From an uncultured Poribacteria bacterium (GTDB lineage Bacteria; Poribacteria; WGA-4E; WGA-3G): a stretch of DNA of 64,000 nt. Positions 1-64,000 of the stretch are shown piece by piece (positions within the stretch are counted from its first letter, which is position 1; the number at the start of each line of letters is the position of its first letter). Position numbers and translations under genes: made by a program. The stretch spans positions 896,001 through 960,000 of the forward strand of contig OX638351.1 in assembly GCA_951813565.1 (NCBI GenBank), written 5' to 3'. The notes beneath the pieces were generated by a model that worked only from the letters and a program-made list of their open reading frames with translations, was not told the origin of the DNA and searched no databases.

Positions 1-260
1 CCTTGCAATACAAATCTGCGACTGATAATCCGGTCTAAATACGCCTGTTTTTCTGCCTCAGTCGGTTCACGCGAAAGTGGTTTACCCAAAATAGCATCAA
101 TCCGAAATTCGTTTGTAAGTTCGCTTTGGGTAATTGGTTGTCCATTAACAACGGCAATCACAGAGTCTATAAGGGTTTGTGCGTCCGCATTCCCGATAAA
201 CAGGAAGAGTAGAAAGACAATGTATTGTGCTATGTTTGAAAGGTGTTTTGGTATGTTCAT
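1..260 (-). CDS. SurA N-terminal domain / peptidyl-prolyl isomerase-like exported protein (runs off window)
   Basis: Manual translation of minus strand from ATG at 260: MNIPKHLSNIAQYIVFLLFLFIGNADAQTLIDSVIAVVNGQPITQSEL...; signal peptide plus D-x-V-IAVVNG-x-PIT-x-SEL motif. Confidence 0.75.
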   Translation of the reverse strand, partial: MNIPKHLSNIAQYIVFLLFLFIGNADAQTLIDSVIAVVNGQPITQSELTNEFRIDAILGKPLSREPTEAEKQAYLDRIISRRFVLQ

Positions 261-397
261 GGCTTGATATAATAGCGTAATTTGAGGTTTAATTCAAGGA
301 ATTTTGTTAGGTGTGGGCACTTAAAGATTGATTGAATTTGTTTGCTGAATGTGTTATCATTATTCTCAAGAAATCCGAATTGTGCGGGAGAAAAGTG

Positions 398-2047
398 ATG
401 CAAGGACTTGTTAACGCCTCTTACAACTCCAGTTTTGTTTACGCTAATAGTCCGCAGGCTCGTAAACAAGATAGTACCGAGGCATACAATAACCAAGGCG
501 CTGATCATGATCAAGGACCTGTTAATGCCTCTTATGACTCCAATTTTATTTATGCTAATAATACACCGTCTCGTAAACAGGATAGTGCTGAGGCATACAA
601 TGATCAAGGCATTGATCATGCCAAAAACGGTGAGTACGATCTTGCCATCACCTACTTCAACAAGGCGATAGAACAGGATCCGGGTCATGTGCGATCCTAT
701 TGTAATCGTGGAGTTACTTACTATTGCAAAGGTGAACATGAAAAGGCAATTAAAGACTTTAACAAGGCTATTAAACTAACTCTAGTTTCGGAAACTCCTA
801 ATGATTCACGTCATTGGATAATTTATAATAATCGCGGTGCTGCTTACGGCAGTAGGGATGAACATGTGAAAGCTATTAAAGATTTCACAAAGGCAATTGA
901 ACTAAATTCACGCGATGCTGGTGCCCACAACAATCGTGGACTTGTTTATGGGAACGTACTTGATTTTGATCGGGCAATCGAGGATTATAACATAGCAATA
1001 GAACTAAACCCAAAATATTCTGAAACATATAACAATCGTGGTATAGCTTATTATTACAAAGGTGAATATGATCGAGCAATAATAGATTATGACAAAGCAA
1101 TAGAACTGAATCCAGATCATGTTTTAGCCTATAACAATCGTGGACTTGCTTATAATCTAAATGGCAAACCTGACTGTGCAATAGAAGACTTTGACAAGGT
1201 AATAAGACGAAAGCCTGACTATGCTGAGGCATATTACAATCGCGGGGCTATCTATGGCAATAAAGGTGAAGTTGATCTTGCCATTAGAGACTCAAGTAAA
1301 GCGATAGAACTCAATCCTGGTCATACTGAAGCATATTACAATCGCGGCGGGGCGTACCTCACTAAAGGCCTTGTTGACAAGGCAATCACAGACTTTACCA
1401 CAACAATAAAACTCAAACCTAATGATGGCTGTGCTTATAATTATCGCGGAGTTGCATATTTCAACAAAGGTAATTTAAGCCAAGCTATTGAAGACTTTGC
1501 CAAAGCGATAGAACTCAACCCAGATTTTGCTGAGACATACCACTACCGCGGTAAGGCATATTATGTCAAAGGGGATTTGGAAAAGGCTATCGTGGACTAT
1601 ACCCAAATGCTTGTTCTGAAGCCAAAGGTTGCCGAATCCTACTACATACGGGGTGAGGCGTACTTGCGCGCGAAGCAGTGGGAAGAAGCGAAAAGAGACC
1701 TTACTGCTGCCATCCTCCAAGATGTGGATATTCGTGAGGTATTCCTTAACACACACGAAAGTTTTGATGCTTTTGAGAAGAAAACGGGGACTAAACTGCC
1801 GGAAGACATAGGGCATCTGCTATCTTCGAATCCAGAGTCTTTTGAAATTGATAAAGATGCGCGTATAGCATTGGCAATGAAGTATTATGAAAATGAAGAA
1901 CTCAGCAGTGGACTCGCTGCACGACTTGCCGGTGTGTCACGCGAAAAATTTTGGTATCTGATGGGGGATTATGGGCTTTCTCTTTTTGGTACAGCTGAAG
2001 ATCTGAAAGAGGAGCTTGAGAATGCCCGTAAAGCCAATCATCAGTAA
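398..2047 (+). CDS. TPR repeat protein with C-terminal UPF0175-like (HTH antitoxin) domain
   Basis: About 11 TPRs (AY.NRG.AY...G..D.AI.D..KAIELNP); C-terminus ARIALAMKYYENEELSSGLAARLAGVSREKFWYLMGDYGL...EDLKEELE; GGAG before ATG 398. Confidence 0.85.
   Translation: MQGLVNASYNSSFVYANSPQARKQDSTEAYNNQGADHDQGPVNASYDSNFIYANNTPSRKQDSAEAYNDQGIDHAKNGEYDLAITYFNKAIEQDPGHVRSYCNRGVTYYCKGEHEKAIKDFNKAIKLTLVSETPNDSRHWIIYNNRGAAYGSRDEHVKAIKDFTKAIELNSRDAGAHNNRGLVYGNVLDFDRAIEDYNIAIELNPKYSETYNNRGIAYYYKGEYDRAIIDYDKAIELNPDHVLAYNNRGLAYNLNGKPDCAIEDFDKVIRRKPDYAEAYYNRGAIYGNKGEVDLAIRDSSKAIELNPGHTEAYYNRGGAYLTKGLVDKAITDFTTTIKLKPNDGCAYNYRGVAYFNKGNLSQAIEDFAKAIELNPDFAETYHYRGKAYYVKGDLEKAIVDYTQMLVLKPKVAESYYIRGEAYLRAKQWEEAKRDLTAAILQDVDIREVFLNTHESFDAFEKKTGTKLPEDIGHLLSSNPESFEIDKDARIALAMKYYENEELSSGLAARLAGVSREKFWYLMGDYGLSLFGTAEDLKEELENARKANHQ
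401..622 (+). repeat. In-frame 111-bp (37-aa) tandem duplication at the N-terminus of the TPR protein
   Basis: 401-511 and 512-622 encode QG.VNASY.S.F.YAN....RKQDS.EAYN.QG.DH. Confidence 0.9.
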
Positions 2048-2510
2048 TAATAGTCCCCTCGTTTCGCTCTGGGGACTTAACCTTCTTTCTCTGTTTCGGG
2101 ATCTCTACACAGAAGTGTGGATACCACGAGAAGTTGAAAGGGAATTTCTTGGAACGAAAAAAGAAGATCGCCAACAAGCACTCAATGATGCTCCATGGAT
2201 TAAAACTGTTGATTTAACGGATCCGCAAAACGCAGCGGTTTATCAGGGACTTGATGATGGTGAAGCCGAGGTACTGGCTCTTGCTAAAGAACATAATACA
2301 CGGTTTGTTCTGCTTGATGAGAAGAAGGCACGGCAGGAGGCTAAAAGAATCGGACTCATTGTGAAGGGAACGGTAGGTATTTTGTTGGAGGCAAAGAAAA
2401 AGGGTTTGATCCATATGATCAAACCACTTATAATAGCGTTGGAGAATAATGGGATGCATCTGAGCAAACCGTTGATTGATTTAGTGTTACGAGAAGCAGG
2501 TGAGGCATAA
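2022..2510 (+). CDS. DUF3368-family PIN-domain protein (putative toxin)
   Basis: IISNNSPL, VWIPREVERE, LDDGEAEVLALA, LLDEKKAR, GTVGILLEAK motifs; GAGGAG before ATG 2022; overlaps the upstream gene. Confidence 0.85.
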   Translation: MPVKPIISNNSPLVSLWGLNLLSLFRDLYTEVWIPREVEREFLGTKKEDRQQALNDAPWIKTVDLTDPQNAAVYQGLDDGEAEVLALAKEHNTRFVLLDEKKARQEAKRIGLIVKGTVGILLEAKKKGLIHMIKPLIIALENNGMHLSKPLIDLVLREAGEA

Positions 2511-2602
2511 TAGAGATCAAACTGGAGACCATTACTAATGGTTATGGGATGCGTAATTGGAAAGTCGCGACCGGGAGGTCGCTCCTACAGAAGAGTTACC
2601 TT

Positions 2603-3833
2603 TTATTCCACCAATCCAATCACACCGCAACCAATACGAGAACCGCCACCCGGTCTAACCCCTAACGCTTTTAGCACAGAGACAATCCACTCGCCAAACG
2701 CTGCATCGTCCCCTTGGAAGTAACCTAATACCCACGCAGTCGTCCGATCATCCAGAAAACTGGTAAGCAGAACGTTATAACCAGCCATGTCAGCAGGATT
2801 TTCTAAGTCTATTCCCGAAGCGATATAGAGATGCGTTAACCGTTTCTGCATCTCCTGTTCAAAATCTGCAGGTGTTCCAGTAGGAAAAGTCTGCTTATAT
2901 TGATTTGTAAAGAAATCAGGGTCTACGGGCAATCCTATAGATATAAAGAATTCTTGGTAGGCAGCTAAATTTTTAGGATCAATTTCCAAAAATGCTTGAT
3001 ACGTTTGAGACCCCTTAATCGGAATTGCAAATAAAATTTCCGGATTTGCTAACTGTGTCAGGACTTAAAAAACACTTAAGCAGTAGTTCCAGTAAATCAT
3101 GGCTATGCGGACTCACCGCTTGACCGGGAAGATGATGATCCGCTTCCAAATCTATCTGCTGACCAAGCATTGCCAGTGTGCAAGCGTGAGTGGTTTGTGC
3201 CATCTCTGTTCCCGGCTGCATTTGTCCAATATTATGGGAATGTGTGCCTGTGTCAGCGTGAGGATTTATTTGGAAGGTATCACCTGTTTCATGGATAAGT
3301 ATCAGTTTACCAAGAATATCGGTGCTTGGGTCGCCGCCAACAGACCAGAAAGGTGTTGTAAACTCTAAAACACCTATGCCATCTGTGCCAACCGAAATGT
3401 TGCCAATTTCACCCACACCGATAGGCGGTGTGCCCAGTGTCGCTTCGGCAACAGACACACCGACTGTCCCCGCTTGAACATCCATAGGATGCCAGTGCGG
3501 TCCCACGTCGTCACAACCGCTACCGATATGAAGATGTGCTGCGTGCAAGCCAGAGACAGCATCCTCAATCTCAATCACGACATGAACACCGCTGTCAGTC
3601 TCCGTGAACATGGCTGTTCCAGTCAAATCACTTCCGTCTATTGCAGATATGGTAGCAACTGCGACTTTATCGCCGGGTTCGGCAGTGATAACCTCTGTCG
3701 GAATCCTTTCGCAACCAATAACTAACCATGTTGTCAAAATGAGAACGAATAATAAAACACAGGTATAAGATTTAACAATTGGTAAATTGTTTTTGTAGGA
3801 GGGGTTTGAAACCCCAATTTGTAGGAATAGCAT
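2603..3833 (-). pseudogene. sodC: Cu/Zn SOD-fold lipoprotein with large insertion, split by a +1 frameshift (pseudogene or sequencing error)
   Basis: ORF 3015-3833 has lipobox-like LVIGC, GLHAAHLH, GPHWHP, GEIGNI, ILGKLILIHE; ORF 2603-2989 ends in GGGSRIGCGVI; removing one base near 3055 joins the frames. Confidence 0.75.
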
Positions 3834-3944
3834 TGCACCTGTTCAAATATTGCAGTCTGAAAATCGAAATATGCGGTGATGATTATACGGACATGTCTCA
3901 TATTTGTCCCATAGTCATCACCACAAATCTGAAAATGATTCTGT

Positions 3945-4817
3945 TTACGCAATCAAATTATTCGCAGCACGAACAGGTCTAAAAAGCGTCTGCCGTTTAG
4001 GTGGCATTTCTTCCAACAACTTCGGATGTGGATTCCAATCGTGCCACTTGCTATTCACAGTATTATAGCAACTGAAAATTGCCAACCTGTCGTTCTCCTC
4101 GTTTGTCCAGCGGTGTGTGCTGTGTGTCAACGCCTCTGTGAAAAATAGTAATGACCCTGCAGGACATTCGTAAGTATCCCAAATCGGAGAATCTGGGGTC
4201 CGAATACTATCAGGTGCGGTATAGACTGCCTTATGGCTTCCCGTAATAAATAAGGTGCCTCCCTGTCTGTATTTGACAGAATTGAGTTCCCAAACGATAC
4301 GAGTCAAACCGCTGTAGGCTCTTCCTGGAATACACCGATAGAGGTGTGAATCACCGGGAAAACGGAGCATACCGTTGCCGTTGTGTGGTCCAAAGTTGCC
4401 ATCTCCGACAGTACGGTAGAATAGGCTACACGATTCCATTCGAAAGCCGTAGCATTCTTGGCTTGAAAGTGCTGGATGCGCGAGAAATTCGTTCAGAAAT
4501 CCGACAACATTAGGATGATCGGATAATTTTTCCATCGGTCCACCGAGAGGTGAACGTTCATGTTCCGGAATAGACTCCGGTTCATGACGAAGACGAAGGC
4601 AGAACTCCTGCATCTCTTCAAGTTCATCACCTGCCAACACGCCGGGGACTAATAGCCAACCGCGCATGTCAAACAGATATTTCTGTTCCTGCGTAGGTGG
4701 CACAACAGGCGTACCGTCGGAGGTAGTTTGTGGGAGTTCGGCATTGTCTACATCAAGTGCCGCGCCCAAGTTTTTATCAACGATAAAAGGCTTTGTATAG
4801 TTTGTTGCTTGTTCCAT
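3945..4817 (-). CDS. Phytanoyl-CoA dioxygenase (PhyH) family Fe(II)/2OG oxygenase
   Basis: QKYLFDMRGWLLVPGVL, GGTLFITGSHK, PAGSLLFFTEALTH...DRL. Confidence 0.85.
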   Translation of the reverse strand: MEQATNYTKPFIVDKNLGAALDVDNAELPQTTSDGTPVVPPTQEQKYLFDMRGWLLVPGVLAGDELEEMQEFCLRLRHEPESIPEHERSPLGGPMEKLSDHPNVVGFLNEFLAHPALSSQECYGFRMESCSLFYRTVGDGNFGPHNGNGMLRFPGDSHLYRCIPGRAYSGLTRIVWELNSVKYRQGGTLFITGSHKAVYTAPDSIRTPDSPIWDTYECPAGSLLFFTEALTHSTHRWTNEENDRLAIFSCYNTVNSKWHDWNPHPKLLEEMPPKRQTLFRPVRAANNLIA

Positions 4818-4841
4818 AATAATATTTCCTAATTTACTTGT

Positions 4842-6041
4842 TTATGTCATCGCTTTCGCGCGTTTCAACGCATCTTCAGAAACATTCAGTGTTTTAGCGA
4901 TGTCTTCATCAGTATGTGAAATGGACATGAACCAGATGTGTCCCTCCGGTAGATATAATCCACCATCTAACGTCGCTTCATAGAATGCTTTACGAAACTG
5001 ACTCTGCTTTTCACCCTCAGCGTTCAAACCGAAAAAAGGCATTGGGCCAATTCCACCGATACGTGCTTGGTCAATACCTAACCGGTCTGTCATCTCCTTA
5101 TAGCCATCTAACAATTTTTGCCCTTGTTTCCACATAAATGCCACACCGTCTTTTGCCTCCAATTCCGCAATTGTAGCAATAGCAGCGGCAACAAGTGAGA
5201 CTTCTCCGTGGAAGGTTGCGGCGACCCATACGCCAGCAACTTCATCCATAATTTCCTGTTTGCCGACTACAACAGCAGTCGCGAATCCATTAGCCAACGC
5301 CTTTCCAAAAACCGACATATCAGGTGTCACACCGAAATACTCCTGCGCGCCACCTAAAGCATATCGGAATCCAGTTTTAACTTCATCAAAAATTAACAAA
5401 GCATCGTTAGAATTCACAACGGATTTCACGTTTTCCAAATATCCTTCTGCAGGTAGGTCGTGCCCGGAGGGTTCCATAATCAAACACGCTATTTCTCTGG
5501 GATGTTCCTTAAAAAGGTCTTCAAGTGCATCTATATCGTTAAAACTTACACTTAGTGTCGATTCAGCACTACCCGGCAGGTGTCCACGAGAATTGTGACA
5601 CCAATCGTGCCAACCGTGGTATCCGCAACGAATTATCTTCTCTTTTTCCGTATATGCGCGGGCAAACTTAATTGCCCCAGTAGTCGCATCGGAACCACCG
5701 ACAAAGTAAGCCACTCTATCTGCAGACGGAATAATCTCAACCAGTTTCTCTGCGAGTTCTATCTCTAATGTATGCCCGACATTATAGACATTGCCGCGTT
5801 CCAATGCCTTGGCGACTGCCTCTATTACAGTAGGATAGGCATGTCCGAGAATCATCGGTCCATATCCCATCAAGTAGTCAATATAGTCGTTTCCATCGGC
5901 ATCCCAAAAATGTGCGCCTTTTCCGCCAGCAACCATAATCGGCTGCGGAGGATTGCTCTGTTTATGTGGTTGTCCACCACCTAACAACGCAGCCTTCGCC
6001 CGTTCTCGCCACGCCAACGATTTTTCAAAACTTCTTCCCAT
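4842..6041 (-). CDS. Class III PLP aminotransferase (glutamate-1-semialdehyde aminomutase-like)
   Basis: WDADGNDYIDY, GYHGWHD, LIFDEVKTGFR, FGKALANG; start MGRSF preceded by GAGGTG. Confidence 0.9.
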   Translation of the reverse strand: MGRSFEKSLAWRERAKAALLGGGQPHKQSNPPQPIMVAGGKGAHFWDADGNDYIDYLMGYGPMILGHAYPTVIEAVAKALERGNVYNVGHTLEIELAEKLVEIIPSADRVAYFVGGSDATTGAIKFARAYTEKEKIIRCGYHGWHDWCHNSRGHLPGSAESTLSVSFNDIDALEDLFKEHPREIACLIMEPSGHDLPAEGYLENVKSVVNSNDALLIFDEVKTGFRYALGGAQEYFGVTPDMSVFGKALANGFATAVVVGKQEIMDEVAGVWVAATFHGEVSLVAAAIATIAELEAKDGVAFMWKQGQKLLDGYKEMTDRLGIDQARIGGIGPMPFFGLNAEGEKQSQFRKAFYEATLDGGLYLPEGHIWFMSISHTDEDIAKTLNVSEDALKRAKAMT

Positions 6042-6332
6042 ATTACACACCTCTACGCAATTTGATAGATAGTATACCATAACTTGCGTCAATTTGAGCA
6101 TTTTTTGTTGTAAATCGTGCAAATTAATGACATACTATTCCAATTAAAGTCGTGGGAAAGTTATAATGAAGTATAAAAATATGTAGACATTTTGGTTTGG
6201 AGCGTTTGTAGTCGCGCAATTCATTGCGCCTCTTATCTTCTTGTAGGAGCGAGCTCCAGCTCGCGACTTTACAGCTCAAACGAGGAAAAACTAAATGTTC
6301 CTATGATACCGAAACCTTTGGAGGAGATGAAA

Positions 6333-7706
6333 ATGGCAGAAAACCTATTAACAGATGAACAGATGCGGCATTTTATCGTGAACGGGTTTGTCACCGTTAC
6401 GACAGCGTTACCGCCAGCATTTCACGATGACATCTTTGAAAGAACTGCTGTTGTGTTTGACAAGGAAGGCAATCCGGGCAATAATCTCTTGCCGAGAATA
6501 CCAGAAATTCAGAGCGTGTTTGACGATGCAAACGTGAAAGGTGCATTGACAAGTCTGCTGGGACCGGATTACTATATGCAACCGCATCGGCATCCGCACT
6601 ATAATCCGCCCGGTAGTAAAGGGCAAGGCATGCATCAAGATGGTGGAAAGCGATGGTCACACCATACACGTCGGTTGCTCGTTTTCTATTATCCGCAAGA
6701 TACACTTGTTGAACGTGGACCGACCGGTGTTGTGCCGATAAGTCATTACTTCAGTACAAATGAAGGTTCGCAAGTATCTCCCGAACGACCCGTCTCTGGT
6801 AAAGCGGGAACAGTTGCCTTTGCTAACTACGACCTGTGGCACCGTGCCATGCCGAATCAGACTGATAAGAGGCGTTACATGATGAAATTCCTCTATGCTC
6901 GGATGACGGAACCGCAAGAACCTACGTGGGCAAATAAAGAGACAGAATGGGCAAACGGCACAGCAATCGGACCGGCGGAACATCAGGAGATGTTTAAACA
7001 TCTGTGGAACTGGCATCTTGGACCAAAGCACAGTGATTCGCCATCTTCACCTAACGGTGAATCGTTATCAGATTTAATCAGCGCGTTGAACAACACGACT
7101 GAATCAACGGGATTGCGGGCTGCATATCAAGTGCCAATGTTTGGCGAAAAAGCTGTGCCAGCACTGGTGAGATGTTTGCATGAGGAATCGGATATGACTC
7201 GCCGAAACGCATGTTATGCGCTCAATGCAGTGGGGACTCCTGCTGTGAATGCGTTGCAAGATGCCTTGAAAGATTCACCTGAACATGTTCGTGCGAATTC
7301 TGCAGAAGCACTCGGAGACCTTGGGACTAATGCAGAACCCGCCGTTCCTGCATTAGTTGAGGCATTAGAAGATGAATCTGCCAATGTCCGGGCACGCGCG
7401 ATTGAGTCGTTAGGCACAACGAGTCAATCAAGTTCGTTAGCAGTTCCAGGATTAATTAAGGCATTAGAAGATACGAATGGTGGGATCAGACGTAATGCTG
7501 TGTTTGCGCTGTGTCGGATTGGTAAAAATGCTGCGGACGCAGTTGAAGGTTTGGAAAATCTACTTTTTGATGAGAACCGTTATATTCGTGGCAATGCGGT
7601 GCATGCGCTTTACCGTATTGGCACACCACAAGCAAAATCGGTGCTTCTTAATTATTTGGAAGGCACGCGTTGGTGTGCATTGACGAACCGCGAAACCACG
7701 TTTTAA
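6333..7706 (+). CDS. PhyH dioxygenase fused to C-terminal HEAT/PBS-lyase repeats
   Basis: HQD, GPTGVVP.SH, DLWHRA..N....RYM; repeats AVPALV..L.DE...VR..A..ALG; GGAGGAG RBS. Confidence 0.85.
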   Translation: MAENLLTDEQMRHFIVNGFVTVTTALPPAFHDDIFERTAVVFDKEGNPGNNLLPRIPEIQSVFDDANVKGALTSLLGPDYYMQPHRHPHYNPPGSKGQGMHQDGGKRWSHHTRRLLVFYYPQDTLVERGPTGVVPISHYFSTNEGSQVSPERPVSGKAGTVAFANYDLWHRAMPNQTDKRRYMMKFLYARMTEPQEPTWANKETEWANGTAIGPAEHQEMFKHLWNWHLGPKHSDSPSSPNGESLSDLISALNNTTESTGLRAAYQVPMFGEKAVPALVRCLHEESDMTRRNACYALNAVGTPAVNALQDALKDSPEHVRANSAEALGDLGTNAEPAVPALVEALEDESANVRARAIESLGTTSQSSSLAVPGLIKALEDTNGGIRRNAVFALCRIGKNAADAVEGLENLLFDENRYIRGNAVHALYRIGTPQAKSVLLNYLEGTRWCALTNRETTF

Positions 7707-7876
7707 GATTATTGTGGTTGGACTACTGCTCCGCTTTATTGTAGGGCGGGGTCTCTGTGCCCCGCCTAATGTATAAACACGCATGAGGTGTTGATTTAGT
7801 CATTCAGTGTTTGTAGTCGCGCAATTTATTGCGCCTCTTTGAATTCGTTACGGCACGCGGAGCGTGCCTACTACTT

Positions 7877-10069
7877 TTAAGCAGACTGAAACGCAGCATA
7901 AATCTCCCGTGCCCGACTTTCAACATCCTTTAAATAGGTCTCACCGATTTGTACGCGGTAAAGTTCAGTGAGGTTACCACTTGTCTCACCAAAGGCTTTG
8001 GCATAACGCCGGCATTCCTCCTTATCAGGACCGGAGGCATAGGCTTTTGTCTTCGCATCTGTCCCAGACTTTCTAACCTCAACAAACTTATCCGCAAACT
8101 TAAGGTAAGTTCCATCCCCGACAAATCGGACACTCTCAAGTGTCGTAAAATCGAGATCCGGAAGCGCGTCAGAAAGGATAGCACGCGCTTGTTCCATATC
8201 TATTTTTCCTTGACGTAGTGCAATGGCAATTCCAAGGAAGAACAGGTCGTTTTTGTCACGTTTCGCTTCGCCTTCCCGTTTTGCTGCGCGCAGTTTTTCA
8301 GGATTCGGTTCAGACTCGTTGTAGTAAGTAATATCTTCTCTCACGTCACACGTTGCGGTAATCCGACTTTCGGTAAAAATGGAGGCGAGATAGTCAGACA
8401 AAGGCATATCCGCCTGTTTGCAGTGCGCTGCAAGTGCTGTGACCAACACCATAGATTCACCTGCTGATTTCTCCCGCATCGCTATGGCGGTCCTTCCACC
8501 CTGACTCTGGATAAGTTCTTCGGGGCCGGTAATCATGCCACCACTCTCTTCACCCGCGAAAATCAGGCGTGGCTGTAAACCAAGCGAAATCGTTTCACCA
8601 TAAATATCTTGGATAACAACTGGCGTGTCTGGTATGTCGGTTATCTGCTTCTCAATCTTTTTCATAATTGCGGCAATTTCTTTGAAACCGACCGGTACAT
8701 TAATCACATTTACCCCATTAGCAGCAGCCCATTGGTCCCAAGCAAGTGCAGAAGGCGTTGTTTTAATCATAAATCGCGGATGGTCTTCCCAAAGTCCTGC
8801 GGTTTTAAGTTGCTTCGTGTGGAAATCCATTAACATCAGAAACGCTTGGTTAGGTGTGTAAATCGTCAATAGCCGATCGTCGTCAAGCATTAGGAAATCA
8901 ACACCAAGACTTTGGAGTGTTTCGGCACGCGATGTTTCTTCTATTTGACAAACGATAAGTCGGTCTCCATCTGGATCGGTTGCCTCAATGATTGTTCCGA
9001 TAGGTTGCTTTTTCAGTTTGGTCGCGTACTCTGCAGATTTGACGACATCAAGAATACTAAAATCGCATCCAAGGTCATAGAATTCTGCCTCGCCTGTTTT
9101 CGGATTTTTGTCCAGTTTTCCGATATTATGATAGAGCGGGTCAGCTTCAACGTGGAGCCAACGCACAGAATCGGCAATACCCAACCGCTCAAAGATCGCA
9201 CGCATCGGGCGATACATGCACCCACCGACACAATCCACAACAATTGGCGGTTTCGTCTGACGGATAAGGTTGAGATTTGCCTCTGTGGCAACACCGCTTT
9301 TGAGATAACCGACATAAAGTTGTACGCCATCGTGAAGTTCGTCTAATCGTTCGAAATCAATATGTTCGTTGTTGACTGTACTAAAATGAATCGGATACCC
9401 CTCCGTATCAGCAGTATTAAGAATCTCCTCAATCTTTTTGACAAACTGCATGGATTCTTCGGGTAGGTATTGACTTCCTTGATTGTTGAGGTCTTTTGTT
9501 GCGTTTTTGGTGCTAACAGAGTGGCTTGATGTGACATGCTCGCCGCCATCCAAGTCAAGCATGAAAATAAGGAATGATGCCATCCAAATCGGCAACGTAC
9601 CAAACCCTTTCGGCACATAAGTCCGTATGCCTTGTGCTGCTTGAATGCGAGCAATGAATTCAACATATTTTTGCGAGTTGTAGCGCACCTCACATCCTGC
9701 AAGTTTTTCTACAGGTTTCCCACCAGATTTTTCCTTTGCAACGAGACTTTTTCCAAGTGTCGCCAAGATAATACCCACCTGATTAATCGGAAAGCGCGTA
9801 TCCCACGGATATAGAATGTTTTGTGGACCGCGTATCCCTGCAGTTGAAACCTGCGCTTCCTTAGCATAGTTACCGAACCATTCCCACAGGTTCAATTGTT
9901 CAATGAGTTCCTTGTTGAGTAGGAATGTGAATGCATCGGGTTCGTCTTGGGGAAAAAGAGGTAATTTGATTGAGTCGGGGGTGTTCTGCTCAACCATTGC
10001 GAAAAGTTGTTGTTCTGTTAGGTTACGTTTGTCAAGGGACGCTGCATCTACAGCAATTACCATCTCCAC
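7877..10069 (-). CDS. Alpha-D-phosphohexomutase (phosphoglucomutase/phosphomannomutase) family protein
   Basis: STAGIRG, TSSHS phosphoserine loop, DPDGDR metal loop, GEESGG sugar-binding loop, RKSGT. Confidence 0.85.
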   Translation of the reverse strand: MEMVIAVDAASLDKRNLTEQQLFAMVEQNTPDSIKLPLFPQDEPDAFTFLLNKELIEQLNLWEWFGNYAKEAQVSTAGIRGPQNILYPWDTRFPINQVGIILATLGKSLVAKEKSGGKPVEKLAGCEVRYNSQKYVEFIARIQAAQGIRTYVPKGFGTLPIWMASFLIFMLDLDGGEHVTSSHSVSTKNATKDLNNQGSQYLPEESMQFVKKIEEILNTADTEGYPIHFSTVNNEHIDFERLDELHDGVQLYVGYLKSGVATEANLNLIRQTKPPIVVDCVGGCMYRPMRAIFERLGIADSVRWLHVEADPLYHNIGKLDKNPKTGEAEFYDLGCDFSILDVVKSAEYATKLKKQPIGTIIEATDPDGDRLIVCQIEETSRAETLQSLGVDFLMLDDDRLLTIYTPNQAFLMLMDFHTKQLKTAGLWEDHPRFMIKTTPSALAWDQWAAANGVNVINVPVGFKEIAAIMKKIEKQITDIPDTPVVIQDIYGETISLGLQPRLIFAGEESGGMITGPEELIQSQGGRTAIAMREKSAGESMVLVTALAAHCKQADMPLSDYLASIFTESRITATCDVREDITYYNESEPNPEKLRAAKREGEAKRDKNDLFFLGIAIALRQGKIDMEQARAILSDALPDLDFTTLESVRFVGDGTYLKFADKFVEVRKSGTDAKTKAYASGPDKEECRRYAKAFGETSGNLTELYRVQIGETYLKDVESRAREIYAAFQSA

Positions 10070-10361
10070 GCTCCAAAAAAGTTTTTACAGTTATTATAGC
10101 ATATACACCATATTTTGTGGACAGTTAATTGCGTGGGATTTGTTAGGTTATAGGTTGGGCAGTAGGGCGGTGATGTGGTGGGTGTAGATATGGTGTTTTC
10201 CATTGAATTCAAGTGTAGGCATAGGGAACTCCGAGAAAAAAGATTTGCGATTCATAAGATAAATTTTAACACAAAGTCGCGTTGGGTATCAAGCAATTTT
10301 CCTTAAAACTATTTCTTACCAGAAGATAAGATTTTCATTAACATCAACCTTTCTCTGTCAT

Positions 10362-10942
10362 CAGAGGCATTCAATTTTCGTCTAATTATCCGTTTTAGTT
10401 GAAAAGTTGGGACCTAAAAATCGTTCCCAGATGCACGAATTGATTGTATTTTTCTTCTCATTTTATTGGAATCATCTCTTTAAAAAGTTACCACTTGGTA
10501 ACTTTTTTCATACCGTGGCAACTTTTTGAAATTCGCTATAAGCTCAGTATCTGTAGGGGTTTATAGACATTTTATTTAAGTTTTATATTTTTCATCTGCG
10601 TTGAGGAACACGGGTTTCCTTTTGCAGGAGATATTTTATTTTGGTAAGTTTTGTGTTGTCGTCTTTGCATTAGAGAGTTACTTTCGATTTTCGGTGTGTT
10701 TGGGGATCGGTTTTCTCTTTTCATACTGATATTATACCAAGCTCTGTGTAGTGATCAGAGGTTTTCGTGGTGTTAAGAACAATAAATATCCAATAGATTC
10801 ACAATAAGTTTGCAGGAAAAGTTGGGGTTGATACGTTTTTTGCATCTTGGATGAGCGTGCATTTTGTTGTCAGCATGGCGGTTGACGCGATTTTTTTCAG
10901 TTTTTGTAAAGGAAGAAATTATTGGAGAATTGAATGCCTCTG
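10362..10942. mobile_element. Non-autonomous 581-bp MITE / internally deleted IS
   Basis: 18-bp TIRs CAGAGGCATTCAATT(T/C)TC; 9-bp flanking duplication CTCTGTCAT at 10353-10361 and 10943-10951; no transposase ORF. Confidence 0.85.
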
Positions 10943-10953
10943 CTCTGTCATCA

Positions 10954-11084
10954 GGGTGTGTAAAGTTTTTGTCACTAGGTGGTTCTGTAGGGTGTGTAAA
11001 GTTTTTGTAGAAATCCGCCCTACAGTGGAAAACGCCGCGTAATCATTGCAAATTGAACCTATGTAACCAAATATTTACACACCC
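10954..11084. repeat. Small IR element with duplicated left end (GGGTGTGTAAA ... TTTACACACCC)
   Basis: AGGGTGTGTAAAGTTTTTGT at 10953 and 10989; inverted copy 11074-11084; related pair GGGTGTGCATAAA/TTTATGCACACCC at 23609/23964. Confidence 0.6.
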
Positions 11085-11101
11085 ATAATAAATTAAATAA
11101 C

Positions 11102-11130
11102 TTGACAAAATCTCCGAAAACCTATTTAAT
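11102..11130 (+). promoter_or_regulatory. Putative sigma70 promoter for ridA-fabV
   Basis: TTGACA-N17-TTTAAT. Confidence 0.5.
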
Positions 11131-11202
11131 TATGTAGGTTGACGTGCAAATATCATGTTTGCAGTACCTTAAATTTAGACCTATTGGGAGATATTAAAGG
11201 AC

Positions 11203-11664
11203 ATGAAAATAGAAAAACGACTTGAAGAATTAGGGATAGAATTACCACCCCCTGCGACACCCGTTGCTAATTACGTTACCACAGTTCAAACAGGAAATCT
11301 GGTTTTTACATCTGGACACGGCCCTGGTACAGGTGAGGGTAAAATCTATAAAAGCCAACTCGGCACAGATGCGACCATTGAAGAAGGATACGAATCCGCG
11401 CGTCAAGTTGCAATCGGGTTGTTAAGCACACTCAAACATGCGTTAGGCGATCTGGATCGGATTAAACGTGTTGTGAAGGTTGTCGGATTTATCAACTCCT
11501 CTGCAGATTTTACGGACCAACCCGCTGTCCTAAACGGTGCATCAGATTTCTTTGTTGAGGTTTTTGGCGATAAAGGCAAACATGCGCGCTCGGCAGTCGG
11601 CATGGTGCAATTGCCCGGCGGTATTCCGGTTGAAGTCGAAATGGTCGTAGAAATTGAGGATTAA
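11203..11664 (+). CDS. RidA/YjgF/UK114 family protein
   Basis: PVANYV, GNLVFTSGH, GKHARSAVG..QLP...PVEVE. Confidence 0.9.
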   Translation: MKIEKRLEELGIELPPPATPVANYVTTVQTGNLVFTSGHGPGTGEGKIYKSQLGTDATIEEGYESARQVAIGLLSTLKHALGDLDRIKRVVKVVGFINSSADFTDQPAVLNGASDFFVEVFGDKGKHARSAVGMVQLPGGIPVEVEMVVEIED

Positions 11665-11686
11665 CCCTTAAAAAAAGAAGGAAATA

Positions 11687-12880
11687 ATGGCAGTTCAAAT
11701 TGTTAAGCCTCGGATTCGTGGTTTTATTTGTACGAACGCGCATCCTGCTGGTTGTCAGGCAAATGTTCAAAGTCAGATAGATTTAATTAAAGAGAATACC
11801 TCACATAAGACGACAGGTTTAAACGCACTTGTTATTGGTGCGTCAACCGGTTATGGACTTGCCTCTCGCATTGCGTTGACGTGGGGATACGGGGCTAAGA
11901 CGTTAGGTCTCCTCTACGAACGTCCCGCTGATGACCGACGCACAGCGTCTGCTGGCTATTACAACACCTTTGCTTTTCATCAACAAGCACAACATGATGG
12001 CTTTTTTGCTCAGAGTCTCAACGGCGATGCCTTTTCGGATGAAGTAAAACACGAGACTATAGAACAACTTAAAGTCAATTTTGGCAAAATAGATGTTCTT
12101 GTCTATAGCATCGCTGCACCGCGCCGAATCCATCCGCGCACTGGCGAAACACATAATTCTGAACTGAAACCGATCGGTGAATCGTATACAGGTAAAACCA
12201 TTGATCTGAACAACGAAGTCGTTGCCCCTGTAACGATTGAACCTGCAACTGACCAAGAAATCGTAGACACAATCGCTGTGATGGGAGGTGAAGACTTAGA
12301 GATGTGGGTTGAAGCTTTAGCAGATGCCGAATTACTCGCGCCGGAAGTGGCTGTTGTCGCATATACCTATATCGGCAGTACATTAACCTGGCCGATTTAC
12401 CGAGATGGTACTATCGGCAGAGCAAAGGATGATTTAAAGGCACGCGTTGACGCGCTTGATGAAAAACTTTCAAATCAATTCGGTGGCAATGCGTATATTT
12501 CGGTTAACAAAGCTGTTGTTACGCAAGCTTCTGCTGCTATACCTGTTGTTCCGCTTTACATTAGTATCCTCTACGATATTATGACCGCAAAAGGTATTAA
12601 TGAAGCGCCGATTGGGCAGATGCGTCGATTATTCTCGGAACATCTTGGTCCTGGGTTAAAACCGCAACTTGATGGTGAACGTTATATTCGGTTGGATGAC
12701 AGGGAATTACGGCAGGATGTGACCGATGTGGTCACCGAACGTTGGGAACAGATTAATACCGACAATTTCCATGAACTCTCTGATTACACTGGCTACAGAC
12801 GACGTTTCCGCAACCTTTTTGGCTTTGAGGTTGAGGGTGTTGACTATGATGAGGCAGTGGAAACAGAATTAACATTCTAA
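11687..12880 (+). CDS. fabV: Enoyl-ACP / trans-2-enoyl-CoA reductase FabV
   Basis: KPRIRGFICTNAHPAGC, GASTGYGLASRI, YSIAAPRR, TWPIY..GTIG.AK, FGFEVEGVDY. Confidence 0.95.
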   Translation: MAVQIVKPRIRGFICTNAHPAGCQANVQSQIDLIKENTSHKTTGLNALVIGASTGYGLASRIALTWGYGAKTLGLLYERPADDRRTASAGYYNTFAFHQQAQHDGFFAQSLNGDAFSDEVKHETIEQLKVNFGKIDVLVYSIAAPRRIHPRTGETHNSELKPIGESYTGKTIDLNNEVVAPVTIEPATDQEIVDTIAVMGGEDLEMWVEALADAELLAPEVAVVAYTYIGSTLTWPIYRDGTIGRAKDDLKARVDALDEKLSNQFGGNAYISVNKAVVTQASAAIPVVPLYISILYDIMTAKGINEAPIGQMRRLFSEHLGPGLKPQLDGERYIRLDDRELRQDVTDVVTERWEQINTDNFHELSDYTGYRRRFRNLFGFEVEGVDYDEAVETELTF

Positions 12881-12931
12881 CAGTCCAATAACCGTAGGCA
12901 CGCTGTCAGTGGTGCTTCAATATATTTTTCA

Positions 12932-12988
12932 ATATTAGGTAAAGAGGACATAGCAACCGATTTACAAGCGATTTGCGGTGAATGTCAT
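12932..12988 (+). pseudogene. Short HNH endonuclease remnant
   Basis: Translates as ILGKEDIATDLQAICGECH, matching the C-terminal HNH motif LG.E...DL..LC..CH; no start or full ORF. Confidence 0.5.
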
Positions 12989-13113
12989 TATGCATTCTTA
13001 TGTTGTTGATGCACAACATAAGAATGCAATAAGTTCAATCAGGAAGAAGAAACTAAATAAACTTACGGGCAGAAGATCTGGCACTTTCAAAGACTTGCCC
13101 GCCACTTTATATC

Positions 13114-13599
13114 ATGTTTGAGATTTTAAGGGTCTTTTTGGGTATATTTTTCTTTTGCCTTTTTTACATAACTATTGCTATCGGTCCAACTCTTATTGAA
13201 AGATCTTATGATCTGTTAATCAGAAGAGTATTAGTAATTATTTGTTCTATTGTAAGTGGAATAAGTGCGGCTATAGTCGAAGGAATAATAACGGGACCAC
13301 CAGACGAAAGATTTTCAATAGCGGATCCGTGGTTTTGGTTTTTCATGGTGCCATTTATGTGCCTTTTTATGTTTGGTATATTTTGGATATGTGGATCTTG
13401 GCCCAGAGCTCTTAAAAAATTACAGAATAAATTGACCATTGAATACCAAAGATTGAAAAATCATGCACATTTGTCTCAAGAAATAATATATGATATTCTA
13501 CTAAAAAAAATGAGAAAATCCGAAAAAGACTTATATAGGATAGAAACGGATGGCTTTGGAAAGGTTTATATCTTTCCTCGCAATATACACATTACATAA
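13114..13599 (+). CDS. Hypothetical membrane protein (about 3 TM helices), AT-rich
   Basis: 161-aa ORF with three hydrophobic stretches. Confidence 0.6.
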   Translation: MFEILRVFLGIFFFCLFYITIAIGPTLIERSYDLLIRRVLVIICSIVSGISAAIVEGIITGPPDERFSIADPWFWFFMVPFMCLFMFGIFWICGSWPRALKKLQNKLTIEYQRLKNHAHLSQEIIYDILLKKMRKSEKDLYRIETDGFGKVYIFPRNIHIT

Positions 13600-13742
13600 G
13601 AAGCACCCCATGAACCTTATCAATCAAATTGTGTTACGCCAAACAAGTATACACACCTTTTATTAAATTAAACTGATGTGTCAATAATCACTGCAAATTA
13701 TTCCATAAATATATTTGCCTGCAATGGAAGAAGGATAGTATT

Positions 13743-15488
13743 ATGAGGCAGAATATGAATAGACGCAACTTCTTAAACATAGGGAATATAGTGGTTGGTA
13801 AGGTAATTCCTGCTGAACGGTTAGGCATTCCAGGTACGGAACAAGATTTAACACAACTATTGGAAACATTTAACTATGAAGATGTTTTGATAACTCTTTC
13901 CAGAATCAATCTCTTATTACAACGTACAGATAACCTTTTAGATGACGAAAATGATCTTAAAATAGCTTTTTGTCGTGGAACTATACTCAATGCAATTGAT
14001 GTTTGTCCAGACATAAGGAATGATTTCGTTTTCAGTCGACAAGGCACACTTCGCCTTTTAGACAAATGTGCATTAAATTCAGATTCACAGTCCACTTATA
14101 CGATTACAAACACAAAGGTAATGAACGATTTAGCTAAGGCATACCTAATTGTTAACGGATTACTTGATGCAGGTTCTTCTACTTTGAGCACATCAGAAGA
14201 TGAAGAAGAAAGGAACATGTTAGTTAATTCTATTCCTTTTCAAGAATATGCTACCAATGAAGCACCGCAAGTTTATACGAAACATTTAGTTGTCCGGACA
14301 GAGGAATTATTACGTCTGCTTCAGAAAGATACCTCAAAACTTGATGTAAACGATATTTTCTCTCAGAAAACTGGGTTGACATTACAAGATTACCAAAATC
14401 TCATTTTTCTCATAGTTACATTTTATTGGACTTTAACGTCAAAGGATATTCGCCTACAAGATCCATTAACAGGTAAATCTTTATTTTTCAAACCTAATAT
14501 ACATTCAGACGACCTCATACCACTATTTCAGAAACTACTACCACTTATATCTGTCTCAATAGACGAACTGAACAGTAAAGCAAATGAATATGCAAGATTC
14601 ATAGACGAATTCAGATTATGGCGGGACTATCCGCTTTTAAAAATAAATGAAAACACGACTATTTGTGTTGACTTTTCCTTCCTTTTGGAGAAAATTCAAT
14701 CTGGGGCATTTTGGCTCATCCGTAAGTGGGTCAGAGGCAGCAGTGAAGAAGGGACTTTTGAAGACTTATGGGGTGATGTATTTGAAAATTATGCTGCCTC
14801 TATAATTAAGCGAGGAATCAACTCCCAAAGTCCATCTATTCAAGAAAAAGTTATTGTTAATCCAAAATACGATCAAAAACCTGATGAAGAATGTGTTGAT
14901 GTTGCTGTTTGTAGTGATGATACCCTTACCTTGGTCGAATGCAAATCAACACTCCTTTCTGCAGCATCTAAATTTAGTGGTGATTTCAACAAATTTTATG
15001 ATGGTGCTAAGTCAGTAAAAAAAGGTATAGAACAGTTAGGGACGGCTATTCAGCATTTAGGAAATAAAGATGAAAACCAAAGGCATGTTGTCAAAGATAT
15101 TGACATCTGCAAAATAAAGAAGATCTATCCTGTTTTAGTCATTTCAGATCGGTTATTATCCTACTTATTTATGAACCAGGTTTTGAGTTCAAAATTTGAA
15201 GCCGAAGTTAAAAAGGAATGCTTGATGGAACATTTAGAGGTTATACCACTTACTGTATTGACAATAATGGATCTTGAATTATTAGAGCCTTATATACAAG
15301 ACAAACCGCTCAACGCACGCTTAGATGAATGGTTAGACTGGCTTGAAGAGAACCCTCGTATTGGTTTCACAGCATATATGCATGATTTGATCAACAGAGA
15401 ACAACGTAACAATCAGTTTATGGATCAGGGGTTTGCTCAATTTCATTCTGAAGGACAGAGGTACTTTTTGGAGAGAGGTATTAGTTGA
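13743..15488 (+). CDS. Hypothetical protein with C-terminal PD-(D/E)XK (NERD-like) nuclease motif, AT-rich
   Basis: GDVFENY...ECVDVAV...LTLVECKS...KGIEQL...IYPVLV. Confidence 0.65.
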   Translation: MRQNMNRRNFLNIGNIVVGKVIPAERLGIPGTEQDLTQLLETFNYEDVLITLSRINLLLQRTDNLLDDENDLKIAFCRGTILNAIDVCPDIRNDFVFSRQGTLRLLDKCALNSDSQSTYTITNTKVMNDLAKAYLIVNGLLDAGSSTLSTSEDEEERNMLVNSIPFQEYATNEAPQVYTKHLVVRTEELLRLLQKDTSKLDVNDIFSQKTGLTLQDYQNLIFLIVTFYWTLTSKDIRLQDPLTGKSLFFKPNIHSDDLIPLFQKLLPLISVSIDELNSKANEYARFIDEFRLWRDYPLLKINENTTICVDFSFLLEKIQSGAFWLIRKWVRGSSEEGTFEDLWGDVFENYAASIIKRGINSQSPSIQEKVIVNPKYDQKPDEECVDVAVCSDDTLTLVECKSTLLSAASKFSGDFNKFYDGAKSVKKGIEQLGTAIQHLGNKDENQRHVVKDIDICKIKKIYPVLVISDRLLSYLFMNQVLSSKFEAEVKKECLMEHLEVIPLTVLTIMDLELLEPYIQDKPLNARLDEWLDWLEENPRIGFTAYMHDLINREQRNNQFMDQGFAQFHSEGQRYFLERGIS

Positions 15489-15780
15489 TATCTCATAATA
15501 GTTACGCATAATACATCATAGTGCATCAAAATGCTGATTGATAAACACTGATTGTGTGATTAATTCACCTTGTTTCAACACAAAACAGAGAAAATTTGCC
15601 AACTAAACTGATTATTTAACGGAAGAATAAGCAAATCATCATAAAGAGTTACGTGTTTTCATGTCTATATAGGTGTTTTGTTGGTTGTTAGATTTTGAAC
15701 GATTTTGAGAAATATCAAACTTATTATTTCAAAGAGAATTCCGATAGAATTTCAATGGAATACAATTGAAGGAGAAACTT

Positions 15781-16503
15781 ATGTCACAACCTTTAGTTAC
15801 AGTTTGGAACGAATTTAGACACGAAAAAACGAACGAAAAGATCCGCAAACTTTACCCGAAAGGCATTCATACTGCTATTGCAGATGGGTTAAGTGAACAC
15901 GGTATTGAAACGTTAACCGCTACGTTAGATGAACCTGAACACGGTTTAACTGACGAAGTGCTGGATAAAACGAACGTATTGATATGGTGGGGACATGCTG
16001 CACACCATGCCGTTGAAGATGCTATCGCCGATAAGGTCCGAGCACGGGTACTACAAGGAATGGGACTTATTGTGTTACATTCTGGTCACTATTCCAAACC
16101 CTTTACCCGTTTGATGGGAACGTCATGTAGTCTCAAATGGCGCGAGGCAGCAGAAAAGGAACGTATTTGGGTGATTGAACATGGGCACCCGATCGTTGAA
16201 GGACTTGGCGAATATTTTGAAATTGAGCATGCCGAAATGTATGGTGAACCGTTTGACATTCCCGAACCCGACACGCTTGTTTTTATCAGTTGGTTCCCCG
16301 GTGGTGAGGTGTTCCGTAGTGGTTGTTGCTACTATCGTGGTAGAGGAAAAATCTTCTATTTTCGTCCTGGTCATGAAACATATCCGATTTATTACGATGA
16401 GAATGTCCGCCAAGTTATTGCGAACGCTTCGCGTTGGGCATCCCTTGGAGATGCACCAGTGCCTGTCTTTGGGAATGCCAAACCGTTAGAACCATTGAAT
16501 TAG
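15781..16503 (+). CDS. thuA: ThuA-like (trehalose utilisation) protein
   Basis: [56 protein letters not shown]. Confidence 0.9.
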
Positions 16504-16622
16504 AAAATTGCTATCAATGGACTTTTTGAGTCTGTCGGTTAAAATTTGAACTTCTTTGGTTAACACTTTGCTATACATGTATTGAATACATTACGCATTC
16601 TGAATTTTAAAGGAGATAAACC

Positions 16623-17345
16623 ATGGAAGATGCTAAAGCTAAGATTGACCAATTGCTACAAGACGGTTTCATATTATTAGAGGGTGCGTTATCACCTGAA
16701 GAAACCGAAAATATCCGTCAGCGGGTTAACTACGCGCGCGAACAGGGTTGGGAAGAGGGGTTGAACGCAGTCGGTAATATGTGGTTTGATAGTCTGCTTG
16801 ATCGTGAACCAGATACCTATGCACCACTTGTTGGGCATCCAAGTGTCCGTCCATATCTTGAGGGCTTAATGGGTAAACAGTGTCAACTTCGTAGTCTACG
16901 TGCCCATATCAATCCAGGTCCCTATCTACAGGAATGGCACATGGATTTTTACGGCTATTGGCACGAAAAGCGTTATGTTGAAGAACATCCGTTTGCAATG
17001 GCACCCGCTGGTATCAATACTACCTACTATTTTCAAGACAACGGTCCAGGTGAAGGACATCTCAAGTTTGTGAAAGGTGGACATATAAACGAACCGCCGC
17101 ATCTGTATCCGTTAGACCGTCCCAAATTTGAGGAGTGGTGTGAGGAACAAGAACACGTTATTCTGTATCCAAAAGCGGGTGATTGTGTCGTGTTCATCAA
17201 CCACATGCCACATCAAGGCGCAAAAGAACGTGATGATATGGAGCGGAGCAATGTTGTCTGCCATTATCAGGTTACACCGATGTATGATGGTGTTTGGCAC
17301 GTTTCACGTCCGCGCGGATATCAAGGCACCTTCCCGTTTGCTTAG
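16623..17345 (+). CDS. PhyH family dioxygenase
   Basis: DGFILLEGALS, WHMD, AGDCVVF.....HQG.......RS. Confidence 0.85.
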   Translation: MEDAKAKIDQLLQDGFILLEGALSPEETENIRQRVNYAREQGWEEGLNAVGNMWFDSLLDREPDTYAPLVGHPSVRPYLEGLMGKQCQLRSLRAHINPGPYLQEWHMDFYGYWHEKRYVEEHPFAMAPAGINTTYYFQDNGPGEGHLKFVKGGHINEPPHLYPLDRPKFEEWCEEQEHVILYPKAGDCVVFINHMPHQGAKERDDMERSNVVCHYQVTPMYDGVWHVSRPRGYQGTFPFA

Positions 17346-17426
17346 AACAATCCTCTCTGTTTTAGGGCGGATGTTGTATCCGCTTACATTCAATCTATTG
17401 GTCCAAATTTAAAAGAGGTGAAACTC

Positions 17427-18236
17427 ATGCGAAACTTTATAGTTATCTTCTTTACAACTGTATTTCTGGCAGCGAGTTTTCAAATTAGCAGCACAGCCGA
17501 TGAATTGGAAGGGTTAGTCGTTTATTTTGATTTTGAAGCTGGCGCAGGTAAAACCGTCACAGATATGTCTGGAAACGGACAGGAAGGAAAATTAGAAGGC
17601 GACACAGACTGGACCGACGGTAAATTTGGTAAAGGTCTCAATTTTGGTGGAAAGGACGGTATTGTACGGGTTGTTCATTCCCATCGATTTGAATTTACCG
17701 ATGGGCTCACTATTTGTGCATGGGTTCGTCCTACTTTAGAAGCCGGCCCGGGCACGTGGCAACTGATTGCAGCAAAAGGTCCCGATGTACAAGAGTTTTT
17801 TGAGGTGCTCCTCCATCCGGATGGCTATATATGGATGGGATGGAGAATGTCAGACGGACGTAAAGTGCCTGCGAAAAGTCCCGTTAAAATCGTAAAAGAT
17901 AAATGGCAGCACGTTGCTGTTTCATTTCAGACGGGAGAATGGTGGACAGTTTACCTTGATGGTGAAGTGCTAATTAATCATCCGAAGCAAGATGGTAAAT
18001 TAGTGCCTGTTGAATCACCGCTGTTACTGGGAACTGAGGAACCGCCCAACTTAAACCGCTATTATAACGGTGATATGGATGAGTTCGCTATGTTTAACCG
18101 TGGGCTTTCTCAAAATGAAATTAAAGAGATTCAGGGTGGGATTCAGGATATATTGGCTGTTGAACCTACTGATAAATTATCAACAACTTGGGGCACTCTG
18201 AAACGGAAGTATAGCATTCGTAGTGTGTCAAATTGA
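17427..18236 (+). CDS. Secreted LamG/concanavalin A-like domain protein with C-terminal AVEP.DKL.TTWG..K motif
   Basis: Signal peptide; YFDFE.G.G..V.D.SGN, GKFGKGL, W.HVA, VYLDG, GDMDE. Confidence 0.9.
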   Translation: MRNFIVIFFTTVFLAASFQISSTADELEGLVVYFDFEAGAGKTVTDMSGNGQEGKLEGDTDWTDGKFGKGLNFGGKDGIVRVVHSHRFEFTDGLTICAWVRPTLEAGPGTWQLIAAKGPDVQEFFEVLLHPDGYIWMGWRMSDGRKVPAKSPVKIVKDKWQHVAVSFQTGEWWTVYLDGEVLINHPKQDGKLVPVESPLLLGTEEPPNLNRYYNGDMDEFAMFNRGLSQNEIKEIQGGIQDILAVEPTDKLSTTWGTLKRKYSIRSVSN

Positions 18237-18341
18237 CAGACATTTTCAATATCTTCATTGAGATGATAACTGCCAATTTGACACACTAACAGTGTGGAAC
18301 TGTGTCTTGCTATTTCTTCGTAAGAGAATAGTGGGCGGGCA

Positions 18342-18748
18342 CCAAATCAAGAAATCAACGGTATGAACGACATTTAGTCATTCACCGGGTATGAATGCCT
18401 TTGGCAGAATACGCTGAATCAACGTCAAGCGCGCGTTTGGCACTTATCGGGTATCTGCATGATTTGACGAGTGTTAATTTAAGGCATGCAATCCCCGTTC
18501 ACATCGTAGGGCCAAATCAACGCCAAATGCGCTTTTTGGCATTTGGCGGGGTCTTCTGTGCCCCGCCATGTGTCAGGAACATGTCAAGCAACGGGCGGGC
18601 ACCAAATCAAGAAATCAACGGTATGAACCATGGCGAATGCCATACGGGGAATGCCAAAGGGCATTCATACCGTTGATTTGGCGCATTCGTCTTTAGTCAT
18701 TCACCGGGTATGAATGCCTTTTGGCATTCCCCGGAGACCCGCCCCTAC
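18342..18748 (+). repeat. Cluster of GTAG REPs interrupted by CCAAATCAA(C/G)-led hairpin modules
   Basis: REP halves GGGCGGGCA / CGGAGACCCGCCCCTAC are split by a module at ~18602-18731; GTAGGGC / GGGGTCTTCTGTGCCCCGCC is split at ~18513 (intact REP at 7741). Confidence 0.75.
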
Positions 18749-18858
18749 AATAAGGGTGAGGTTTGTAGGTTGTATTTAATAGCGTCCAACCTGAAATAAA
18801 TCCTTAAATTGATACCTATGGGTAGAACGTAGCGAAACCCAACGAAAAATCCTTAAAT

Positions 18859-19020
18859 AACGTGAGTTTGATAATTAACTGGACAGGCAAAAATTGAACA
18901 GAGAACGGGCATATTTGCTGAAAAAATCGTTATTTTGGTGTTTTTAACCCCCTAAATCCCCTTATCAGAGGGACTTTAAGAGGAAATGTGGAAGTTCTAA
19001 CTATTTATCAAACTCACGTT
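18859..19020. mobile_element. MITE, 16-bp TIR AACGTGAGTTTGATAA, 5-bp TSD TAAAT
   Basis: Perfect IR 18859-18874 / 19005-19020; TAAAT on both sides. Confidence 0.85.
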
Positions 19021-19095
19021 TAAATAGATGTCTATGTTGCGGTTAGAAAACCACAACTATTGGGATGTTCGCATATTTCAGAATTTACTATAATA

Positions 19096-19247
19096 ACCTA
19101 AGTTGCTACGGACAAGATTTCAAGCTTGTAGACATTGCTTTTTACTGAAAAACAAGGATTTCCAGCTAATTCTTATGCTTTCTTTTTTAAATCGGGGTTA
19201 GAAACCCCTCCTACAAGAGCATTCGCGATATAGGTAGCAACTTGGGT
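19096..19247. mobile_element. 152-bp MITE, TIR ACCTAAGTTGCTAC/GTAGCAACTTGGGT, 7-bp TSD TATAATA
   Basis: Near-identical copy at 50244-50395. Confidence 0.9.
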
Positions 19248-19667
19248 TATAATAACCTAAGTTGCTACCTATGTAGCACAAACTTTATGAAGATTAACTT
19301 ATTCTTTTGGTAATTTCTGTCCGTACGAGGCAGATGTGCCCGCTGCTGGCGAGGTTTCCTAACCTCGCTAAATTACCGATTTATTTTCTTAAACTTCATT
19401 TATAATGAACTTTAGAATTAACAGGACATTTTGAGTTGTGAATCAACGCCAAATGCGCGTTTGGCATTTGGCGGGAGGGAACTCCGATTCCCGACTATCA
19501 GTGAATTTCATCGCGATTCGGAGATCGCTCCTACAGAAAGTGTGCCTCTTTAATTTGAAGGTTCACCATAGTTTGTGCACTATTAGACGCAAACTAAAAG
19601 TTTGCGCTACGATATTTCACGTTAGGTTATATATTTCACGTTAGGTTATAATTGAAGAGATAGATGT

Positions 19668-19682
19668 TGGCACAGATATTGC
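19668..19682 (+). promoter_or_regulatory. Sigma54 (-24/-12) promoter upstream of dnaK
   Basis: TGGCAC-AGATA-TTGC, 57 bp before the dnaK ATG. Confidence 0.65.
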
Positions 19683-19738
19683 ACTTATATTTTTAGCAAA
19701 TTATACAAACAAAACAATTTATACTATTGGAGATTAAA

Positions 19739-21661
19739 ATGGGTAAAGTAATTGGAATTGATTTAGGAACAACAAATTCTTGTGTAGCTATCTTAGAGAG
19801 CGGTGATCCTAAGGTAATTGAAAATACAGAGGGAAATCGGACGACTCCTTCAGTTGTCGGTTTTACCAAAGAAGGGGAGCGTCCCGTTGGACAGGTAGCC
19901 AAAAGACAAGCCATCACAAATCCTGAAAACACAATTTTTTCTATTAAACGGTTCATGGGACGAAAACATAATGAACTCGGAGACGATACATCTCGCGTGC
20001 CTTATGAATTAAAAAGTGATAAAGATGGTGATGTTGCCGTGAACATTGATGGTAAAGAATACTCGCCGCCCGAAATATCCGCAATGGTTTTGCGGAAAAT
20101 GAAGGAAACCGCAGAGGCGTATCTTGGGGAAGAGGTTACACAAGCGGTAATCACCGTGCCAGCCTATTTCAATGATGCCCAACGCCAGGCGACAGCAGAT
20201 GCAGGCAAAATAGCAGGATTGGAAGTTCTGCGGATTATTAACGAACCGACCGCTGCTTCACTCGCCTACGGGTTGCAAAATGAAGGCGATAAGAAAATCG
20301 CTGTCTACGACCTTGGTGGTGGTACGTTTGATATCTCTATTTTAGAAATCGGAGACGGGGTGTTTGAAGTTAAAAGCACAAACGGTGATACCCATCTTGG
20401 TGGAGACGATTTTGACCAAGCGATTATTGATTGGATGGCGCAGGAATTTCTCAGTAGCCAAGGCATTGACCTGCGTAATGACCAGATGGCGCTGCAACGG
20501 CTGAAAGAGGCAGCAGAAACGGCAAAGTGTGAGCTTTCCAGCACGCAACAGACGGATATCAATCTGCCTTTTATTACAAGTGATGCCAGCGGTCCTAAGC
20601 ACCTTAATTTAACACTCACGCGCGCAAAACTTGAACAAATTACAGATGACTTGGTTGAACGTTCCCTTGCACCGTGCCGACAAGCGCTCTCGGATGCTGA
20701 GATGCAATCCTCTGATATTGATGAAGTTATACTCGTCGGTGGACAGACACGGATGCCAAAAGTACAGGAGGCTGTGCAGCAACTCTTTGGCAAAGAACCA
20801 CACAAAGGTGTTAACCCTGACGAGGTTGTCGCAGTTGGTGCAGCAATTCAGGGCGGTGTACTTGCTGGTGATGAGGAAGTTAAAGATATTTTGTTGCTGG
20901 ATGTTACGCCGCTATCACTCGGTATTGAGACGCTCGGTGGGATGTTTACGCGGTTAATCGAAAAAAATACCACGATTCCAACGAAAAAGTCCGAGAAGTT
21001 TACAACGGCAGAAGACAATCAAACGGCAGTTGATGTGCATGTCCTACAAGGTGAACGGGAACAGGCTGTCTACAACAAAACGATTGGCAGGTTCCGACTG
21101 GGCGATATTCCACCGGCACCCAGAGGTGTTCCACAGATTGAGGTTACGTTTGATATTGATGCAAACGGCATTCTGAACGTGTCTGCTAAGGATACAGCAA
21201 CAGGTAAGGAGCAAAAGATTACAATTACTGCTTCCTCCGGACTTAGCGATGCTGAAATTGATCAGATGATGAAAGATGCGGAAACACACGCTGAAGAGGA
21301 TAAACAGAAGCGGGAAGAAGTTGAGACACGCAACCGCGCTGATTCTTTAGTCTATGAAACTGAGAAAAACTTGAAAGAATTCGGGGACAAGGTAGACGAT
21401 GCGACTAAGGAAAAGGTTAACGCTGGCGTTGAACGCGTCAAGCAAGCGCTGGAAGCGAACAACAATGCTGAGATAAAATCTGCTACTGATGACCTGATGC
21501 AGATATGGCATGAAGCTTCAGCACAGCTTTACCAACAGGCTGCAGATGCTGATCCTGGGGCAGCCGCTGAAGACGCTCCTTCTGAAGATGCTGCAGATAG
21601 TGATGTCGTTGATGCTGAATACGAAGTCGTTGATGAGGATGAGAATAAGGACGAGAAGTAG
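19739..21661 (+). CDS. dnaK: Molecular chaperone DnaK
   Basis: [46 protein letters not shown]. Confidence 0.99.
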
Positions 21662-21666
21662 GCAGC

Positions 21667-22328
21667 CCCATAGGTGTCAACTTAAGAACATAATTACCAG
21701 ATTGTCTCTTGTAGGAGGGCTTTCTAAGCCCGATTTTGTGAGACTCAAACTGTTAAATCCAAATCAACGCAGCATGCGCCAAATCAAGAAATCAACGGTA
21801 TGAATCATGGCGAATCATGTAGAATACCAAAAGCGTATTCTACCAAGCGCATTCGTCTTTAGTCATTCACCGGGTATGAATGCCTGTTGGCATTCCCCGT
21901 ATGGCATGCTGCCAAATCAACGCTGAATGCGCGTGTAGGCATTCATCCAAATCAACGCAGCATGCGCCAAATCAAGAAATCAACGGTATGAATCATGGCG
22001 AATCATGTAGAATACCAAAAGCGTATTCTACCAAGCGCATTCGTCTTTAGTCATTCACCGGGTCCGAATGCCTGTTGGCATTCCCCGTATGGCATGCTGC
22101 CAAATCAACGCTGAATGCGCGTGTAGACATTCATCCAAATCAACGCAGCATGCGCGTATGGCATGCTGCCAAATCAACGCTGAATGCGCGTGTAGGCATT
22201 CATCCAAATCAACGCTGAATGCGCGTGTAGGCATTCATCCAAATCAACGCTGAATGCGCGTGTAGGCATTCATCGGGGTTGAAAACCCCTCCCACAAGAA
22301 GAAATTTCCTTAAGTTGACACTTATGGG
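21667..22328. mobile_element. MITE (TIR CCCATAGGTGTCAACTTAAG) inserted in the dnaK terminator hairpin, carrying REPs and a modular repeat array
   Basis: IR 21667-21686 / 22309-22328; GAGAAGTAGGCAG duplicated on both sides; related element at 61011-61337. Confidence 0.85.
21759..22273 (+). repeat. Modular tandem array: 2x188 bp + 34 bp + 3x35 bp units, all beginning CCAAATCAACG
   Basis: Units at 21759, 21947, 22135, 22169, 22204, 22239. Confidence 0.9.
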
Positions 22329-22331
22329 GGA

Positions 22332-22360
22332 GAAGTAGGCAGCCCACAGCCGCCTACTTC
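22332..22360 (+). terminator. Hairpin, probable original dnaK terminator
   Basis: GAAGTAGGCAGC-CCACA-GCCGCCTACTTC. Confidence 0.5.
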
Positions 22361-22401
22361 TATCCAAGAGGTGTTACTGATGTTTATAGCGAGTTTACAT
22401 T

Positions 22402-22704
22402 AGACATTATAACGTTTTAATTGTGAGTTATTGGTCTGCGGAAAAATCTTATGTTTGTCCGTTGGGCAGATGAGGCATCGCGCGCAACTTTCTGAATCGC
22501 GGATTTATCGGATGACGCAGATGGCACGGATTATTGGATACTGGTAACAACAAGTCGTTTTCATAATGTCCGGTCAATAACAGAAGGCGTGCATGCGTCC
22601 GTTGAATGTGCGGATACCAAGTTCTTAGAATCCGCGTCATCCGATAAATCTGCGATAATCCGCGATTCTGACAACACAACGCAGATTAAATCATTATAAT
22701 GTCT
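22402..22704. mobile_element. ~303-bp MITE, TIR AGACATTATAA, apparent 3-bp TSD
   Basis: Inverted near-identical copy at 29183-29484; internal GAATCGCGGATT...AATCCGCGATTC hairpins. Confidence 0.85.
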
Positions 22705-22772
22705 ATTAGAATCTGTAGTACCAACGTTTCAACTTGAAAAGATTGACACCGTAGGTCTCTTTTGTCATAGGT

Positions 22773-22803
22773 ACCCACTACCTAAAGGTAGGGGGTTTGA
22801 CGG
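22773..22803. mobile_element. IS200/IS605-type end hairpin remnant
   Basis: ACCCACTACCTAAAGGTAGGGGGTTTGACGG, immediately upstream of a 5'-truncated gene. Confidence 0.5.
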
Positions 22804-22814
22804 GGAGTGCTAAA

Positions 22815-23334
22815 ATAGAGCCAGTGACCCGAGTGAGTATCTCACGACGGGATTAGCGAAGAAGGCACCATTAGCCACCGCTATCGGCACCGAGAAAGCA
22901 AGGTCAGAAATGATTGTGGCCGATGTGCTTGTTGAACTCCTGGAACACCTGGATCGTCGCATCAGTCTGTTTTCTGGCATTGACTTTAATGTTGATGTTG
23001 AAAACGGTCTGACTGGTGTATGCGATTTTTTGGTGAGTCTGTCACCGAACCAATTTTATTTAGAGGCACCTGTCATTATCCTTGTTGAGGCAAAAAATAC
23101 TGATGTGAAATTGGGGCTTGGACAATGTGTTGCAGAGATGCTCGCCGCCCAACGTTTTAACGCAGAAAGAGGAATGATATCCCTTGCGTTTATGGGGCTT
23201 CCACGACAGGAATAGATTGGCTGTTCCTTAAATTACAGGAAAATAACCTACACATTGATATGTCAGCCTATACGATTGAGCGGTGTGACAGGATCCTTGG
23301 CATCCTCTCAAGTATGGTGTCCCAGGAGGTGTGA
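22815..23334 (+). pseudogene. Truncated, frameshifted PD-(D/E)XK restriction-endonuclease-like protein
   Basis: TEKARSE.IVA, GVCDFLVS, LVEAK, GLGQCVAEM; restoring one base near 23172 continues as NDIPCVYGASTTGIDWLFLKL... to TGA 23334; 5' end missing. Confidence 0.75.
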
Positions 23335-23666
23335 TAGTGTATTTGACTACGGCTCCAAAATTACGGTTACTTGTTTTTCTGTGGACGAGTCAACGGAAGC
23401 AATGGCATAGTAAAATCTTCAGGAGTTAACTATAAAAAACTATCTTGTCCATTCATTTTGTTACCTGCTACTATTTGCCATTGTCTTCACTGGATGCAGC
23501 GAGCGCGATAGAAACTTTATAGTTAAATCCCAAATATGTGAATCACCCTTTGTAGGTGTGGTTTGAAACCGCACCGGACATAATCTGGAATTACCTAATT
23601 TATTTGAGGGGTGTGCATAAACATCTATAACAAAATAGTAATTTCACCCTGTGTTTTTTATTTATT

Positions 23667-23758
23667 GCGGATTCTACAATTAACTGGACATCTGAGCTGT
23701 CCGAGGGAACTCCGATTCCCGACTATTAGTGGTTTCGTCGCGATTCGGAGATCGCTCC
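23667..23758. repeat. 92-bp REP doublet segment with inverted copy at 55094-55185
   Basis: GCGGATTCTACAATTAACTGGACATCTGAGCTGTCCGAGGGAACTCCGATTCCCGAC...GGAGATCGCTCC. Confidence 0.85.
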
Positions 23759-24076
23759 TACAGAATATATGTGAACTTATTTAGAGTAGTGCATCTCATA
23801 AATCGGAATTTGTTGTTTCACTACGCTCAATCTAAGCCGTAAAATACTAATGCAAATGTCCGAGGCGCAATAAATTGCGCGACTACAAACGCGTTTCTAT
23901 AAATCAAGCGGCACCTGGCGCCTGTCCCTGTCTGTGTTGATGCGCCAAATATTTATGCACACCCTCAGTTAAGGTACATAGTTTGATTAGAACAAAACCC
24001 ATCTCATGTGATACCTAATGACCTAAAGTTCTACGACGATAATGATATACTTATTTAGGTGATAACGTGGGTTATT

Positions 24077-24895
24077 CTATCTCGTGTTCTTAATTTGTCC
24101 CCATGTAATGCTCAGCTTATCTGCAGGTTCAACAGGAGTAAACGGATTACCAGACACATTAGCAAGATGTGTGACTTCTTCTGCAGAGAGTGCTCGGTGG
24201 AACATTAGGAACTCATCCATCAATCCATTGAATGCCCATGTGGGCCCAACGTTACCATTAAAAGCCGGAGCTTCTGAGCCAATTCCGATGAACCCGTAAC
24301 GTGTCACCGCCTTTCCAATCATTTTGTTGTCTGTATCTGTGGCTGCCTCTACATCCAATTCACCGTCAACGTATATCCGTTTCATTTCAGCATCGAAGGT
24401 TACCACGATATGGTGCCATTGGTCGTCCGTAACTTCAACGTTACCGTGCCAATCCTTAATAGGGCAACAGACATCAAAACCGGCAAAGGTCAAATTTCCG
24501 AGCACATCATCACCAGCACCAAAACGGAAAAATTCACTACGATCCCAAGAGGCGATCATGCCTCTTTGTGCTGTCTTAATCCATACCGCCATGCTAAGTT
24601 CCGGAAATACGTCGGCATAATGATGATTTTGCACTGAAATAAAGTTTGCTGCGCCACCTGGGAATGCCATACACTCGTTAACTTTGCCTTCCACAACGTT
24701 AAGATCCCCACGTATCAGACCATGATTTTCATTTTCTGACCCATCCAAAACCTCACCATCTCCGAGGCTGTCCTCGTCAAAGCTATAATAGATGATAAGC
24801 TCATTTTCGCTGATTCCCTGCGCGTGGGCAGTTAGCACGGGGACTGTTAGTATAAGCGTTAATGCCAAAAGCTTTAATATTACAGTGGTTTTCAT
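24077..24895 (-). CDS. Secreted LamG-like protein (paralog of 25138-25953) with C-terminal TWG motif
   Basis: Signal peptide, YYSFD, WHHIV, IYVDG, GLMDE, PVEPADKLSITWGQIK. Confidence 0.9.
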   Translation of the reverse strand: MKTTVILKLLALTLILTVPVLTAHAQGISENELIIYYSFDEDSLGDGEVLDGSENENHGLIRGDLNVVEGKVNECMAFPGGAANFISVQNHHYADVFPELSMAVWIKTAQRGMIASWDRSEFFRFGAGDDVLGNLTFAGFDVCCPIKDWHGNVEVTDDQWHHIVVTFDAEMKRIYVDGELDVEAATDTDNKMIGKAVTRYGFIGIGSEAPAFNGNVGPTWAFNGLMDEFLMFHRALSAEEVTHLANVSGNPFTPVEPADKLSITWGQIKNTR

Positions 24896-25137
24896 TTTAG
24901 ATCTCCTTAATTTATAGACGCCTTTACAGGTGCATTAATTGAAGTTCCTTAGAGTAATTTGACGAAACCCATCTCATGTGATGTCCGTCAATTTACGGTG
25001 GATCAATATTCTATTCAAAAGTTTCTGTTGGATTCTGCTCCAACGGTCCGGATTGAATACAACTTATAAAACAACATGGCGTCTAAGGTTCTACGCCGAT
25101 AATGATATACCTATTGTAGGTAGTAACTTGGTTTATT

Positions 25138-25953
25138 CTATTTCACACTCTTAATTTTTCCCCATGTAATACTCAATTTGTCCGCAGGTTCAACAGCAAA
25201 CGGATTCCCACGCGCATTAGCAAGACTTTCAACCTCATCTTTAGAAAATGCTCGGTGGAACAGAAAGAATTCATCCATCAACCCATTGAAAGCCCAGTTG
25301 GGACCAACAGCGCCACCAAAAGCACCAGCTTCCGAACCAATTCCGATAAATCCGTAACGTGTGATCACTTTTCCAATCATTTTGTTGTTTGTATCTGTGG
25401 GTGCTTCCACATCTAATTCACCATCGACGTATATCCGCTTCATTTCAGCATCAAAGGTTGCCACGACATGATGCCATTGGTCGTCCGTAACTTTGACGTC
25501 CCCGTGCCAATCCTTTATAGGACAACAGACATCAAAACCGACAAAAGTCAAATTTCCGAGCACATCATCACCAGCACCAAAACGGAAAAATTCACTCCGA
25601 TCCCAAGATGCAATCATTCCCCTTTGTGCTGTCTTAATCCATACAGCGAGCGTCAGTTCTGGAAATAGGTCGGCATAATGGTGATTTTGCACCGCAATAT
25701 AATTGGCTGCGCCCCCTGGGAACTCCATACATTCGTTAACTTTACCCTCCACAATCTTGAGATTACCACGTAGTAAACCGTGATTCTCATTTTCTGAACC
25801 ATCTAAGACCTCTCCCTTTTCAAGGGTGTCCTTGTCAAAACTATAGTAGATGATAAGCTCATCATCACTGATACCACGCGCATGGGTAGTCAACGCTGGG
25901 ACTGTTAATATTAATGTTAACGTCAAAAGTATTAGAATAAAAGTGGCTTTCAT
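25138..25953 (-). CDS. Secreted LamG-like protein with C-terminal TWG motif
   Basis: Start MKATF after GGAG; AVEPADKLSITWGKIK; close tandem paralog of the neighbour. Confidence 0.9.
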   Translation of the reverse strand: MKATFILILLTLTLILTVPALTTHARGISDDELIIYYSFDKDTLEKGEVLDGSENENHGLLRGNLKIVEGKVNECMEFPGGAANYIAVQNHHYADLFPELTLAVWIKTAQRGMIASWDRSEFFRFGAGDDVLGNLTFVGFDVCCPIKDWHGDVKVTDDQWHHVVATFDAEMKRIYVDGELDVEAPTDTNNKMIGKVITRYGFIGIGSEAGAFGGAVGPNWAFNGLMDEFFLFHRAFSKDEVESLANARGNPFAVEPADKLSITWGKIKSVK

Positions 25954-26008
25954 TATAATGCTCCTTTTTATAGTTAAGTGCGTTTTCAACGCGTAGATTT
26001 TAGTTAGG

Positions 26009-26848
26009 TTAAGAATATCCACCTACACCTAACAACATCCGTTCCTCCATATCTGCTTCTTTGAGAAAGGTTTGGGTCAATCCATCTTTAGGTGGATCAC
26101 CTCCGTGTGGCGATCTGCGTAGCCACGTTGGCGTATAACCAAGAATTAACATTCTCCGCTTAGAACGCAGTGTAGGCAAAGCGCGATGCCAAAGATTACC
26201 GTGGATAAGTACCGCATCGCCAGCTTTCACCTGAAGTACTACTTCGCCCTCTATCGGTTCATAAATATTCGGCGTTGCTTTGTCTAACCAGTCGTGGGAA
26301 CCGGGTACAACGACAACTGCCCCAGTGTCTTCGTTTAGGTCGTCAAGATAGATAAGGCAATCAATACAGTGCGGTCGTGAAAACCAAGGTGGTATCGGAT
26401 TAGAAACAACGCGCATGTGTTGATGCCATGGTGTTTGATGCTGCCTGTCATCACCGGGATAGGTGATCCGCGCGCTCAATCCGCGTAGTCGAACAAGCGG
26501 TCCCATCATTGCCCGGACAATTGACAAAACCGGTTGAAATTTTAGGAGTTCAAGAAACGCTTCGTCCTTGTCCATCAGATGGCGCGGAATAAAACCCCAT
26601 CCACGTTTTGAGGCGATTGCATTATCCCGCTTTTCCCATTCGTGTTCTTCTAATCTGTCAAGTGCGTCTCTTAGTTTTTGAAGTGCTTCTCCTTCAAAGA
26701 GTTTTTCGCGAACAAGGTAACCGATCTCAGCAAATGCTTGTAACTCTTCGGGGGTAGCATGCACTTCCACCTCCCAGTGTTGCCCAGTTTCACCCGGGTT
26801 ATGGACATTTAGGATTTCATAATGAAGTGTGTGTTGTTCCATCGTCAC
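26009..26848 (-). CDS. PhyH family dioxygenase
   Basis: GYLVREKLF, IYLDD...TGAVVVVPGSH, AGDAVLIHGNLWHRA.......RR. Confidence 0.85.
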   Translation of the reverse strand: MTMEQHTLHYEILNVHNPGETGQHWEVEVHATPEELQAFAEIGYLVREKLFEGEALQKLRDALDRLEEHEWEKRDNAIASKRGWGFIPRHLMDKDEAFLELLKFQPVLSIVRAMMGPLVRLRGLSARITYPGDDRQHQTPWHQHMRVVSNPIPPWFSRPHCIDCLIYLDDLNEDTGAVVVVPGSHDWLDKATPNIYEPIEGEVVLQVKAGDAVLIHGNLWHRALPTLRSKRRMLILGYTPTWLRRSPHGGDPPKDGLTQTFLKEADMEERMLLGVGGYS

Positions 26849-26897
26849 CTCGCTATGTTCTGTTTTGGTGTGCCGCGGTATAATATTTTACATAGCA

Positions 26898-27686
26898 TTA
26901 CGCTTTCAAAAAATCTCCTGGAAGACGCGAACCTGGATAATTGCCATTTTCATCGCGATTGGCAATAGATTCTGGGATCTCGTCATCCCAATAGTCTGGA
27001 ACAGTGTTCGGCCGGCTGTGCCATGCCAAGATCAAGGTGCGACGTATGTCAGTGTGATTTTTGTGGGCAGCGTGTAAAAGCCTTGCATCTGCCATCACTA
27101 ATGAACCTGCTTTGGCACATATATTTACTTGATCTGGATGGTCACTGAACATGAGGGGATGATCCTCATCAATAAACCGTGCGCCTTGTTCATGTGCAGG
27201 CACAAGTTGGTCGTGCAAATCAATACGTTTGAGATGTGTACCAGGAATTACCTTTAAACACCCGTTTTCAGGTGAGGTATCCGAAAGATAGTAATTGAGA
27301 AAAATGGTTTGGGGCCACGGGGAACAACTGAGCGGATCATTCCAACGCATCCAATCTTGATGCCAATAGAGCGGTGGACCATCGGCTTCTTTTGTTAAGA
27401 TGATGATTCCCCCGGAAGCGACGAAATCTCCGAAACCGAGCTGCTCCAACGCGTTCCATGACGGCTGCCACTCCAAGAGTCTCTTAATATATGGATTGTC
27501 TTCTCCACGTACATTCACGTGTTGTCCCTGATAAATCATCTCGTCTGGCTCCACGTGTCCTGCGATGAGCCGTTCCGATTCATCGTGCAGTTCTTGCAAG
27601 AATTCCTCTGTCAATATATCATCTACAATACAGTAGCCGTCGCGCAGCATTTGATTCCGTTTTTCTAAGGCGACTTCAGGTGTCAT
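26898..27686 (-). CDS. PhyH family dioxygenase
   Basis: DGYCIVDDIL, WHQD, NGCLKVIPGTH, AGSLVMADARLLHAA.......RR. Confidence 0.9.
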   Translation of the reverse strand: MTPEVALEKRNQMLRDGYCIVDDILTEEFLQELHDESERLIAGHVEPDEMIYQGQHVNVRGEDNPYIKRLLEWQPSWNALEQLGFGDFVASGGIIILTKEADGPPLYWHQDWMRWNDPLSCSPWPQTIFLNYYLSDTSPENGCLKVIPGTHLKRIDLHDQLVPAHEQGARFIDEDHPLMFSDHPDQVNICAKAGSLVMADARLLHAAHKNHTDIRRTLILAWHSRPNTVPDYWDDEIPESIANRDENGNYPGSRLPGDFLKA

Positions 27687-27784
27687 CCAGTTACTCCTTA
27701 AAGTTTTAAATTTAACTAATTTTACACAAAATCGTTAGAGAAAACAACAATTTTTTATTAGTTTTGTAAAGTTTTTGACATAAT

Positions 27785-29165
27785 CTGATATTTATCAAAA
27801 TTATTAAGAATCCGCTAAATATCAATACAACGAAGGTATTAGGACATGAAAATGTGTTTATTATGAAGAGTTGACTTGATTTTTTATATATGAGATGTCA
27901 TCATATATTATAAACAATAACACTATTTGATTATTTAGGAGGACATCTCATGCATCATCAGATTATCAAATCTGTGAAGTTTTTTCAACATCTTTTTTGT
28001 TCTCGTTTTCGCCGCATTAGATTACAAATCGTTGACACTGGACTTTTGTTATCGGTTTGTCATTTATTTGGTCTGGACAATCCGAACCAAGTTGCAGATG
28101 CGTTGACACTTCCCAAAGCGGGTCTTTATCGGGATCTTCACTCACTGAGCCAGTATCATTGGAAATGCTTGAATGTGCAGCTCGGATGTGCGATGGAACT
28201 TTGAGTTGATCAAAGATACCGAAGCTAAGAGTGCTTCAACACAATCTTGTCGGCGTCCTACTATCAGTGTAGATGATAGCAACGTAGATCGATATGGAAA
28301 AACAATAGCATACTGCTCAAACTGGTGGTCTAAAAAACATAATAACACCACTTGGGGCAGAACATATTAGGCATCACGATCAAGATTGGCGATATTGTTA
28401 TTCCACTCAATACACGCCTTGTTTCAAAATAAGGGCGTGGCAGGACAAAGAAACCGGTTTTTTTGTCCTGCCATGATGAAAGAAGTGTTAGATTTCTTTG
28501 ATGCCCAAAGCATTGATATCAGAAAATATCCGATCACTTTCGATTCGTGGTATGGTAGCAAGAAACTGATCGGAATCTTATCAGATTTAGGGTTTATGTC
28601 CATATTGGTTCATGGTAAAAACAACTATGTGATGACAATAAAGAACAAAAAATCTAAACTTTCGGTTCATAAGAGATCCGGACAACTGCAGCCAAAACAA
28701 TGGGGGTGCGATAAACCTGTCTGTCGTGTCCAAGCCACAAGTCCAACATTTGGTGCGTGTATTGTGCTGTTCTTTTTAGATATGGGAAAGGGACGCACAC
28801 GCTTAGTTTTTGGTAAACCACTACGCACTTGTGAAGCACTCAAGATTTGGTCTCAACACCACGGGATTGAACATTTTTGGCAGAATACGCGTGTGGTATT
28901 CTGCATGAGTTGAAATCCCGTTTGCACTTGTCCGCTATGAGTTTAGAAAGCACACAAGGGGCGTATGCGGGGCTCAGTATAAAAGTAATGAGCTACCTGG
29001 TATTGTTGCAGGTAAGCATCTTAGAGCGTCGCACATTCCATCAAGGACAACTTGAACTCACTGGACAAAGACAAATGTTACTTGAAATCATGGCGCATTT
29101 TCATGAACTAAACCCAAAAGAACCTTTATTATTACTGATATTCGACAACTTTTGAGAAATATCAG
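27785..29165 (+). mobile_element. Degenerate IS (IS701/IS4-like DDE transposase, multiply frameshifted)
   Basis: TIRs CTGATATTT(A/C)TCAAAA at 27785 and 29150-29165; ORF fragments with ISVDDS, TFDSWYGS, HHGIEHFW...LKS. Confidence 0.8.
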
Positions 29166-29182
29166 TAAAGTAAGTCTATAAT

Positions 29183-29484
29183 AGACATTATAATGATTTA
29201 ATCTGCGTTGTGTTGTCAGAATCGCGGATTATCGCAGATTATCGGATTACGCGGATTTTAAGAACTTTGTATCCGCACATTCAACGGACGCATGCACGCC
29301 TTCTGTTATTGACCGGACATTATGAAAACGACTTGTTGTTACCAGTATCCAATAATCCGTGCCATCTGCGTCATCCGATAAATCCGCGATTCAGAAAGTT
29401 GCGCGCGATGCCTCATCTGCCCAACGGACAAACATAAGATTTTTCCGCAGACCAATAACTCACAATTAAAACGTTATAATGTCT
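29183..29484. mobile_element. Second copy (inverted) of the AGACATTATAA MITE
   Basis: Reverse complement of 22402-22704 with a few differences. Confidence 0.85.
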
Positions 29485-29529
29485 AATAATATGAACACTA
29501 TTGACAGTGCCTACTGTAGATAGTATTAT

Positions 29530-29754
29530 AACGTGAGTTTGATAATTAGACCTAAATGTAGATGTCCGTTGGGTAGAGCGAAGCGAAACCCAACAATTCA
29601 ACCGTCTTGGAAGTAATTTAAAGTTGGGTTTCACTCACTTTTCTGTTATTTCGGCATCAAATGGAAAAAAATCTCTCTTTTATGTCCGATTTTTTGTTTA
29701 TTCCGTTCTACCCAACGGACAGTGGTTATTGAATTTTATTATCAAACTCACGTT
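29530..29754. mobile_element. MITE, TIR AACGTGAGTTTGATAA, 5-bp TSD ATTAT
   Basis: Perfect IR 29530-29545 / 29739-29754; interior differs from 18859-19020. Confidence 0.85.
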
Positions 29755-29776
29755 ATTATATTTTAGATTTGATTAT

Positions 29777-30329
29777 CGTTTTTCGGTGTCAAGACCCCGT
29801 TGCTTTAGCGCGGGGATGTAGACACCGCTAACATGTGCAGGGCATCACGAAATGTCCAACGAAAGATTAGGATGTCCTACTACATCGTCAACCATGTCCG
29901 TTGGTGGAGAGCGTCTATATCATGCCAGTCGAATGCGAACTGGAACACGTGAGCGGGTTGATATGCAGCACATATCTGCAATGTGAACTACCAAAGTCGC
30001 TATTTAGCGAACTCTCAAAAGGAGCGTGTAGAGCATTGTCCAAAAGACCCCAAGAGAAGTCCGCTATCTCTTGTTGTGTCGGGGTGCCTGTTAGAAAGGG
30101 CAAGAATGAACTGTTTTAAGTGAAACAGTGCCACTTCACAAAAAAGAATCTTGCCATCTAAAGCAGGTAAAAATCTGCAATAGATGAATGGGCGGGGCAT
30201 CGTCCATTGAAGGAGAGGATGGAAGACTTGCAAAGGCATTGCTGGCGCAAGCAGTCCTTGATGATAGCAGAATTTACCCAGTGCAGAGGACCTAAGAATC
30301 CCCCTGCTTTAGTTGGGGGAGTATGTTAA
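29777..30329 (+). mobile_element. Non-autonomous IS200/IS605 derivative with tnpB-type right end
   Basis: Left hairpin AAGA-CCCCGTTGCTTTAGCGCGGGG; right end GAAT-CCCCCTGCTTTAGTTGGGGG-AGTATGTTAA; no intact tnpA or tnpB. Confidence 0.75.
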
Positions 30330-30349
30330 AAAATCAGTGTATTGTGTAT

Positions 30350-30375
30350 GGGCGGTGTTAAATACCGCCCTTTCC
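30350..30375 (+). terminator. Hairpin / putative intrinsic terminator
   Basis: GGGCGGTGT-TAA-ATACCGCCC followed by TTT. Confidence 0.55.
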
Positions 30376-30424
30376 TATCTCTATCCTCCTTTACCTCCAA
30401 AAATTTCTCTTTTTTGCAGAATTA

Positions 30425-30452
30425 TGCAACCGTTTTCCTCCTAACTTGCGTC
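30425..30452 (+). promoter_or_regulatory. ECF-type promoter, gene 1
   Basis: TGCAAC-N18-CGTC, conserved before all four sigma genes. Confidence 0.7.
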
Positions 30453-30504
30453 ATTATAGTTTGATATATGATTTAATCAAACTATCGCTTTCTAGAGACA
30501 CTTA

Positions 30505-33486
30505 ATGAAAAATGACGATGTTGCACTTATCAGACGAATTCTTGCTGGTAATGAAACCGCTTTCGCTGAACTTGTGAAAAAGTATCAAAAACAGGTTCAC
30601 GTTCTGGCGTGGCGAAAAATCGGAGATTTCCATATCGCTGAGGACATTACCCAGGATGTCTTTCTGAAAGTGTATCAGCAACTTCATGCCCTGAAAAATC
30701 CGAAACAGTTTTCCGGATGGCTCTATGTGATAACGACACGTCTCTGTGCAACGTGCCTACGCAAAAATCGGATTCAGACGCAACCGTTGGAGGACACAGA
30801 GATAACAATGATACAGAGTGATGCCTATTCACAACATGTCGTAGAGGAGCGGGCAAACACTGCAGTTGAAACACAACGTGAAGTGGTCAAGAGACTACTC
30901 GCTAAGTTGAAAGAGAGCGAACGCACGGTGATGGCGCTCCACTATCTCGGTGAGATGACAGTTGAAGAGATCAGCAAGTTTTTAGGGGTTTCTGCAGGAA
31001 CGATTAAGAGTCGGCTACAACGTGCGCGAAACCGTTTACAAAAGGAGGAAACGATGATTAGAGAAGCACTCGACCATTTCCAAATTTCACCGAACCTGAC
31101 CGATAACATTATGCGAGAAGTTGCTCGACTTAAACCTATCGCACCTTCTGGTGGTAAGCCACTGGTGCCGTGGGTGATAGGTGCCGCAAGCGCAGTTTTG
31201 ATTGTATTAATGCTTGGCATAGGCAGTCAATACTTAACACATTTTCAGAAACCCTATAGTTTAGATGCGCAAGCTGAAACGGCGGTTGAACTCGTTGATG
31301 CGCCTATTGTGCTAAATCTTGAGGCGACGCCAGATGTTCGTCGTCAGTTTGGGAATATAAATGCACTTGGTCCAAGCGATAACAATGGACAGAAACCTGA
31401 TGAAATATTATTAGCCGCCGCGCAGTCTGAGGGAGAAGATATTGCTGCCGCCAAACAGCAGTGGATTCAGTCTGAACCTGTCAAAGGAAGTGCGGTGAAA
31501 AGTTTACTTGCGACGCCCGAGGGGGAGCTCTACGTTCTTGATCCTGATCTAAGAATCTACAAATTGCCTGTCAATGGAAAGAGGTGGCAACATATCTTTA
31601 ACGCGGGTTCATTGAAAACCTTGTGGGCAACGTCCCCACGCATCGCAAAGTGGAAAAATACCCTCTACATTATATCATTAAACGAACTCTTTGCTTCAAA
31701 TGATGATGGTAAGACATGGGATTTGGTATATTCTTGGTCTAAAGTAGGACATGCCCAGATTGCCCCAATTGAATTGATACTTACAGAACATGCGTTTTAT
31801 GCCGCTTTTGAAAGCGGCATTTTTCGTTCTGAGGATAAAGGTAAAACCTGGAAAGCACTGAGTAAAGGTTTGAGGGGAAGAATTAGTGCTTTAGTCAAGA
31901 TTCAGCATGTCCTTTTTACTGCAACAGACACTGGACTCTACCGACTCGATCCTGATCTTGAGATTTGGGAACACTTAAAGTTACCAATTTCTTTAATTGG
32001 GCGGTTAATCTCAGTTACAGCGACTGAAGAAAAGCTTTATGTTGCGGTAGAGTTGATGCCGAACGAGGTAGAGCCTCAGGATGATTCGAGGATATTCCGT
32101 TCAGGTGGTTTGGGAATATTTCGCTCAACTGACCTCGGGGACTCGTGGAAAGATATAACCCCTACAAACTCCTGGTCCCTAAAGGGTGGGGCACCCACTC
32201 TCAAACTTGTTGCTGCTGGTGAAATACTCTTGGCGATGGAACATGGTATGTTACGCTCCATAGATGGTGGAAACACATGGGCACCCTTGCAATTACCAGG
32301 AACCTCTCCTTATATGGCATCTCATTATAATGCTGTGGTGAACAAAAACACCATTTATGTTGGCAGCAGTGACGGCCTCCATTGTTCCACTAATGGTGGT
32401 AAATCCTGGGATATAGTCCGGATCACTCAGGATAAGAGGCGGCGAGGAATGCACAACATAATCGCGTATAAGGGGAACAATAAACGGCAAAACATGCCGC
32501 CGACGCTCTATGTGGGAGTTGGACAAGAGATAGTAAAAACTACCGACAAAGGCAAATCTTGGGAAACTATTAAGAGACCCAACAGAAGAGAATCAGCGTT
32601 TTTTACTCAGATGATCAAATCTGATGAGATTGTCTATACAAAAGTTAAGAATTTTGATAATATGCTTATCAATCGCGTATCTGCAGACGGTAATACGTTA
32701 GCGCCGATTCAAGGAATGCCTATTCTTGATTTAATAACATCGGACGACTTGTTTGACTGTGAGGTGCCAGATGATCAGTTGCCTCAAAAGGTCTCTGGTG
32801 AACAGTTGCAAGAAAGTTTTTCTGGCGCAACTCAGTTCTTCAAACAATTGGATCAAATATTGCCTCAATATCTGGATATATATATCCAATTAGGGTATCA
32901 AGGATCATTTGCAGTCAGTGGTGATACCTTCTATATGGAATATAACTTTAAGCTCTTCCGATGGGAACCGGGTGATACTGAATGGTACGACACCGAACAG
33001 GAGGAAACCGTTGAATTAACTTTAGACATAGCACAGAGACATCTTAAACTTGCTGTTTCGGGGAACACTGTCTACGTCGGAAAACGAGATGGACACCTCG
33101 TTGTATCGTTTGACAAGGGAACTAATTGGATTGATCTTACACCAGCGCTGCCATTTCCATTTAAAACTTTCAAAGATATCGTGTTTGCAGGTTCTACGGT
33201 ATATGTAGCGACAGACGCAGGTGTCGCTGCATCAGATGATGGAAGGCATTGGGGTACCGTCACCGATGCAGAGGGAACGAATCTCGTTATGGAGCAATTG
33301 GCTGTTGATGGCACAACGCTTTATGGTGTTACGCAAAAAACGGGTATCTATCGCTTGGAAAGCGGTACTTGGCAACAGATTGTTTCAGAGACTCCTGATA
33401 AAGCAACTTCTCTCGCTGTTGATGGGGACACGTTATACATTGGTACTCAGAACAACGGCATGCTTCATTTCAACCTTGAAAAATAA
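30505..33486 (+). CDS. ECF sigma factor fused to TM helix and Asp-box beta-propeller (copy 1)
   Basis: Region 2 (DFHIAEDITQDVF...FSGWLY), region 4 (ERTV..LHY...T.EEI..FLGVS.GTIKSRL.RAR), TM LVPWVIGAASAVLIVLMLGIG, about 8 S.D.G.TW Asp-boxes. Confidence 0.9.
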   Translation: MKNDDVALIRRILAGNETAFAELVKKYQKQVHVLAWRKIGDFHIAEDITQDVFLKVYQQLHALKNPKQFSGWLYVITTRLCATCLRKNRIQTQPLEDTEITMIQSDAYSQHVVEERANTAVETQREVVKRLLAKLKESERTVMALHYLGEMTVEEISKFLGVSAGTIKSRLQRARNRLQKEETMIREALDHFQISPNLTDNIMREVARLKPIAPSGGKPLVPWVIGAASAVLIVLMLGIGSQYLTHFQKPYSLDAQAETAVELVDAPIVLNLEATPDVRRQFGNINALGPSDNNGQKPDEILLAAAQSEGEDIAAAKQQWIQSEPVKGSAVKSLLATPEGELYVLDPDLRIYKLPVNGKRWQHIFNAGSLKTLWATSPRIAKWKNTLYIISLNELFASNDDGKTWDLVYSWSKVGHAQIAPIELILTEHAFYAAFESGIFRSEDKGKTWKALSKGLRGRISALVKIQHVLFTATDTGLYRLDPDLEIWEHLKLPISLIGRLISVTATEEKLYVAVELMPNEVEPQDDSRIFRSGGLGIFRSTDLGDSWKDITPTNSWSLKGGAPTLKLVAAGEILLAMEHGMLRSIDGGNTWAPLQLPGTSPYMASHYNAVVNKNTIYVGSSDGLHCSTNGGKSWDIVRITQDKRRRGMHNIIAYKGNNKRQNMPPTLYVGVGQEIVKTTDKGKSWETIKRPNRRESAFFTQMIKSDEIVYTKVKNFDNMLINRVSADGNTLAPIQGMPILDLITSDDLFDCEVPDDQLPQKVSGEQLQESFSGATQFFKQLDQILPQYLDIYIQLGYQGSFAVSGDTFYMEYNFKLFRWEPGDTEWYDTEQEETVELTLDIAQRHLKLAVSGNTVYVGKRDGHLVVSFDKGTNWIDLTPALPFPFKTFKDIVFAGSTVYVATDAGVAASDDGRHWGTVTDAEGTNLVMEQLAVDGTTLYGVTQKTGIYRLESGTWQQIVSETPDKATSLAVDGDTLYIGTQNNGMLHFNLEK

Positions 33487-33672
33487 TGTAGTAAAACATA
33501 TAATCACTGCAAACCCTACCTGTAGGCATGCTTTGTAAGCGCGCCGTTAGGCAATCTTTAGCACTGATATAGGCGCGTTTACAAAACGCGCCTACCAATA
33601 AATCGGGCGGACAAAATCCTCCTACAAGAGTGCTTCGCGACAATTGAATACCTCTGCCTATCAACCCACATC

Positions 33673-33700
33673 TTGACAAACCCTCCCGATTTGGTAGAAT
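33673..33700 (+). promoter_or_regulatory. Sigma70-type promoter upstream of ECF gene 2
   Basis: TTGACA-N16-TAGAAT with TG extended -10; copies at 36954-36981 and 40246-40273. Confidence 0.65.
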
Positions 33701-33747
33701 AGTATTTCACTGTTTCTAACCATCCAATTTGTAAACATGCAGAATTA

Positions 33748-33775
33748 TGCACCAGTTTCCCTCCTAACATGCGTC
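33748..33775 (+). promoter_or_regulatory. ECF-type promoter, gene 2
   Basis: TGCACC-N18-CGTC. Confidence 0.7.
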
Positions 33776-33801
33776 ACTATAGCGCGATCGGAGGTAATTC
33801 C

Positions 33802-36800
33802 ATGAAAACTACTGATGTTGAGCTCATCAACCGCATTCTCAATGGCGATGATACTGCCTTCACTGAACTTGTGAAAAAGTACCAAAAACCTGTTCACGCG
33901 CTTGTGTGGCGTAAAATTGGAGATTTCCACATCGCCGAGGAAATTACACAGGATACATTCCTAAAAGCATATCAAGGATTAGCGGGACTGAAGAAGCCCC
34001 AAAGTTTTGCAAGTTGGCTTTATGTGATCGCCGCAAACAATTGTAGCACGTGGCTGCGTAAAAAGCGTGTGCGGACGCAGCCGCTGGAAGAGACAAGCAA
34101 CTCACAGTCTGGAAAAGCGACGTACTCGCAATATGTGATTGAAGAAAACGAGCGGACAGCGGTAGAAGCACAGCGTGAAGTCGTTAAGAAGTTGCTTGCG
34201 AAACTTCCAGAGAGTGAACGCACGATTATCACGCTACATTATTTTAGCGAGATGTCCAGTGCAGAGATTGGTGCGTTTTTAGGTGTATCAGCAAATACGA
34301 TTCGGAGTCGCCTCCGCAGAGCACAACAACGTTTACAAAAGGAGGAAACGATGATTAGAGAAGCACTCGACCATTTCCAAATTTCACCGAACCTGACCGA
34401 TAACATTATGCGAGAAGTTGCTCGACTTAAACCTATCGCACCTTCTGGTGGTAAGCCACTGGTGCCATGGGCAATTGCTGCTTCAAGTGCTATTTTGATT
34501 GTGTTAATGCTCGGTATAGGTAGTCGATACTTAGCGCTTTTTCAGAAACCTTATAGTTTGGATGCTCATGCTGAAACGACGGTTGAACTCGTTGATGCGC
34601 CTATTGTGCTAAATCTTGAGGCGAAGCCAGATGTGCGAAATCTTCTTGGGAGTCCAAATGCTCTGAGTAAAAACGATAATCGTGGAGAGAAACCTGATGC
34701 GGTTTTATTGGCTGCCGCGCAGTCTGAGGAAGAGGATATTGCTGTTTCCAAACAGCAGTGGATTCAGGCTGAACCGATTAAAGGCAGCCCACTGATGAGC
34801 ATATTGGGAACACCTGAAGGCGATATATATGTCCTTGGTGATGAATTAAGTTTCTATAAATTACCTGCCAATGGAAAGCAGTGGCAACATATCTCTGACG
34901 TAGGTTCACTGAAAACTTGGTGGACACCGAGGCCTCCTATCGCAAAATGGAAAAATACCCTTTACATGATACCAACTAACAAACTCTTTGCTTCAATAGA
35001 TGATGGTAAGACATGGGATTTACTCTACTCATGGCAGGAAGAAAAATATTGGACTCCGATTGAATTGGTGCTAACAGAGGATGCGTTTTATGCCGCTTTT
35101 GAAAGCGGCATTTTTCGTTCTGAGGATAAAGGTAAAACCTGGAAAGCACTGAGTAAAGGATTGAGGGGAAGAATTAGTGCTTTAGTCGAGATTCAGCATG
35201 TCCTTTTTACTGCAACAGACACTGGACTCTACCGACTCGATCCTGATCTTGAGATTTGGGAACGCTTAAAGTTACCTGCTCCAGAAATCGGTAGGATTTT
35301 TTCTGTAGCAGCGACTGAAGATAAGTTGTATGTTGCAGCAGAGTTTAGTTGGGACGGACAAGTAGATCCTCGTAAAGTAGAACGAGGACTGGAGCGTGGT
35401 TGGTGGATATTCCGCTCAACGGACCTCGGTGATTCGTGGGATGATATAACGCCGACAAACGCTTGGCCCGTAAACGGATGGCCACCCGGAATCGAACTTA
35501 TTGCTGTAGGTGAAACACTTCTGGCGATGGAAGATGGTATGGTACGCTCTATTGATGGAGGAGATAAATGGATGCCGCCGCAGACACCCCGCACTTCCCC
35601 TTCAACGATTAGTGGATTGCCTACTGTCGCTTTAAACGAACGGACTTTTTATGTGCATAGCTGGGACGGTCTCCATCGTTCTACTGACGGAGGGAAATCA
35701 TGGAACAAGGTGAATATCCCTAAGGAGAAGGAAACGAATCCAATAGACAATTTAATCGTCCATCACGGAGGTGATAAAGGGGGAAAAATGCTTTCGACCC
35801 TCTACACGACATCTGGACTTGGACACGGGAAATGGATAAAAAAAATAGTAAAAACTACCGACAAAGGCGAATCTTGGGAAACTATTAAGATGGAAATACC
35901 AATGGGAACGCCTAAAAGAGAAGAACAACCGAGTATTAGTCAGATAGTCAAATCTGGTAGTGTCATTTATGCCAAAGGTGGAATTCCAGGTAACGTAAAT
36001 AATCGTTTCTATCGTGTATCTGATGACAATAGACTTGTCCTGCTTCAAGGAATACCCACCCTTGATTCAAAGTCATTAAGAAATCAAGTGTTATTTAGGA
36101 GTCAACCTATTGAAAATCTTTCTGTTGAATATCTGCAAGAAAACTTTTCTGGCGCAACCCAATTCTTCAAACAGTTAGCACAAGGAGATGCTCAGAATCA
36201 TAGAGATCGCATGAGGTTAAGTGACCTTCTTAAGCATGGGTTTGAGGGGACTTTTGCGGTGAGTGATGATACATTCTATATGGAATATCATTTCAAACTC
36301 TTCCGATGGAAACCGGGTGAGGCAGAATGGTACGACACCGGACAGGAAGAAACCATTGAATTGACTATGGACGTGGCAAGAAAAAATCTCAAACTTGCTG
36401 TTTCAGTGGATACTGTCTACGTTGGAAAACGGGATGGACACCTCGTCGTATCGTTTGATAGAGGAACTAATTGGATTGATCTTACGCCAGCGCTGCCGTT
36501 TCCATTTAAAACTTTCAAAGAGATCGTATTTGCGGATTCTACGGTGTATGTAGCGACAGATGCTGGTGTCACTACATCGGATGATGGGAGAACTTGGCGT
36601 ACCATCACTGATGCAGAGGGGACCAATCTCGTCATGGAACATTTAGCTGCTGATGGTACAAAGGTTTATGGCGTTACTGAAAACACGGGTGCCTATCGCT
36701 TGGAAAGCGGTGCTTGGGAAAGTGTTGTTTCTGAGATGCCTGATAACGTAACTTCTCTTGCTGTAGATGGAAATACGGTATATGTAGGCACAGAATACAA

Positions 36801-36831
36801 CGAAGTGCTTCATTTTAATCTTAAAAAATAA
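33802..36831 (+). CDS. ECF sigma factor-TM-beta-propeller fusion (copy 2)
   Basis: Same architecture; GGAGG before ATG 33802. Confidence 0.9.
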   Translation: MKTTDVELINRILNGDDTAFTELVKKYQKPVHALVWRKIGDFHIAEEITQDTFLKAYQGLAGLKKPQSFASWLYVIAANNCSTWLRKKRVRTQPLEETSNSQSGKATYSQYVIEENERTAVEAQREVVKKLLAKLPESERTIITLHYFSEMSSAEIGAFLGVSANTIRSRLRRAQQRLQKEETMIREALDHFQISPNLTDNIMREVARLKPIAPSGGKPLVPWAIAASSAILIVLMLGIGSRYLALFQKPYSLDAHAETTVELVDAPIVLNLEAKPDVRNLLGSPNALSKNDNRGEKPDAVLLAAAQSEEEDIAVSKQQWIQAEPIKGSPLMSILGTPEGDIYVLGDELSFYKLPANGKQWQHISDVGSLKTWWTPRPPIAKWKNTLYMIPTNKLFASIDDGKTWDLLYSWQEEKYWTPIELVLTEDAFYAAFESGIFRSEDKGKTWKALSKGLRGRISALVEIQHVLFTATDTGLYRLDPDLEIWERLKLPAPEIGRIFSVAATEDKLYVAAEFSWDGQVDPRKVERGLERGWWIFRSTDLGDSWDDITPTNAWPVNGWPPGIELIAVGETLLAMEDGMVRSIDGGDKWMPPQTPRTSPSTISGLPTVALNERTFYVHSWDGLHRSTDGGKSWNKVNIPKEKETNPIDNLIVHHGGDKGGKMLSTLYTTSGLGHGKWIKKIVKTTDKGESWETIKMEIPMGTPKREEQPSISQIVKSGSVIYAKGGIPGNVNNRFYRVSDDNRLVLLQGIPTLDSKSLRNQVLFRSQPIENLSVEYLQENFSGATQFFKQLAQGDAQNHRDRMRLSDLLKHGFEGTFAVSDDTFYMEYHFKLFRWKPGEAEWYDTGQEETIELTMDVARKNLKLAVSVDTVYVGKRDGHLVVSFDRGTNWIDLTPALPFPFKTFKEIVFADSTVYVATDAGVTTSDDGRTWRTITDAEGTNLVMEHLAADGTKVYGVTENTGAYRLESGAWESVVSEMPDNVTSLAVDGNTVYVGTEYNEVLHFNLKK

Positions 36832-37029
36832 TGTTAGTAAAATCTATAATAACTGCAAACCTTACTTGTAGGCGCGCTTTGTAAGCGCGCCGTGCAATAA
36901 TGTGTCATTAATTGTAAAATTCACTATAAATATCCTACCAATCAACCCACATCTTGACAAACCCTCCTGATTTGGTAAAATAGGACTTCATAGTCTCGGA
37001 TCATCCCTCTTAGGATTTTTTTTGCGTTA

Positions 37030-37057
37030 TGCACCCGTTTTGCACCTAACCCGCGTC
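37030..37057 (+). promoter_or_regulatory. ECF-type promoter, gene 3
   Basis: TGCACC-N18-CGTC. Confidence 0.7.
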
Positions 37058-37147
37058 TTTTAAAGTACAGGCACAATGTTAGGGATGTAATCTTTTCACT
37101 AAACGCAGGGAAAACGCTCAAAGTTTTCGCTTATCAGAAGGTGACTT

Positions 37148-40123
37148 ATGAAAAACAACGATATTGATTTGGTCCATCGCACCCTTGATGGTGATGAAAC
37201 TGCTTTTTCTACACTTGTTGAAAAATATCAAAAGCAGGTTCATGCGCTCGCTTGGCGGAAAATAGGTGATTTCCATATTGCTGAAGAAATTACACAAGAC
37301 ACCTTCCTGAAAGCATATCAAAAACTCGCAACTCTGAAAAAACCGCATCGTCTTGCTGGATGGCTTTATGTGATCGCGACACGCTGCTGCCAAGCTTGGC
37401 TACGAAAAAAGCAGATGCAGACCGAATCATTAGAGGAAATAGATAGTGAAAAGATAGAGCCAGAGGCGTATTCCCGATATGTTGCGGAAGAAGAAGCGAA
37501 GGTAACCGTTGAGGCACAACGCAGAATTGTTAAAAAGCTTCTCGCTACATTGCCAGAGAGTGAGCGCACTGTTATCACACTTCACTACTTCGGTGACATG
37601 ACGTGTGAAAAAATGGGCGAGTTTTTAGGTGTATCCGCAAACACGATTAAAAGTCGACTCCGCCGTGCGCGGAACCGCTTGAAAAAGGAGGAACCGATGA
37701 TCCGAGAAGCAATTAGCAACTTCCAAATTTCACCGAACCTAACCGATAACGTTATGCAAGAGGTCAATCGTCTAAAACCTGCAGCGCCTTCTGGCAGCAA
37801 GCCCTTTGTGCCGTGGACAATTGCTGCAGCAAGTGCTATTTTGATTGTGCTGATGCTTGGGGTGGGCAGTCAATACTTAGTCAGTTTTCAAAAACCTTAT
37901 AGTTTGGATGCACAGGATGAGACGACGGTTGAGCTTGTTGATACTCCCGTTGTGCTAAATCTTGAGACGAAGCCAGATGTGCGTCGGGAGATTGGGAGTC
38001 CAAATGCACTTGGTAAAAGTGATAACAACGGTCAGAAGCCTGATGAAGTTTTGTTAGCTGCTGCACAGGCGGAAGGAGAAGACATTTCTGTACCCAAACA
38101 GCAGTGGATTCAGTCTGAACCGCTCATAGGAAGTGCGGTAGAAAATCTATTTGCAACCGATGATGGACAACTCTACACTGTTCTTGATGCGCACATATAC
38201 AAATGGCAAAATGATAATACAGGATGGCAGCAAGTTAGCAATGACATCAGAGATTATCATGATAGGCTGAATGAAACTACTATTATAACTGATGTTCCTA
38301 TAGCAAAGTGGAACAATACCCTTTATATTGTTTTAAAAAACTTACTATTGGCTTCAAAAGATGATGGCAAGACATGGAAAATAGTCCATTCATGGACACC
38401 TGATTATTTTTCCCCGCGTGAATTGTTGTTTACTGAACAAGCGTTTTGGGTAATTTTTTCCAAAGGTGCTTTCCGTTCTGAGGATAAAGGTAAGACATGG
38501 CAGAATGTAGACGATGAATTATTTAAAGGTTACATCTTCTTTATAGCCATACAAAATACGGTATTTGCTGGATCATACACCGGGTTGTATCGCTGGAACA
38601 CCGGCAGCTGGGAACGTATAGAATTACCTGTGCCTGAAGCAATGATAGTCGCCAAAGCCGCAGCCACCAAAGATCGCTTGTATGTAAAGGCATCATTAGG
38701 TTATGATTTTTATGATGATAAAGCAGTACGGGAGGGGCGACAGCGGACTTGGTGGATATTTCGATCAAATGATTTGGGAAATTCGTGGAAAGATATTACA
38801 CCGACAAATGCTTGGCCCCTAAAAGCCCAGTCACCCGATATCCAACTTGTTGCTGCTGGTGAAACAGTTCTGTTGATGGGACGGGGTATTGTGCGTTCTA
38901 CCGATGGAGGAGATACTTGGTTCCCCTTTCAAGCGTCTCATACTCTCCCTACAGATATAAAGCGTTATTGGCCTTCTGTGGCATTAAACGAACATGTATT
39001 TTACGCTATAGGGAGAGGTCTACACCGTACCACCGATGGTGGCAAATCATGGAGCAAGGTTAATATCACTCGGAATAGGAGATGGCTTGGAATACAAAAC
39101 TTACTCGTGCATAAGCAGAACGAAAGAATAGAAAGCATGCAGCCGCCTCTTTATGGGCAAGCTGGGAGTGGGATAGTAAAAACAACTGACAAGGGCAAGA
39201 CTTGGAAGACTGTTCAGGTAGAAATACCTATGACCGCTCCTATAAGAGAAGACCCGCCATGGATTACTCAGATCATTGTATCTGATGGTGTTATCTATGC
39301 TAAAAGTAGAAGTCAATACCCAATCGGAGAATTGCGTTACTTTCGCGTATCTGAAGATGGGAACACATTAGTACCTATTCAAGGCATACCTACCTTCGAC
39401 TCGAGGGAATTAAGAGAGCATCTGCGTAAGTCTCAAAATCTCTCTCTTGAAACGTTGCAAGAAGGTTTTTCTGGAGCGACCCAATTCTTCAAATGGTTGC
39501 TCCAAGTAACTCCACAAGAGCAGGATACACTCATCCAAGTAGGGCTTCAGGGACCGTTTGCGGTTAGTGGTGATACGTTCTATATGGAGTATAACCTTAA
39601 ACTCTTTCGATGGGAATCTGGTGATACAGAATGGCAAGACATCGGACAAGAAGTAACTTCACCTAGCAGAGGGAAAGCGCTCAAACTTGCAGCATCAGGG
39701 AACACTGTTTACGTCGGGAAACGGGACGGTCACCTTGTTGTATCGTATGATAGGGGAAACAATTGGATTGATCTCACCCCAGCTCTGCCATTTCCTGTTA
39801 AAAATTACAATCAGATTCTGGTTGCTGGGTCCACCGTGTATGTAGCAACGGATGCTGGTATCATTACATCAGATGATGGGAGAATTTGGCGTCCTGTCAC
39901 CGATTCAGAGGGGGCCAATCTTATCATGGAACGCTTGGCTGTTGATGGCACAACGCTTTATGGCATCTACAGAGATACAAGTATCTACCGCTTGGAAGAC
40001 GGCGCCTGGGAACAGGTCGTCTCAGAGATACCTGATAACGTAACGTCTCTTGCTGTTGATGGGGACACGTTATACATTGGTACTCAGAACAACGGCATGC
40101 TTTATTTCACCCTTGAAGAATAA
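37148..40123 (+). CDS. ECF sigma factor-TM-beta-propeller fusion (copy 3)
   Basis: Same architecture; AGGTG RBS. Confidence 0.9.
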   Translation: MKNNDIDLVHRTLDGDETAFSTLVEKYQKQVHALAWRKIGDFHIAEEITQDTFLKAYQKLATLKKPHRLAGWLYVIATRCCQAWLRKKQMQTESLEEIDSEKIEPEAYSRYVAEEEAKVTVEAQRRIVKKLLATLPESERTVITLHYFGDMTCEKMGEFLGVSANTIKSRLRRARNRLKKEEPMIREAISNFQISPNLTDNVMQEVNRLKPAAPSGSKPFVPWTIAAASAILIVLMLGVGSQYLVSFQKPYSLDAQDETTVELVDTPVVLNLETKPDVRREIGSPNALGKSDNNGQKPDEVLLAAAQAEGEDISVPKQQWIQSEPLIGSAVENLFATDDGQLYTVLDAHIYKWQNDNTGWQQVSNDIRDYHDRLNETTIITDVPIAKWNNTLYIVLKNLLLASKDDGKTWKIVHSWTPDYFSPRELLFTEQAFWVIFSKGAFRSEDKGKTWQNVDDELFKGYIFFIAIQNTVFAGSYTGLYRWNTGSWERIELPVPEAMIVAKAAATKDRLYVKASLGYDFYDDKAVREGRQRTWWIFRSNDLGNSWKDITPTNAWPLKAQSPDIQLVAAGETVLLMGRGIVRSTDGGDTWFPFQASHTLPTDIKRYWPSVALNEHVFYAIGRGLHRTTDGGKSWSKVNITRNRRWLGIQNLLVHKQNERIESMQPPLYGQAGSGIVKTTDKGKTWKTVQVEIPMTAPIREDPPWITQIIVSDGVIYAKSRSQYPIGELRYFRVSEDGNTLVPIQGIPTFDSRELREHLRKSQNLSLETLQEGFSGATQFFKWLLQVTPQEQDTLIQVGLQGPFAVSGDTFYMEYNLKLFRWESGDTEWQDIGQEVTSPSRGKALKLAASGNTVYVGKRDGHLVVSYDRGNNWIDLTPALPFPVKNYNQILVAGSTVYVATDAGIITSDDGRIWRPVTDSEGANLIMERLAVDGTTLYGIYRDTSIYRLEDGAWEQVVSEIPDNVTSLAVDGDTLYIGTQNNGMLYFTLEE

Positions 40124-40321
40124 TGTTAGTAAAATCTATAATAACTGCAAACCTTACTTGTAGGCGCGCTTTGTAAGCGCGCCGTGCAATAATGTGTCAT
40201 TAATTGTAAAATTCACTATAAATATCCTACCAATCAACCCACATCTTGACAAACCCTCCTGATTTGGTAAAATAGGACTTCATAGTCTCGGATCATCCCT
40301 CTTAGGATTTTTTTTGCGTTA

Positions 40322-40349
40322 TGCACCCGTTTTGCACCTAACCCGCGTC
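40322..40349 (+). promoter_or_regulatory. ECF-type promoter, gene 4
   Basis: TGCACC-N18-CGTC; identical to the gene 3 upstream region. Confidence 0.7.
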
Positions 40350-40439
40350 TTTTAAAGTACAGGCACAATGTTAGGGATGTAATCTTTTCACTAAACGCAG
40401 GGAAAACGCTCAAAGTTTTCGCTTATCAGAAGGTGACTT

Positions 40440-43400
40440 ATGAAAAACAACGATATTGATTTGGTCCATCGCACCCTTGATGGTGATGAAACTGCTTTTT
40501 CTACACTTGTTGAAAAATATCAAAAGCAGGTTCATGCGCTCGCTTGGCGGAAAATAGGTGATTTCCATATTGCTGAAGAAATTACACAAGACACCTTCCT
40601 GAAAGCATATCAAAAATTGGCAACATTGAAAAAACCGCACCGTCTTGCCGGATGGCTTTATGTGATCGCAACACGCTGCTGCCAAGCTTGGCTACGAAAA
40701 AAGCAGATGCAGACCAAATCATTAGAGGAAATAGATAGTGAAAAGATAGAGCCAGAGGCGTATTCCCGATATGTTGCGGAAGAAGAAGCGAAGGTAACCG
40801 TTGAGGCACAACGCAGAATTGTTAAAAAGCTTCTCGCTACATTGCCAGAGAGTGAGCGCACTGTTATCACACTTCATTACTTCGGTGACATGACGTGTGA
40901 AAAAATGGGCGAGTTTTTAGGTGTATCCGCAAACACGATTAAAAGTCGACTCCGCCGTGCGCGGAACCGCTTGAAAAAGGAGGAACCGATGATCCGAGAA
41001 GCAATTAGCAACTTCCAAATTTCACCGAACCTAACCGATAACGTTATGCAAGAGGTCAATCGTCTAAAACCTGCAGCACCTTCTGTCAGTAAACCTTTGG
41101 TGCCGTGGGCAATTGCTGCTTCAAGTGCAGTTTTGATTATGTTGATGCTTGGAATTGGCAGTCAATACTTAACACATTTTCAGAAGCCTTATAGTTTAGA
41201 TGCTCATGCTGAAAGGATGGTTGAACTCGTTGATGCACCTATTTTCCTGAATCTTGAAGTAAAACCGAGTACACGAAATCAACTTGTGAAGGCAAATGCA
41301 TTCGATAAAACTGATAATAATGGTCAGAAACCTGATGCGGTTTTATTGGCTGCCGCGCAGTCTGAGGAAGAGGATATTGCTGTTTCCAAACAGCAGTGGA
41401 TTCAGGCTGAACCGATTAAAGGCAGCCCACTGATGAGCATATTGGGAACACCTGAAGGCGATATATATGTCCTTGGTGATGAATTAAGTTTCTATAAATT
41501 ACCTGCCAATGGAAAGCAGTGGCAACATATCTCTGACGTAGGTTCACTGAAAACTTGGTGGACACCGAGGCCTCCTATCGCAAAATGGAAAAATACCCTT
41601 TACATGATACCAACTAACAAACTCTTTGCTTCAATAGATGATGGTAAGACCTGGGATTTACTCTACTCATGGCAGGAAGAAAAATATTGGACTCCGATTG
41701 AATTGGTGCTAACAGAGGATGCGTTTTATGCCGCTTTTGAAAGCGGCATTTTTCGTTCTGAGGATAAAGGTAAAACCTGGAAAGCACTGAGTAAAGGATT
41801 GAGGGGAAGAATTAGTGCTTTAGTCGAGATTCAGCATGTCCTTTTTACTGCAACAGACACTGGACTCTACCGACTCGATCCTGATCTTGAGATTTGGGAA
41901 CGCTTAAAGTTACCTGCTCCAGAAATCGGTAGGATTTTTTCTGTAGCAGCGACTGAAGATAAGTTGTATGTTGCAGCAGAGTTTAGTTGGGACGGACAAG
42001 TAGATCCTCGTAAAGTAGAACGAGGACTGGAGCGTGGTTGGTGGATATTCCGCTCAACGGACCTCGGTGATTCGTGGGATGATATAACGCCGACAAACGC
42101 TTGGCCCGTAAACGGATGGCCACCCGGAATCGAACTTATTGCTGTAGGTGAAACACTTCTGGCGATGGAAGATGGTATGGTACGCTCTATTGATGGAGGA
42201 GATAAATGGATGCCGCCGCAGACACCCCGCACTTCCCCTTCAACGATTAGTGGATTGCCTACTGTCGCTTTAAACGAACGGACTTTTTATGTGCATAGCT
42301 GGGACGGTCTCCATCGTTCTACTGACGGAGGGAAATCATGGAACAAGGTGAATATCCCTAAGGAGAAGGAAACGAATCCAATAGACAATTTAATCGTCCA
42401 TCACGGAGGTGATAAAGGGGGAAAAATGCTTTCGACCCTCTACACGACATCTGGACTTGGACACGGGAAATGGATAAAAAAAATAGTAAAAACTACCGAC
42501 AAAGGCGAATCTTGGGAAACTATTAAGATGGAAATACCAATGGGAACGCCTAAAAGAGAAGAACAACCGAGTATTAGTCAGATAGTCAAATCTGGTAGTG
42601 TCATTTATGCCAAAGGTGGAATTCCAGGTAACGTAAATAATCGTTTCTATCGTGTATCTGATGACAATAGACTTGTCCTGCTTCAAGGAATACCCACCCT
42701 TGATTCAAAGTCATTAAGAAATCAAGTGTTATTTAGGAGTCAACCTATTGAAAATCTTTCTGTTGAATATCTGCAAGAAAACTTTTCTGGCGCAACCCAA
42801 TTCTTCAAACAGTTAGCACAAGGAGATGTTCAGCAACATAGAGTACGTCTTGAAGAACTTATCCATCTGGGGTTTCGGGGGACTTTTGCGGTTAGTGATG
42901 ATACATTCTATATGGAGTATAACCTTAAACTCTTTCGATGGGAATCTGGTGATACAGAATGGCAAGACATCGGACAAGAAGTAACTTCACCTAGCAGAGG
43001 GAAAGCGCTCAAACTTGCAGCATCAGGGAACACTGTTTACGTCGGGAAACGGGATGGACACCTCGTCGTATCGTTTGATAGAGGAACTAATTGGATTGAT
43101 CTTACGCCAGCGCTGCCGTTTCCATTTAAAACTTTCAAAGAGATCGTATTTGCGGATTCTACGGTGTATGTAGCGACAGATGCTGGTGTCACTACATCGG
43201 ATGATGGGAGAACTTGGCGTACCATCACTGATGCAGAGGGGACCAATCTCGTCATGGAACATTTAGCTGCTGATGGTACAAAGGTTTATGGCGTTACTGA
43301 AAACACGGGTGCCTATCGCTTGGAAAGCGGGACTTGGGAAAAGGTTGTTTCAGAGATACCTGATAACGTAACTTCTCTTGCTGTTGATGGAGAGACATTA

Positions 43401-43451
43401 TATATAGGCACGCAAAGCAACGGTATGCTTTATTACAATTTTGAAGAATAA
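40440..43451 (+). CDS. ECF sigma factor-TM-beta-propeller fusion (copy 4, chimera of copies 2 and 3)
   Basis: Same architecture; blocks near-identical to genes 2 and 3. Confidence 0.9.
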   Translation: MKNNDIDLVHRTLDGDETAFSTLVEKYQKQVHALAWRKIGDFHIAEEITQDTFLKAYQKLATLKKPHRLAGWLYVIATRCCQAWLRKKQMQTKSLEEIDSEKIEPEAYSRYVAEEEAKVTVEAQRRIVKKLLATLPESERTVITLHYFGDMTCEKMGEFLGVSANTIKSRLRRARNRLKKEEPMIREAISNFQISPNLTDNVMQEVNRLKPAAPSVSKPLVPWAIAASSAVLIMLMLGIGSQYLTHFQKPYSLDAHAERMVELVDAPIFLNLEVKPSTRNQLVKANAFDKTDNNGQKPDAVLLAAAQSEEEDIAVSKQQWIQAEPIKGSPLMSILGTPEGDIYVLGDELSFYKLPANGKQWQHISDVGSLKTWWTPRPPIAKWKNTLYMIPTNKLFASIDDGKTWDLLYSWQEEKYWTPIELVLTEDAFYAAFESGIFRSEDKGKTWKALSKGLRGRISALVEIQHVLFTATDTGLYRLDPDLEIWERLKLPAPEIGRIFSVAATEDKLYVAAEFSWDGQVDPRKVERGLERGWWIFRSTDLGDSWDDITPTNAWPVNGWPPGIELIAVGETLLAMEDGMVRSIDGGDKWMPPQTPRTSPSTISGLPTVALNERTFYVHSWDGLHRSTDGGKSWNKVNIPKEKETNPIDNLIVHHGGDKGGKMLSTLYTTSGLGHGKWIKKIVKTTDKGESWETIKMEIPMGTPKREEQPSISQIVKSGSVIYAKGGIPGNVNNRFYRVSDDNRLVLLQGIPTLDSKSLRNQVLFRSQPIENLSVEYLQENFSGATQFFKQLAQGDVQQHRVRLEELIHLGFRGTFAVSDDTFYMEYNLKLFRWESGDTEWQDIGQEVTSPSRGKALKLAASGNTVYVGKRDGHLVVSFDRGTNWIDLTPALPFPFKTFKEIVFADSTVYVATDAGVTTSDDGRTWRTITDAEGTNLVMEHLAADGTKVYGVTENTGAYRLESGTWEKVVSEIPDNVTSLAVDGETLYIGTQSNGMLYYNFEE

Positions 43452-43621
43452 ACCAAATCAATGCTGAATGCGACAAATGCCGTACATGCATTAGCGTTTA
43501 GCATTCGGTGTCTCATAATAGATGTCTACTTCTCCTACAAGAAGATAGTCGCGACCAGGAGGTCGCTCCTACAGGAAGAAGTTTGGACTTATAAAGTACG
43601 TCTACAACGTACAAATTGACC

Positions 43622-46600
43622 TTAAAGTTCCGCGCTGACAGTCATCTCTAAGCGATGTTCAGGTTTGCGCTGTTTTGTTGAGAGAAGGCGGTAATTGAGT
43701 CTAAATAGTAGATCGGTAAATTTGCGTAACCTATAATCCGCAGTGGCGCGCACTTCATGGCTGATGCCTTCGTAAAAATAGTATTGTGCGAAAGGGATAC
43801 CGCCATCGCTTTTACCATAGCCGAGTGTATGGTTTACATCAATACGACCCTTACCGAAAATACTATATGTTAAGCGATTTTCAAAGGAAAAGGTACGTGT
43901 TTTTGCTGTAGACTCTTCGTCAAGTTTTTCTATGTCAGTTGTGCGTTTGTATCCTCCGATACCACTCCATCGTATCGAGCGACTCAGTTCATACTGGAGT
44001 TTTAATTCTGTTATCTGTTCAAATTGACGGAGGTCGGAGATGGGTGTTGATGAAAATAAATCAGGATCGGTAACCGTTCCCTTTTCTGTTCCATCGGGGT
44101 TGGAAACCCCTCCTAAGTCTATAAAGTTGAGTTGGCTATATTTTTCTGTTTCGCGGCGTTGCTCCCAGTTTGCACCGACTGAGAGACGTTGCGTTGGATT
44201 TACTGAGAAAGCAACATCCCACGTTCTATGATTTCTCAGCCGTTCTTGTGTGTTAATCCGTCGATTGAGTGTGCGTCCAGTCCTAAGATTGACTTCAAAA
44301 CTGAACAGAGGTGAAGGTGAAAATTCAACCCGATGATGTTGGTTAACGCGTCCGAAAAGCGTTTGTGAACCTTGTAAGCTTTGGAGTAGATAGAGGGATA
44401 TAGTATCTTCTGCTTCCTGTTCCTCTGTTAACCATAGGCGTGTCTGGATTCTGAGTGCATTTAAGAACCACGTAAATGGTTGTCGGTTTTTGGTTGTCGG
44501 TTTTTGGTTGTCGGTGTTAGTGGTTGGGGGAAGATTACCTCGCCCCATGAAATCTGTTCTGGTGGAATTGCGTTGATTTCGGGCGCGGCGGGCGAAAAAC
44601 TGACGCGGTTGGACACGGAGTCGAAAGGCAGCATCAACCGCTGTTGTCGGTCTATCCCCTACATTCTGGTAAATTTTGATGTACGTTCCTTCCTCCGGAT
44701 CTTCTACATAGCGCAAATCATCTAATCTGACATAATACCCTTCACCGGGCTGGATTCTATTTCCAGTGAGCGGATGAATATCGGTGTAGATTTCACGACG
44801 TTGTGTTGTCAGTTTTTTATCCAATTCATAAGTAATTTCAGCATCAATCGCACGACTGAACGGTGTTAATTGGATTGTTGCATCCGCTAATTGTGTTGTT
44901 GTATCTGTGCCACGTTCAGAATGCGCCTTCACCATGCGGCGTGCGAGATTTGTTTTCATATTTATCCATTGTCCTTGCTGTGAAAAGACTCCGGCTTTCC
45001 ATGTGCGTGCTGTGGTAGACCGCATCCAATCAGAAATTCCTAAAGTTTCGCCATCAAGTGTCAATAAAGGTTTTTTAGCAAAAGCCTGTTCAAGTTCGTA
45101 ACTTGTATGAATGGAAGCCCATTTAAAGTCAACCAAGTTGACGCGTCCAGAAGTTCGGTTACGTCTGCGGTTGCGCGCAGCAGTGTAATCATCAATGGAG
45201 GCGAATCGATCAAAAGTGCCAACAAATTCAAAAGGAGAAAGAAGGTAAGATAGACTCCCCTCTTGCCTTGATTTTCGGATATTTTCTTCTGTGCCTGCAG
45301 ACTCCTCGCCCGGTTCTATGCGGGATGTGCTGCGATAATCATTCCAACGAAGATTCGGCAATTTTGCCAGAATCGAATTACGCGAAAGATCGCTTTCCAC
45401 AGAACTCGGTCTCCGTCCATCGCCACTTTGATATTGCGCGGATGGTCGGAATAAATTTTCAGCTTGCGAGGACATATTAGAAAAAGTTGAACTTCTGCTT
45501 GAGCGTGGCGCGAAATTTGCCCCCCAATTGAAATTATTACGCCGTGTTGTTTGTCCTTCAACAACATCCTCAATTGTCCTGCCGCCACCCAAATCAAATC
45601 GTAGCCATTGGGACGGCAGCAATTTGAAGTCAAGATTTAATGTTTGCTCATCGGACGCTTGCGAGATAGAACTCGGGTCAAACAGAAACGCGTCCTCAAA
45701 CCCTTCTGTCGCGTATTGGGTCCCGTAGCGATCGCGAGTTCTATTACTACTTGACGCGCCAACAGGTAAAAAATTGGCATCCATTGCCCGCACATCAAGG
45801 TTTCCTATTAGTTTAGGACGCAGCTTGTTAGACCATGTTGGAAAATCCCAACTTGTGTAACCAATTAGTTTCCAAGCCTGACTTGCCTCCTTCCTGTCTA
45901 CGGTAGAATAGGTATTTTTATCAACAGCGCTAAAAGCGAGTTCTCCATCAACCCATGTCTGTTCGGCAAAATTTAGACGACTCTCTAATCCCCACACCGT
46001 ATGTTTCTGCGGCGGCGTAAGGAGGAAACCGTCGCCATCTGGGTCCAGCATATTTTGGCGGAGTGCGTCCAAATCATCGTCATCAAAAAGGACTAAAGCC
46101 TGCTCAGGATCGTCCAAATCCGCTTCCACAGCGTAAGAAGCACCGAGTGACAACCATTCCCCGGGCAACCTGAAAACGTTATTGACGCCGTAAAGATTTT
46201 GTTGATATACAAGGTCTTCAGGAATGTATTCAAAATCAACGCGGATTACGTCGTTGCTTGTTATGAGATGTTTGCTGTTGAATTCAATAATTGGATCGCC
46301 GTATTCACGGATGATGTAATCGTTATTTTCACCGCGCCGCATCTTTTCACCGTTCAGCCAAACGATTTCACTCCCTGCTTTGACAATAACGAACTGGTTA
46401 TCTACATCAAGCCGATATTCACTGCGACCTTCCTCACCACGAATTACTTTGCTTGTGGACTGCCCCTTTGGAAGCGCGCTCGGAATGAGATGGAATTTTC
46501 CCCAGTCAAAATCACCTTCGACCTTGACTCCCTCAAGCGCACGTGGAAAAAAGATAAATTCAGATGGTCCCAAGGTGGCGTCGAAATCGCCTAAAGTGCC

Positions 46601-47338
46601 TGTCACATTAGGATGCGTGATGCGAATTAACTTTTGATTGATATCCTGAATATCCTCAGTCATTCCCTCCGGTTGAATAGGCAAATCTTGGTCGGAGAGC
46701 ATTGCAAGCACCTCAATATTCTCTGAGACGTTACCTCGGACATTGATACGGAACTCCTGATTTTGCGATAATGATCGCCCGCTGCCGACAGAAATACCGA
46801 ATGTACGACTGCCAGAATACTCTAATTGCGATGGTGGGATAGAAGAAGATGTGCCGGGGCCCGTAGGTTGTCTTTCCAAATCAGGGGATATATCATTTCT
46901 TGGCGTTGAATCTAATTCCTCGTCAAATGGTGTTCCAAACAGATCACGTTTATATATCTTTAGGAAAGTGAAGGGAATCGAACGGTAGGTTATCGTCCAT
47001 GTTACGTCTTTTTGTGCTGCAACTGATTTATCAAGGGTAATTTTACCTGATGTGTAATTTATCTGGTAATCTTTCCCACGAACGAGTTTTTGTCCGTTAT
47101 CACCTGCTATCTGTTCACTATTGAAAAAAACAGGTGGATATTTGACTGTCCATTCCGCTTTTCCTGCTCCCAATTGAAAGTTTTCCGACTTTTCAATAAC
47201 AGAAAAAGTTGGAAATTTAAGGATGGGATTCTGCTTTTGCTGTTCAGTTTGTGCGTTTGCGCTATTCAAACAAAAAAAGAAAAGAAGACAGAAAAAAAAT
47301 GGGAATGTAGAAAGTCGGATTTCTGTATGTCTTGCCAT
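43622..47338 (-). CDS. Large exported protein, probable outer-membrane beta-barrel
   Basis: Signal peptide; LSDQDLPIQPEG motif; alternating amphipathic strands in the C-terminal half. Confidence 0.7.
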   Translation of the reverse strand: MARHTEIRLSTFPFFFCLLFFFCLNSANAQTEQQKQNPILKFPTFSVIEKSENFQLGAGKAEWTVKYPPVFFNSEQIAGDNGQKLVRGKDYQINYTSGKITLDKSVAAQKDVTWTITYRSIPFTFLKIYKRDLFGTPFDEELDSTPRNDISPDLERQPTGPGTSSSIPPSQLEYSGSRTFGISVGSGRSLSQNQEFRINVRGNVSENIEVLAMLSDQDLPIQPEGMTEDIQDINQKLIRITHPNVTGTLGDFDATLGPSEFIFFPRALEGVKVEGDFDWGKFHLIPSALPKGQSTSKVIRGEEGRSEYRLDVDNQFVIVKAGSEIVWLNGEKMRRGENNDYIIREYGDPIIEFNSKHLITSNDVIRVDFEYIPEDLVYQQNLYGVNNVFRLPGEWLSLGASYAVEADLDDPEQALVLFDDDDLDALRQNMLDPDGDGFLLTPPQKHTVWGLESRLNFAEQTWVDGELAFSAVDKNTYSTVDRKEASQAWKLIGYTSWDFPTWSNKLRPKLIGNLDVRAMDANFLPVGASSSNRTRDRYGTQYATEGFEDAFLFDPSSISQASDEQTLNLDFKLLPSQWLRFDLGGGRTIEDVVEGQTTRRNNFNWGANFAPRSSRSSTFSNMSSQAENLFRPSAQYQSGDGRRPSSVESDLSRNSILAKLPNLRWNDYRSTSRIEPGEESAGTEENIRKSRQEGSLSYLLSPFEFVGTFDRFASIDDYTAARNRRRNRTSGRVNLVDFKWASIHTSYELEQAFAKKPLLTLDGETLGISDWMRSTTARTWKAGVFSQQGQWINMKTNLARRMVKAHSERGTDTTTQLADATIQLTPFSRAIDAEITYELDKKLTTQRREIYTDIHPLTGNRIQPGEGYYVRLDDLRYVEDPEEGTYIKIYQNVGDRPTTAVDAAFRLRVQPRQFFARRARNQRNSTRTDFMGRGNLPPTTNTDNQKPTTKNRQPFTWFLNALRIQTRLWLTEEQEAEDTISLYLLQSLQGSQTLFGRVNQHHRVEFSPSPLFSFEVNLRTGRTLNRRINTQERLRNHRTWDVAFSVNPTQRLSVGANWEQRRETEKYSQLNFIDLGGVSNPDGTEKGTVTDPDLFSSTPISDLRQFEQITELKLQYELSRSIRWSGIGGYKRTTDIEKLDEESTAKTRTFSFENRLTYSIFGKGRIDVNHTLGYGKSDGGIPFAQYYFYEGISHEVRATADYRLRKFTDLLFRLNYRLLSTKQRKPEHRLEMTVSAEL

Positions 47339-47381
47339 CCTTCTACCTTTCCATTCTTGCACCTATCCATTCCTATTTTTC

Positions 47382-48533
47382 TTATTCTGCTTTCTTTGCA
47401 TCTGATTTGAATATTACATGAAAAACTTTTATATCCCCCGCGTCCGTGTCACTCACAAAAACCTGTCCTCTCTGTGAAATAGCGATACCACAAGGAGTCA
47501 ATAACGTTTCCGCAGTAAATTCCATAACAACTTGTCCTTCTGGCGTAAAAACCTGAATCCTCCGATTTCCGCTGTCGGTGACGTAGAGATAGTTCCAAGA
47601 GTCTATGGCAAGCCGCTTTGGTTCACGGAATTGTCCGAGTGCGGCACCCTTCTCACCCCACGTCCGTATAGGATTCCCACTGAAATCATAACTTTTAATG
47701 CTATTGTTCCCGGTATCCACTACGTATACAGTGCCGTGTGGGTTAACAATGAGGTCGGTCGGATCCCAAAACTGCTCTCGACTGCTACCGAAACTTCCCA
47801 TTGCGAAAACAGGCGCGAGGTTTCTACTAAATTGGACCCAGCGATGATTGAGGGTGTCAACCACAAAAACTTCCCCATTTCGACCAATACTGATTCCTTC
47901 GGGGGCATCAAACTTAAGGTCTTCTGAAGCGGTTGTAAGCGGATAGAAAATTCGATGCACCAAATTACAATATTGGACTCTGTTATTGCCTGTATCTGCA
48001 ACGTAGAGGGTGTCTAAACTAAGTGCCACATCATTAGGAAAGTCAAACTCACCTTCACGCCATCCAAAGCTTCCGAATTCGGCAATGAAGTGTCCATCAT
48101 TATCAATAACTTGCACCCGATTGTTCCCTGCATCTGCCACGTACAGTTGCCCATAGGCATCAATAACTAAACCCATAGGCATCAGAAATTCGCCAGCACC
48201 TTGCCCCGTTCTGCCGATTGTTTTGACATAACTGACACCCAAAATTGAAGGCGCTTCCCGCTCACGAATTGAAGGGACAATATCTACATGGGAAGATATC
48301 TGAGGATGGAACGTGCTTTTACCATCCGGTTCAGGCACAGCACAACTTACATAGCATAGGAGAGAAATCCAAATGAGGATAGATCCGCAGCGGTTTAACT
48401 TTATTAGAGCATTTCTGATAGAAAAGCGTAAAGAAATGGAGTGGCATCCCCGTGGTGGCTTCATTGGCAGGGGTAATTTGACATTAACCTCGCTGCACTT
48501 TAAATTTGAAAACAAATGTCGTTTGCTGATCAT
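47382..48533 (-). CDS. NHL-repeat beta-propeller protein (possible lipoprotein; start uncertain)
   Basis: G...GEF..P.G...D....LYVAD.GN.RVQ repeats. Confidence 0.85.
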   Translation of the reverse strand: MISKRHLFSNLKCSEVNVKLPLPMKPPRGCHSISLRFSIRNALIKLNRCGSILIWISLLCYVSCAVPEPDGKSTFHPQISSHVDIVPSIREREAPSILGVSYVKTIGRTGQGAGEFLMPMGLVIDAYGQLYVADAGNNRVQVIDNDGHFIAEFGSFGWREGEFDFPNDVALSLDTLYVADTGNNRVQYCNLVHRIFYPLTTASEDLKFDAPEGISIGRNGEVFVVDTLNHRWVQFSRNLAPVFAMGSFGSSREQFWDPTDLIVNPHGTVYVVDTGNNSIKSYDFSGNPIRTWGEKGAALGQFREPKRLAIDSWNYLYVTDSGNRRIQVFTPEGQVVMEFTAETLLTPCGIAISQRGQVFVSDTDAGDIKVFHVIFKSDAKKAE

Positions 48534-49161
48534 TGAATTCGCTTTTCACCCTGGGTATAATAATCCGCAAATTCGTAGATTTTGTGCTGCGTTTTGGAAA
48601 ATAGATAAAGAATAGCGACCGGTTTTTCGGCATAATGTTCGTTTTCTTGTAATCGTCAGTTGGCAGAACAATCTGACCCCCTTGTACACGAATAGTCTTG
48701 TCATATCGGAAAACATCTGCTGCAAATTCAGGAGGTAACTTTGGTTTATAATTTCTTTTTAGATGGAATGATTGTTGTGACTTGTCTAACTGTTTTACAA
48801 TGTTTCCGGATTGGTCAAGCATCTGACAATCTTCTTTTTTATAGCTGATCCAATGGTTTGTTCGATTGTAAATAAGAATGCCGAACGCATCAACATTTTT
48901 CAGATCGTGGAGCGGAACTGCCATTGCAACGATACCGTTTTTCATATAAATTACGGTGCCGGTTTGTGGCGTAATTGTCGCATCCGGATCAAAAACTGGA
49001 ACTATCCGCTCTGGTCGGAATATATCAGTTGCCACATCTCGTATCTTTGCACATCCAACCAAAGATACAGACAAAATTAACATCACCAAGATTTGAAACG
49101 GTCGCGTCCAAATCAAAGGTGAATTCTGTGTGGTATTTGTCGAATTTACGAAAAACCTCAT
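48484..49161 (-). CDS. Hypothetical lipoprotein
   Basis: Hydrophobic leader ending in lipobox LVGC. Confidence 0.7.
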   Translation of the reverse strand: MRFFVNSTNTTQNSPLIWTRPFQILVMLILSVSLVGCAKIRDVATDIFRPERIVPVFDPDATITPQTGTVIYMKNGIVAMAVPLHDLKNVDAFGILIYNRTNHWISYKKEDCQMLDQSGNIVKQLDKSQQSFHLKRNYKPKLPPEFAADVFRYDKTIRVQGGQIVLPTDDYKKTNIMPKNRSLFFIYFPKRSTKSTNLRIIIPRVKSEFNDQQTTFVFKFKVQRG

Positions 49162-49189
49162 TTAAACGTGTTCCTTTCTTTGTCCTTTA

Positions 49190-50158
49190 TCAGTTGTTAT
49201 ATACCAGCATTGCTGCACCAACGAGTCCAGCGTTGTTTCCCAATTTCGCGGGGACAATTTCCATGCCTCCGGGGATGTCCATCGTTCGTGCTGTGAATTC
49301 TCCACGAATATGTTGAAAGAGTAGGTTCTCTCCTGCAGCGGCAATTCCACCACCGATGATAGCGATCTGAGGGTTAAGAATATGTGCTATAGATGTTAAC
49401 GCTATTCCGATATATCTTCCTGTTTCTGAAAAAATATCAAATGCAAGTTCATCCCCTGCAGTTGCTGCTTCTGCTATTTGTTTTGGAGTCAGTCTTTCAG
49501 GATTCAGACAAGTTTTCCTACCGCTTGCAATCTGTTGTTGTGCGCGCTCTACAATATGTCTTGCACCCGCGTACGCCTCAAGACAACCGTGGTTACCGCA
49601 ACCACACTTACGACCATTCGGTTGCACAACTGTGTGTCCCAATTCACCTGCTGTATTCCAGCTGCCGTGGTAGACTTTTCTGTTGATGACGACACCGCCA
49701 CCGACACCTGTTCCGAGTGTAAGCCCTACGACGTTTTCATATCCAACGCCAGCACCGTGGTGCAGTTCACCTAATACCATCACATTTACATCGTTATCAA
49801 TATAGAGCGGTAGATTTAAATCGTCAAGTTCGGCAGTGACATAATCCAGTAGCGGGATATCACTCCATCCAGGGAAATTTGGTGAAAAGTGTATAATACC
49901 ACTATCGGCGATGATAAGCCCTGGTGCGCCTAAACCGATACCTACAATTTCTTTTTTTTCTTCTTCACGCGGATGCGATTCTGCGTCTGCTGTCTCAATA
50001 ACTTGATGGATCGTTTGAGCGATGCGTGCCGCTATAGCTTTTGCGCCTTCACTTACACGAGTAGAAACGACCGTACGGCACGAAAGTTTACCATTTGCTG
50101 CTAACAATCCTGCTTTGATGTCAGTTCCACCGAGATCAATTCCTATGCTATATTTCAT
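49190..50158 (-). CDS. ROK family sugar kinase (glucokinase-like)
   Basis: IGIDLGGT, DNDVN, LGTGVGGG, GELGH, CGCGNHGCLEAY. Confidence 0.92.
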   Translation of the reverse strand: MKYSIGIDLGGTDIKAGLLAANGKLSCRTVVSTRVSEGAKAIAARIAQTIHQVIETADAESHPREEEKKEIVGIGLGAPGLIIADSGIIHFSPNFPGWSDIPLLDYVTAELDDLNLPLYIDNDVNVMVLGELHHGAGVGYENVVGLTLGTGVGGGVVINRKVYHGSWNTAGELGHTVVQPNGRKCGCGNHGCLEAYAGARHIVERAQQQIASGRKTCLNPERLTPKQIAEAATAGDELAFDIFSETGRYIGIALTSIAHILNPQIAIIGGGIAAAGENLLFQHIRGEFTARTMDIPGGMEIVPAKLGNNAGLVGAAMLVYNN

Positions 50159-50243
50159 TTTTAATTGGCTGTTAGTATTCGTTTCGGCTTCTGGAAACTA
50201 CCCTTCGGTTCAGTTCGCTGACTGCCAATAGCCTCCTAACTAT

Positions 50244-50395
50244 ACCTAAGTTGCTACGGACAAGATTTCAAGCTTGCAGACATTGCTTTTTACTGAAAAA
50301 CAAGGATTTCCAGCTAATTCTTATGCTTTCTTTTCTAAATCGGGGTTAGAAACCCCTCCTACAAGAGCATTCGCGATATAGGTAGCAACTTGGGT
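50244..50395. mobile_element. 152-bp MITE, 7-bp TSD TAACTAT, inserted at the galK stop codon
   Basis: Near-identical to 19096-19247. Confidence 0.9.
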
Positions 50396-51645
50396 TAACT
50401 ATGAGAACTCCAATTTATACGTGCGCCGTCGCCAACGTCACATATATAGATGTGAGGTTCAATGCTGGTAAGTTGTGTATATTCTTTCATCACCCGGTTC
50501 TGAAACTCCTCCACAGCATTGCTGTAGACTAAATTCACTGTACATCCTCCGAAGCCTGCCCCTGTCATCCTTGCCCCAATGACGCCATCAATACTTTGCG
50601 CGATCTCAGTTAACACATTTAATTCGTCACAGCTGACTTCATAAGCGTCGCGTAAACCTTCATGCGAAGCATTCATCAGGGCGCCGAAGGTATCTATATC
50701 TTTTGCTACAAGGGCAGATACAGCATTTTGCACTCGAGCGTTCTCCTCAACGACATACCTACACCTTTTTTGTGTTATCTGGGGTAGTTCTGCTTCATAT
50801 TTTTTGAAATTTTCCAATGTTACATCTCGTAGTGAGGTGATAGAAGGTAGCCAGCGTTGAAGAATCTCAACCCCCTTTTCACATTCAGCACGTCGCTTAT
50901 TATACTCTGATGAAGCAAGTTCACGTTTGACGTTAGTGTTACAGATTACGATTAGAATATCCGATAAGTTGAGCGGGACCTGCTTGTATTCAAGAGAACG
51001 GCAATCTAAAAACAGTGCGTGGTCTGCTTTTCCTAATAACGAGATAGATTGGTCCATGATGCCACAGTTGACACCAGCAAATTCATTTTCTGCACGCTGA
51101 CATAGTGCCGCTAATTCCATCGGTGGGAGTTCAATCAATTCAATCTCGCTATTAGAATTTATAGCTGTGTTTGCTATTTCTAAGCCACATGCCCCTAAAA
51201 AAGCGAGTGCTGAAGCAACTTCAAGCGCAGCAGAAGAGCTGAGTCCAGCACTAATCGGGACATTTCCAGTAATTACGGCAGACATGCCATTTAGTGTGTG
51301 ATCAATTTTCCGTAGAACTTGTTCTTGTAATAAGTATGCAACACCCCTCAGATAATTACCCCACAGAGGTGTCTTTGTGTCCTCAATTGCTTCTAAACTG
51401 AAGACACAAGCCTCGTTCATATCTAAGGCGTGGAGGTGCACTTCGCGGTCAGAGCGCTTGCTGCCTGCGATGTGGAGATATTTATCAATTGCAACAGGAA
51501 ACACAAAACCTTCATTGTAATCTGTATGCTCACCGATAAGGTTAACCCTTCCTGGGGCGGATACGCTGAATTCCGGTGGATGTCCGAAGCGTTTGTTAAA
51601 TTCCTGTGCCAATCTATTACTTGAAATAGGTTTTCCCTGTTTCAT
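50395..51645 (-). CDS. galK: Galactokinase
   Basis: APGRVNLIGEHTDYN, GLSSSA, CGIMDQ, GARMTGAGFGG. Confidence 0.96.
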   Translation of the reverse strand: MKQGKPISSNRLAQEFNKRFGHPPEFSVSAPGRVNLIGEHTDYNEGFVFPVAIDKYLHIAGSKRSDREVHLHALDMNEACVFSLEAIEDTKTPLWGNYLRGVAYLLQEQVLRKIDHTLNGMSAVITGNVPISAGLSSSAALEVASALAFLGACGLEIANTAINSNSEIELIELPPMELAALCQRAENEFAGVNCGIMDQSISLLGKADHALFLDCRSLEYKQVPLNLSDILIVICNTNVKRELASSEYNKRRAECEKGVEILQRWLPSITSLRDVTLENFKKYEAELPQITQKRCRYVVEENARVQNAVSALVAKDIDTFGALMNASHEGLRDAYEVSCDELNVLTEIAQSIDGVIGARMTGAGFGGCTVNLVYSNAVEEFQNRVMKEYTQLTSIEPHIYICDVGDGARINWSSHS

Positions 51646-51703
51646 CCGATTCTCTCCATTGGTTCACCTTATATTATCTGTAGGTGGATTCTATGATGTG
51701 CGG

Positions 51704-52483
51704 CTATGTTTCAATTTGTTGGGAAGTAGCAAAAAACTTTAGTAATCGGCCTAACACCGTGTGTAACTCCGAACGCTGAATATAGCAGTCTACACTAATG
51801 TCTGGAGGGCTTGGGTTTAGTTCACGATTCTTTTCAGGTAGGAGTTGTTCTTCTGGGGCATGTAATGCTGGTTGCGGATAGGAACGAGGTGTGTTTTCCG
51901 ATAGCGGTGCACACTCTGCAATAACTATTTCACCAACTGGCAGATGTGATTTAAGCTGTCCTGTCCCTGTTTCAGTCAAAATTGTCAGGTGTGGAAGTGA
52001 ATTTTGTGCTAATTGCTCTAAATGTAGTAGTAGCGGTACAATTTCAGAAAAGGAGATTTCTGCAGCAGTCGGATTAGCGGTGAAAACAGAAAGCAAAGGT
52101 ATTGATTTCTCCAACGCATCTGCAATTGCTTCAGAAAACACCGTCAAATGTTGTTTTAGTACGGCAGAATCAGGATCCAGAATAAACAGACTGATCGGAT
52201 ATCCGGCAATGTTTTCCTCCGTAACAAGAACATCATTCGTAGTGTTAACAGTCTCACTTGCAAGCGTATCCGTAATATCAGGAAAATCGTCGTCACCGCT
52301 AAGGAGTTTCAATCTGTTTTCAATCGACAACGGAAATAGTTCCTTACACTTCGGACAGATAAAACCATTTCGTTCTAATTCCCCTCGGAAAGACACCTCA
52401 CTGCACGCTGTGCATTTCTGCCATAAACTGATGCTTTCCTCTGTTAATTCGGAGTTTCGCGTAGTTTCCATATTCAGTTCCAT
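51704..52483 (-). CDS. Degenerate AccD-like protein (zinc ribbon retained)
   Basis: LWQKCTAC...ELERNGFICPKC...RLKLL N-terminus; carboxyltransferase motifs absent. Confidence 0.6.
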   Translation of the reverse strand: MELNMETTRNSELTEESISLWQKCTACSEVSFRGELERNGFICPKCKELFPLSIENRLKLLSGDDDFPDITDTLASETVNTTNDVLVTEENIAGYPISLFILDPDSAVLKQHLTVFSEAIADALEKSIPLLSVFTANPTAAEISFSEIVPLLLHLEQLAQNSLPHLTILTETGTGQLKSHLPVGEIVIAECAPLSENTPRSYPQPALHAPEEQLLPEKNRELNPSPPDISVDCYIQRSELHTVLGRLLKFFATSQQIET

Positions 52484-52570
52484 ATATGATAAATTTTACA
52501 ATTAATGATACACCTTGGTCGGCGCATTTATAGGTGGGTGTCTACAGATTTTTATGCTTTACTATAACAA

Positions 52571-52691
52571 ACCTAAGTTGCCACGCACAAGATTTTAGAT
52601 AGACAGATGCCGTTTTAAGCAGAAAAGTTCATTATTCGCGAAATATCGTAGCACAAACTAAAAGTTTGTGCTACAAGGTAGCAACTTGGGT
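52571..52691. mobile_element. 121-bp MITE of the ACCTAAGTTG family, 8-bp TSD TATAACAA
   Basis: Same ends as the 19096/50244 elements, different interior containing REP GTAGCACAAACT-AAA-AGTTTGTGCTAC. Confidence 0.8.
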
Positions 52692-52710
52692 TATAACAAG
52701 AAGTAAGTAA

Positions 52711-53055
52711 TTAGAGAAAGCTTGCAATTGCTTCCGCTTCTGTGTCATATCGGTCAAATATTGTCACCAGTTTCGCCATAATGATGAGGCTTCTGATGTT
52801 TCCGCCTATATTTAGGAGAACTACTCTGCCATTATTGCGTCTGACAGAGGCATAAGCAGCAACAATCACACCTAACCCGGAACTATCCATCATTTGTACA
52901 CGTTCCATATTTAAAATCATAAACACGGGGTCACCACTCGCTGCTCGAATTTGGTCATCAATAATGTTTTTCAGTGCAATTGTATTAGGTCCAACAAGGT
53001 TTCCCTCAATATCTAAAATAATAACGTTTCCTTTATGTCGCAGGTTAATTTGCAT
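52711..53055 (-). CDS. STAS anti-sigma factor antagonist (RsbV/SpoIIAA-like)
   Basis: MMDSSGLG; GGAGG RBS. Confidence 0.9.
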   Translation of the reverse strand: MQINLRHKGNVIILDIEGNLVGPNTIALKNIIDDQIRAASGDPVFMILNMERVQMMDSSGLGVIVAAYASVRRNNGRVVLLNIGGNIRSLIIMAKLVTIFDRYDTEAEAIASFL

Positions 53056-53193
53056 AAAGCCTCCTTTCTTTGAATTTTGTCTTCCTGAAAGCACAACCTA
53101 ATCAACGCTAAGTGGCACTCATGGTATTGGTCAAGGTACTACCTTTGGAGCAATGTTTGTGACTTTAGCACGCAACGTGGCAATTTGGAGGAT

Positions 53194-53622
53194 CTACAAA
53201 TTCGGACTTTGCTTATATTTAACCATTTTGACAATGGTGCCCCCAGCCTCGTAAACTACTTCATCCATGCAGGCTTCCATAAGAAAAAGACCTCGTCCAC
53301 TACTTTTCAGCAAATTTTCTGGTTCAAGCGGATTCGCAACATCTTCGCGTTCAAACCCATGACCTTCATCAGTCACGACAACCGTGAGTTTATCATCTTC
53401 AATAAGAAACTCAAGTGTAGCGTTCTTGTTTATGTCTTCTTTATTGCCGTGCTTGATTGCGTTTGTCCCCGCCTCAATGACAGCGAGGTTCACATGCTCC
53501 TGTGTTTCTTCATCGAAATTCATCTCTCTCAGAATATCGCTGATAACAGTGTCAATTAAATAGATCAACTGCATTGTGCTTGGGAGAGAAAGGAAAATTC
53601 TCCATTGATTTTTCTCACCCAC
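53194..53622 (-). CDS. Anti-sigma factor Ser/Thr kinase (RsbW-like)
   Basis: EAGTNAIKHG, DEGHGF, GRGLFLM. Confidence 0.9.
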   Translation of the reverse strand: MGEKNQWRIFLSLPSTMQLIYLIDTVISDILREMNFDEETQEHVNLAVIEAGTNAIKHGNKEDINKNATLEFLIEDDKLTVVVTDEGHGFEREDVANPLEPENLLKSSGRGLFLMEACMDEVVYEAGGTIVKMVKYKQSPNL

Positions 53623-53693
53623 GTGTTAGGCTCCTTCCTTGCGGATATGAAATTTCCGTGCTGTATCATTCAAATAGGTTTAGCGCGATGCTG

Positions 53694-54950
53694 CTACGTT
53701 GGCGTTTTTTTAGTATCAGTGCGCTTAAGAACAACTACGGCGCGGTCATCCTTGAGTTGTGCAGTTCCGCTAAATTCCATCAGGTCCGTTTGAAGGACAT
53801 CACAAAGTGATTCAGCGGATCGCGTTAGGTTTTTAGAGAAGCAGTTAATCAAACGGTCTTCACCATAGAAGTTATTTGATATTTGCCCCTCTGTTTCGGT
53901 AACCCCATCGGTATAAAGTAAAAGGACATCTCCTGGAGATAAGAGACAGGTTTCTGACGAAAAAGTTGCGATATCAAACGCCCCTATCAGCATACCTCCG
54001 GTTTCAAGTAGTTTTACCTGATGCCTACTTTTTTCGGCTTGTTCGGGATTTCCTGAGTCTGTAATGAAATGGATTGGTGGACAGTGTCCACCGTTGGCAT
54101 AAGTAAACTTTCCTGTGTCTATTTCTAATATACCGTATACCATTGTGGCAAATTGTTCAAGGTCTGTGTTGTGAAAAAGTAAGGTATTAATGTGTTTTAA
54201 AATCATCGCGGGACAGTCTGCTTGATGACTTAGTAAGCGTGAAGCTGTCTGGATCATTACCATTAAAAGTGCTGCCGGAATTCCATGTCCTTTTACATCC
54301 CCCAATACGATAGCGAGATGTGTGTCGCTAAGTGGAATAAAGTCGTAAAAGTCTCCGGAAACAGAGGTTGAACTTCGAAACATTGTAGCGAAGTCATAAC
54401 CTGGGAAAAATGGTGGTTTCTCTGGAAGCAACTTGAGTTGAATTTCAGCAGCAGCTTGGAGATGCGAACCGAGTTCAGCAACACCTGCTTCACTGAAACT
54501 TTCCCCCATTGCATTGATTAATGGGTTGATATATTTAACAGGTCGTGTTCTCCCTAAAACGGCATTAATCCGAGCTGTTACCTCCCGCAAATCAAAAGGT
54601 TTTGTAATATAGTCGTCCCCACCGATTTCTAAGCCGCGTAATTTGTCCACAGTTTGTGATTTTGCTGTCAACCATAGGACGGGAATTGCATTTGTTTCAG
54701 TATCTGATTTTAGTTTCTCAATTACTTGTAGGCCATCCATCTGCGGCATCATAACATCAAGAAGAATCAGGTCTGGTTGATCCGCTTTAGCAAGTTCAAG
54801 TCCACTTATACCGTCACTGGCGGTTATGACTTGGAATCCGTCAGAAATCAAACTCATTTTAAGGAGTTCAAGAATATCAGTATCGTCATCAATTACCAAA
54901 ATGGTTTCAGCTGTTTGTGTATTTTGAGAGACAAAAATTGTTTCGGACAT
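53694..54950 (-). CDS. Receiver-PP2C phosphatase (RsbU/SpoIIE-like)
   Basis: REC (IDDD, LLDVMMP, KPF) plus SGDFYD, GDVKGHG, YTDGVTE, DD. Confidence 0.92.
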   Translation of the reverse strand: MSETIFVSQNTQTAETILVIDDDTDILELLKMSLISDGFQVITASDGISGLELAKADQPDLILLDVMMPQMDGLQVIEKLKSDTETNAIPVLWLTAKSQTVDKLRGLEIGGDDYITKPFDLREVTARINAVLGRTRPVKYINPLINAMGESFSEAGVAELGSHLQAAAEIQLKLLPEKPPFFPGYDFATMFRSSTSVSGDFYDFIPLSDTHLAIVLGDVKGHGIPAALLMVMIQTASRLLSHQADCPAMILKHINTLLFHNTDLEQFATMVYGILEIDTGKFTYANGGHCPPIHFITDSGNPEQAEKSRHQVKLLETGGMLIGAFDIATFSSETCLLSPGDVLLLYTDGVTETEGQISNNFYGEDRLINCFSKNLTRSAESLCDVLQTDLMEFSGTAQLKDDRAVVVLKRTDTKKTPT

Positions 54951-55222
54951 ATCTTTAGCCTTAAGTTTGCAATTTAGAATTTGGTTAGTAAATCCTTTTA
55001 TAACGACTTGTGCCAGTTAAGTGAAAGTTTTGTTATTTTTCACAATTGTTCATATTTTGGGATCAACGCCAAATACGCTTTTGGCATTTGGCGGGAGCGA
55101 TCTCCGAATCGCGACGAAACCACTGTTAGTCGGGAATCGGAGTTCCCTCGGACAGCTCAGATGTCCAGTTAATTGTAGAATCCGCTATAACTTATAATTT
55201 TCGTTGTAGAAAACAGAGTCTC

Positions 55223-57694
55223 TTATGATAAAAATGGAATCCAGAATTGGAAGTTGCAACCTTTGTCATTTTCACCTGCATCTACCCAGATTTTCCCCTT
55301 ATGTGCCTCAACGAATCCGCGTGCGATTGGAAGACCTAAACCGGTGCCGCCCTGTTCCCGAGTTTGGACATTACTAAGTTGTCGGAATTTGTCAAAGACG
55401 TCCTCACGGTCCTGAGCAGAGATGCCAGGGCCGGTGTCTATCACCTCAACATGAATACCATCGTTTTTATCCATAACACCATCTTTTTCTAAAGGACAAT
55501 TCTTGCGGAACATTTTCACGTTTACTTCGCCGTTTGACGGCGTGAATTTTATTGCATTCCCAATCAGATTTGTTAGAATTTGACCGAGATGTTCCGCATC
55601 TCCAGTTAGATCGGGTAAATCGGGTTGAACGTTCAGCTCTAAGTTGATTGTCTTCTCATCGGCTTGTGGTTTAAGCTCCTCAATACGTTGCTGAGCAATT
55701 TCAGCGAGGTCCACCGGCTCAAGCTTCATTACAATACGTCCCGCTTCGATACGGGAAATATCAAGCAGATCATTAATCATTGTGGCGAGGCGCTTCGACT
55801 GGCGATGTGCACGGGTCAAACTCTGTTGTTGGACTTTGTTAAGAGGGCCAGCTTTTCCATCCAATATCAGCGAGATAAATCCGATGATTGAAGTTAATGG
55901 CGTACGCAGTTCATGTGAGACAAGAGCAACAAAATCAGATTTCATCTTATCAATTTCATGTTCACGCGTTATATCGTCAAAGACATAGACCATTCCAGCC
56001 ATATCCGTATTTTCATCAGACGGACTACCGCCGTTAGTGGTTGTGCTAACCGCAGAAAATTGGCTTGTCACAACACGGAGGATACGATTTTCACCTTCCT
56101 GATCTAAGTTGATTTCAACTGTTGCTCGCGCTTCCTGTCCTTGCGTATTTGCTAAAACAGTTAGGTTAGTGATACGCAACAACTCGGTGAAACGATCAGG
56201 AAACTGTGATGTCTCATTGAAGTTGAGCAGGTGCTTGGCAGCGGGGTTAAAATATAGGATACGATCGCGTGTATCAACAACAATAAGTCCTTCACCGAGG
56301 CAATCAACGATAGTCGTCATCTGTTGTTCGGCACTGATGAGTTTTTCGACAGCAATTTTTAGGTTACGGTGCATGTCGTTGAATTCTTTAGCCAATATTC
56401 CGACTTCATTTTTGCTGTCTACAGAAATCACCTCAGATTCTACATTTTGATACCATTGCATATTTGCTATCTGTTTACGGACTTGATCAGATTCCTCTTG
56501 GACAACTTCTTTCGCTTCTTGCCCGATGCGTTTCGCCGCTTGTGCCAGCTGCATGACGGGTCGGGAAATCCGCTTTGCTACCAGATACGCGACAGGTATA
56601 ACAATGACACATGATAGAATGGTAACCCACAAGACATACTGGTTCAGTTTAGCAACCCCCGCATAAGCCTCGGAGCTTGGATATGAAACGAAAACAATCC
56701 AGTTAGCGAAATTTTGGTGTTTTTTCCACGGTTGCCGTCTCATCGGTCGGGTCCTTGCCCATCCATAGACACGGGATTCACTGAAACGATCCGTTTCGCC
56801 TTCTGCCTCATAGCCGTGGTATTTGCCTTTAGTTTCTTTTTTTGCCTCAATAATTGCTCTTGCTACAGCATGTTCTGTTAATATTGTATCACCCATTTTG
56901 TAGTCGCTTTGTGATGAGACAGTAATAATTTTTCCAGATTGATTCGTTAGAATCGTATGTGCTTTTTCCATATCTGGCAATAATTCCACAACACTGGATA
57001 ACTCTGGCAAATAGAGTACAACCCTGAGTACGCCAACAACATTCCTTTCAGTGTTTGAAGAAGGTCTTGGGTTTCTTTTTCGGATTGGAAGTGCTACTGA
57101 AAGCCGATGCATGTTCCGTTCTTCATCATAGGTAACATCTTTGGCGTGCTCAGAACCTAATTCGTTGCTACTAGCATTCATCCACCAATCTTGGTCATTA
57201 ACCTTATTAGGTAGTCCTTTTCTTGGATCAAAATTTAATTGTTGGTCATCTGAGTAAAGGACATATCCATCAACATTTGCGATTGTCAACTCACTTCTAT
57301 TTCTATAGCTGCGTCTTCTATAACCGCTACCAGCATAAGTTTTTATTAACTGAACACTAATACTATTGTTTAAACTACTCCACACTTCAAAAAACACATC
57401 ATAATTCTCTTTTGCATTGTTAGATTTGCTAACTGTTTCTTGAATATTCGGTAGTTCCATACGGATTTTCAGTATTTTCTCTGAAATAGCGCGATCTACT
57501 CGGTAAAGTTTTTCTTGTGCAAGTAAGACTAACCCTTCGCCAACGCTGCTTTTTAAAGTGTTTCCACCCAATATCTTGATAGCCAGTGAAACAACTAATA
57601 ACGGTGTGAGCGAAACCATTAGAAACAGAATAACTTGTTGACTGCGCAGCCCCATCTTAAACCGGGAACGCATCGCAGGTTTTTTGTCTTTCAT
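55223..57694 (-). CDS. Sensor histidine kinase (2 TM, Cache-like, HAMP, PAS, HisKA, HATPase)
   Basis: SHELRTPLT, NLIGNAIKF, DTGPGI, GGTGLGL. Confidence 0.92.
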   Translation of the reverse strand: MKDKKPAMRSRFKMGLRSQQVILFLMVSLTPLLVVSLAIKILGGNTLKSSVGEGLVLLAQEKLYRVDRAISEKILKIRMELPNIQETVSKSNNAKENYDVFFEVWSSLNNSISVQLIKTYAGSGYRRRSYRNRSELTIANVDGYVLYSDDQQLNFDPRKGLPNKVNDQDWWMNASSNELGSEHAKDVTYDEERNMHRLSVALPIRKRNPRPSSNTERNVVGVLRVVLYLPELSSVVELLPDMEKAHTILTNQSGKIITVSSQSDYKMGDTILTEHAVARAIIEAKKETKGKYHGYEAEGETDRFSESRVYGWARTRPMRRQPWKKHQNFANWIVFVSYPSSEAYAGVAKLNQYVLWVTILSCVIVIPVAYLVAKRISRPVMQLAQAAKRIGQEAKEVVQEESDQVRKQIANMQWYQNVESEVISVDSKNEVGILAKEFNDMHRNLKIAVEKLISAEQQMTTIVDCLGEGLIVVDTRDRILYFNPAAKHLLNFNETSQFPDRFTELLRITNLTVLANTQGQEARATVEINLDQEGENRILRVVTSQFSAVSTTTNGGSPSDENTDMAGMVYVFDDITREHEIDKMKSDFVALVSHELRTPLTSIIGFISLILDGKAGPLNKVQQQSLTRAHRQSKRLATMINDLLDISRIEAGRIVMKLEPVDLAEIAQQRIEELKPQADEKTINLELNVQPDLPDLTGDAEHLGQILTNLIGNAIKFTPSNGEVNVKMFRKNCPLEKDGVMDKNDGIHVEVIDTGPGISAQDREDVFDKFRQLSNVQTREQGGTGLGLPIARGFVEAHKGKIWVDAGENDKGCNFQFWIPFLS

Positions 57695-57861
57695 CTCTGT
57701 TCTCCTATAGAGGTAGGCTTCTTTGCTCCTGCTGAGAACTTATGCCGCATTATTGAATTTAATATCTGTATTATAGTCTATACTTACTCCAACACTATCG
57801 CCAGCGCAGTTATAAGGGATTGTTGTATACATATTTTGGATTGCACTACAATCTATTAAAC

Positions 57862-58197
57862 CTACGAAAAAGCGTTGAGCGCGGCTTCTTCAGTTTCATA
57901 CACCTCTAAAATTGACGTAAGACGCGTAACCTCCAATATACTGGTAACTGCTTTCTGTGGATTTAGCAGCACCAATTTCCCACCTGATCGTTGCAAAATC
58001 TGCAATGTCACAATTATGACACCAAGTGCAGTGCTGTCAAGGAGTGGGACGTTTTTTAAATCAATTATTAATTTGTTGTTCCCATTTTGCAGCTGCTGTT
58101 CGATTTCGGTGCGAAACTGTACAACTGTATTGCCAATAATTTTTCCTTGAACGTGGACGATTGCTGTATTTTGCGCGTCCGTTGTAATATCAAACAT
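57862..58197 (-). CDS. STAS anti-sigma factor antagonist
   Basis: IDLKNVPLLDSTALG; AGGAG RBS. Confidence 0.88.
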   Translation of the reverse strand: MFDITTDAQNTAIVHVQGKIIGNTVVQFRTEIEQQLQNGNNKLIIDLKNVPLLDSTALGVIIVTLQILQRSGGKLVLLNPQKAVTSILEVTRLTSILEVYETEEAALNAFS

Positions 58198-58291
58198 TAC
58201 ATAAAACTCCTTCACTGGTGCGCTGCTATTGCCGGACAAATCCAATCACTTCATGTGCCCAACTACGACAATGAGGAAATCGTTGAACTTC

Positions 58292-58966
58292 TTAAGTTCC
58301 TCTATCATCGCGACGCACAACAAGATAGCAACGATTTAGCTGTGCAATCCGACTATTATGCACCCTTTCAATTTCTCCCCCAAGTTGCTGTAGTACTTTC
58401 TTGCTTTCGTGGATTTCAACATCCTTCTCATTAGATTTATAGGCTATCCACCTACCTGTAGTATTCAGTAACGGCAAACAGTATACGGCTGACTTTGCCA
58501 GTGAGGCGACGTATCGCGTCAAAACCCAATCGTAAGCATTCACAAACTGATCACTTTCAGCGCAAGTTTCAGCGCGTTTCGCAATAACCTGAATTGATGA
58601 ATCCAACCCCAATTGCGAAATTAGATACTTAAGGAAAGCCACCTTCTTATGGGAGGCTTCAACAAGCGTTAATCGGATATTGGGGATATAGATTTTAAGT
58701 ACAACCCCGGGAAATCCGGCACCGGTTCCAATGTCAATAACAGTATTCCCACCTTCAATAGCACAATGTTCAAGAACACTTACAGAATCGAGAAAGTGTT
58801 TTTGGATTATCTCAACGTCATCTTGAAGTGCCGTTAGATTAATATGCGTATTCCACCGTTTCAATTCGGAGCGATATACTGTCAACTGTTCTGTCTGCTC
58901 CGGTGTGAGGAAAAAACCGTACCGATTGAATTCCGCTTCAAGTTGATGACGGAATTTTGTTTCCAT
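58292..58966 (-). CDS. rsmG: 16S rRNA m7G527 methyltransferase
   Basis: WN..INLTA, KHFLDS, DIGTGAGFPG; downstream of mnmG. Confidence 0.95.
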   Translation of the reverse strand: METKFRHQLEAEFNRYGFFLTPEQTEQLTVYRSELKRWNTHINLTALQDDVEIIQKHFLDSVSVLEHCAIEGGNTVIDIGTGAGFPGVVLKIYIPNIRLTLVEASHKKVAFLKYLISQLGLDSSIQVIAKRAETCAESDQFVNAYDWVLTRYVASLAKSAVYCLPLLNTTGRWIAYKSNEKDVEIHESKKVLQQLGGEIERVHNSRIAQLNRCYLVVRRDDRGT

Positions 58967-59020
58967 ATTTCTCTTGGCAATTATTCTAATTCAGTGTGCA
59001 AATACCTCCACTGTGTCAAA

Positions 59021-60895
59021 CTATCGGTTTTGCTGATGTAGCATGACCATTAAAATAGAGATGTCTGCCGGTGAAACACCAGGCAGACGCGAAGCTTGCC
59101 CTATAGAGGCAGGACGAATTTTTTCAAGTTTCTCACGCGCTTCAGTTTTTAGTCCGCGCACATCCACATAGTTGAACGTATCCGGAATACGAAGATTTTC
59201 TAATTTTTTGAATTGGTGAATTTGTCGTTGTTGCCGTTGGATATAGCCATCATATTTAATCTGGATTTCTACTTGTTCTCTGACTGATGGCGGTAGTTCT
59301 TCGTCCGGTGGTGCTAAACGCGCTATGTGCTCATAACGGAGTTCAGGACGTTTGAGTAGATCTGCTAATAACGTAGGTTGTTTTAGTTCACCTGTTTGGA
59401 CGATATCTGCCAAACGGTCAATAGTCGCTGCGTTTGGTATTAAACGCGTTTCGTCTAAACGTTTCAGTTCTGTCTGAATAAATGATGCTTTCTCTTGGAA
59501 TCTGTTGTATGTGTCATCATCAACGAGTCCAATTTGTTTGCCGATTTCGGTGAGTCGTAGATCCGCATTATCCTCTCGTAACGCCAACCTATATTCTGCA
59601 CGCGATGTGAACATACGGTAAGGTTCACGGATGTCTAACGTGACCAAATCGTCAATGAGGACAGCGATGTATGCTTGGGCTCTATCAAGAATGAGCGGTT
59701 CTTCGCCTTTCACTTTCAAAGCAGCATTGATTCCTGCCATCAGTCCTTGCGCGGCGGCTTCTTCATAACCGGTCGTGCCGTTGAGTTGTCCAGCAAAATA
59801 GAGTCCAGGAACCGTTTTTGTTTCAAGTGTTGGTTGAAGTTGAGTGGCAGGAGCAAAGTCATATTCAACGGCGTATCCGAAGCGCATAATCTCGGCATTC
59901 TCTAAACCTTTGATGCTATGCACCATTTCTACCTGCACATCTTCAGGTAAACTCGCGGAGATACCGTTAAGGTAAATCTCATCGGTATCTAATCCTTCTG
60001 GTTCCACAAAGACCTGATGTTCTGTCTTTTCGGCAAAACGGACAACTTTGTCTTCAATTGAGGGGCAATAGCGGGGGCCGATGCCAACTATACGACCACT
60101 GTACATCGCTGATCGGTGAAGATTTTCTTTAATTACATCGTGTGTTTTTTCATTGGTATAGGTAAGGTAACATGGGACTTGTGGCTGCGTAATCTGTTTT
60201 GTGGAAAATGAGAATGGCAGTGGGTCTTCGTCCCCTGGTTGAATTTCCATCTGACTAATGTCAATTGAGTGTGCGTTGACGCGAGGTGGTGTGCCAGTTT
60301 TGAGTCTGCCAATCTCAAAGCCGAGATTCAGAAAACTCTCAGATAGTTTTTCAGCAGAGGATTCACCAGCCCTGCCCGCACTATACGACACATCTCCGAT
60401 GTGAATTAGTCCTCTAAGGAAAGTGCCTGTCGTCAGAATAACAGCATCTGCATAATAAGCGGTCTGTGTTTGGCTCTTAATCCCAATACACCTTCCATTT
60501 TCGACGAGCAATTCTTCTACCAATACCTGTTTGATGTCAAGATGTTCTTGCTTTTCCAGCACACGTTTCATCTCATCTTGGTATGCCTTTTTGTCTGCTT
60601 GTGCGCGACTGGACCGCACCGCCGGTCCTTTTTTGGTGTTCAAGCGGCGAAATTGGATGCCTGTTTTGTCAATGTTCTTTGCCATCTCTCCACCCAGCGC
60701 GTCTATCTCTTTTACGAGATGTCCCTTAGCGAGTCCACCTATAGCGGGGTTGCAAGACATCTTGGCGATAGTATCCAGATTGATGGTTACGATGAGCGTT
60801 TCGCATCCCATGCGCGCAGCAGCAAGTGCCGCTTCACATCCGGCATGGCCTGCTCCTACAATAATGACATCGTATTTTTTGTGATATGTATTCAT
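59021..60895 (-). CDS. mnmG: tRNA uridine-5-carboxymethylaminomethyl synthesis enzyme MnmG/GidA
   Basis: GAGHAGCEAA, MSCNPAIGG, GPRYCPSIEDK, GTTGYEEAAAQG. Confidence 0.98.
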   Translation of the reverse strand: MNTYHKKYDVIIVGAGHAGCEAALAAARMGCETLIVTINLDTIAKMSCNPAIGGLAKGHLVKEIDALGGEMAKNIDKTGIQFRRLNTKKGPAVRSSRAQADKKAYQDEMKRVLEKQEHLDIKQVLVEELLVENGRCIGIKSQTQTAYYADAVILTTGTFLRGLIHIGDVSYSAGRAGESSAEKLSESFLNLGFEIGRLKTGTPPRVNAHSIDISQMEIQPGDEDPLPFSFSTKQITQPQVPCYLTYTNEKTHDVIKENLHRSAMYSGRIVGIGPRYCPSIEDKVVRFAEKTEHQVFVEPEGLDTDEIYLNGISASLPEDVQVEMVHSIKGLENAEIMRFGYAVEYDFAPATQLQPTLETKTVPGLYFAGQLNGTTGYEEAAAQGLMAGINAALKVKGEEPLILDRAQAYIAVLIDDLVTLDIREPYRMFTSRAEYRLALREDNADLRLTEIGKQIGLVDDDTYNRFQEKASFIQTELKRLDETRLIPNAATIDRLADIVQTGELKQPTLLADLLKRPELRYEHIARLAPPDEELPPSVREQVEIQIKYDGYIQRQQRQIHQFKKLENLRIPDTFNYVDVRGLKTEAREKLEKIRPASIGQASRLPGVSPADISILMVMLHQQNR

Positions 60896-61010
60896 TATCT
60901 GCCTCCTTTGTAGGAGGGGTTTTCACTGAGCGTTCTATACACCTGTCGCTCCACTGAGGCTGCTGTCTTTCAAGTATACATGTTACATGTTGGGTTTCGC
61001 GTTCGCTCTA

Positions 61011-61337
61011 CCCATAGGCGTCAATTTAAGGATATACCCTCTTGTGGGAGTGAATCAACGCAGCATGCGCGTCCGACATGCTGCCAAATCAACGCCAAAT
61101 GCGCTTGGTAGAATGCGCGCATGGCATTCTACATGATTTGTCCAAATCAACGCAGCATGCGCGTCCGGCATGCTGCCAAATCAACGCCAAATGCGCTTTT
61201 TGGCATTTGTCGGGTTTGTAACCCCGATTTCTTCTCTATGAGAGGTATTTAACTGTGAGAAATCAATATATCGGGCTTATAAAGCCCTCCCACAAGAGGC
61301 AATCTGGTAATTGTGTGCTTAAATTAACACCTATGGG
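61011..61337. mobile_element. CCCATAGG-type MITE inserted in a REP, carrying AATCAACG modules
   Basis: TTTCGCGTTCGCTCTA duplicated at 60995-61010 and 61338-61353; intact target REP at 62725-62756. Confidence 0.85.
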
Positions 61338-61450
61338 TTTCGCGTTCGCTCTACCCAACCGACAGACTAATGCAAGAGGCGCAATAAATTGCGCGACTAC
61401 AAACGCCACTAATCTATGGAAATGTAAAAGGTTTAAATTCACTATACATG

Positions 61451-62392
61451 TTAGATTCCTTCATAAATAATGTTAACAACAAGTTTTCCTACCACCTCTA
61501 AACTTTTTGGACTACATTTGTCCACTGTATCTTCAAGCGTATGCCAGTGCGGATAATCAAAGTCAATTATATTAACCATCGGTATGCCTGCTTTAATTAA
61601 CGGAACATGATCATCCATAACTGCCGGACCTAATTTGCGTTTAAAAGGTGCTAAACCGAGATTCTCTGCACGCTGCCAGATAGCAGCTGCAAATTCAGGG
61701 TTTGCCTCCCAAGAGTATCGTTCTATCGGTATCTGTAAATCCTTGTCGCCAATCATATCCAAGAGGATGCCGTAGTCGGGTTTCCATTTTCCCATGTTTT
61801 TTGCGAAGTAGCGGGAGCCGAGGAACATTTGATCTACTGTTTTTCCGTAATCTTCGCCATCAAACAAAATAATGATGACTCTGCGTGGTGGCGGTGTTTC
61901 TTTTAAAATCCGTGCAATTTCAAGCAAAACTGCCACACCTGATGCCCCATCATTTGCGCCGAGAATGGGTTCGCGCTGATTATCAGTGTTCGGGTCTCTA
62001 TCAGCACATGGACGTGTATCCCAATGTGCCGCGAGTAGGAGTGTCTCACTATGGCTACTGCCGAATTCAGCGATAATGTTGTTCATGTGGAGCGTTTTGC
62101 GTTGGGGGGGATCGTCAATCGTGTCTACATCAGATGTGTAGGGTTGAAGGGTTACAGTATCAGTGTATTTTTTCAGTTCCGTGAGAAGGTAGTCTCTGGT
62201 TTTCTGATGAGCATCAGAATCCGGCGGTCGCGGTCCGAATTCACACTGCTTTTTTAAGAGATCAAAGGCGCGGTTGCTGTCAAAGGGCAAAGGCGTCTTC
62301 TGCGATGACGGACTCTTTGGTTCTGCACACGCCCAAGTGAATATGCCAGAACATAGAATCAAAACGAGGATAGTTAATTGGATGGTTTTCAT
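61451..62392 (-). CDS. M28 family peptidase / glutaminyl cyclase-like exported protein
   Basis: AHWDTR, GANDGASGV, FDGED, LDMIGD, DDH.P, WHT..D. Confidence 0.9.
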   Translation of the reverse strand: MKTIQLTILVLILCSGIFTWACAEPKSPSSQKTPLPFDSNRAFDLLKKQCEFGPRPPDSDAHQKTRDYLLTELKKYTDTVTLQPYTSDVDTIDDPPQRKTLHMNNIIAEFGSSHSETLLLAAHWDTRPCADRDPNTDNQREPILGANDGASGVAVLLEIARILKETPPPRRVIIILFDGEDYGKTVDQMFLGSRYFAKNMGKWKPDYGILLDMIGDKDLQIPIERYSWEANPEFAAAIWQRAENLGLAPFKRKLGPAVMDDHVPLIKAGIPMVNIIDFDYPHWHTLEDTVDKCSPKSLEVVGKLVVNIIYEGI

Positions 62393-62541
62393 TGACTACG
62401 CGCTTGTCATAAATAGGTTGTCGGTTAAATCATTATAGGTTTACCATTAACGATTCACTTGATCGTCGCGTTTACTAAAGTATGTCTACAGGATATAATA
62501 CCATTTCTGCATTATAACTTCCCATTACAAAAAACGCGTTT

Positions 62542-62756
62542 GTAGTCGCGCAATTCATTGCGCCTCGGACATTCAACATAAGATGAGTTTCAAAACCTCA
62601 TAGAATCTTCGTAATGGTATTTTATTTATTAGAATTGGTATAATACCAAATTAACTTGTAAGCCCGATTTATTCCCAAAGGTAGGCGTTCTGTAAACGCG
62701 CCTACCTAACAACAGAATGACAAAGTTGGGTTTCGCGTTCGCTCTACCCAACCTAC
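62542..62756. repeat. GTAG-type REP cluster (representative; others at 2564, 3794, 6208, 6243, 7741, 7813, 7847, 23862, 33522, 36868, 40160, 43548, 61376)
   Basis: GTAG tetranucleotide followed by imperfect palindromes, e.g. GTAGTCGCGCAATTCATTGCGC. Confidence 0.85.
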
Positions 62757-62797
62757 AAACTGAAACGAGCAAAGTGTAAATCCTATATAAAATATTC

Positions 62798-63397
62798 TTA
62801 CACTGCGCGCCTACCTTCCAAAGCCTTCGCTAAGGTCACTTCGTCAATATATTCTAAATCTCCACCAACAGGAATACCATAAGCGATTCGGGTAACGCTC
62901 ACTTGAAACTGTTCAAGATGTTGGGTAAGATAGAGTGCTGTAGCTTGTCCCTCTGTGTCCCAATTGGTAGCGAGGATAACCTCTTTGACTGCACCATTAT
63001 GAACACGGTTAAAAAGAGAATCTATTCGCAGAGAATCAGGTCCAACGCCATCTAATGGGGACAATACGCCCCCGAGAACATGATAAAGCCCCTTGTGACT
63101 TTCAGTCCGTTCTATTGCCCATAGATCGTCCGGTTGTTCAACAACACAGATAATCTGTGGGTCACGTCTCGGATTTGAACAGATATGACACGGGTTTATG
63201 TCAGTGATAGTACCACATATCTTGCAATCTGACAAGTTTTCTTTAACTTCCAAGATCGCTTCAGCGATTTGGTTGGTCTCAATATCCGGCAATGTTAGCA
63301 TAAAGAAAGCTAAACGTTGTGCGGTTTTGGGGCCAACCGTAGGAAGTTTCTGAAGCTGCATGATAAGCCGCTCCAACGGTTGTGGATAACCTTGCAT
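62798..63397 (-). CDS. recR: Recombination mediator RecR
   Basis: LPTVGPKTAQRLAF, C4 zinc finger, YHVLGG.LSPLDG, TOPRIM. Confidence 0.97.
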   Translation of the reverse strand: MQGYPQPLERLIMQLQKLPTVGPKTAQRLAFFMLTLPDIETNQIAEAILEVKENLSDCKICGTITDINPCHICSNPRRDPQIICVVEQPDDLWAIERTESHKGLYHVLGGVLSPLDGVGPDSLRIDSLFNRVHNGAVKEVILATNWDTEGQATALYLTQHLEQFQVSVTRIAYGIPVGGDLEYIDEVTLAKALEGRRAV

Positions 63398-63414
63398 GTT
63401 TTTGCCTATTGCCG

Positions 63415-63723
63415 TTACGGAAGTCCGGGAATTTTGAAACCGCCGGTTAGTTTACTCATCTCCTCAGACATCATTTCTTGTGATTGTTGCAATGCCTCAT
63501 TCACAGCTGCCACAACTAAATCTTCAAGCATTTCGGTGTCATCTGGGTCAACAACCTCTGGTGTAATGCGAAGTGAAACGAGTTCTTGCTGCCCATTGAC
63601 AACTGCTGTGACCATGCCGCCTCCGACGGTTGCTTCAATAGTCTGGTTCGCGAGTTCTTCTCGGATTTCGAGCATGCGCTTTTGCATCTGCTGCGCCTGC
63701 TTCATCAAGTCATTCATTTTCAT
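63415..63723 (-). CDS. ybaB: YbaB/EbfC nucleoid-associated protein
   Basis: LMKQAQQMQ, GGGMV, DPDDTEMLEDLV.AAVNEA; between dnaX and recR. Confidence 0.95.
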   Translation of the reverse strand: MKMNDLMKQAQQMQKRMLEIREELANQTIEATVGGGMVTAVVNGQQELVSLRITPEVVDPDDTEMLEDLVVAAVNEALQQSQEMMSEEMSKLTGGFKIPGLP

Positions 63724-63768
63724 AATGGTAACTGGCTCCAGTTCTCAAAACAGAACTGGAATATCTCC

Positions 63769-64000
63769 TTATTGAGTTTCTAAAATTCTTGCATCAAATA
63801 AATCAAGCACGTTTCTGATCTGTTCGTCTTCTTCGGCTTGTTGTCTACGCATCATAGGCGTTGTTTTTACTTCTTTCTCCGACGATTCAGCGGTTTCCTC
63901 CGGTTGTGCGACCACTTCCTCTCTAATAAGTTCAATGTGAACCGGCTGCCCTAAAACCTCTCTAAAAGTATTCGTAATATTTTTCTTTGCTTCATCATCT
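63769..64000 (-). CDS. dnaX: DNA polymerase III gamma/tau C-terminus (partial)
   Basis: Manual translation ends ...AEEDEQIRNVLDLFDARILETQ*; synteny dnaX-ybaB-recR. Confidence 0.75.
   Translation of the reverse strand, partial: DDEAKKNITNTFREVLGQPVHIELIREEVVAQPEETAESSEKEVKTTPMMRRQQAEEDEQIRNVLDLFDARILETQ

Follow-up and report, generated by a model that had tools for sequence, protein, structure and literature searches.

Four tandem genes in the window (the whole 64,000-nucleotide stretch of DNA analysed) encode ECF sigma factors joined in one chain to a tether, a predicted transmembrane (TM) helix and a large predicted Asp-box propeller. With somewhat more confidence than doubt, they are read here as sigma-anti-sigma receptors whose sigma would be released by proteases and would read a shared promoter motif, alongside a likely sigma-less isoform and recombination among copies. 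In this scheme the predicted role of the tether is to keep the sigma closed at the inner membrane; the outward-facing propeller would sense a signal and trigger cuts by proteases of the Prc type in the periplasm and of the RseP type within the membrane, after which the freed sigma would transcribe from ATGCAMC-N17/18-CGTCAY, mostly its own family and a few envelope genes. An internal ribosome-binding site would yield a free, sigma-less, anti-sigma-like receptor that buffers or resets the switch and may be a relic, perhaps still functional, of an ancestral pair of sigma and anti-sigma genes. The tandem copies would reshuffle their sigma heads and sensor domains through unequal recombination and gene conversion. 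The array is laid out as follows.

30505..33486, + strand: gene 1, 993 aa (ORF, Pfam, AlphaFold/Foldseek); ECF sigma aa 1-183, tether aa 184-220, TM helix aa 221-243, juxtamembrane/stalk aa 244-318, double Asp-box propeller aa 319-993
33802..36831, + strand: gene 2, 1009 aa, architecture of the gene 1 type (ORF caller start 33769)
37148..40123, + strand: gene 3, 991 aa, architecture of the gene 1 type
40440..43451, + strand: gene 4, 1003 aa, mosaic
31165..31233, + strand: predicted TM helix, gene 1
34462..34530, + strand: predicted TM helix, gene 2
37808..37876, + strand: predicted TM helix, gene 3
41100..41168, + strand: predicted TM helix, gene 4

For gene 2, 33802 is the most likely start: the ATG of the longer frame, at 33769, lies across the -10 box of the promoter motif common to the array, and 33802 has a GGAGG site and aligns with the starts of the other genes. 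An earlier note had described four co-oriented genes of ~1000 aa with sigma2, sigma4, a linker and one TM helix, and this description stood: all four are intact ORFs, sigma70_r2 (residues 23-89) and sigma70_r4 (residues 126-180) were matched in 4/4 proteins by Pfam, and each protein has a single hydrophobic segment (residues 221-239, mean Kyte-Doolittle 2.1-2.4; runner-up segment 1.1-1.4). Having sigma2 and sigma4 only, without sigma1 or sigma3, the heads are ECF (group 4) sigmas, and TIGR02937 scored 93-104 bits (cut-off 42.9). The juxtamembrane motif QKPYSLDA..E..VELVD was recovered in 4/4, and the estimate of about eight Asp-boxes per C-terminal domain agreed with counts of 7, 8, 8 and 8 copies of [ST]x[DN]xGxxW (expected 0.02-0.04, maximum 2, 1000 shuffles each); Pfam matches in the C-terminal part were to Sortilin-Vps10, BNR and PSII_BNR. 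The lack of an adjacent anti-sigma gene was confirmed, the spacers holding only ATG frames of 44-74 aa and the downstream gene being convergent and 1246 aa long, and the reading as a one-component ECF, tethered to the membrane and bearing a large propeller, is supported. The 1246-aa gene is unclassified, and the other array neighbours are PhyH/LamG genes. Mean K+R was 3.2 before the helix vs 1.5 after it (183 proteins), and the positive-inside rule, together with paralogues bearing typically exported domains, points to an N-in/C-out topology.

The closest solved sigma was B. subtilis SigW (E 2e-25 with a single sequence, 1e-36 with a profile), the SigW equivalog models scoring below cut-off (NF007223 and TIGR02948, 103-114 bits vs 209 and 96-105 vs 243). 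The SigW alignment stops at about residue 181-182, two residues ahead of the internal ATG, and a tether of 37 residues (184-220) follows. In an AlphaFold model of aa 1-250 (83 sequences, pTM 0.69), the tether formed helices at 184-191 and 198-209 (pLDDT 80-85 for the latter), with about 12 unstructured residues between tether helix and membrane. The modelled sigma2/sigma4 arrangement was closed, resembling anti-sigma-bound CnrH (4cxf_A; Z 15.0, rmsd 3.2 Å over 150, Foldseek TMt 0.75), and gave rmsd 22-29 Å against polymerase-bound sigmas; this closed state may be AlphaFold's default for ECFs. CnrY-like, class II anti-sigma domains wrap a closed sigma2/sigma4 with two short helices, and CnrY inhibition is attributed to such helices in the excerpted text of PMC7406223. 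Complex prediction for sigma(1-182) plus tether(184-220) returned a score of 0.12 (mark 0.32), which weighs neither for nor against their binding. No sequence match linked the tether to any solved anti-sigma, tether plus helix gave only a chance helix match in a sequence search of solved structures, residues 184-330 had no usable match in the ESM Atlas, and no FecR-like domain was matched in the four array proteins at E 0.01 (Pfam).

From these data we infer inhibition of the sigma by the tether, as we do, from those given below, use of the motif as a promoter and internal translation. Release by intramembrane proteolysis is suggested by the protease genes and by the IutY precedent: the studied genome carries an M50 (RseP-family) protease in a frame of 563 aa (E 4e-72), another M50, and a pair of Prc proteases over cut-off. 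RseP was over cut-off in 14/14 control genomes and Prc in 8/14, and since both are near-universal, their presence lends cleavage weak support. The TM helix is rich in Ala, Ser and Gly, as RseP substrate helices often are. ToxR/CadC-kind regulators are membrane-bound one-component proteins that act while tethered, and by the same token the array proteins might stay whole, with ligand shifting the helix and lifting the tether so that the sigma acts at the membrane, which we hold to be unlikely, if still a serious competitor. Paralogues with the tether and without the helix must work without intramembrane proteolysis, so a tether switch is workable in that way, and no PrsW-type protease was found in the genome (95% complete); yet the roughly 12 residues between tether helix and membrane would leave little room for polymerase, the composition of the helix is that of many RseP substrates, and IutY, the only tested helix-bearing sigma/anti-sigma fusion, needs RseP (PMC5411451). 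Protease release is kept here as the preferred, conditional reading, and the promoter through which the freed sigma would act was examined upstream of the genes.

30424..30454, + strand: ECF-type promoter motif, gene 1, ATGCAAC-N18-CGTCAT
33747..33777, + strand: ECF-type promoter motif, gene 2, ATGCACC-N18-CGTCAC
37029..37059, + strand: ECF-type promoter motif, gene 3, ATGCACC-N18-CGTCTT
40321..40351, + strand: ECF-type promoter motif, gene 4, identical to that of gene 3
33673..33700, + strand: sigma70-type promoter match before gene 2, TTGACA-16-TAGAAT with TG extension
36954..36981, + strand: sigma70-type promoter match before gene 3
40246..40273, + strand: sigma70-type promoter match before gene 4

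An ECF30-like motif, ATGCAMC-N17/18-CGTCAY, lies upstream of 4/4 array genes and of few non-family genes; the ECF30 promoter is given as TGCAACA / CGTC in the consulted portion of the PMC7826278 supplement. A profile from the studied genome separated 25/29 family genes from 20/4259 others at 14 bits and is circular, having been trained on the family genes that it scored; therefore, a cross-genome profile built from 43 sites in other genomes was used. It found 26 sites of at least 20 bits in the studied genome, 25 of them intergenic (intergenic DNA makes up 15.8% of the genome): 18/26 directly precede intact family genes, and of three more, one precedes a remnant, one a member interrupted by an IS and one a neighbouring WD40 gene. 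Non-family sites precede a MoxR-DUF58-BatA operon and ABC transporter genes. The motif profile had no match at 16 distant-family loci (best 7.5 bits). The upstream motifs of paralogues were partly inherited along with the gene. The motif is a predicted promoter that the family sigmas themselves likely read, in keeping with ECF sigmas in general, whose target promoters are bipartite and typically autoregulatory.

Within each gene, a second ribosome-binding site precedes the tether.

31042..31056, + strand: internal ribosome-binding site AAGGAGG and in-frame ATG (Met184), gene 1
34339..34353, + strand: internal ribosome-binding site and ATG (Met184), gene 2
37685..37699, + strand: internal ribosome-binding site and ATG (Met184), gene 3
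40977..40991, + strand: internal ribosome-binding site and ATG (Met184), gene 4

Predicted pairing at the internal site was -11.8 kcal/mol. This is stronger than at any of the four native starts (-2.9 to -10.8) and also beyond the 5th percentile for starts across the genome. Among family members, Lys180 is encoded by AAG in 150/163 and Glu181 by GAG in 172/180 (genome fractions 0.28 and 0.27), and ATG stands at position 184 in 169/183, counts taken over related members in a stretch that gene conversion homogenises. After dereplication at 75%, AAGGAG was used in 14/19 KEE members vs 13/196 KEE sites genome-wide, and the signal faded with deep divergence (4/7 at 70% dereplication); in the distant family, GGAG with ATG 8-9 nt later was present in 8/9 members shown in register. 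Eleven of the 19 helix-bearing paralogues in the studied genome have AAGGAGG with ATG/GTG, and four of the 19 have no start codon at the position. A literature search on internal starts of such genes returned nothing on point. The site could instead act as a ribosome pause; an internal start would likely yield a sigma-less, anti-sigma-like isoform made up of tether, helix and propeller. A stand-alone sigma-less gene was rejected as a regular form, 238/246 frames with the tether module also encoding sigma, and those without it looking broken or cut by the locus edge; one sigma-less frame starts at the Met184 position without an SD.

These results also bear on an account that we rate slightly below a protein that stays whole, in which the main product would be the sigma-less membrane protein, serving in surface binding, as a decoy or in host interaction, and the sigma head would chiefly be a self-amplifier, raising the amount of family protein once one member is engaged or damaged. 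The stronger predicted pairing at the internal site in 4/4 genes, the concentration of strong motif sites before or near family genes, and the repeat and lectin types among the outer domains are all in its favour, but the family has no regular stand-alone sigma-less form, the sigma is its most constrained part (dN/dS 0.09), and the motif has non-family targets. The sigma-releasing receptor remains our reading of the full-length chain, with the isoform as its probable companion.

The ectodomain (~680 aa) was predicted to be a double Asp-box beta-propeller of GH74-like fold. The best Foldseek match was GH74 (E 2e-20, TMt 0.48), followed by domains of the Bacteroides hybrid two-component sensors BT4673/BT4663 (E 1e-18 to 4e-16); VIA gave Z 21.6-21.8 over 555-573 residues for GH74, with many other propellers tied. 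On this fold-level likeness, a glycan is the leading guess for the ligand. It is improbable that the ectodomain is an active GH74- or sialidase-like hydrolase with signalling coupled to catalysis: the top fold matches are GH74 xyloglucanases, and NCBIfam NF045728 ('F510_1955 family glycosylhydrolase') scored 93-121 bits, but this is below its cut-off of 175, and identity to GH74 is only 12-16%. No Asp is conserved in the first blade among 110 members, whereas GH74 has conserved catalytic aspartates; the first-blade position that we take to carry the GH74 catalytic Asp (not mapped on a structure) varies freely, the conserved Asp/Glu being mostly Asp-box or C-terminal structural positions. In other members the same tether is followed by a WD40, LRR or Kelch domain in place of the propeller. 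A sensor is the reading retained for the propeller, and exchange among copies is seen in gene 4.

Gene 4, + strand: gene-3-like in the upstream DNA, aa 1-212 and aa 811-859; gene-2-like in aa 296-796 and aa 876-969; own sequence in aa 213-295
41326..42828, + strand: 1503-nt tract of gene 4, equal to gene 2 34688-36190 with one mismatch
31033..31169, + strand: 137-nt tract in the tether region of gene 1, identical to 34330-34466 of gene 2

The 137-nt tract is likely a conversion tract. The earlier claim that the propellers are far more divergent than the sigmas held family-wide (38% propeller vs 68% sigma identity), but inside the array the difference was only modest (50-62% vs 63-65%); the mosaic make-up of gene 4 explains the 93% identity of its propeller to that of gene 2. 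Across the family, the sigma tree disagrees with the propeller tree, and the proposed receptor-like repertoire gained support from ectodomains that diversify faster than the sigma and are swapped among paralogues. The variable propeller part (dN/dS 0.29) is under relaxed, not diversifying, selection, 0/36 pairs having dN/dS >1 (pairwise). That mixed strains were misassembled into four copies and a mosaic gene is hardly tenable: long exact repeats (genes 2/4 and 3/4), a metagenome-type source and uneven read depth over the genes in some runs would permit it, but 248 nt of gene 4 between borrowed parts are its own, a 719-nt contig without mismatch spans both junctions (run X5), another contig spans the first (run X6), run X2 contigs end at repeat borders, and arrays occupy the same locus in 13/16 informative relatives.

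The array holds four of the 29 paralogues in the sponge-type Candidatus Poribacteria genome studied. Family matches numbered 9-50 per genome in 17/18 genus relatives, and the tether-helix module was found in 144/176 phylum genomes, followed by Asp-box (dominant), WD40, LRR, Kelch, lectin and other outer domains. The WD40 form accounts for six paralogues in the studied genome, where nine fusions are soluble; among these nine, an Asp-box and a WD40 form keep the tether and lack the helix. Among the closest loci with names, 60/61 were from Poribacteria and one from an 'uncultured bacterium', a spread that rests on close relatives, named match rows and a within-phylum search; members may occur in other phyla. 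A literature search on Poribacteria with ECF sigma factor or sigma factor (titles and abstract openings) returned nothing on such fusions; the words sigma, ECF, BNR, WD40 and propeller are absent from the main text of PMC8546597, and Poribacteria are unmentioned in the portion of the PMC7826278 supplement consulted.

Among the signalling families of this widespread lineage of uncultured symbionts, the fused design is the main one to have expanded, and it makes up part of the repeat domains usually taken as host-interaction proteins. Tentatively, the family may form a recombining repertoire for self-amplifying recognition in a sponge symbiont, with tens of single-gene receptors per genome, each frame also giving a free anti-sigma receptor, one common promoter found mainly at the receptor genes themselves, and reshuffled outer domains sampling host-matrix glycans or proteins. 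The fused design brings natural swaps of head and sensor, and its promoter and internal start lend themselves to testing; if it works as proposed, it would be a modular chassis in which the outer domain is swapped and one promoter is read, and a way into the question of which cues Poribacteria perceive in their sponge.

Sigma/anti-sigma fusions are known, rare and little tested (IutY, SCO4117); the promoter motif, internal start, gene 4 mosaic and family size go beyond the earlier note, which also did not mention the ECF57 architecture described below. A double seven-bladed-type propeller outside the membrane, as predicted for the array proteins, is shared with Bacteroides BT4663 and BT4673 and with GH74 (the PDB title of BT4663 refers to heparin/heparan-sulphate sensing), but their output is a kinase/regulator or catalysis rather than a sigma, and at 10-16% identity the likeness is at the level of fold only. 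In the consulted portions of PMC7826278, ECF30/ECF245 (SigV, SigW, Firmicutes) have sigma and anti-sigma as separate genes, the ECF30 promoter resembling the array motif; for SigW (ECF245) the anti-sigma is zinc-binding and encoded at +1, and the array has no such separate gene. ECF57, for which membrane release is proposed there, resembles the array in its long C-terminal extension with TM helices, in some cases with a WD40-like propeller, and without a separate anti-sigma; it is, however, 100% Planctomycetes, with two helices on average, an invariant cysteine pair in sigma2 and sigma4 and no conserved promoter, whereas the array family is poribacterial, with one helix and a conserved motif. 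Judged by sequence against that published description, the array family appears distinct from ECF57 in lacking the cysteine pair, Cys81 being present in 190/196 members and Cys153 in 49/196 (genes 1 and 2 without it), columns whose equivalence to the ECF57 cysteines is not established. In the actinobacterial groups ECF48, ECF52 (SCO4117) and ECF53, as excerpted from PMC7826278 and PMC8999054, the sigma is followed by an anti-sigma-like extension with a TM helix, some ECF52 having an outside carbohydrate-binding domain; these carry a zinc finger and extensions to ~400 aa, whereas the array tethers are Cys-free (no Cys in residues 184-220 in 4/4 genes) and their extension measures ~810 aa. The Pseudomonas putida protein IutY (ECF243), a fused sigma/anti-sigma cut by Prc and RseP in the excerpts of PMC5411451, shares with the array proteins a single polypeptide with cytosolic sigma, one helix and a periplasmic part (topology here predicted), and serves as the tested model of their likely mode of action. 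It is a single gene of FecI/FecR type with a small periplasmic part that needs a TonB-dependent outer-membrane receptor, and no such receptor is adjacent to the array; the array family has a SigW-like sigma, a predicted 680-aa double propeller that is likely the direct sensor, tens of shuffled paralogues and a predicted internal start. ECF266 and ECF128s2, in which the anti-sigma described in PMC7826278 as excerpted is encoded separately, has one helix and carries a beta-propeller or a BNR/sortilin domain outside the membrane, are the split counterpart of the array design in other phyla.

The four-gene tandem array is real and intact, and belongs to a large lineage-specific family.

Window 30505-33486 (+): gene 1
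Window 33802-36831 (+): gene 2 (33802 most likely the start)
Window 37148-40123 (+): gene 3
Window 40440-43451 (+): gene 4
Window 43622-47362 (-): 1246-aa gene, no Pfam family
Window 33520-33600, 36860-36900, 40150-40190, 43525-43580: short palindromic repeats in the array spacers

All four open reading frames were present as the earlier note stated, and its account of the proteins held: in each, Pfam sigma70 regions 2 and 4 were matched within residues 23-180, a single hydrophobic segment (residues 221-239) corresponds to the one transmembrane helix claimed, the QKPYSLDA juxtamembrane motif was found, and 7-8 Asp-box motifs were counted, versus 0.02-0.04 expected from shuffled sequences. As also claimed, no anti-sigma gene lies between or flanking genes 1-4. 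The 1246-aa gene was matched in 31/31 genomes of the order, essentially as a single copy, and adjoins the array in most genus relatives. The 43547-43581 palindrome copy is common to many unrelated contigs (as loose ends), which suggests that the spacer palindromes are a dispersed REP-like element. Upstream of gene 1, interrupted frames at window 27950-29150 (+) resemble a decayed transposase by eye; a Pfam scan of a 175-aa piece of them gave no match.

The genome is a single contig of 5.43 Mb, in which a search with profiles from genes 1-4 gave 29 paralogues of one sigma clade. Classified by Pfam and helix prediction, 13 have a helix and Asp-boxes, five a helix and WD40, one a helix and an unclassified part, one is of Asp-box type split by a stop codon in the tether, and nine are soluble fusions (Asp-box, WD40, M61 peptidase, thioredoxin, Gfo/Idh/MocA, crystallin-like, HTH or unclassified). 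Two paralogues are damaged, and two frames elsewhere in the genome are further ECF-like sigma fusions (coordinates within each locus).

L002:2990-6187 and L015:4004-6910: damaged paralogues, one cut off from its own promoter motif by an insertion-sequence-like stretch, the second with an in-frame tether stop that parts a sigma of 214 aa from a helix and propeller frame
L019:4001-8305 (+): 1435-aa frame, sigma2/sigma4, complete FtsZ (tubulin and FtsZ_C), PHP and DNA polymerase III alpha
L011:4275-5492 (+): 406-aa fusion of sigma and tubulin/FtsZ GTPase

Among named genomes, the nearest loci were from Candidatus Poribacteria (60/61) or an 'uncultured bacterium' (1/61), and two sequencing runs containing part of this DNA are labelled sponge metagenome. 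Family matches numbered 9-50 in 17/18 genus relatives. With a single-sequence query, which may miss distant forms, the tether-helix-juxtamembrane module was found in 144/176 genomes of the phylum (108/111, 9/11 and 26/29 in three taxonomic families, 0/24 in eight others). Outer parts among the best 135 of 150 representatives at 50% identity were Asp-box (48), WD40 (42) or other (44), with no helix in one; 42 of the 44 others were scanned, giving LRR, Kelch, TPR+trypsin, C-type lectin, LamG, Reg_prop, PD40, GHL15, transglutaminase, Ig-like and redoxin, and many had no assigned family.

Sigma and outer parts have diverged unequally and recombined. Mean identity over 110 members was 68% for sigma, 72% for tether, 38% for residues 319-800 and 58% for residues 801-993. 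Median dN/dS for these four parts was 0.09, 0.18, 0.29 and 0.21, respectively; pairwise comparison found no pair with dN/dS >1. Among 126 full-length Asp-box members, 19/28 supported sigma splits contradict a supported propeller split, and of 412 pairs with at least 85% sigma identity, 79% show <55% identity over residues 319-800. Gene 4 matches gene 3 from the upstream spacer to residue 212 (493, 45, 160 and 200 nt without a difference), has its own sequence at residues 213-295, then matches gene 2 (residues 296-796, a single mismatch over 1503 nt), gene 3 (811-859) and gene 2 again (876-969); in the tether, a stretch of 137 nt is identical between genes 1 and 2. The gene 4 junctions are present in read contigs (one run may be the source sample; depth in run X5 was 2-3), and in run X6 a propeller allele differs at 39 of 532 nt. 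In 17 fetched of the 18 genus relatives carrying the 1246-aa gene, an array lies beside it in 13 (2-5 sigma-bearing copies in view), none in three, and the contig ends in one. Related arrays alternate Asp-box and WD40 members, the latter with sigma parts 79-87% identical to those of gene 1 or 2. Tract sharing is most extensive in this genome among the arrays compared, since near-identical tracts of at least 100 nt occur in only 3/13 related arrays, where they are shorter (101-272 nt) and confined to residues 153-284.

A motif, ATGCAMC-N17/18-CGTCAY, lies 50-120 nt upstream of each of genes 1-4; over 25 sites, box positions are mostly 84-100% conserved versus 36-52% mid-spacer. The first motif profile scored at least 14 upstream of 116/164 members from other genomes and at 0/16 distant-family loci. 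A cross-genome profile, built from 43 distinct sites outside this genome, gave 26 sites of at least 20 bits here, 25 intergenic and 18 before intact family genes. The few non-family candidates comprise a MoxR-DUF58-BatA operon, ABC transporter genes, carboxypeptidase-regulatory proteins and single-helix proteins.

L121:270-4618 (+): MoxR AAA ATPase, DUF58 and BatA-domain operon, upstream motif 33 bits, among the strongest non-family sites; candidate shared output of the family
L007:2097-3753 (-), L126:781-1602 (+), L122:6132-6905 (-): single-helix proteins, no Pfam family, each after a family gene or after the promoter motif; perhaps an additional family of targets

Promoters described in the accessible part of the PMC7826278 supplement include TGCAACA/CGTC (ECF30), GCAACCG/GCGTGTC (ECF51) and TGCAACA (ECF266). 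Genes 2-4 have a second, sigma70-type match (11/12) about 75 nt upstream of the ECF-type motif, likely a basal promoter.

Codons for Lys180-Glu181-Glu182 are AAGGAGGAA in all four genes, with an in-frame ATG (184) five bases past it. Among Lys/Glu columns of residues 2-215, the fraction of codons ending in G peaks at Lys180 and Glu181 (dereplicated at 85% and 75%), and the predicted internal ribosome-binding site and start codon co-occur (160/162 versus 13/21; Fisher p 3e-7, kin not being independent). About 40% of the genome's helix-bearing paralogues lack this predicted start or have only a weak form of it. It falls where SigW homology stops; loss of the stop codon in a coupled sigma/anti-sigma gene pair would place it there, and we infer such an origin for the fused gene.

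The AlphaFold model of gene 1, built on 11 aligned sequences, has a mean pLDDT of 68 (mostly 70-90 in the ectodomain, low across residues 181-317) and an all-beta ectodomain. Best Foldseek matches of this ectodomain were GH74 double propellers (E 2e-20 at 13% identity) and sensor domains of Bacteroides hybrid two-component systems; in VIA, many propellers tied at Z about 22. Because the first blade has no conserved Asp among 110 aligned members, the ectodomain is read as a putative binding domain. Charge bias and exported-type partner domains favour the predicted N-in, C-out topology. A second model (residues 1-250, 83 sequences) is confident for the sigma domains and tether helix; in this model of sigma and tether together, the sigma arrangement is predicted to be closed, closest to anti-sigma-bound CnrH and SigW, and the tether may fit a built-in anti-sigma like CnrY, a two-helix anti-sigma in the accessible part of PMC7406223.

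Beyond this architecture, the most likely mechanism, inferred at every step, is that sigma would be held tethered and self-inhibited at the membrane until the propeller received a signal in the periplasm. Cutting would follow, first by site-1 trimming and then by RseP, as shown for IutY in the accessible part of PMC5411451; protease genes for these steps are present in the genome. Freed sigma would then feed back positively on the family's own promoters, and a sigma-less isoform would damp the response.

Literature searches on Poribacteria sigma factors did not find the family described in print. It lacks defining features of IutY, ECF57 and ECF48/52/53 alike, and on this comparison by described features it is not filed under any described ECF group. 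In mode, the array proteins would work like IutY (PMC5411451, in part), and would resemble what is proposed for ECF57 (in parts of PMC7826278 and its supplement) and for ECF48/52/53 (in parts of PMC8999054 and the PMC7826278 supplement).

Follow-up and report, generated by a model that had tools for sequence, protein, structure and literature searches.

A mosaic ECF sigma-propeller gene in a poribacterial tandem array, probably shaped by patch exchange among paralogues

The window, a 64,000-nt stretch from an uncultured Poribacteria bacterium, carries on its forward strand four tandem genes that combine an ECF sigma domain, one transmembrane segment (TM) and a BNR/Asp-box propeller. Gene 1 (30505..33486, 993 aa) joins sigma type S45 (helix AGTIKSRLQR) to propeller type P43, gene 2 (33802..36831, 1009 aa; start chosen by alignment, the ORF being open from 33769) joins S24 (ANTIRSRLRR) to P40, and gene 3 (37148..40123, 991 aa) joins S52 (ANTIKSRLRR) to P15. 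Gene 4 (40440..43451, 1003 aa), the mosaic, is an open frame with an S52 sigma, a P38-type linker and TM, and a P40 propeller. On the reverse strand lies the anchor gene of the locus (43622..47362, 1246 aa), without Pfam or NCBIfam match, beside which relatives carry 0-5 family genes. The S24+P40 pairing of gene 2 is old, since it is also found in L024 and L061; the S52+P15 pairing of gene 3 recurs in L024.

All four proteins scored above cut-off for PF04542, PF08281, PF04545 and PF07638 with no other sigma region matched, and TIGR02937 reached 94.9 bits against a cut-off of 42.9. This composition, sigma2 and sigma4 without sigma1.1 or sigma3, is that of ECF (group 4) factors. A single hydrophobic peak was present in 148 of 150 sampled genes, at aa ~219-242 in the array genes of the window. 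The outer domains match the BNR/sortilin/YCF48 Pfam set and gave no FecR match; other paralogues of the family carry WD40 cargo, and all 54 family loci found belong to Ca. Poribacteria. A sequence search of solved structures (46 sequences) returned GH74 xyloglucanases, Ycf48, BNR sialidases and sortilin via short Asp-box stretches, and the Atlas gave BNR/sortilin clusters for the propeller at 0.92-0.93; neither search named a propeller ligand. Within gene 4, a Shine-Dalgarno sequence (AAGGAG) and an ATG at codon 184 (40977..40991, forward strand) form a predicted second start, from which a protein of tether, TM and propeller but no sigma would be made. Such an internal start occurs in 140 of the 150 genes and could yield a separate product lacking sigma.

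An ECF promoter is predicted on the forward strand ahead of each gene, reading TGCAACC ... CGTCA for gene 1 (30425..30453), TGCACCA ... CGTCA for gene 2 (33748..33776), and identically TGCACCC ... CGTCT for gene 3 (37030..37058) and gene 4 (40322..40350). The motif lies upstream of 227 of 246 family genes, compared with 0 of 246 after shuffling, and as predicted it supplies the conserved autoregulatory -35/-10 promoter of ECF (group 4) systems. A conserved upstream block (40227..40298, forward strand; copies at 36935-37006 and, with TAGAAT, at 33654-33725 ahead of gene 2) contains a putative sigma-70-like TTGACA-N16-TAAAAT, read from the sequence. Fifteen helix keys each corresponded to one -35 core, over 144 genes, and across the genome TGCACCC-N16/17-CGTC precedes only four ORFs, each of them a family member with an NT[IV]KSRLRR helix. 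Judged from these matches, the sigma-4 helix varies together with the -35 box in its own gene's predicted promoter, and a swap would therefore rewire a circuit that is small and largely closed. There is also a physical link between promoter and sigma, and co-evolution of helix and -35 box on independent pairs, of which there are only 2-4, reached no significance.

Direct comparison bore out the four identity blocks that an earlier note on this DNA had claimed. Between genes 4 and 3, 40121-41077 differs from 36829-37785 at 9 of 957 positions (the block starts 2 nt earlier, at 40119/36827) and 42906-43054 is identical to 39578-39726 (0/149). Between genes 4 and 2, 41326-42828 differs from 34688-36190 at 1 of 1503 positions and 43047-43330 matches 36427-36710 without mismatch (0/284). 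These blocks are far beyond chance, as the paralogues outside them are mostly 45-90% identical per 100-nt window. Eight of the nine gene 3/gene 4 differences are silent, E93K being the sole residue change, as is the single gene 2/gene 4 difference (41651), and the mismatches are of all kinds rather than adenine-specific. The earlier note had missed further tracts: gene 1 equals gene 2 over 137 nt (31033-31169/34330-34466, 0 mismatches), genes 1, 2 and 4 share 183 nt (31790-31972/35081-35263/41719-41901, 2 mismatches), and genes 1 and 3 share an exact 51 nt (33415-33465/40052-40102).

Up to aa ~295 gene 4 resembles S52-P38 genes; at aa 296 the resemblance switches to gene 2. Its sigma block (40119..41077, in common with 36827-37785) spans the intergenic region, promoters, sigma domain and the tether to aa 213; seven silent mismatches cluster in a 54-nt patch (40617-40670), and either gene 3 or gene 4 could have been the donor. 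The TM and linker that follow (41078..41325; TM 41094-41162, aa 219-241) are 91-94% identical to congeners' S52-P38 genes. In the linker tree gene 4 groups with those genes (support 95/84), and the AU test rejected grouping with gene 3 (p 1.9e-13) and with gene 2 (p 0.005). This segment thus appears to be a remnant of the ancestral gene 4, and promoter, sigma and linker its native unit, paired in congeners with a P38 propeller; the sigma identity of genes 3 and 4 would then be homogenisation of same-type sigmas. The propeller tract copied from gene 2 (41326..42828) covers aa 296-797. Beyond it, aa 798-822 (42829..42905) are a second P40 allele, 88-90% identical to L061_9926 and L062_9965 and with no exact copy elsewhere in the genome. 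The 149-nt gene-3 patch (42906..43054) carries a P15-typical loop four residues shorter; a short loop of exactly this length occurs in 10 of 12 P15 genes, 0 of 9 P38 genes and 1 of 11 P40 genes, namely gene 4. It overlaps by 8 nt the 284-nt gene-2 block (43047..43330), after which comes a unique 3' tail (43331..43451; all segments on the forward strand) with best matches of 84-87% to several types. A 94% match of the tail to L048_12334 was rejected as a gap artefact.

With seven segments from at least four sources, gene 4 is too complex for one unequal crossover, as had been argued. Its description as a chimera of genes 3 and 2 is right as to mosaicism but too narrow as to sources, given the S52-P38-type linker (by tree and AU test) and the second P40 allele. 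The proposed new input-output pairing likewise stands in part. S52 with P40 was found in 1 of 150 sampled genes, gene 4 alone, but a new output from the sigma block is not supported: before the exchange, which changed one residue, gene 4 most likely carried a sigma of this type already. The novel parts appear instead to be the gene-2-type propeller and the loop variant imported from gene 3.

We evaluated gene 4 in independent DNA by setting Logan contigs of four runs from three studies against simulated k=31 unitigs. The comparison covered 4 of the 22 runs listed; X9 (share 0.27) and X10 (share 0.26), both with the label sponge metagenome, and runs of smaller share were not among them. In X1 and X3 (study P1), contigs break at 36827, 37324, 37756 and 39607, with extra starts at 41872 (X1) and 39697 (X3). 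Simulated unitigs predict these ends from the assembly with gene 4, not from a genome without it; the source sample may be one of the P1 runs. In X6 (study P3, depth 2-3), contigs 39697-41008, 40979-41697, 41709-42162 and 43025-43377 show no other letters and no gaps, and contig 43355-44500 shows no other letters but carries a 14-nt insertion within the downstream gene, at 44476. The X6 contigs cross the gene 3-to-gene 4, sigma-linker-propeller and gene-3-patch/gene-2-block junctions. In X4 (study P2), contigs pass through the 149-nt, 51-nt and 183-nt shared tracts without a break, differing at 0-2 positions; 12 substitutions fall entirely within the gene 1/gene 3 tract (33426-33455). Both features point to a near-identical strain with another array state. 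An intact S52-P38 gene in fourth position would be compatible with the X4 contigs, which do not show one, and the variant P40 contigs of this run (depth 31) may derive from a different Poribacteria species in that sample. As no contig of the compared runs spans the 1503-nt repeat, it is the single-contig assembly that puts genes 2 and 4 on the same chromosome.

Coverage gaps in X4 (35692-36182, 42566-43056) and X6 (gene 1) were not counted as evidence. An X4 joint of 36890 to 33572 was dropped, both ends being REP-like and the spacer absent from the genome, and other letters at 36460, 36462, 41015 and 41027 (X1, X3, X4) were set aside as matching a paralogue at genome 1309574; 37585 C>T is gene 4's own letter. 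A JGI metagenome scan gave two distant loci and no conspecific strain.

Across 150 sampled Poribacteria genes, from genomes that are kin and with types set by distance cut-offs of 0.16 and 0.25, sigma and propeller distances had a Spearman correlation of 0.15, against 0.73 within sigma and 0.59-0.74 within the propeller. Sigma and propeller trees shared 13 of 147 splits, compared with 48 and 77. The 150 genes present 107 sigma x propeller combinations, and 14 of the 16 propeller types with at least three genes occur with at least two sigma types. Close pairs remained close in 33-73% of cases across boundaries at aa 161-321 (the 33% is inflated because the 161-200 window is highly conserved) versus 83-100% across aa 321-881. 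These data suggest that the two trees are largely uncoupled with switches concentrated in the linker, and that re-pairing of sensor and output is widespread in the genus and the rule in the family. Shared tracts of at least 100 nt occur in 24 of 64 loci and of at least 200 nt in 11; about ten other tandem clusters of this genome have partial tracts of at least 200 nt. The tracts in the window are the longest of the 64 loci and include the only one of at least 900 nt.

Taken together, these data indicate that gene 4 is a genuine mosaic within the ECF-sigma/TM/propeller family and that it probably arose through several rounds of ordinary RecA-type patch exchange among tandem paralogues, without a dedicated enzyme, likely swapping in gene 2's propeller type. 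Patch-wise exchange, which the earlier note had also proposed, is the simplest process; its route is likely gene conversion or double crossover, which one genome cannot separate from serial crossovers or DNA import. Observed directly are the identity blocks, the presence of their junctions in independent samples, gene 4's native sigma-linker link and the genus-wide uncoupling; beyond these we infer an order of events. Ancestral gene 4 would have consisted of S52, linker and P38; a P40 propeller would have replaced P38 from aa 296 on; the gene-3 loop patch and second P40 allele patch would have come in, and genes 3 and 4 would have become alike in their S52 heads by homogenisation. As aa 798-822 are P40-like, P40 may predate the 1503-nt tract in gene 4, and the tract would then have homogenised rather than innovated. 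Crossovers would fall mostly within the conserved tether/TM/linker (aa ~190-320) because modules share homology there. The genome has recA, comEC, dprA and RseP-type (M50) protease genes; junctions lie within homologous stretches, and no common motif was found at them. dN/dS was 0.23-0.34 in the propeller and below 1 in all segments and in 34 of 34 windows of 20 codons (maximum 0.49), so no positive selection was found by segment or window.

In functional terms, the sigma would be tethered at the membrane, ligand sensing by the outer propeller might release it through a putative IutY-like proteolysis, and freed sigma would turn on promoters whose -35 class matches its own. P40 sensing would in that case feed not just gene 2's TGCACCA circuit but also the TGCACCC circuit, which consists of genes 3 and 4 and two WD40-cargo paralogues.

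Concerted evolution on its own, in which gene 4 has long been S52-P40 and its tracts were homogenised with genes 3 and 2, would remove diversity and leave an old pairing and a near-neutral event. The silence of nearly all block differences fits this account, as do the P40 allele at aa 798-822 distinct from that of gene 2, dN/dS below 1 everywhere and a predicted regulon that is mostly the family itself. We consider it unlikely, as the P38-type linker stops exactly at the start of gene-2 identity, S52-P40 was in no other of the 150 genes and the gene-3 loop patch is a new combination. Copy number might instead have changed without overwriting, through a series of unequal crossovers, through a circular repeat unit being excised and re-inserted, or through transformation with a sister-strain array fragment. 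Internal patches of 51-284 nt with recipient sequence on both sides would each require two close exchanges, and the native linker of gene 4 is absent from genes 2 and 3, which makes this quite unlikely despite the variable array size (0-5) beside the anchor gene among congeners, the presence of comEC and dprA, one patch with no exact donor in the genome and a sigma block that begins at the stop codon of the upstream gene.

The earlier note had seen a dedicated "diversity-generating" array here, yet a programmed generator shuffling at high rate is very unlikely. The long tracts of the window, the near-identical strain that differs at several tracts and the concentration of exchange in the linker would suit one. 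We did not find the nearby reverse transcriptase, template/variable repeat and adenine-specific changes of a diversity-generating retroelement: the two reverse transcriptase genes (genome 812184 and 3990853) lie ~114 kb and 3 Mb from the array, and mismatches are mostly silent. Nor did we find the adjacent recombinase and shared junction site of a shufflon or other site-specific system. The one PF00589 tyrosine recombinase found lies at 4.77 Mb, 3.8 Mb from the array, and no recombinase was among the ORFs nearby, in a search that covered recombinases of the tyrosine type. In vls and pilE/pilS antigenic variation, silent partial donors supply one expressed recipient; here genes 2 and 3 are full-length donors with their own predicted promoters, and genes 1 and 2 also share tracts. 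The similar tracts in about ten other tandem clusters and the low propeller dN/dS likewise argue against such a generator. Misassembly from repeats or strain variants, a concern already raised in that note, is the least probable explanation. The unspanned 1503-nt repeat and the uneven depth of X1 (26-45 in gene 1, near 100 in genes 2 and 3), hinting at a strain mixture, leave room for it; but X6, from another study, crosses gene-4 junctions without differences, the X1/X3 contig ends fit the assembly, the strain in the third study has another array state, and gene 4 is intact in frame with segments that have real relatives in other species.

The closest likeness to patch exchange in gene 4 is with Helicobacter pylori babA/babB/babC, where RecA-dependent intragenomic recombination fuses coding parts and alters outer-domain binding (PMC5483490). 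Here too we found near-identical tracts in diverged paralogues, an in-frame chimera and strain polymorphism. The bab genes, in that text, are dispersed adhesins, whereas here tandem signalling genes exchange sensor versus transcription output and RecA dependence is inferred. In another repeated-paralogue family, long reads reveal homologous recombination that leaves conversion tracts and gives rise to new genes at the level of strains, but its genes are unrelated and no input and output are re-paired. Lineage-specific expansions of histidine kinases are similar in that new signalling genes come from family expansion with shuffled sensor domains (PMC1630713); that work concerns two-component systems by domain-level inference, in contrast to base-level tracts in a one-protein sigma system.

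For planctomycete ECF duplications with unrelated C-terminal extensions, PMC7671368 models duplication of a minimal sigma and chance insertion, and 'recombination' has 0 occurrences in its main text. Disagreement of sigma-domain and extension trees and TM extensions with propellers are common to those ECFs, to ECF57 (PMC7826278) and to our genes; what differs is homologous exchange inside one family via a conserved linker. PMC7826278 places ECF57, a group with a conserved cysteine pair, in Planctomycetes, with about two TMs and a WD40 or homeodomain extension, unlike the poribacterial genes with one TM and BNR. The same source gives ECF128 of Actinobacteria a putative anti-sigma with BNR/Asp-box, sortilin and YCF48 outer domains, a Pfam set equal to that of the array genes, but there on a separate +1 TM anti-sigma gene and here fused in frame. 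In IutY of Pseudomonas putida, one polypeptide comprises a cytosolic ECF sigma, a membrane anchor and a periplasmic domain, and release is by Prc and RseP (PMC5411451). The array genes have the same layout, with sigma, single TM and outer domain on one protein. They differ from IutY, a lone siderophore-signalling gene, in having BNR/Asp-box propellers, a tandem arrangement, an internal start and exchange of modules. The outer domain of IutY is of FecR type; at our locus we found neither such a domain nor a linked TonB-dependent receptor, the neighbour at 43622-47362 matching nothing in Pfam or NCBIfam. Titles and abstract openings describe no sigma-propeller fusions or their recombination in Poribacteria, though subscription papers may bear on this; 'sigma' has 0 occurrences in PMC3909097, 'poribacteria' 0 in the accessible part of the PMC7826278 supplement, and the available part of a Campylobacter Tlp paper holds no natural-chimera evidence.

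A wider hypothesis, which we regard as doubtful, is that Poribacteria keep a genus-wide combinatorial signalling library. Self-addressed output cassettes of promoter and sigma, with a one-residue code (for example K168/R168 reading TGCACCC/TGCACCA), would combine with a conserved propeller set across the tether as crossover zone, and selection for re-pairing would rewire a closed sigma-to-sigma network between strains in a host population, gene 4 being a recent case. Recombination among tandem paralogues is well known as a process, and this, with no dedicated machinery or positive selection shown, limits the surprise; the base-level dissection of the sensor swap in gene 4 is new. In gene 4, the way a signalling gene acquires a new pairing of input and output can be followed base by base in a natural case, which independent DNA confirms and which varies between strains, and the helix/-35 correspondence offers a natural, testable ECF recognition code and near-orthogonal sigma-promoter pairs.

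The window covers positions 896001-960000 of a genome that forms a single contig of 5.43 Mb, from the Poribacteria, a phylum described as frequent in marine sponges (PMC3909097). The 54 loci of the genome collection in which relatives occur all belong to Candidatus Poribacteria. The array comprises four genes in tandem, each encoding about 1000 aa (window coordinates: gene 1, 30505-33486; gene 2, 33802-36831; gene 3, 37148-40123; gene 4, 40440-43451), all with sigma2 and sigma4 domains, a single hydrophobic helix at about aa 219-242 and a propeller region of the BNR/sortilin/YCF48 type. Direct comparison bore out the four identity blocks previously reported in gene 4: 957 and 149 nt are shared with gene 3 at 9 and 0 mismatches, and 1503 and 284 nt with gene 2 at 1 and 0, against paralogue identities of mostly 45-90% outside the blocks. 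Genes 1, 2 and 3 have further tracts in common (137, 183 and 51 nt) that are exact or nearly so, and the gene 4 segments between blocks have no exact match of at least 30 nt elsewhere in the genome.

To trace the gene 4 segments we gathered 249 sigma-bearing ORFs (92 loci plus the genome) and, once exact duplicates had been removed, retained 150 of the 154 with a BNR-type propeller, at 900-1100 aa. Using cut-offs of our own choosing, these clustered into 54 sigma types (S) and 53 propeller types (P). The pairings of gene 2 (S24+P40) and gene 3 (S52+P15) recur in other species. S52 is found in nine genes, five with P38, two with P15 and one with P41, and is paired with P40 only in gene 4. The gene 4 linker, around the transmembrane helix, shares 91-94% identity with three S52-P38 genes, with which it forms a starred clade (tree of 32 rows), and AU tests (32 rows) rejected its grouping with gene 3 or gene 2. 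At the level of single bases, gene 4 agrees with gene 3 as far as aa 213, then with the S52-P38 genes until about aa 295, and with gene 2 onward from aa 296. Given this switch and the kinship of the linker, the best interpretation of gene 4 is an S52-P38 gene whose P38 was lost, being replaced from aa 296 by a gene-2-type P40.

Eight of the nine differences in the 957-nt block are silent, seven lie inside one 54-nt patch, and the sole protein change is E93K. The shared sigma sequence thus appears to be homogenisation of the same-type S52 heads of genes 3 and 4, in either direction. The 149-nt patch came into gene 4 from gene 3, as it carries a short loop that characterises P15, with this length in 10 of 12 P15 genes but in none of the nine P38 or ten other P40 genes. 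Residues 798-822 match a second P40 allele, neither P38 nor gene 2, which implies either an earlier P40 at that place or an imported patch and counts against the simplest story. By these comparisons gene 4 divides into seven segments, drawn from four or more sources. The proposal in the earlier note that it is a chimera of genes 3 and 2 therefore holds for the blocks, which are shared with one or the other, but not for the S52-P38-type linker or the second P40 allele.

The earlier note had also named misassembly as a possible alternative for gene 4. We compared contigs from four of 22 listed sequencing runs with the window, checking contig ends against simulated k=31 unitigs. In runs X1 and X3, ends at 36827, 37324, 37756 and 39607 are expected with gene 4 and unexpected without it, and further gene-4-dependent ends lie at 41872 (X1) and 39697 (X3). 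Run X6, from another study (depth 2-3), yields contigs without other letters at 39697-41008, 40979-41697, 41709-42162, 43025-43377 and 43355-44500, which cross most gene 4 junctions. The 1503-nt repeat is spanned by no contig in the four runs, so the linkage of gene 2 to gene 4 rests on the assembly. An assembly artefact is nevertheless unlikely. In run X4, from a third study, the listed contigs each differ from genes 1 and 3 at 0-2 positions. Given that its contigs run unbroken across the 149-, 51- and 183-nt shared tracts, that one carries 22 unaligned letters past 40145 and that its gene 1 has 12 substitutions within the 51-nt tract, X4 shows a near-identical strain with a different array state. 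Its P40-like contigs (depth 31) were set aside as they may come from another species. In X1, contigs of gene 1 have a depth of 26-45, lower than the 75-100 of genes 2 and 3 and of the anchor gene; contig depth is a weak measure, and a strain mixture is possible. Compared with the window, all four runs carry a 14-nt insertion at 44476 in the 1246-aa anchor gene (43622..47362, minus strand), which is due either to strain variation or to misassembly of the window.

The origin of gene 4 fits best with ordinary homologous patch exchange, by conversion, double crossover or import. Its junctions fall in homologous stretches, no common motif was found at them, and the genome carries recA, comEC and dprA as well as an RseP-type protease gene. 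A dedicated diversity-generating array, as earlier suggested, is not supported: the two reverse transcriptase genes and the one tyrosine recombinase identified all lie a long way from the array, and about ten other tandem paralogue clusters, from a reading of 149 rows, carry partial near-identical tracts of at least 200 nt (G000:C1, genome coordinates: 207-217k, 366-370k, 373-378k, 413-414k, 1263-1270k, 1980-1982k, 2902-2904k, 3154-3157k, 3370-3378k and 3550-3553k). Median dN/dS was 0.11 for sigma, 0.20 for the linker and 0.23-0.34 for the propeller, and no 20-codon window exceeded 0.49.

Sigma and propeller are also largely uncoupled across the family, among genomes that are kin chosen by likeness to the window. 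Pairwise distances correlate at 0.15 between the modules, against 0.73 for sigma halves and 0.59-0.74 for propeller thirds, and of the 147 splits in the FastTree trees 13 are common to both modules, compared with 48 and 77 in within-module controls. Propeller type requires 92 changes on the sigma tree (minimum 52), the 150 genes hold 107 combinations, and 14 of the 16 propeller types with at least three genes are combined with several sigma types. Close pairs remain close in 33-73% of cases over boundaries at aa 161-321, the 33% being inflated by the conserved tether, against 83-100% inside aa 321-881. Near-identical tracts of at least 100 nt occur in 24 of 64 loci, of at least 200 nt in 11, of at least 400 nt in three and of at least 900 nt only in the window array, although long tracts would be hidden in short-read assemblies.

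Of 246 family genes, 227 are preceded by a predicted two-part promoter motif, at a median distance of 40 nt, whereas shuffles gave 0 of 246. Fifteen sigma-4 helix keys each correspond to one -35 core (144 genes), including NT.RS..R with GCACCA (32 genes), NT.KS..R with GCACCC (14), GT.KS..Q with GCAACC (32) and SA.KN..Y with GAGACT (24), but the independent changes behind this number only 2-4, and the correspondence does not reach significance. Genome-wide, TGCACCC-N16/17-CGTC precedes four ORFs, each of them a family gene that has the corresponding helix, and the TGCACCA class precedes gene 2, a paralogue at 1309574 and one ORF of transposase-related look; wrong spacers gave 0 matches. Such few matches, nearly all to family genes, predict small regulons consisting mostly of the family itself. 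Promoters of the TGCAACC class are found, in addition, before an ABC ATPase and, as a near-perfect match, before a MoxR AAA+/DUF58-vWA operon (G000:C1:2406075-2408186), a candidate real target that may be a folding aid. The gene 4 swap, in which sigma and tether remain joined, would shift P40 input to the TGCACCC circuit. By analogy with IutY (PMC5411451), the sigma would be activated by regulated proteolysis. An internal Shine-Dalgarno sequence and ATG at codon 184 in 140 of 150 genes, with AAG in 132 of 135 and GAG in 147 of 148 against about 30% family-wide, predict a second product without sigma.

Similar processes are babA/B chimeras (PMC5483490), PE/PPE conversion (PMC12046097) and the shuffling of domains in expanding kinase families (PMC1630713), and IutY, ECF57 and ECF128 have similar architectures, but the window genes are not members of these groups. 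Full-text searches, judged on titles and abstract openings, found no description of sigma-propeller fusions or their recombination in Poribacteria. This analysis adds the dissection of the recent swap and of its polymorphism between strains, together with counts across the genus and the map of helix keys to -35 cores.

Elsewhere in the genome the sigma head is joined to WD40, M61 peptidase, redoxin or oxidoreductase domains; fusions to redoxin (G000:C1:805405), M61 (1460341) and GFO oxidoreductase (2210225) domains suggest that the outer domain may be cargo as well as sensor. A second array (G000:C1:1302756-1312531) holds three family genes, two WD40 and one BNR, with shared tracts of 79, 134 and 141 nt. 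The promoter and sigma 5' part of another family gene recur as an 835-nt copy with 7 mismatches (G000:C1:827709-828543 / 2472667-2473501), 1.6 Mb off and before a 103-aa ORF, a truncated head relocated alone. Within the window, 24023-25973 holds a tandem pair of LamG-type genes (82% identity across 896 nt). Broken transposase-like frames lie upstream of gene 1 (27950-30312), together with the end of a multi-copy element (29179-29487), a MITE-like element (29524-29760) and a further repeat, and REP-like hairpins lie at 33570-33597, 36865-36892, 40157-40184 and 43547-43580.
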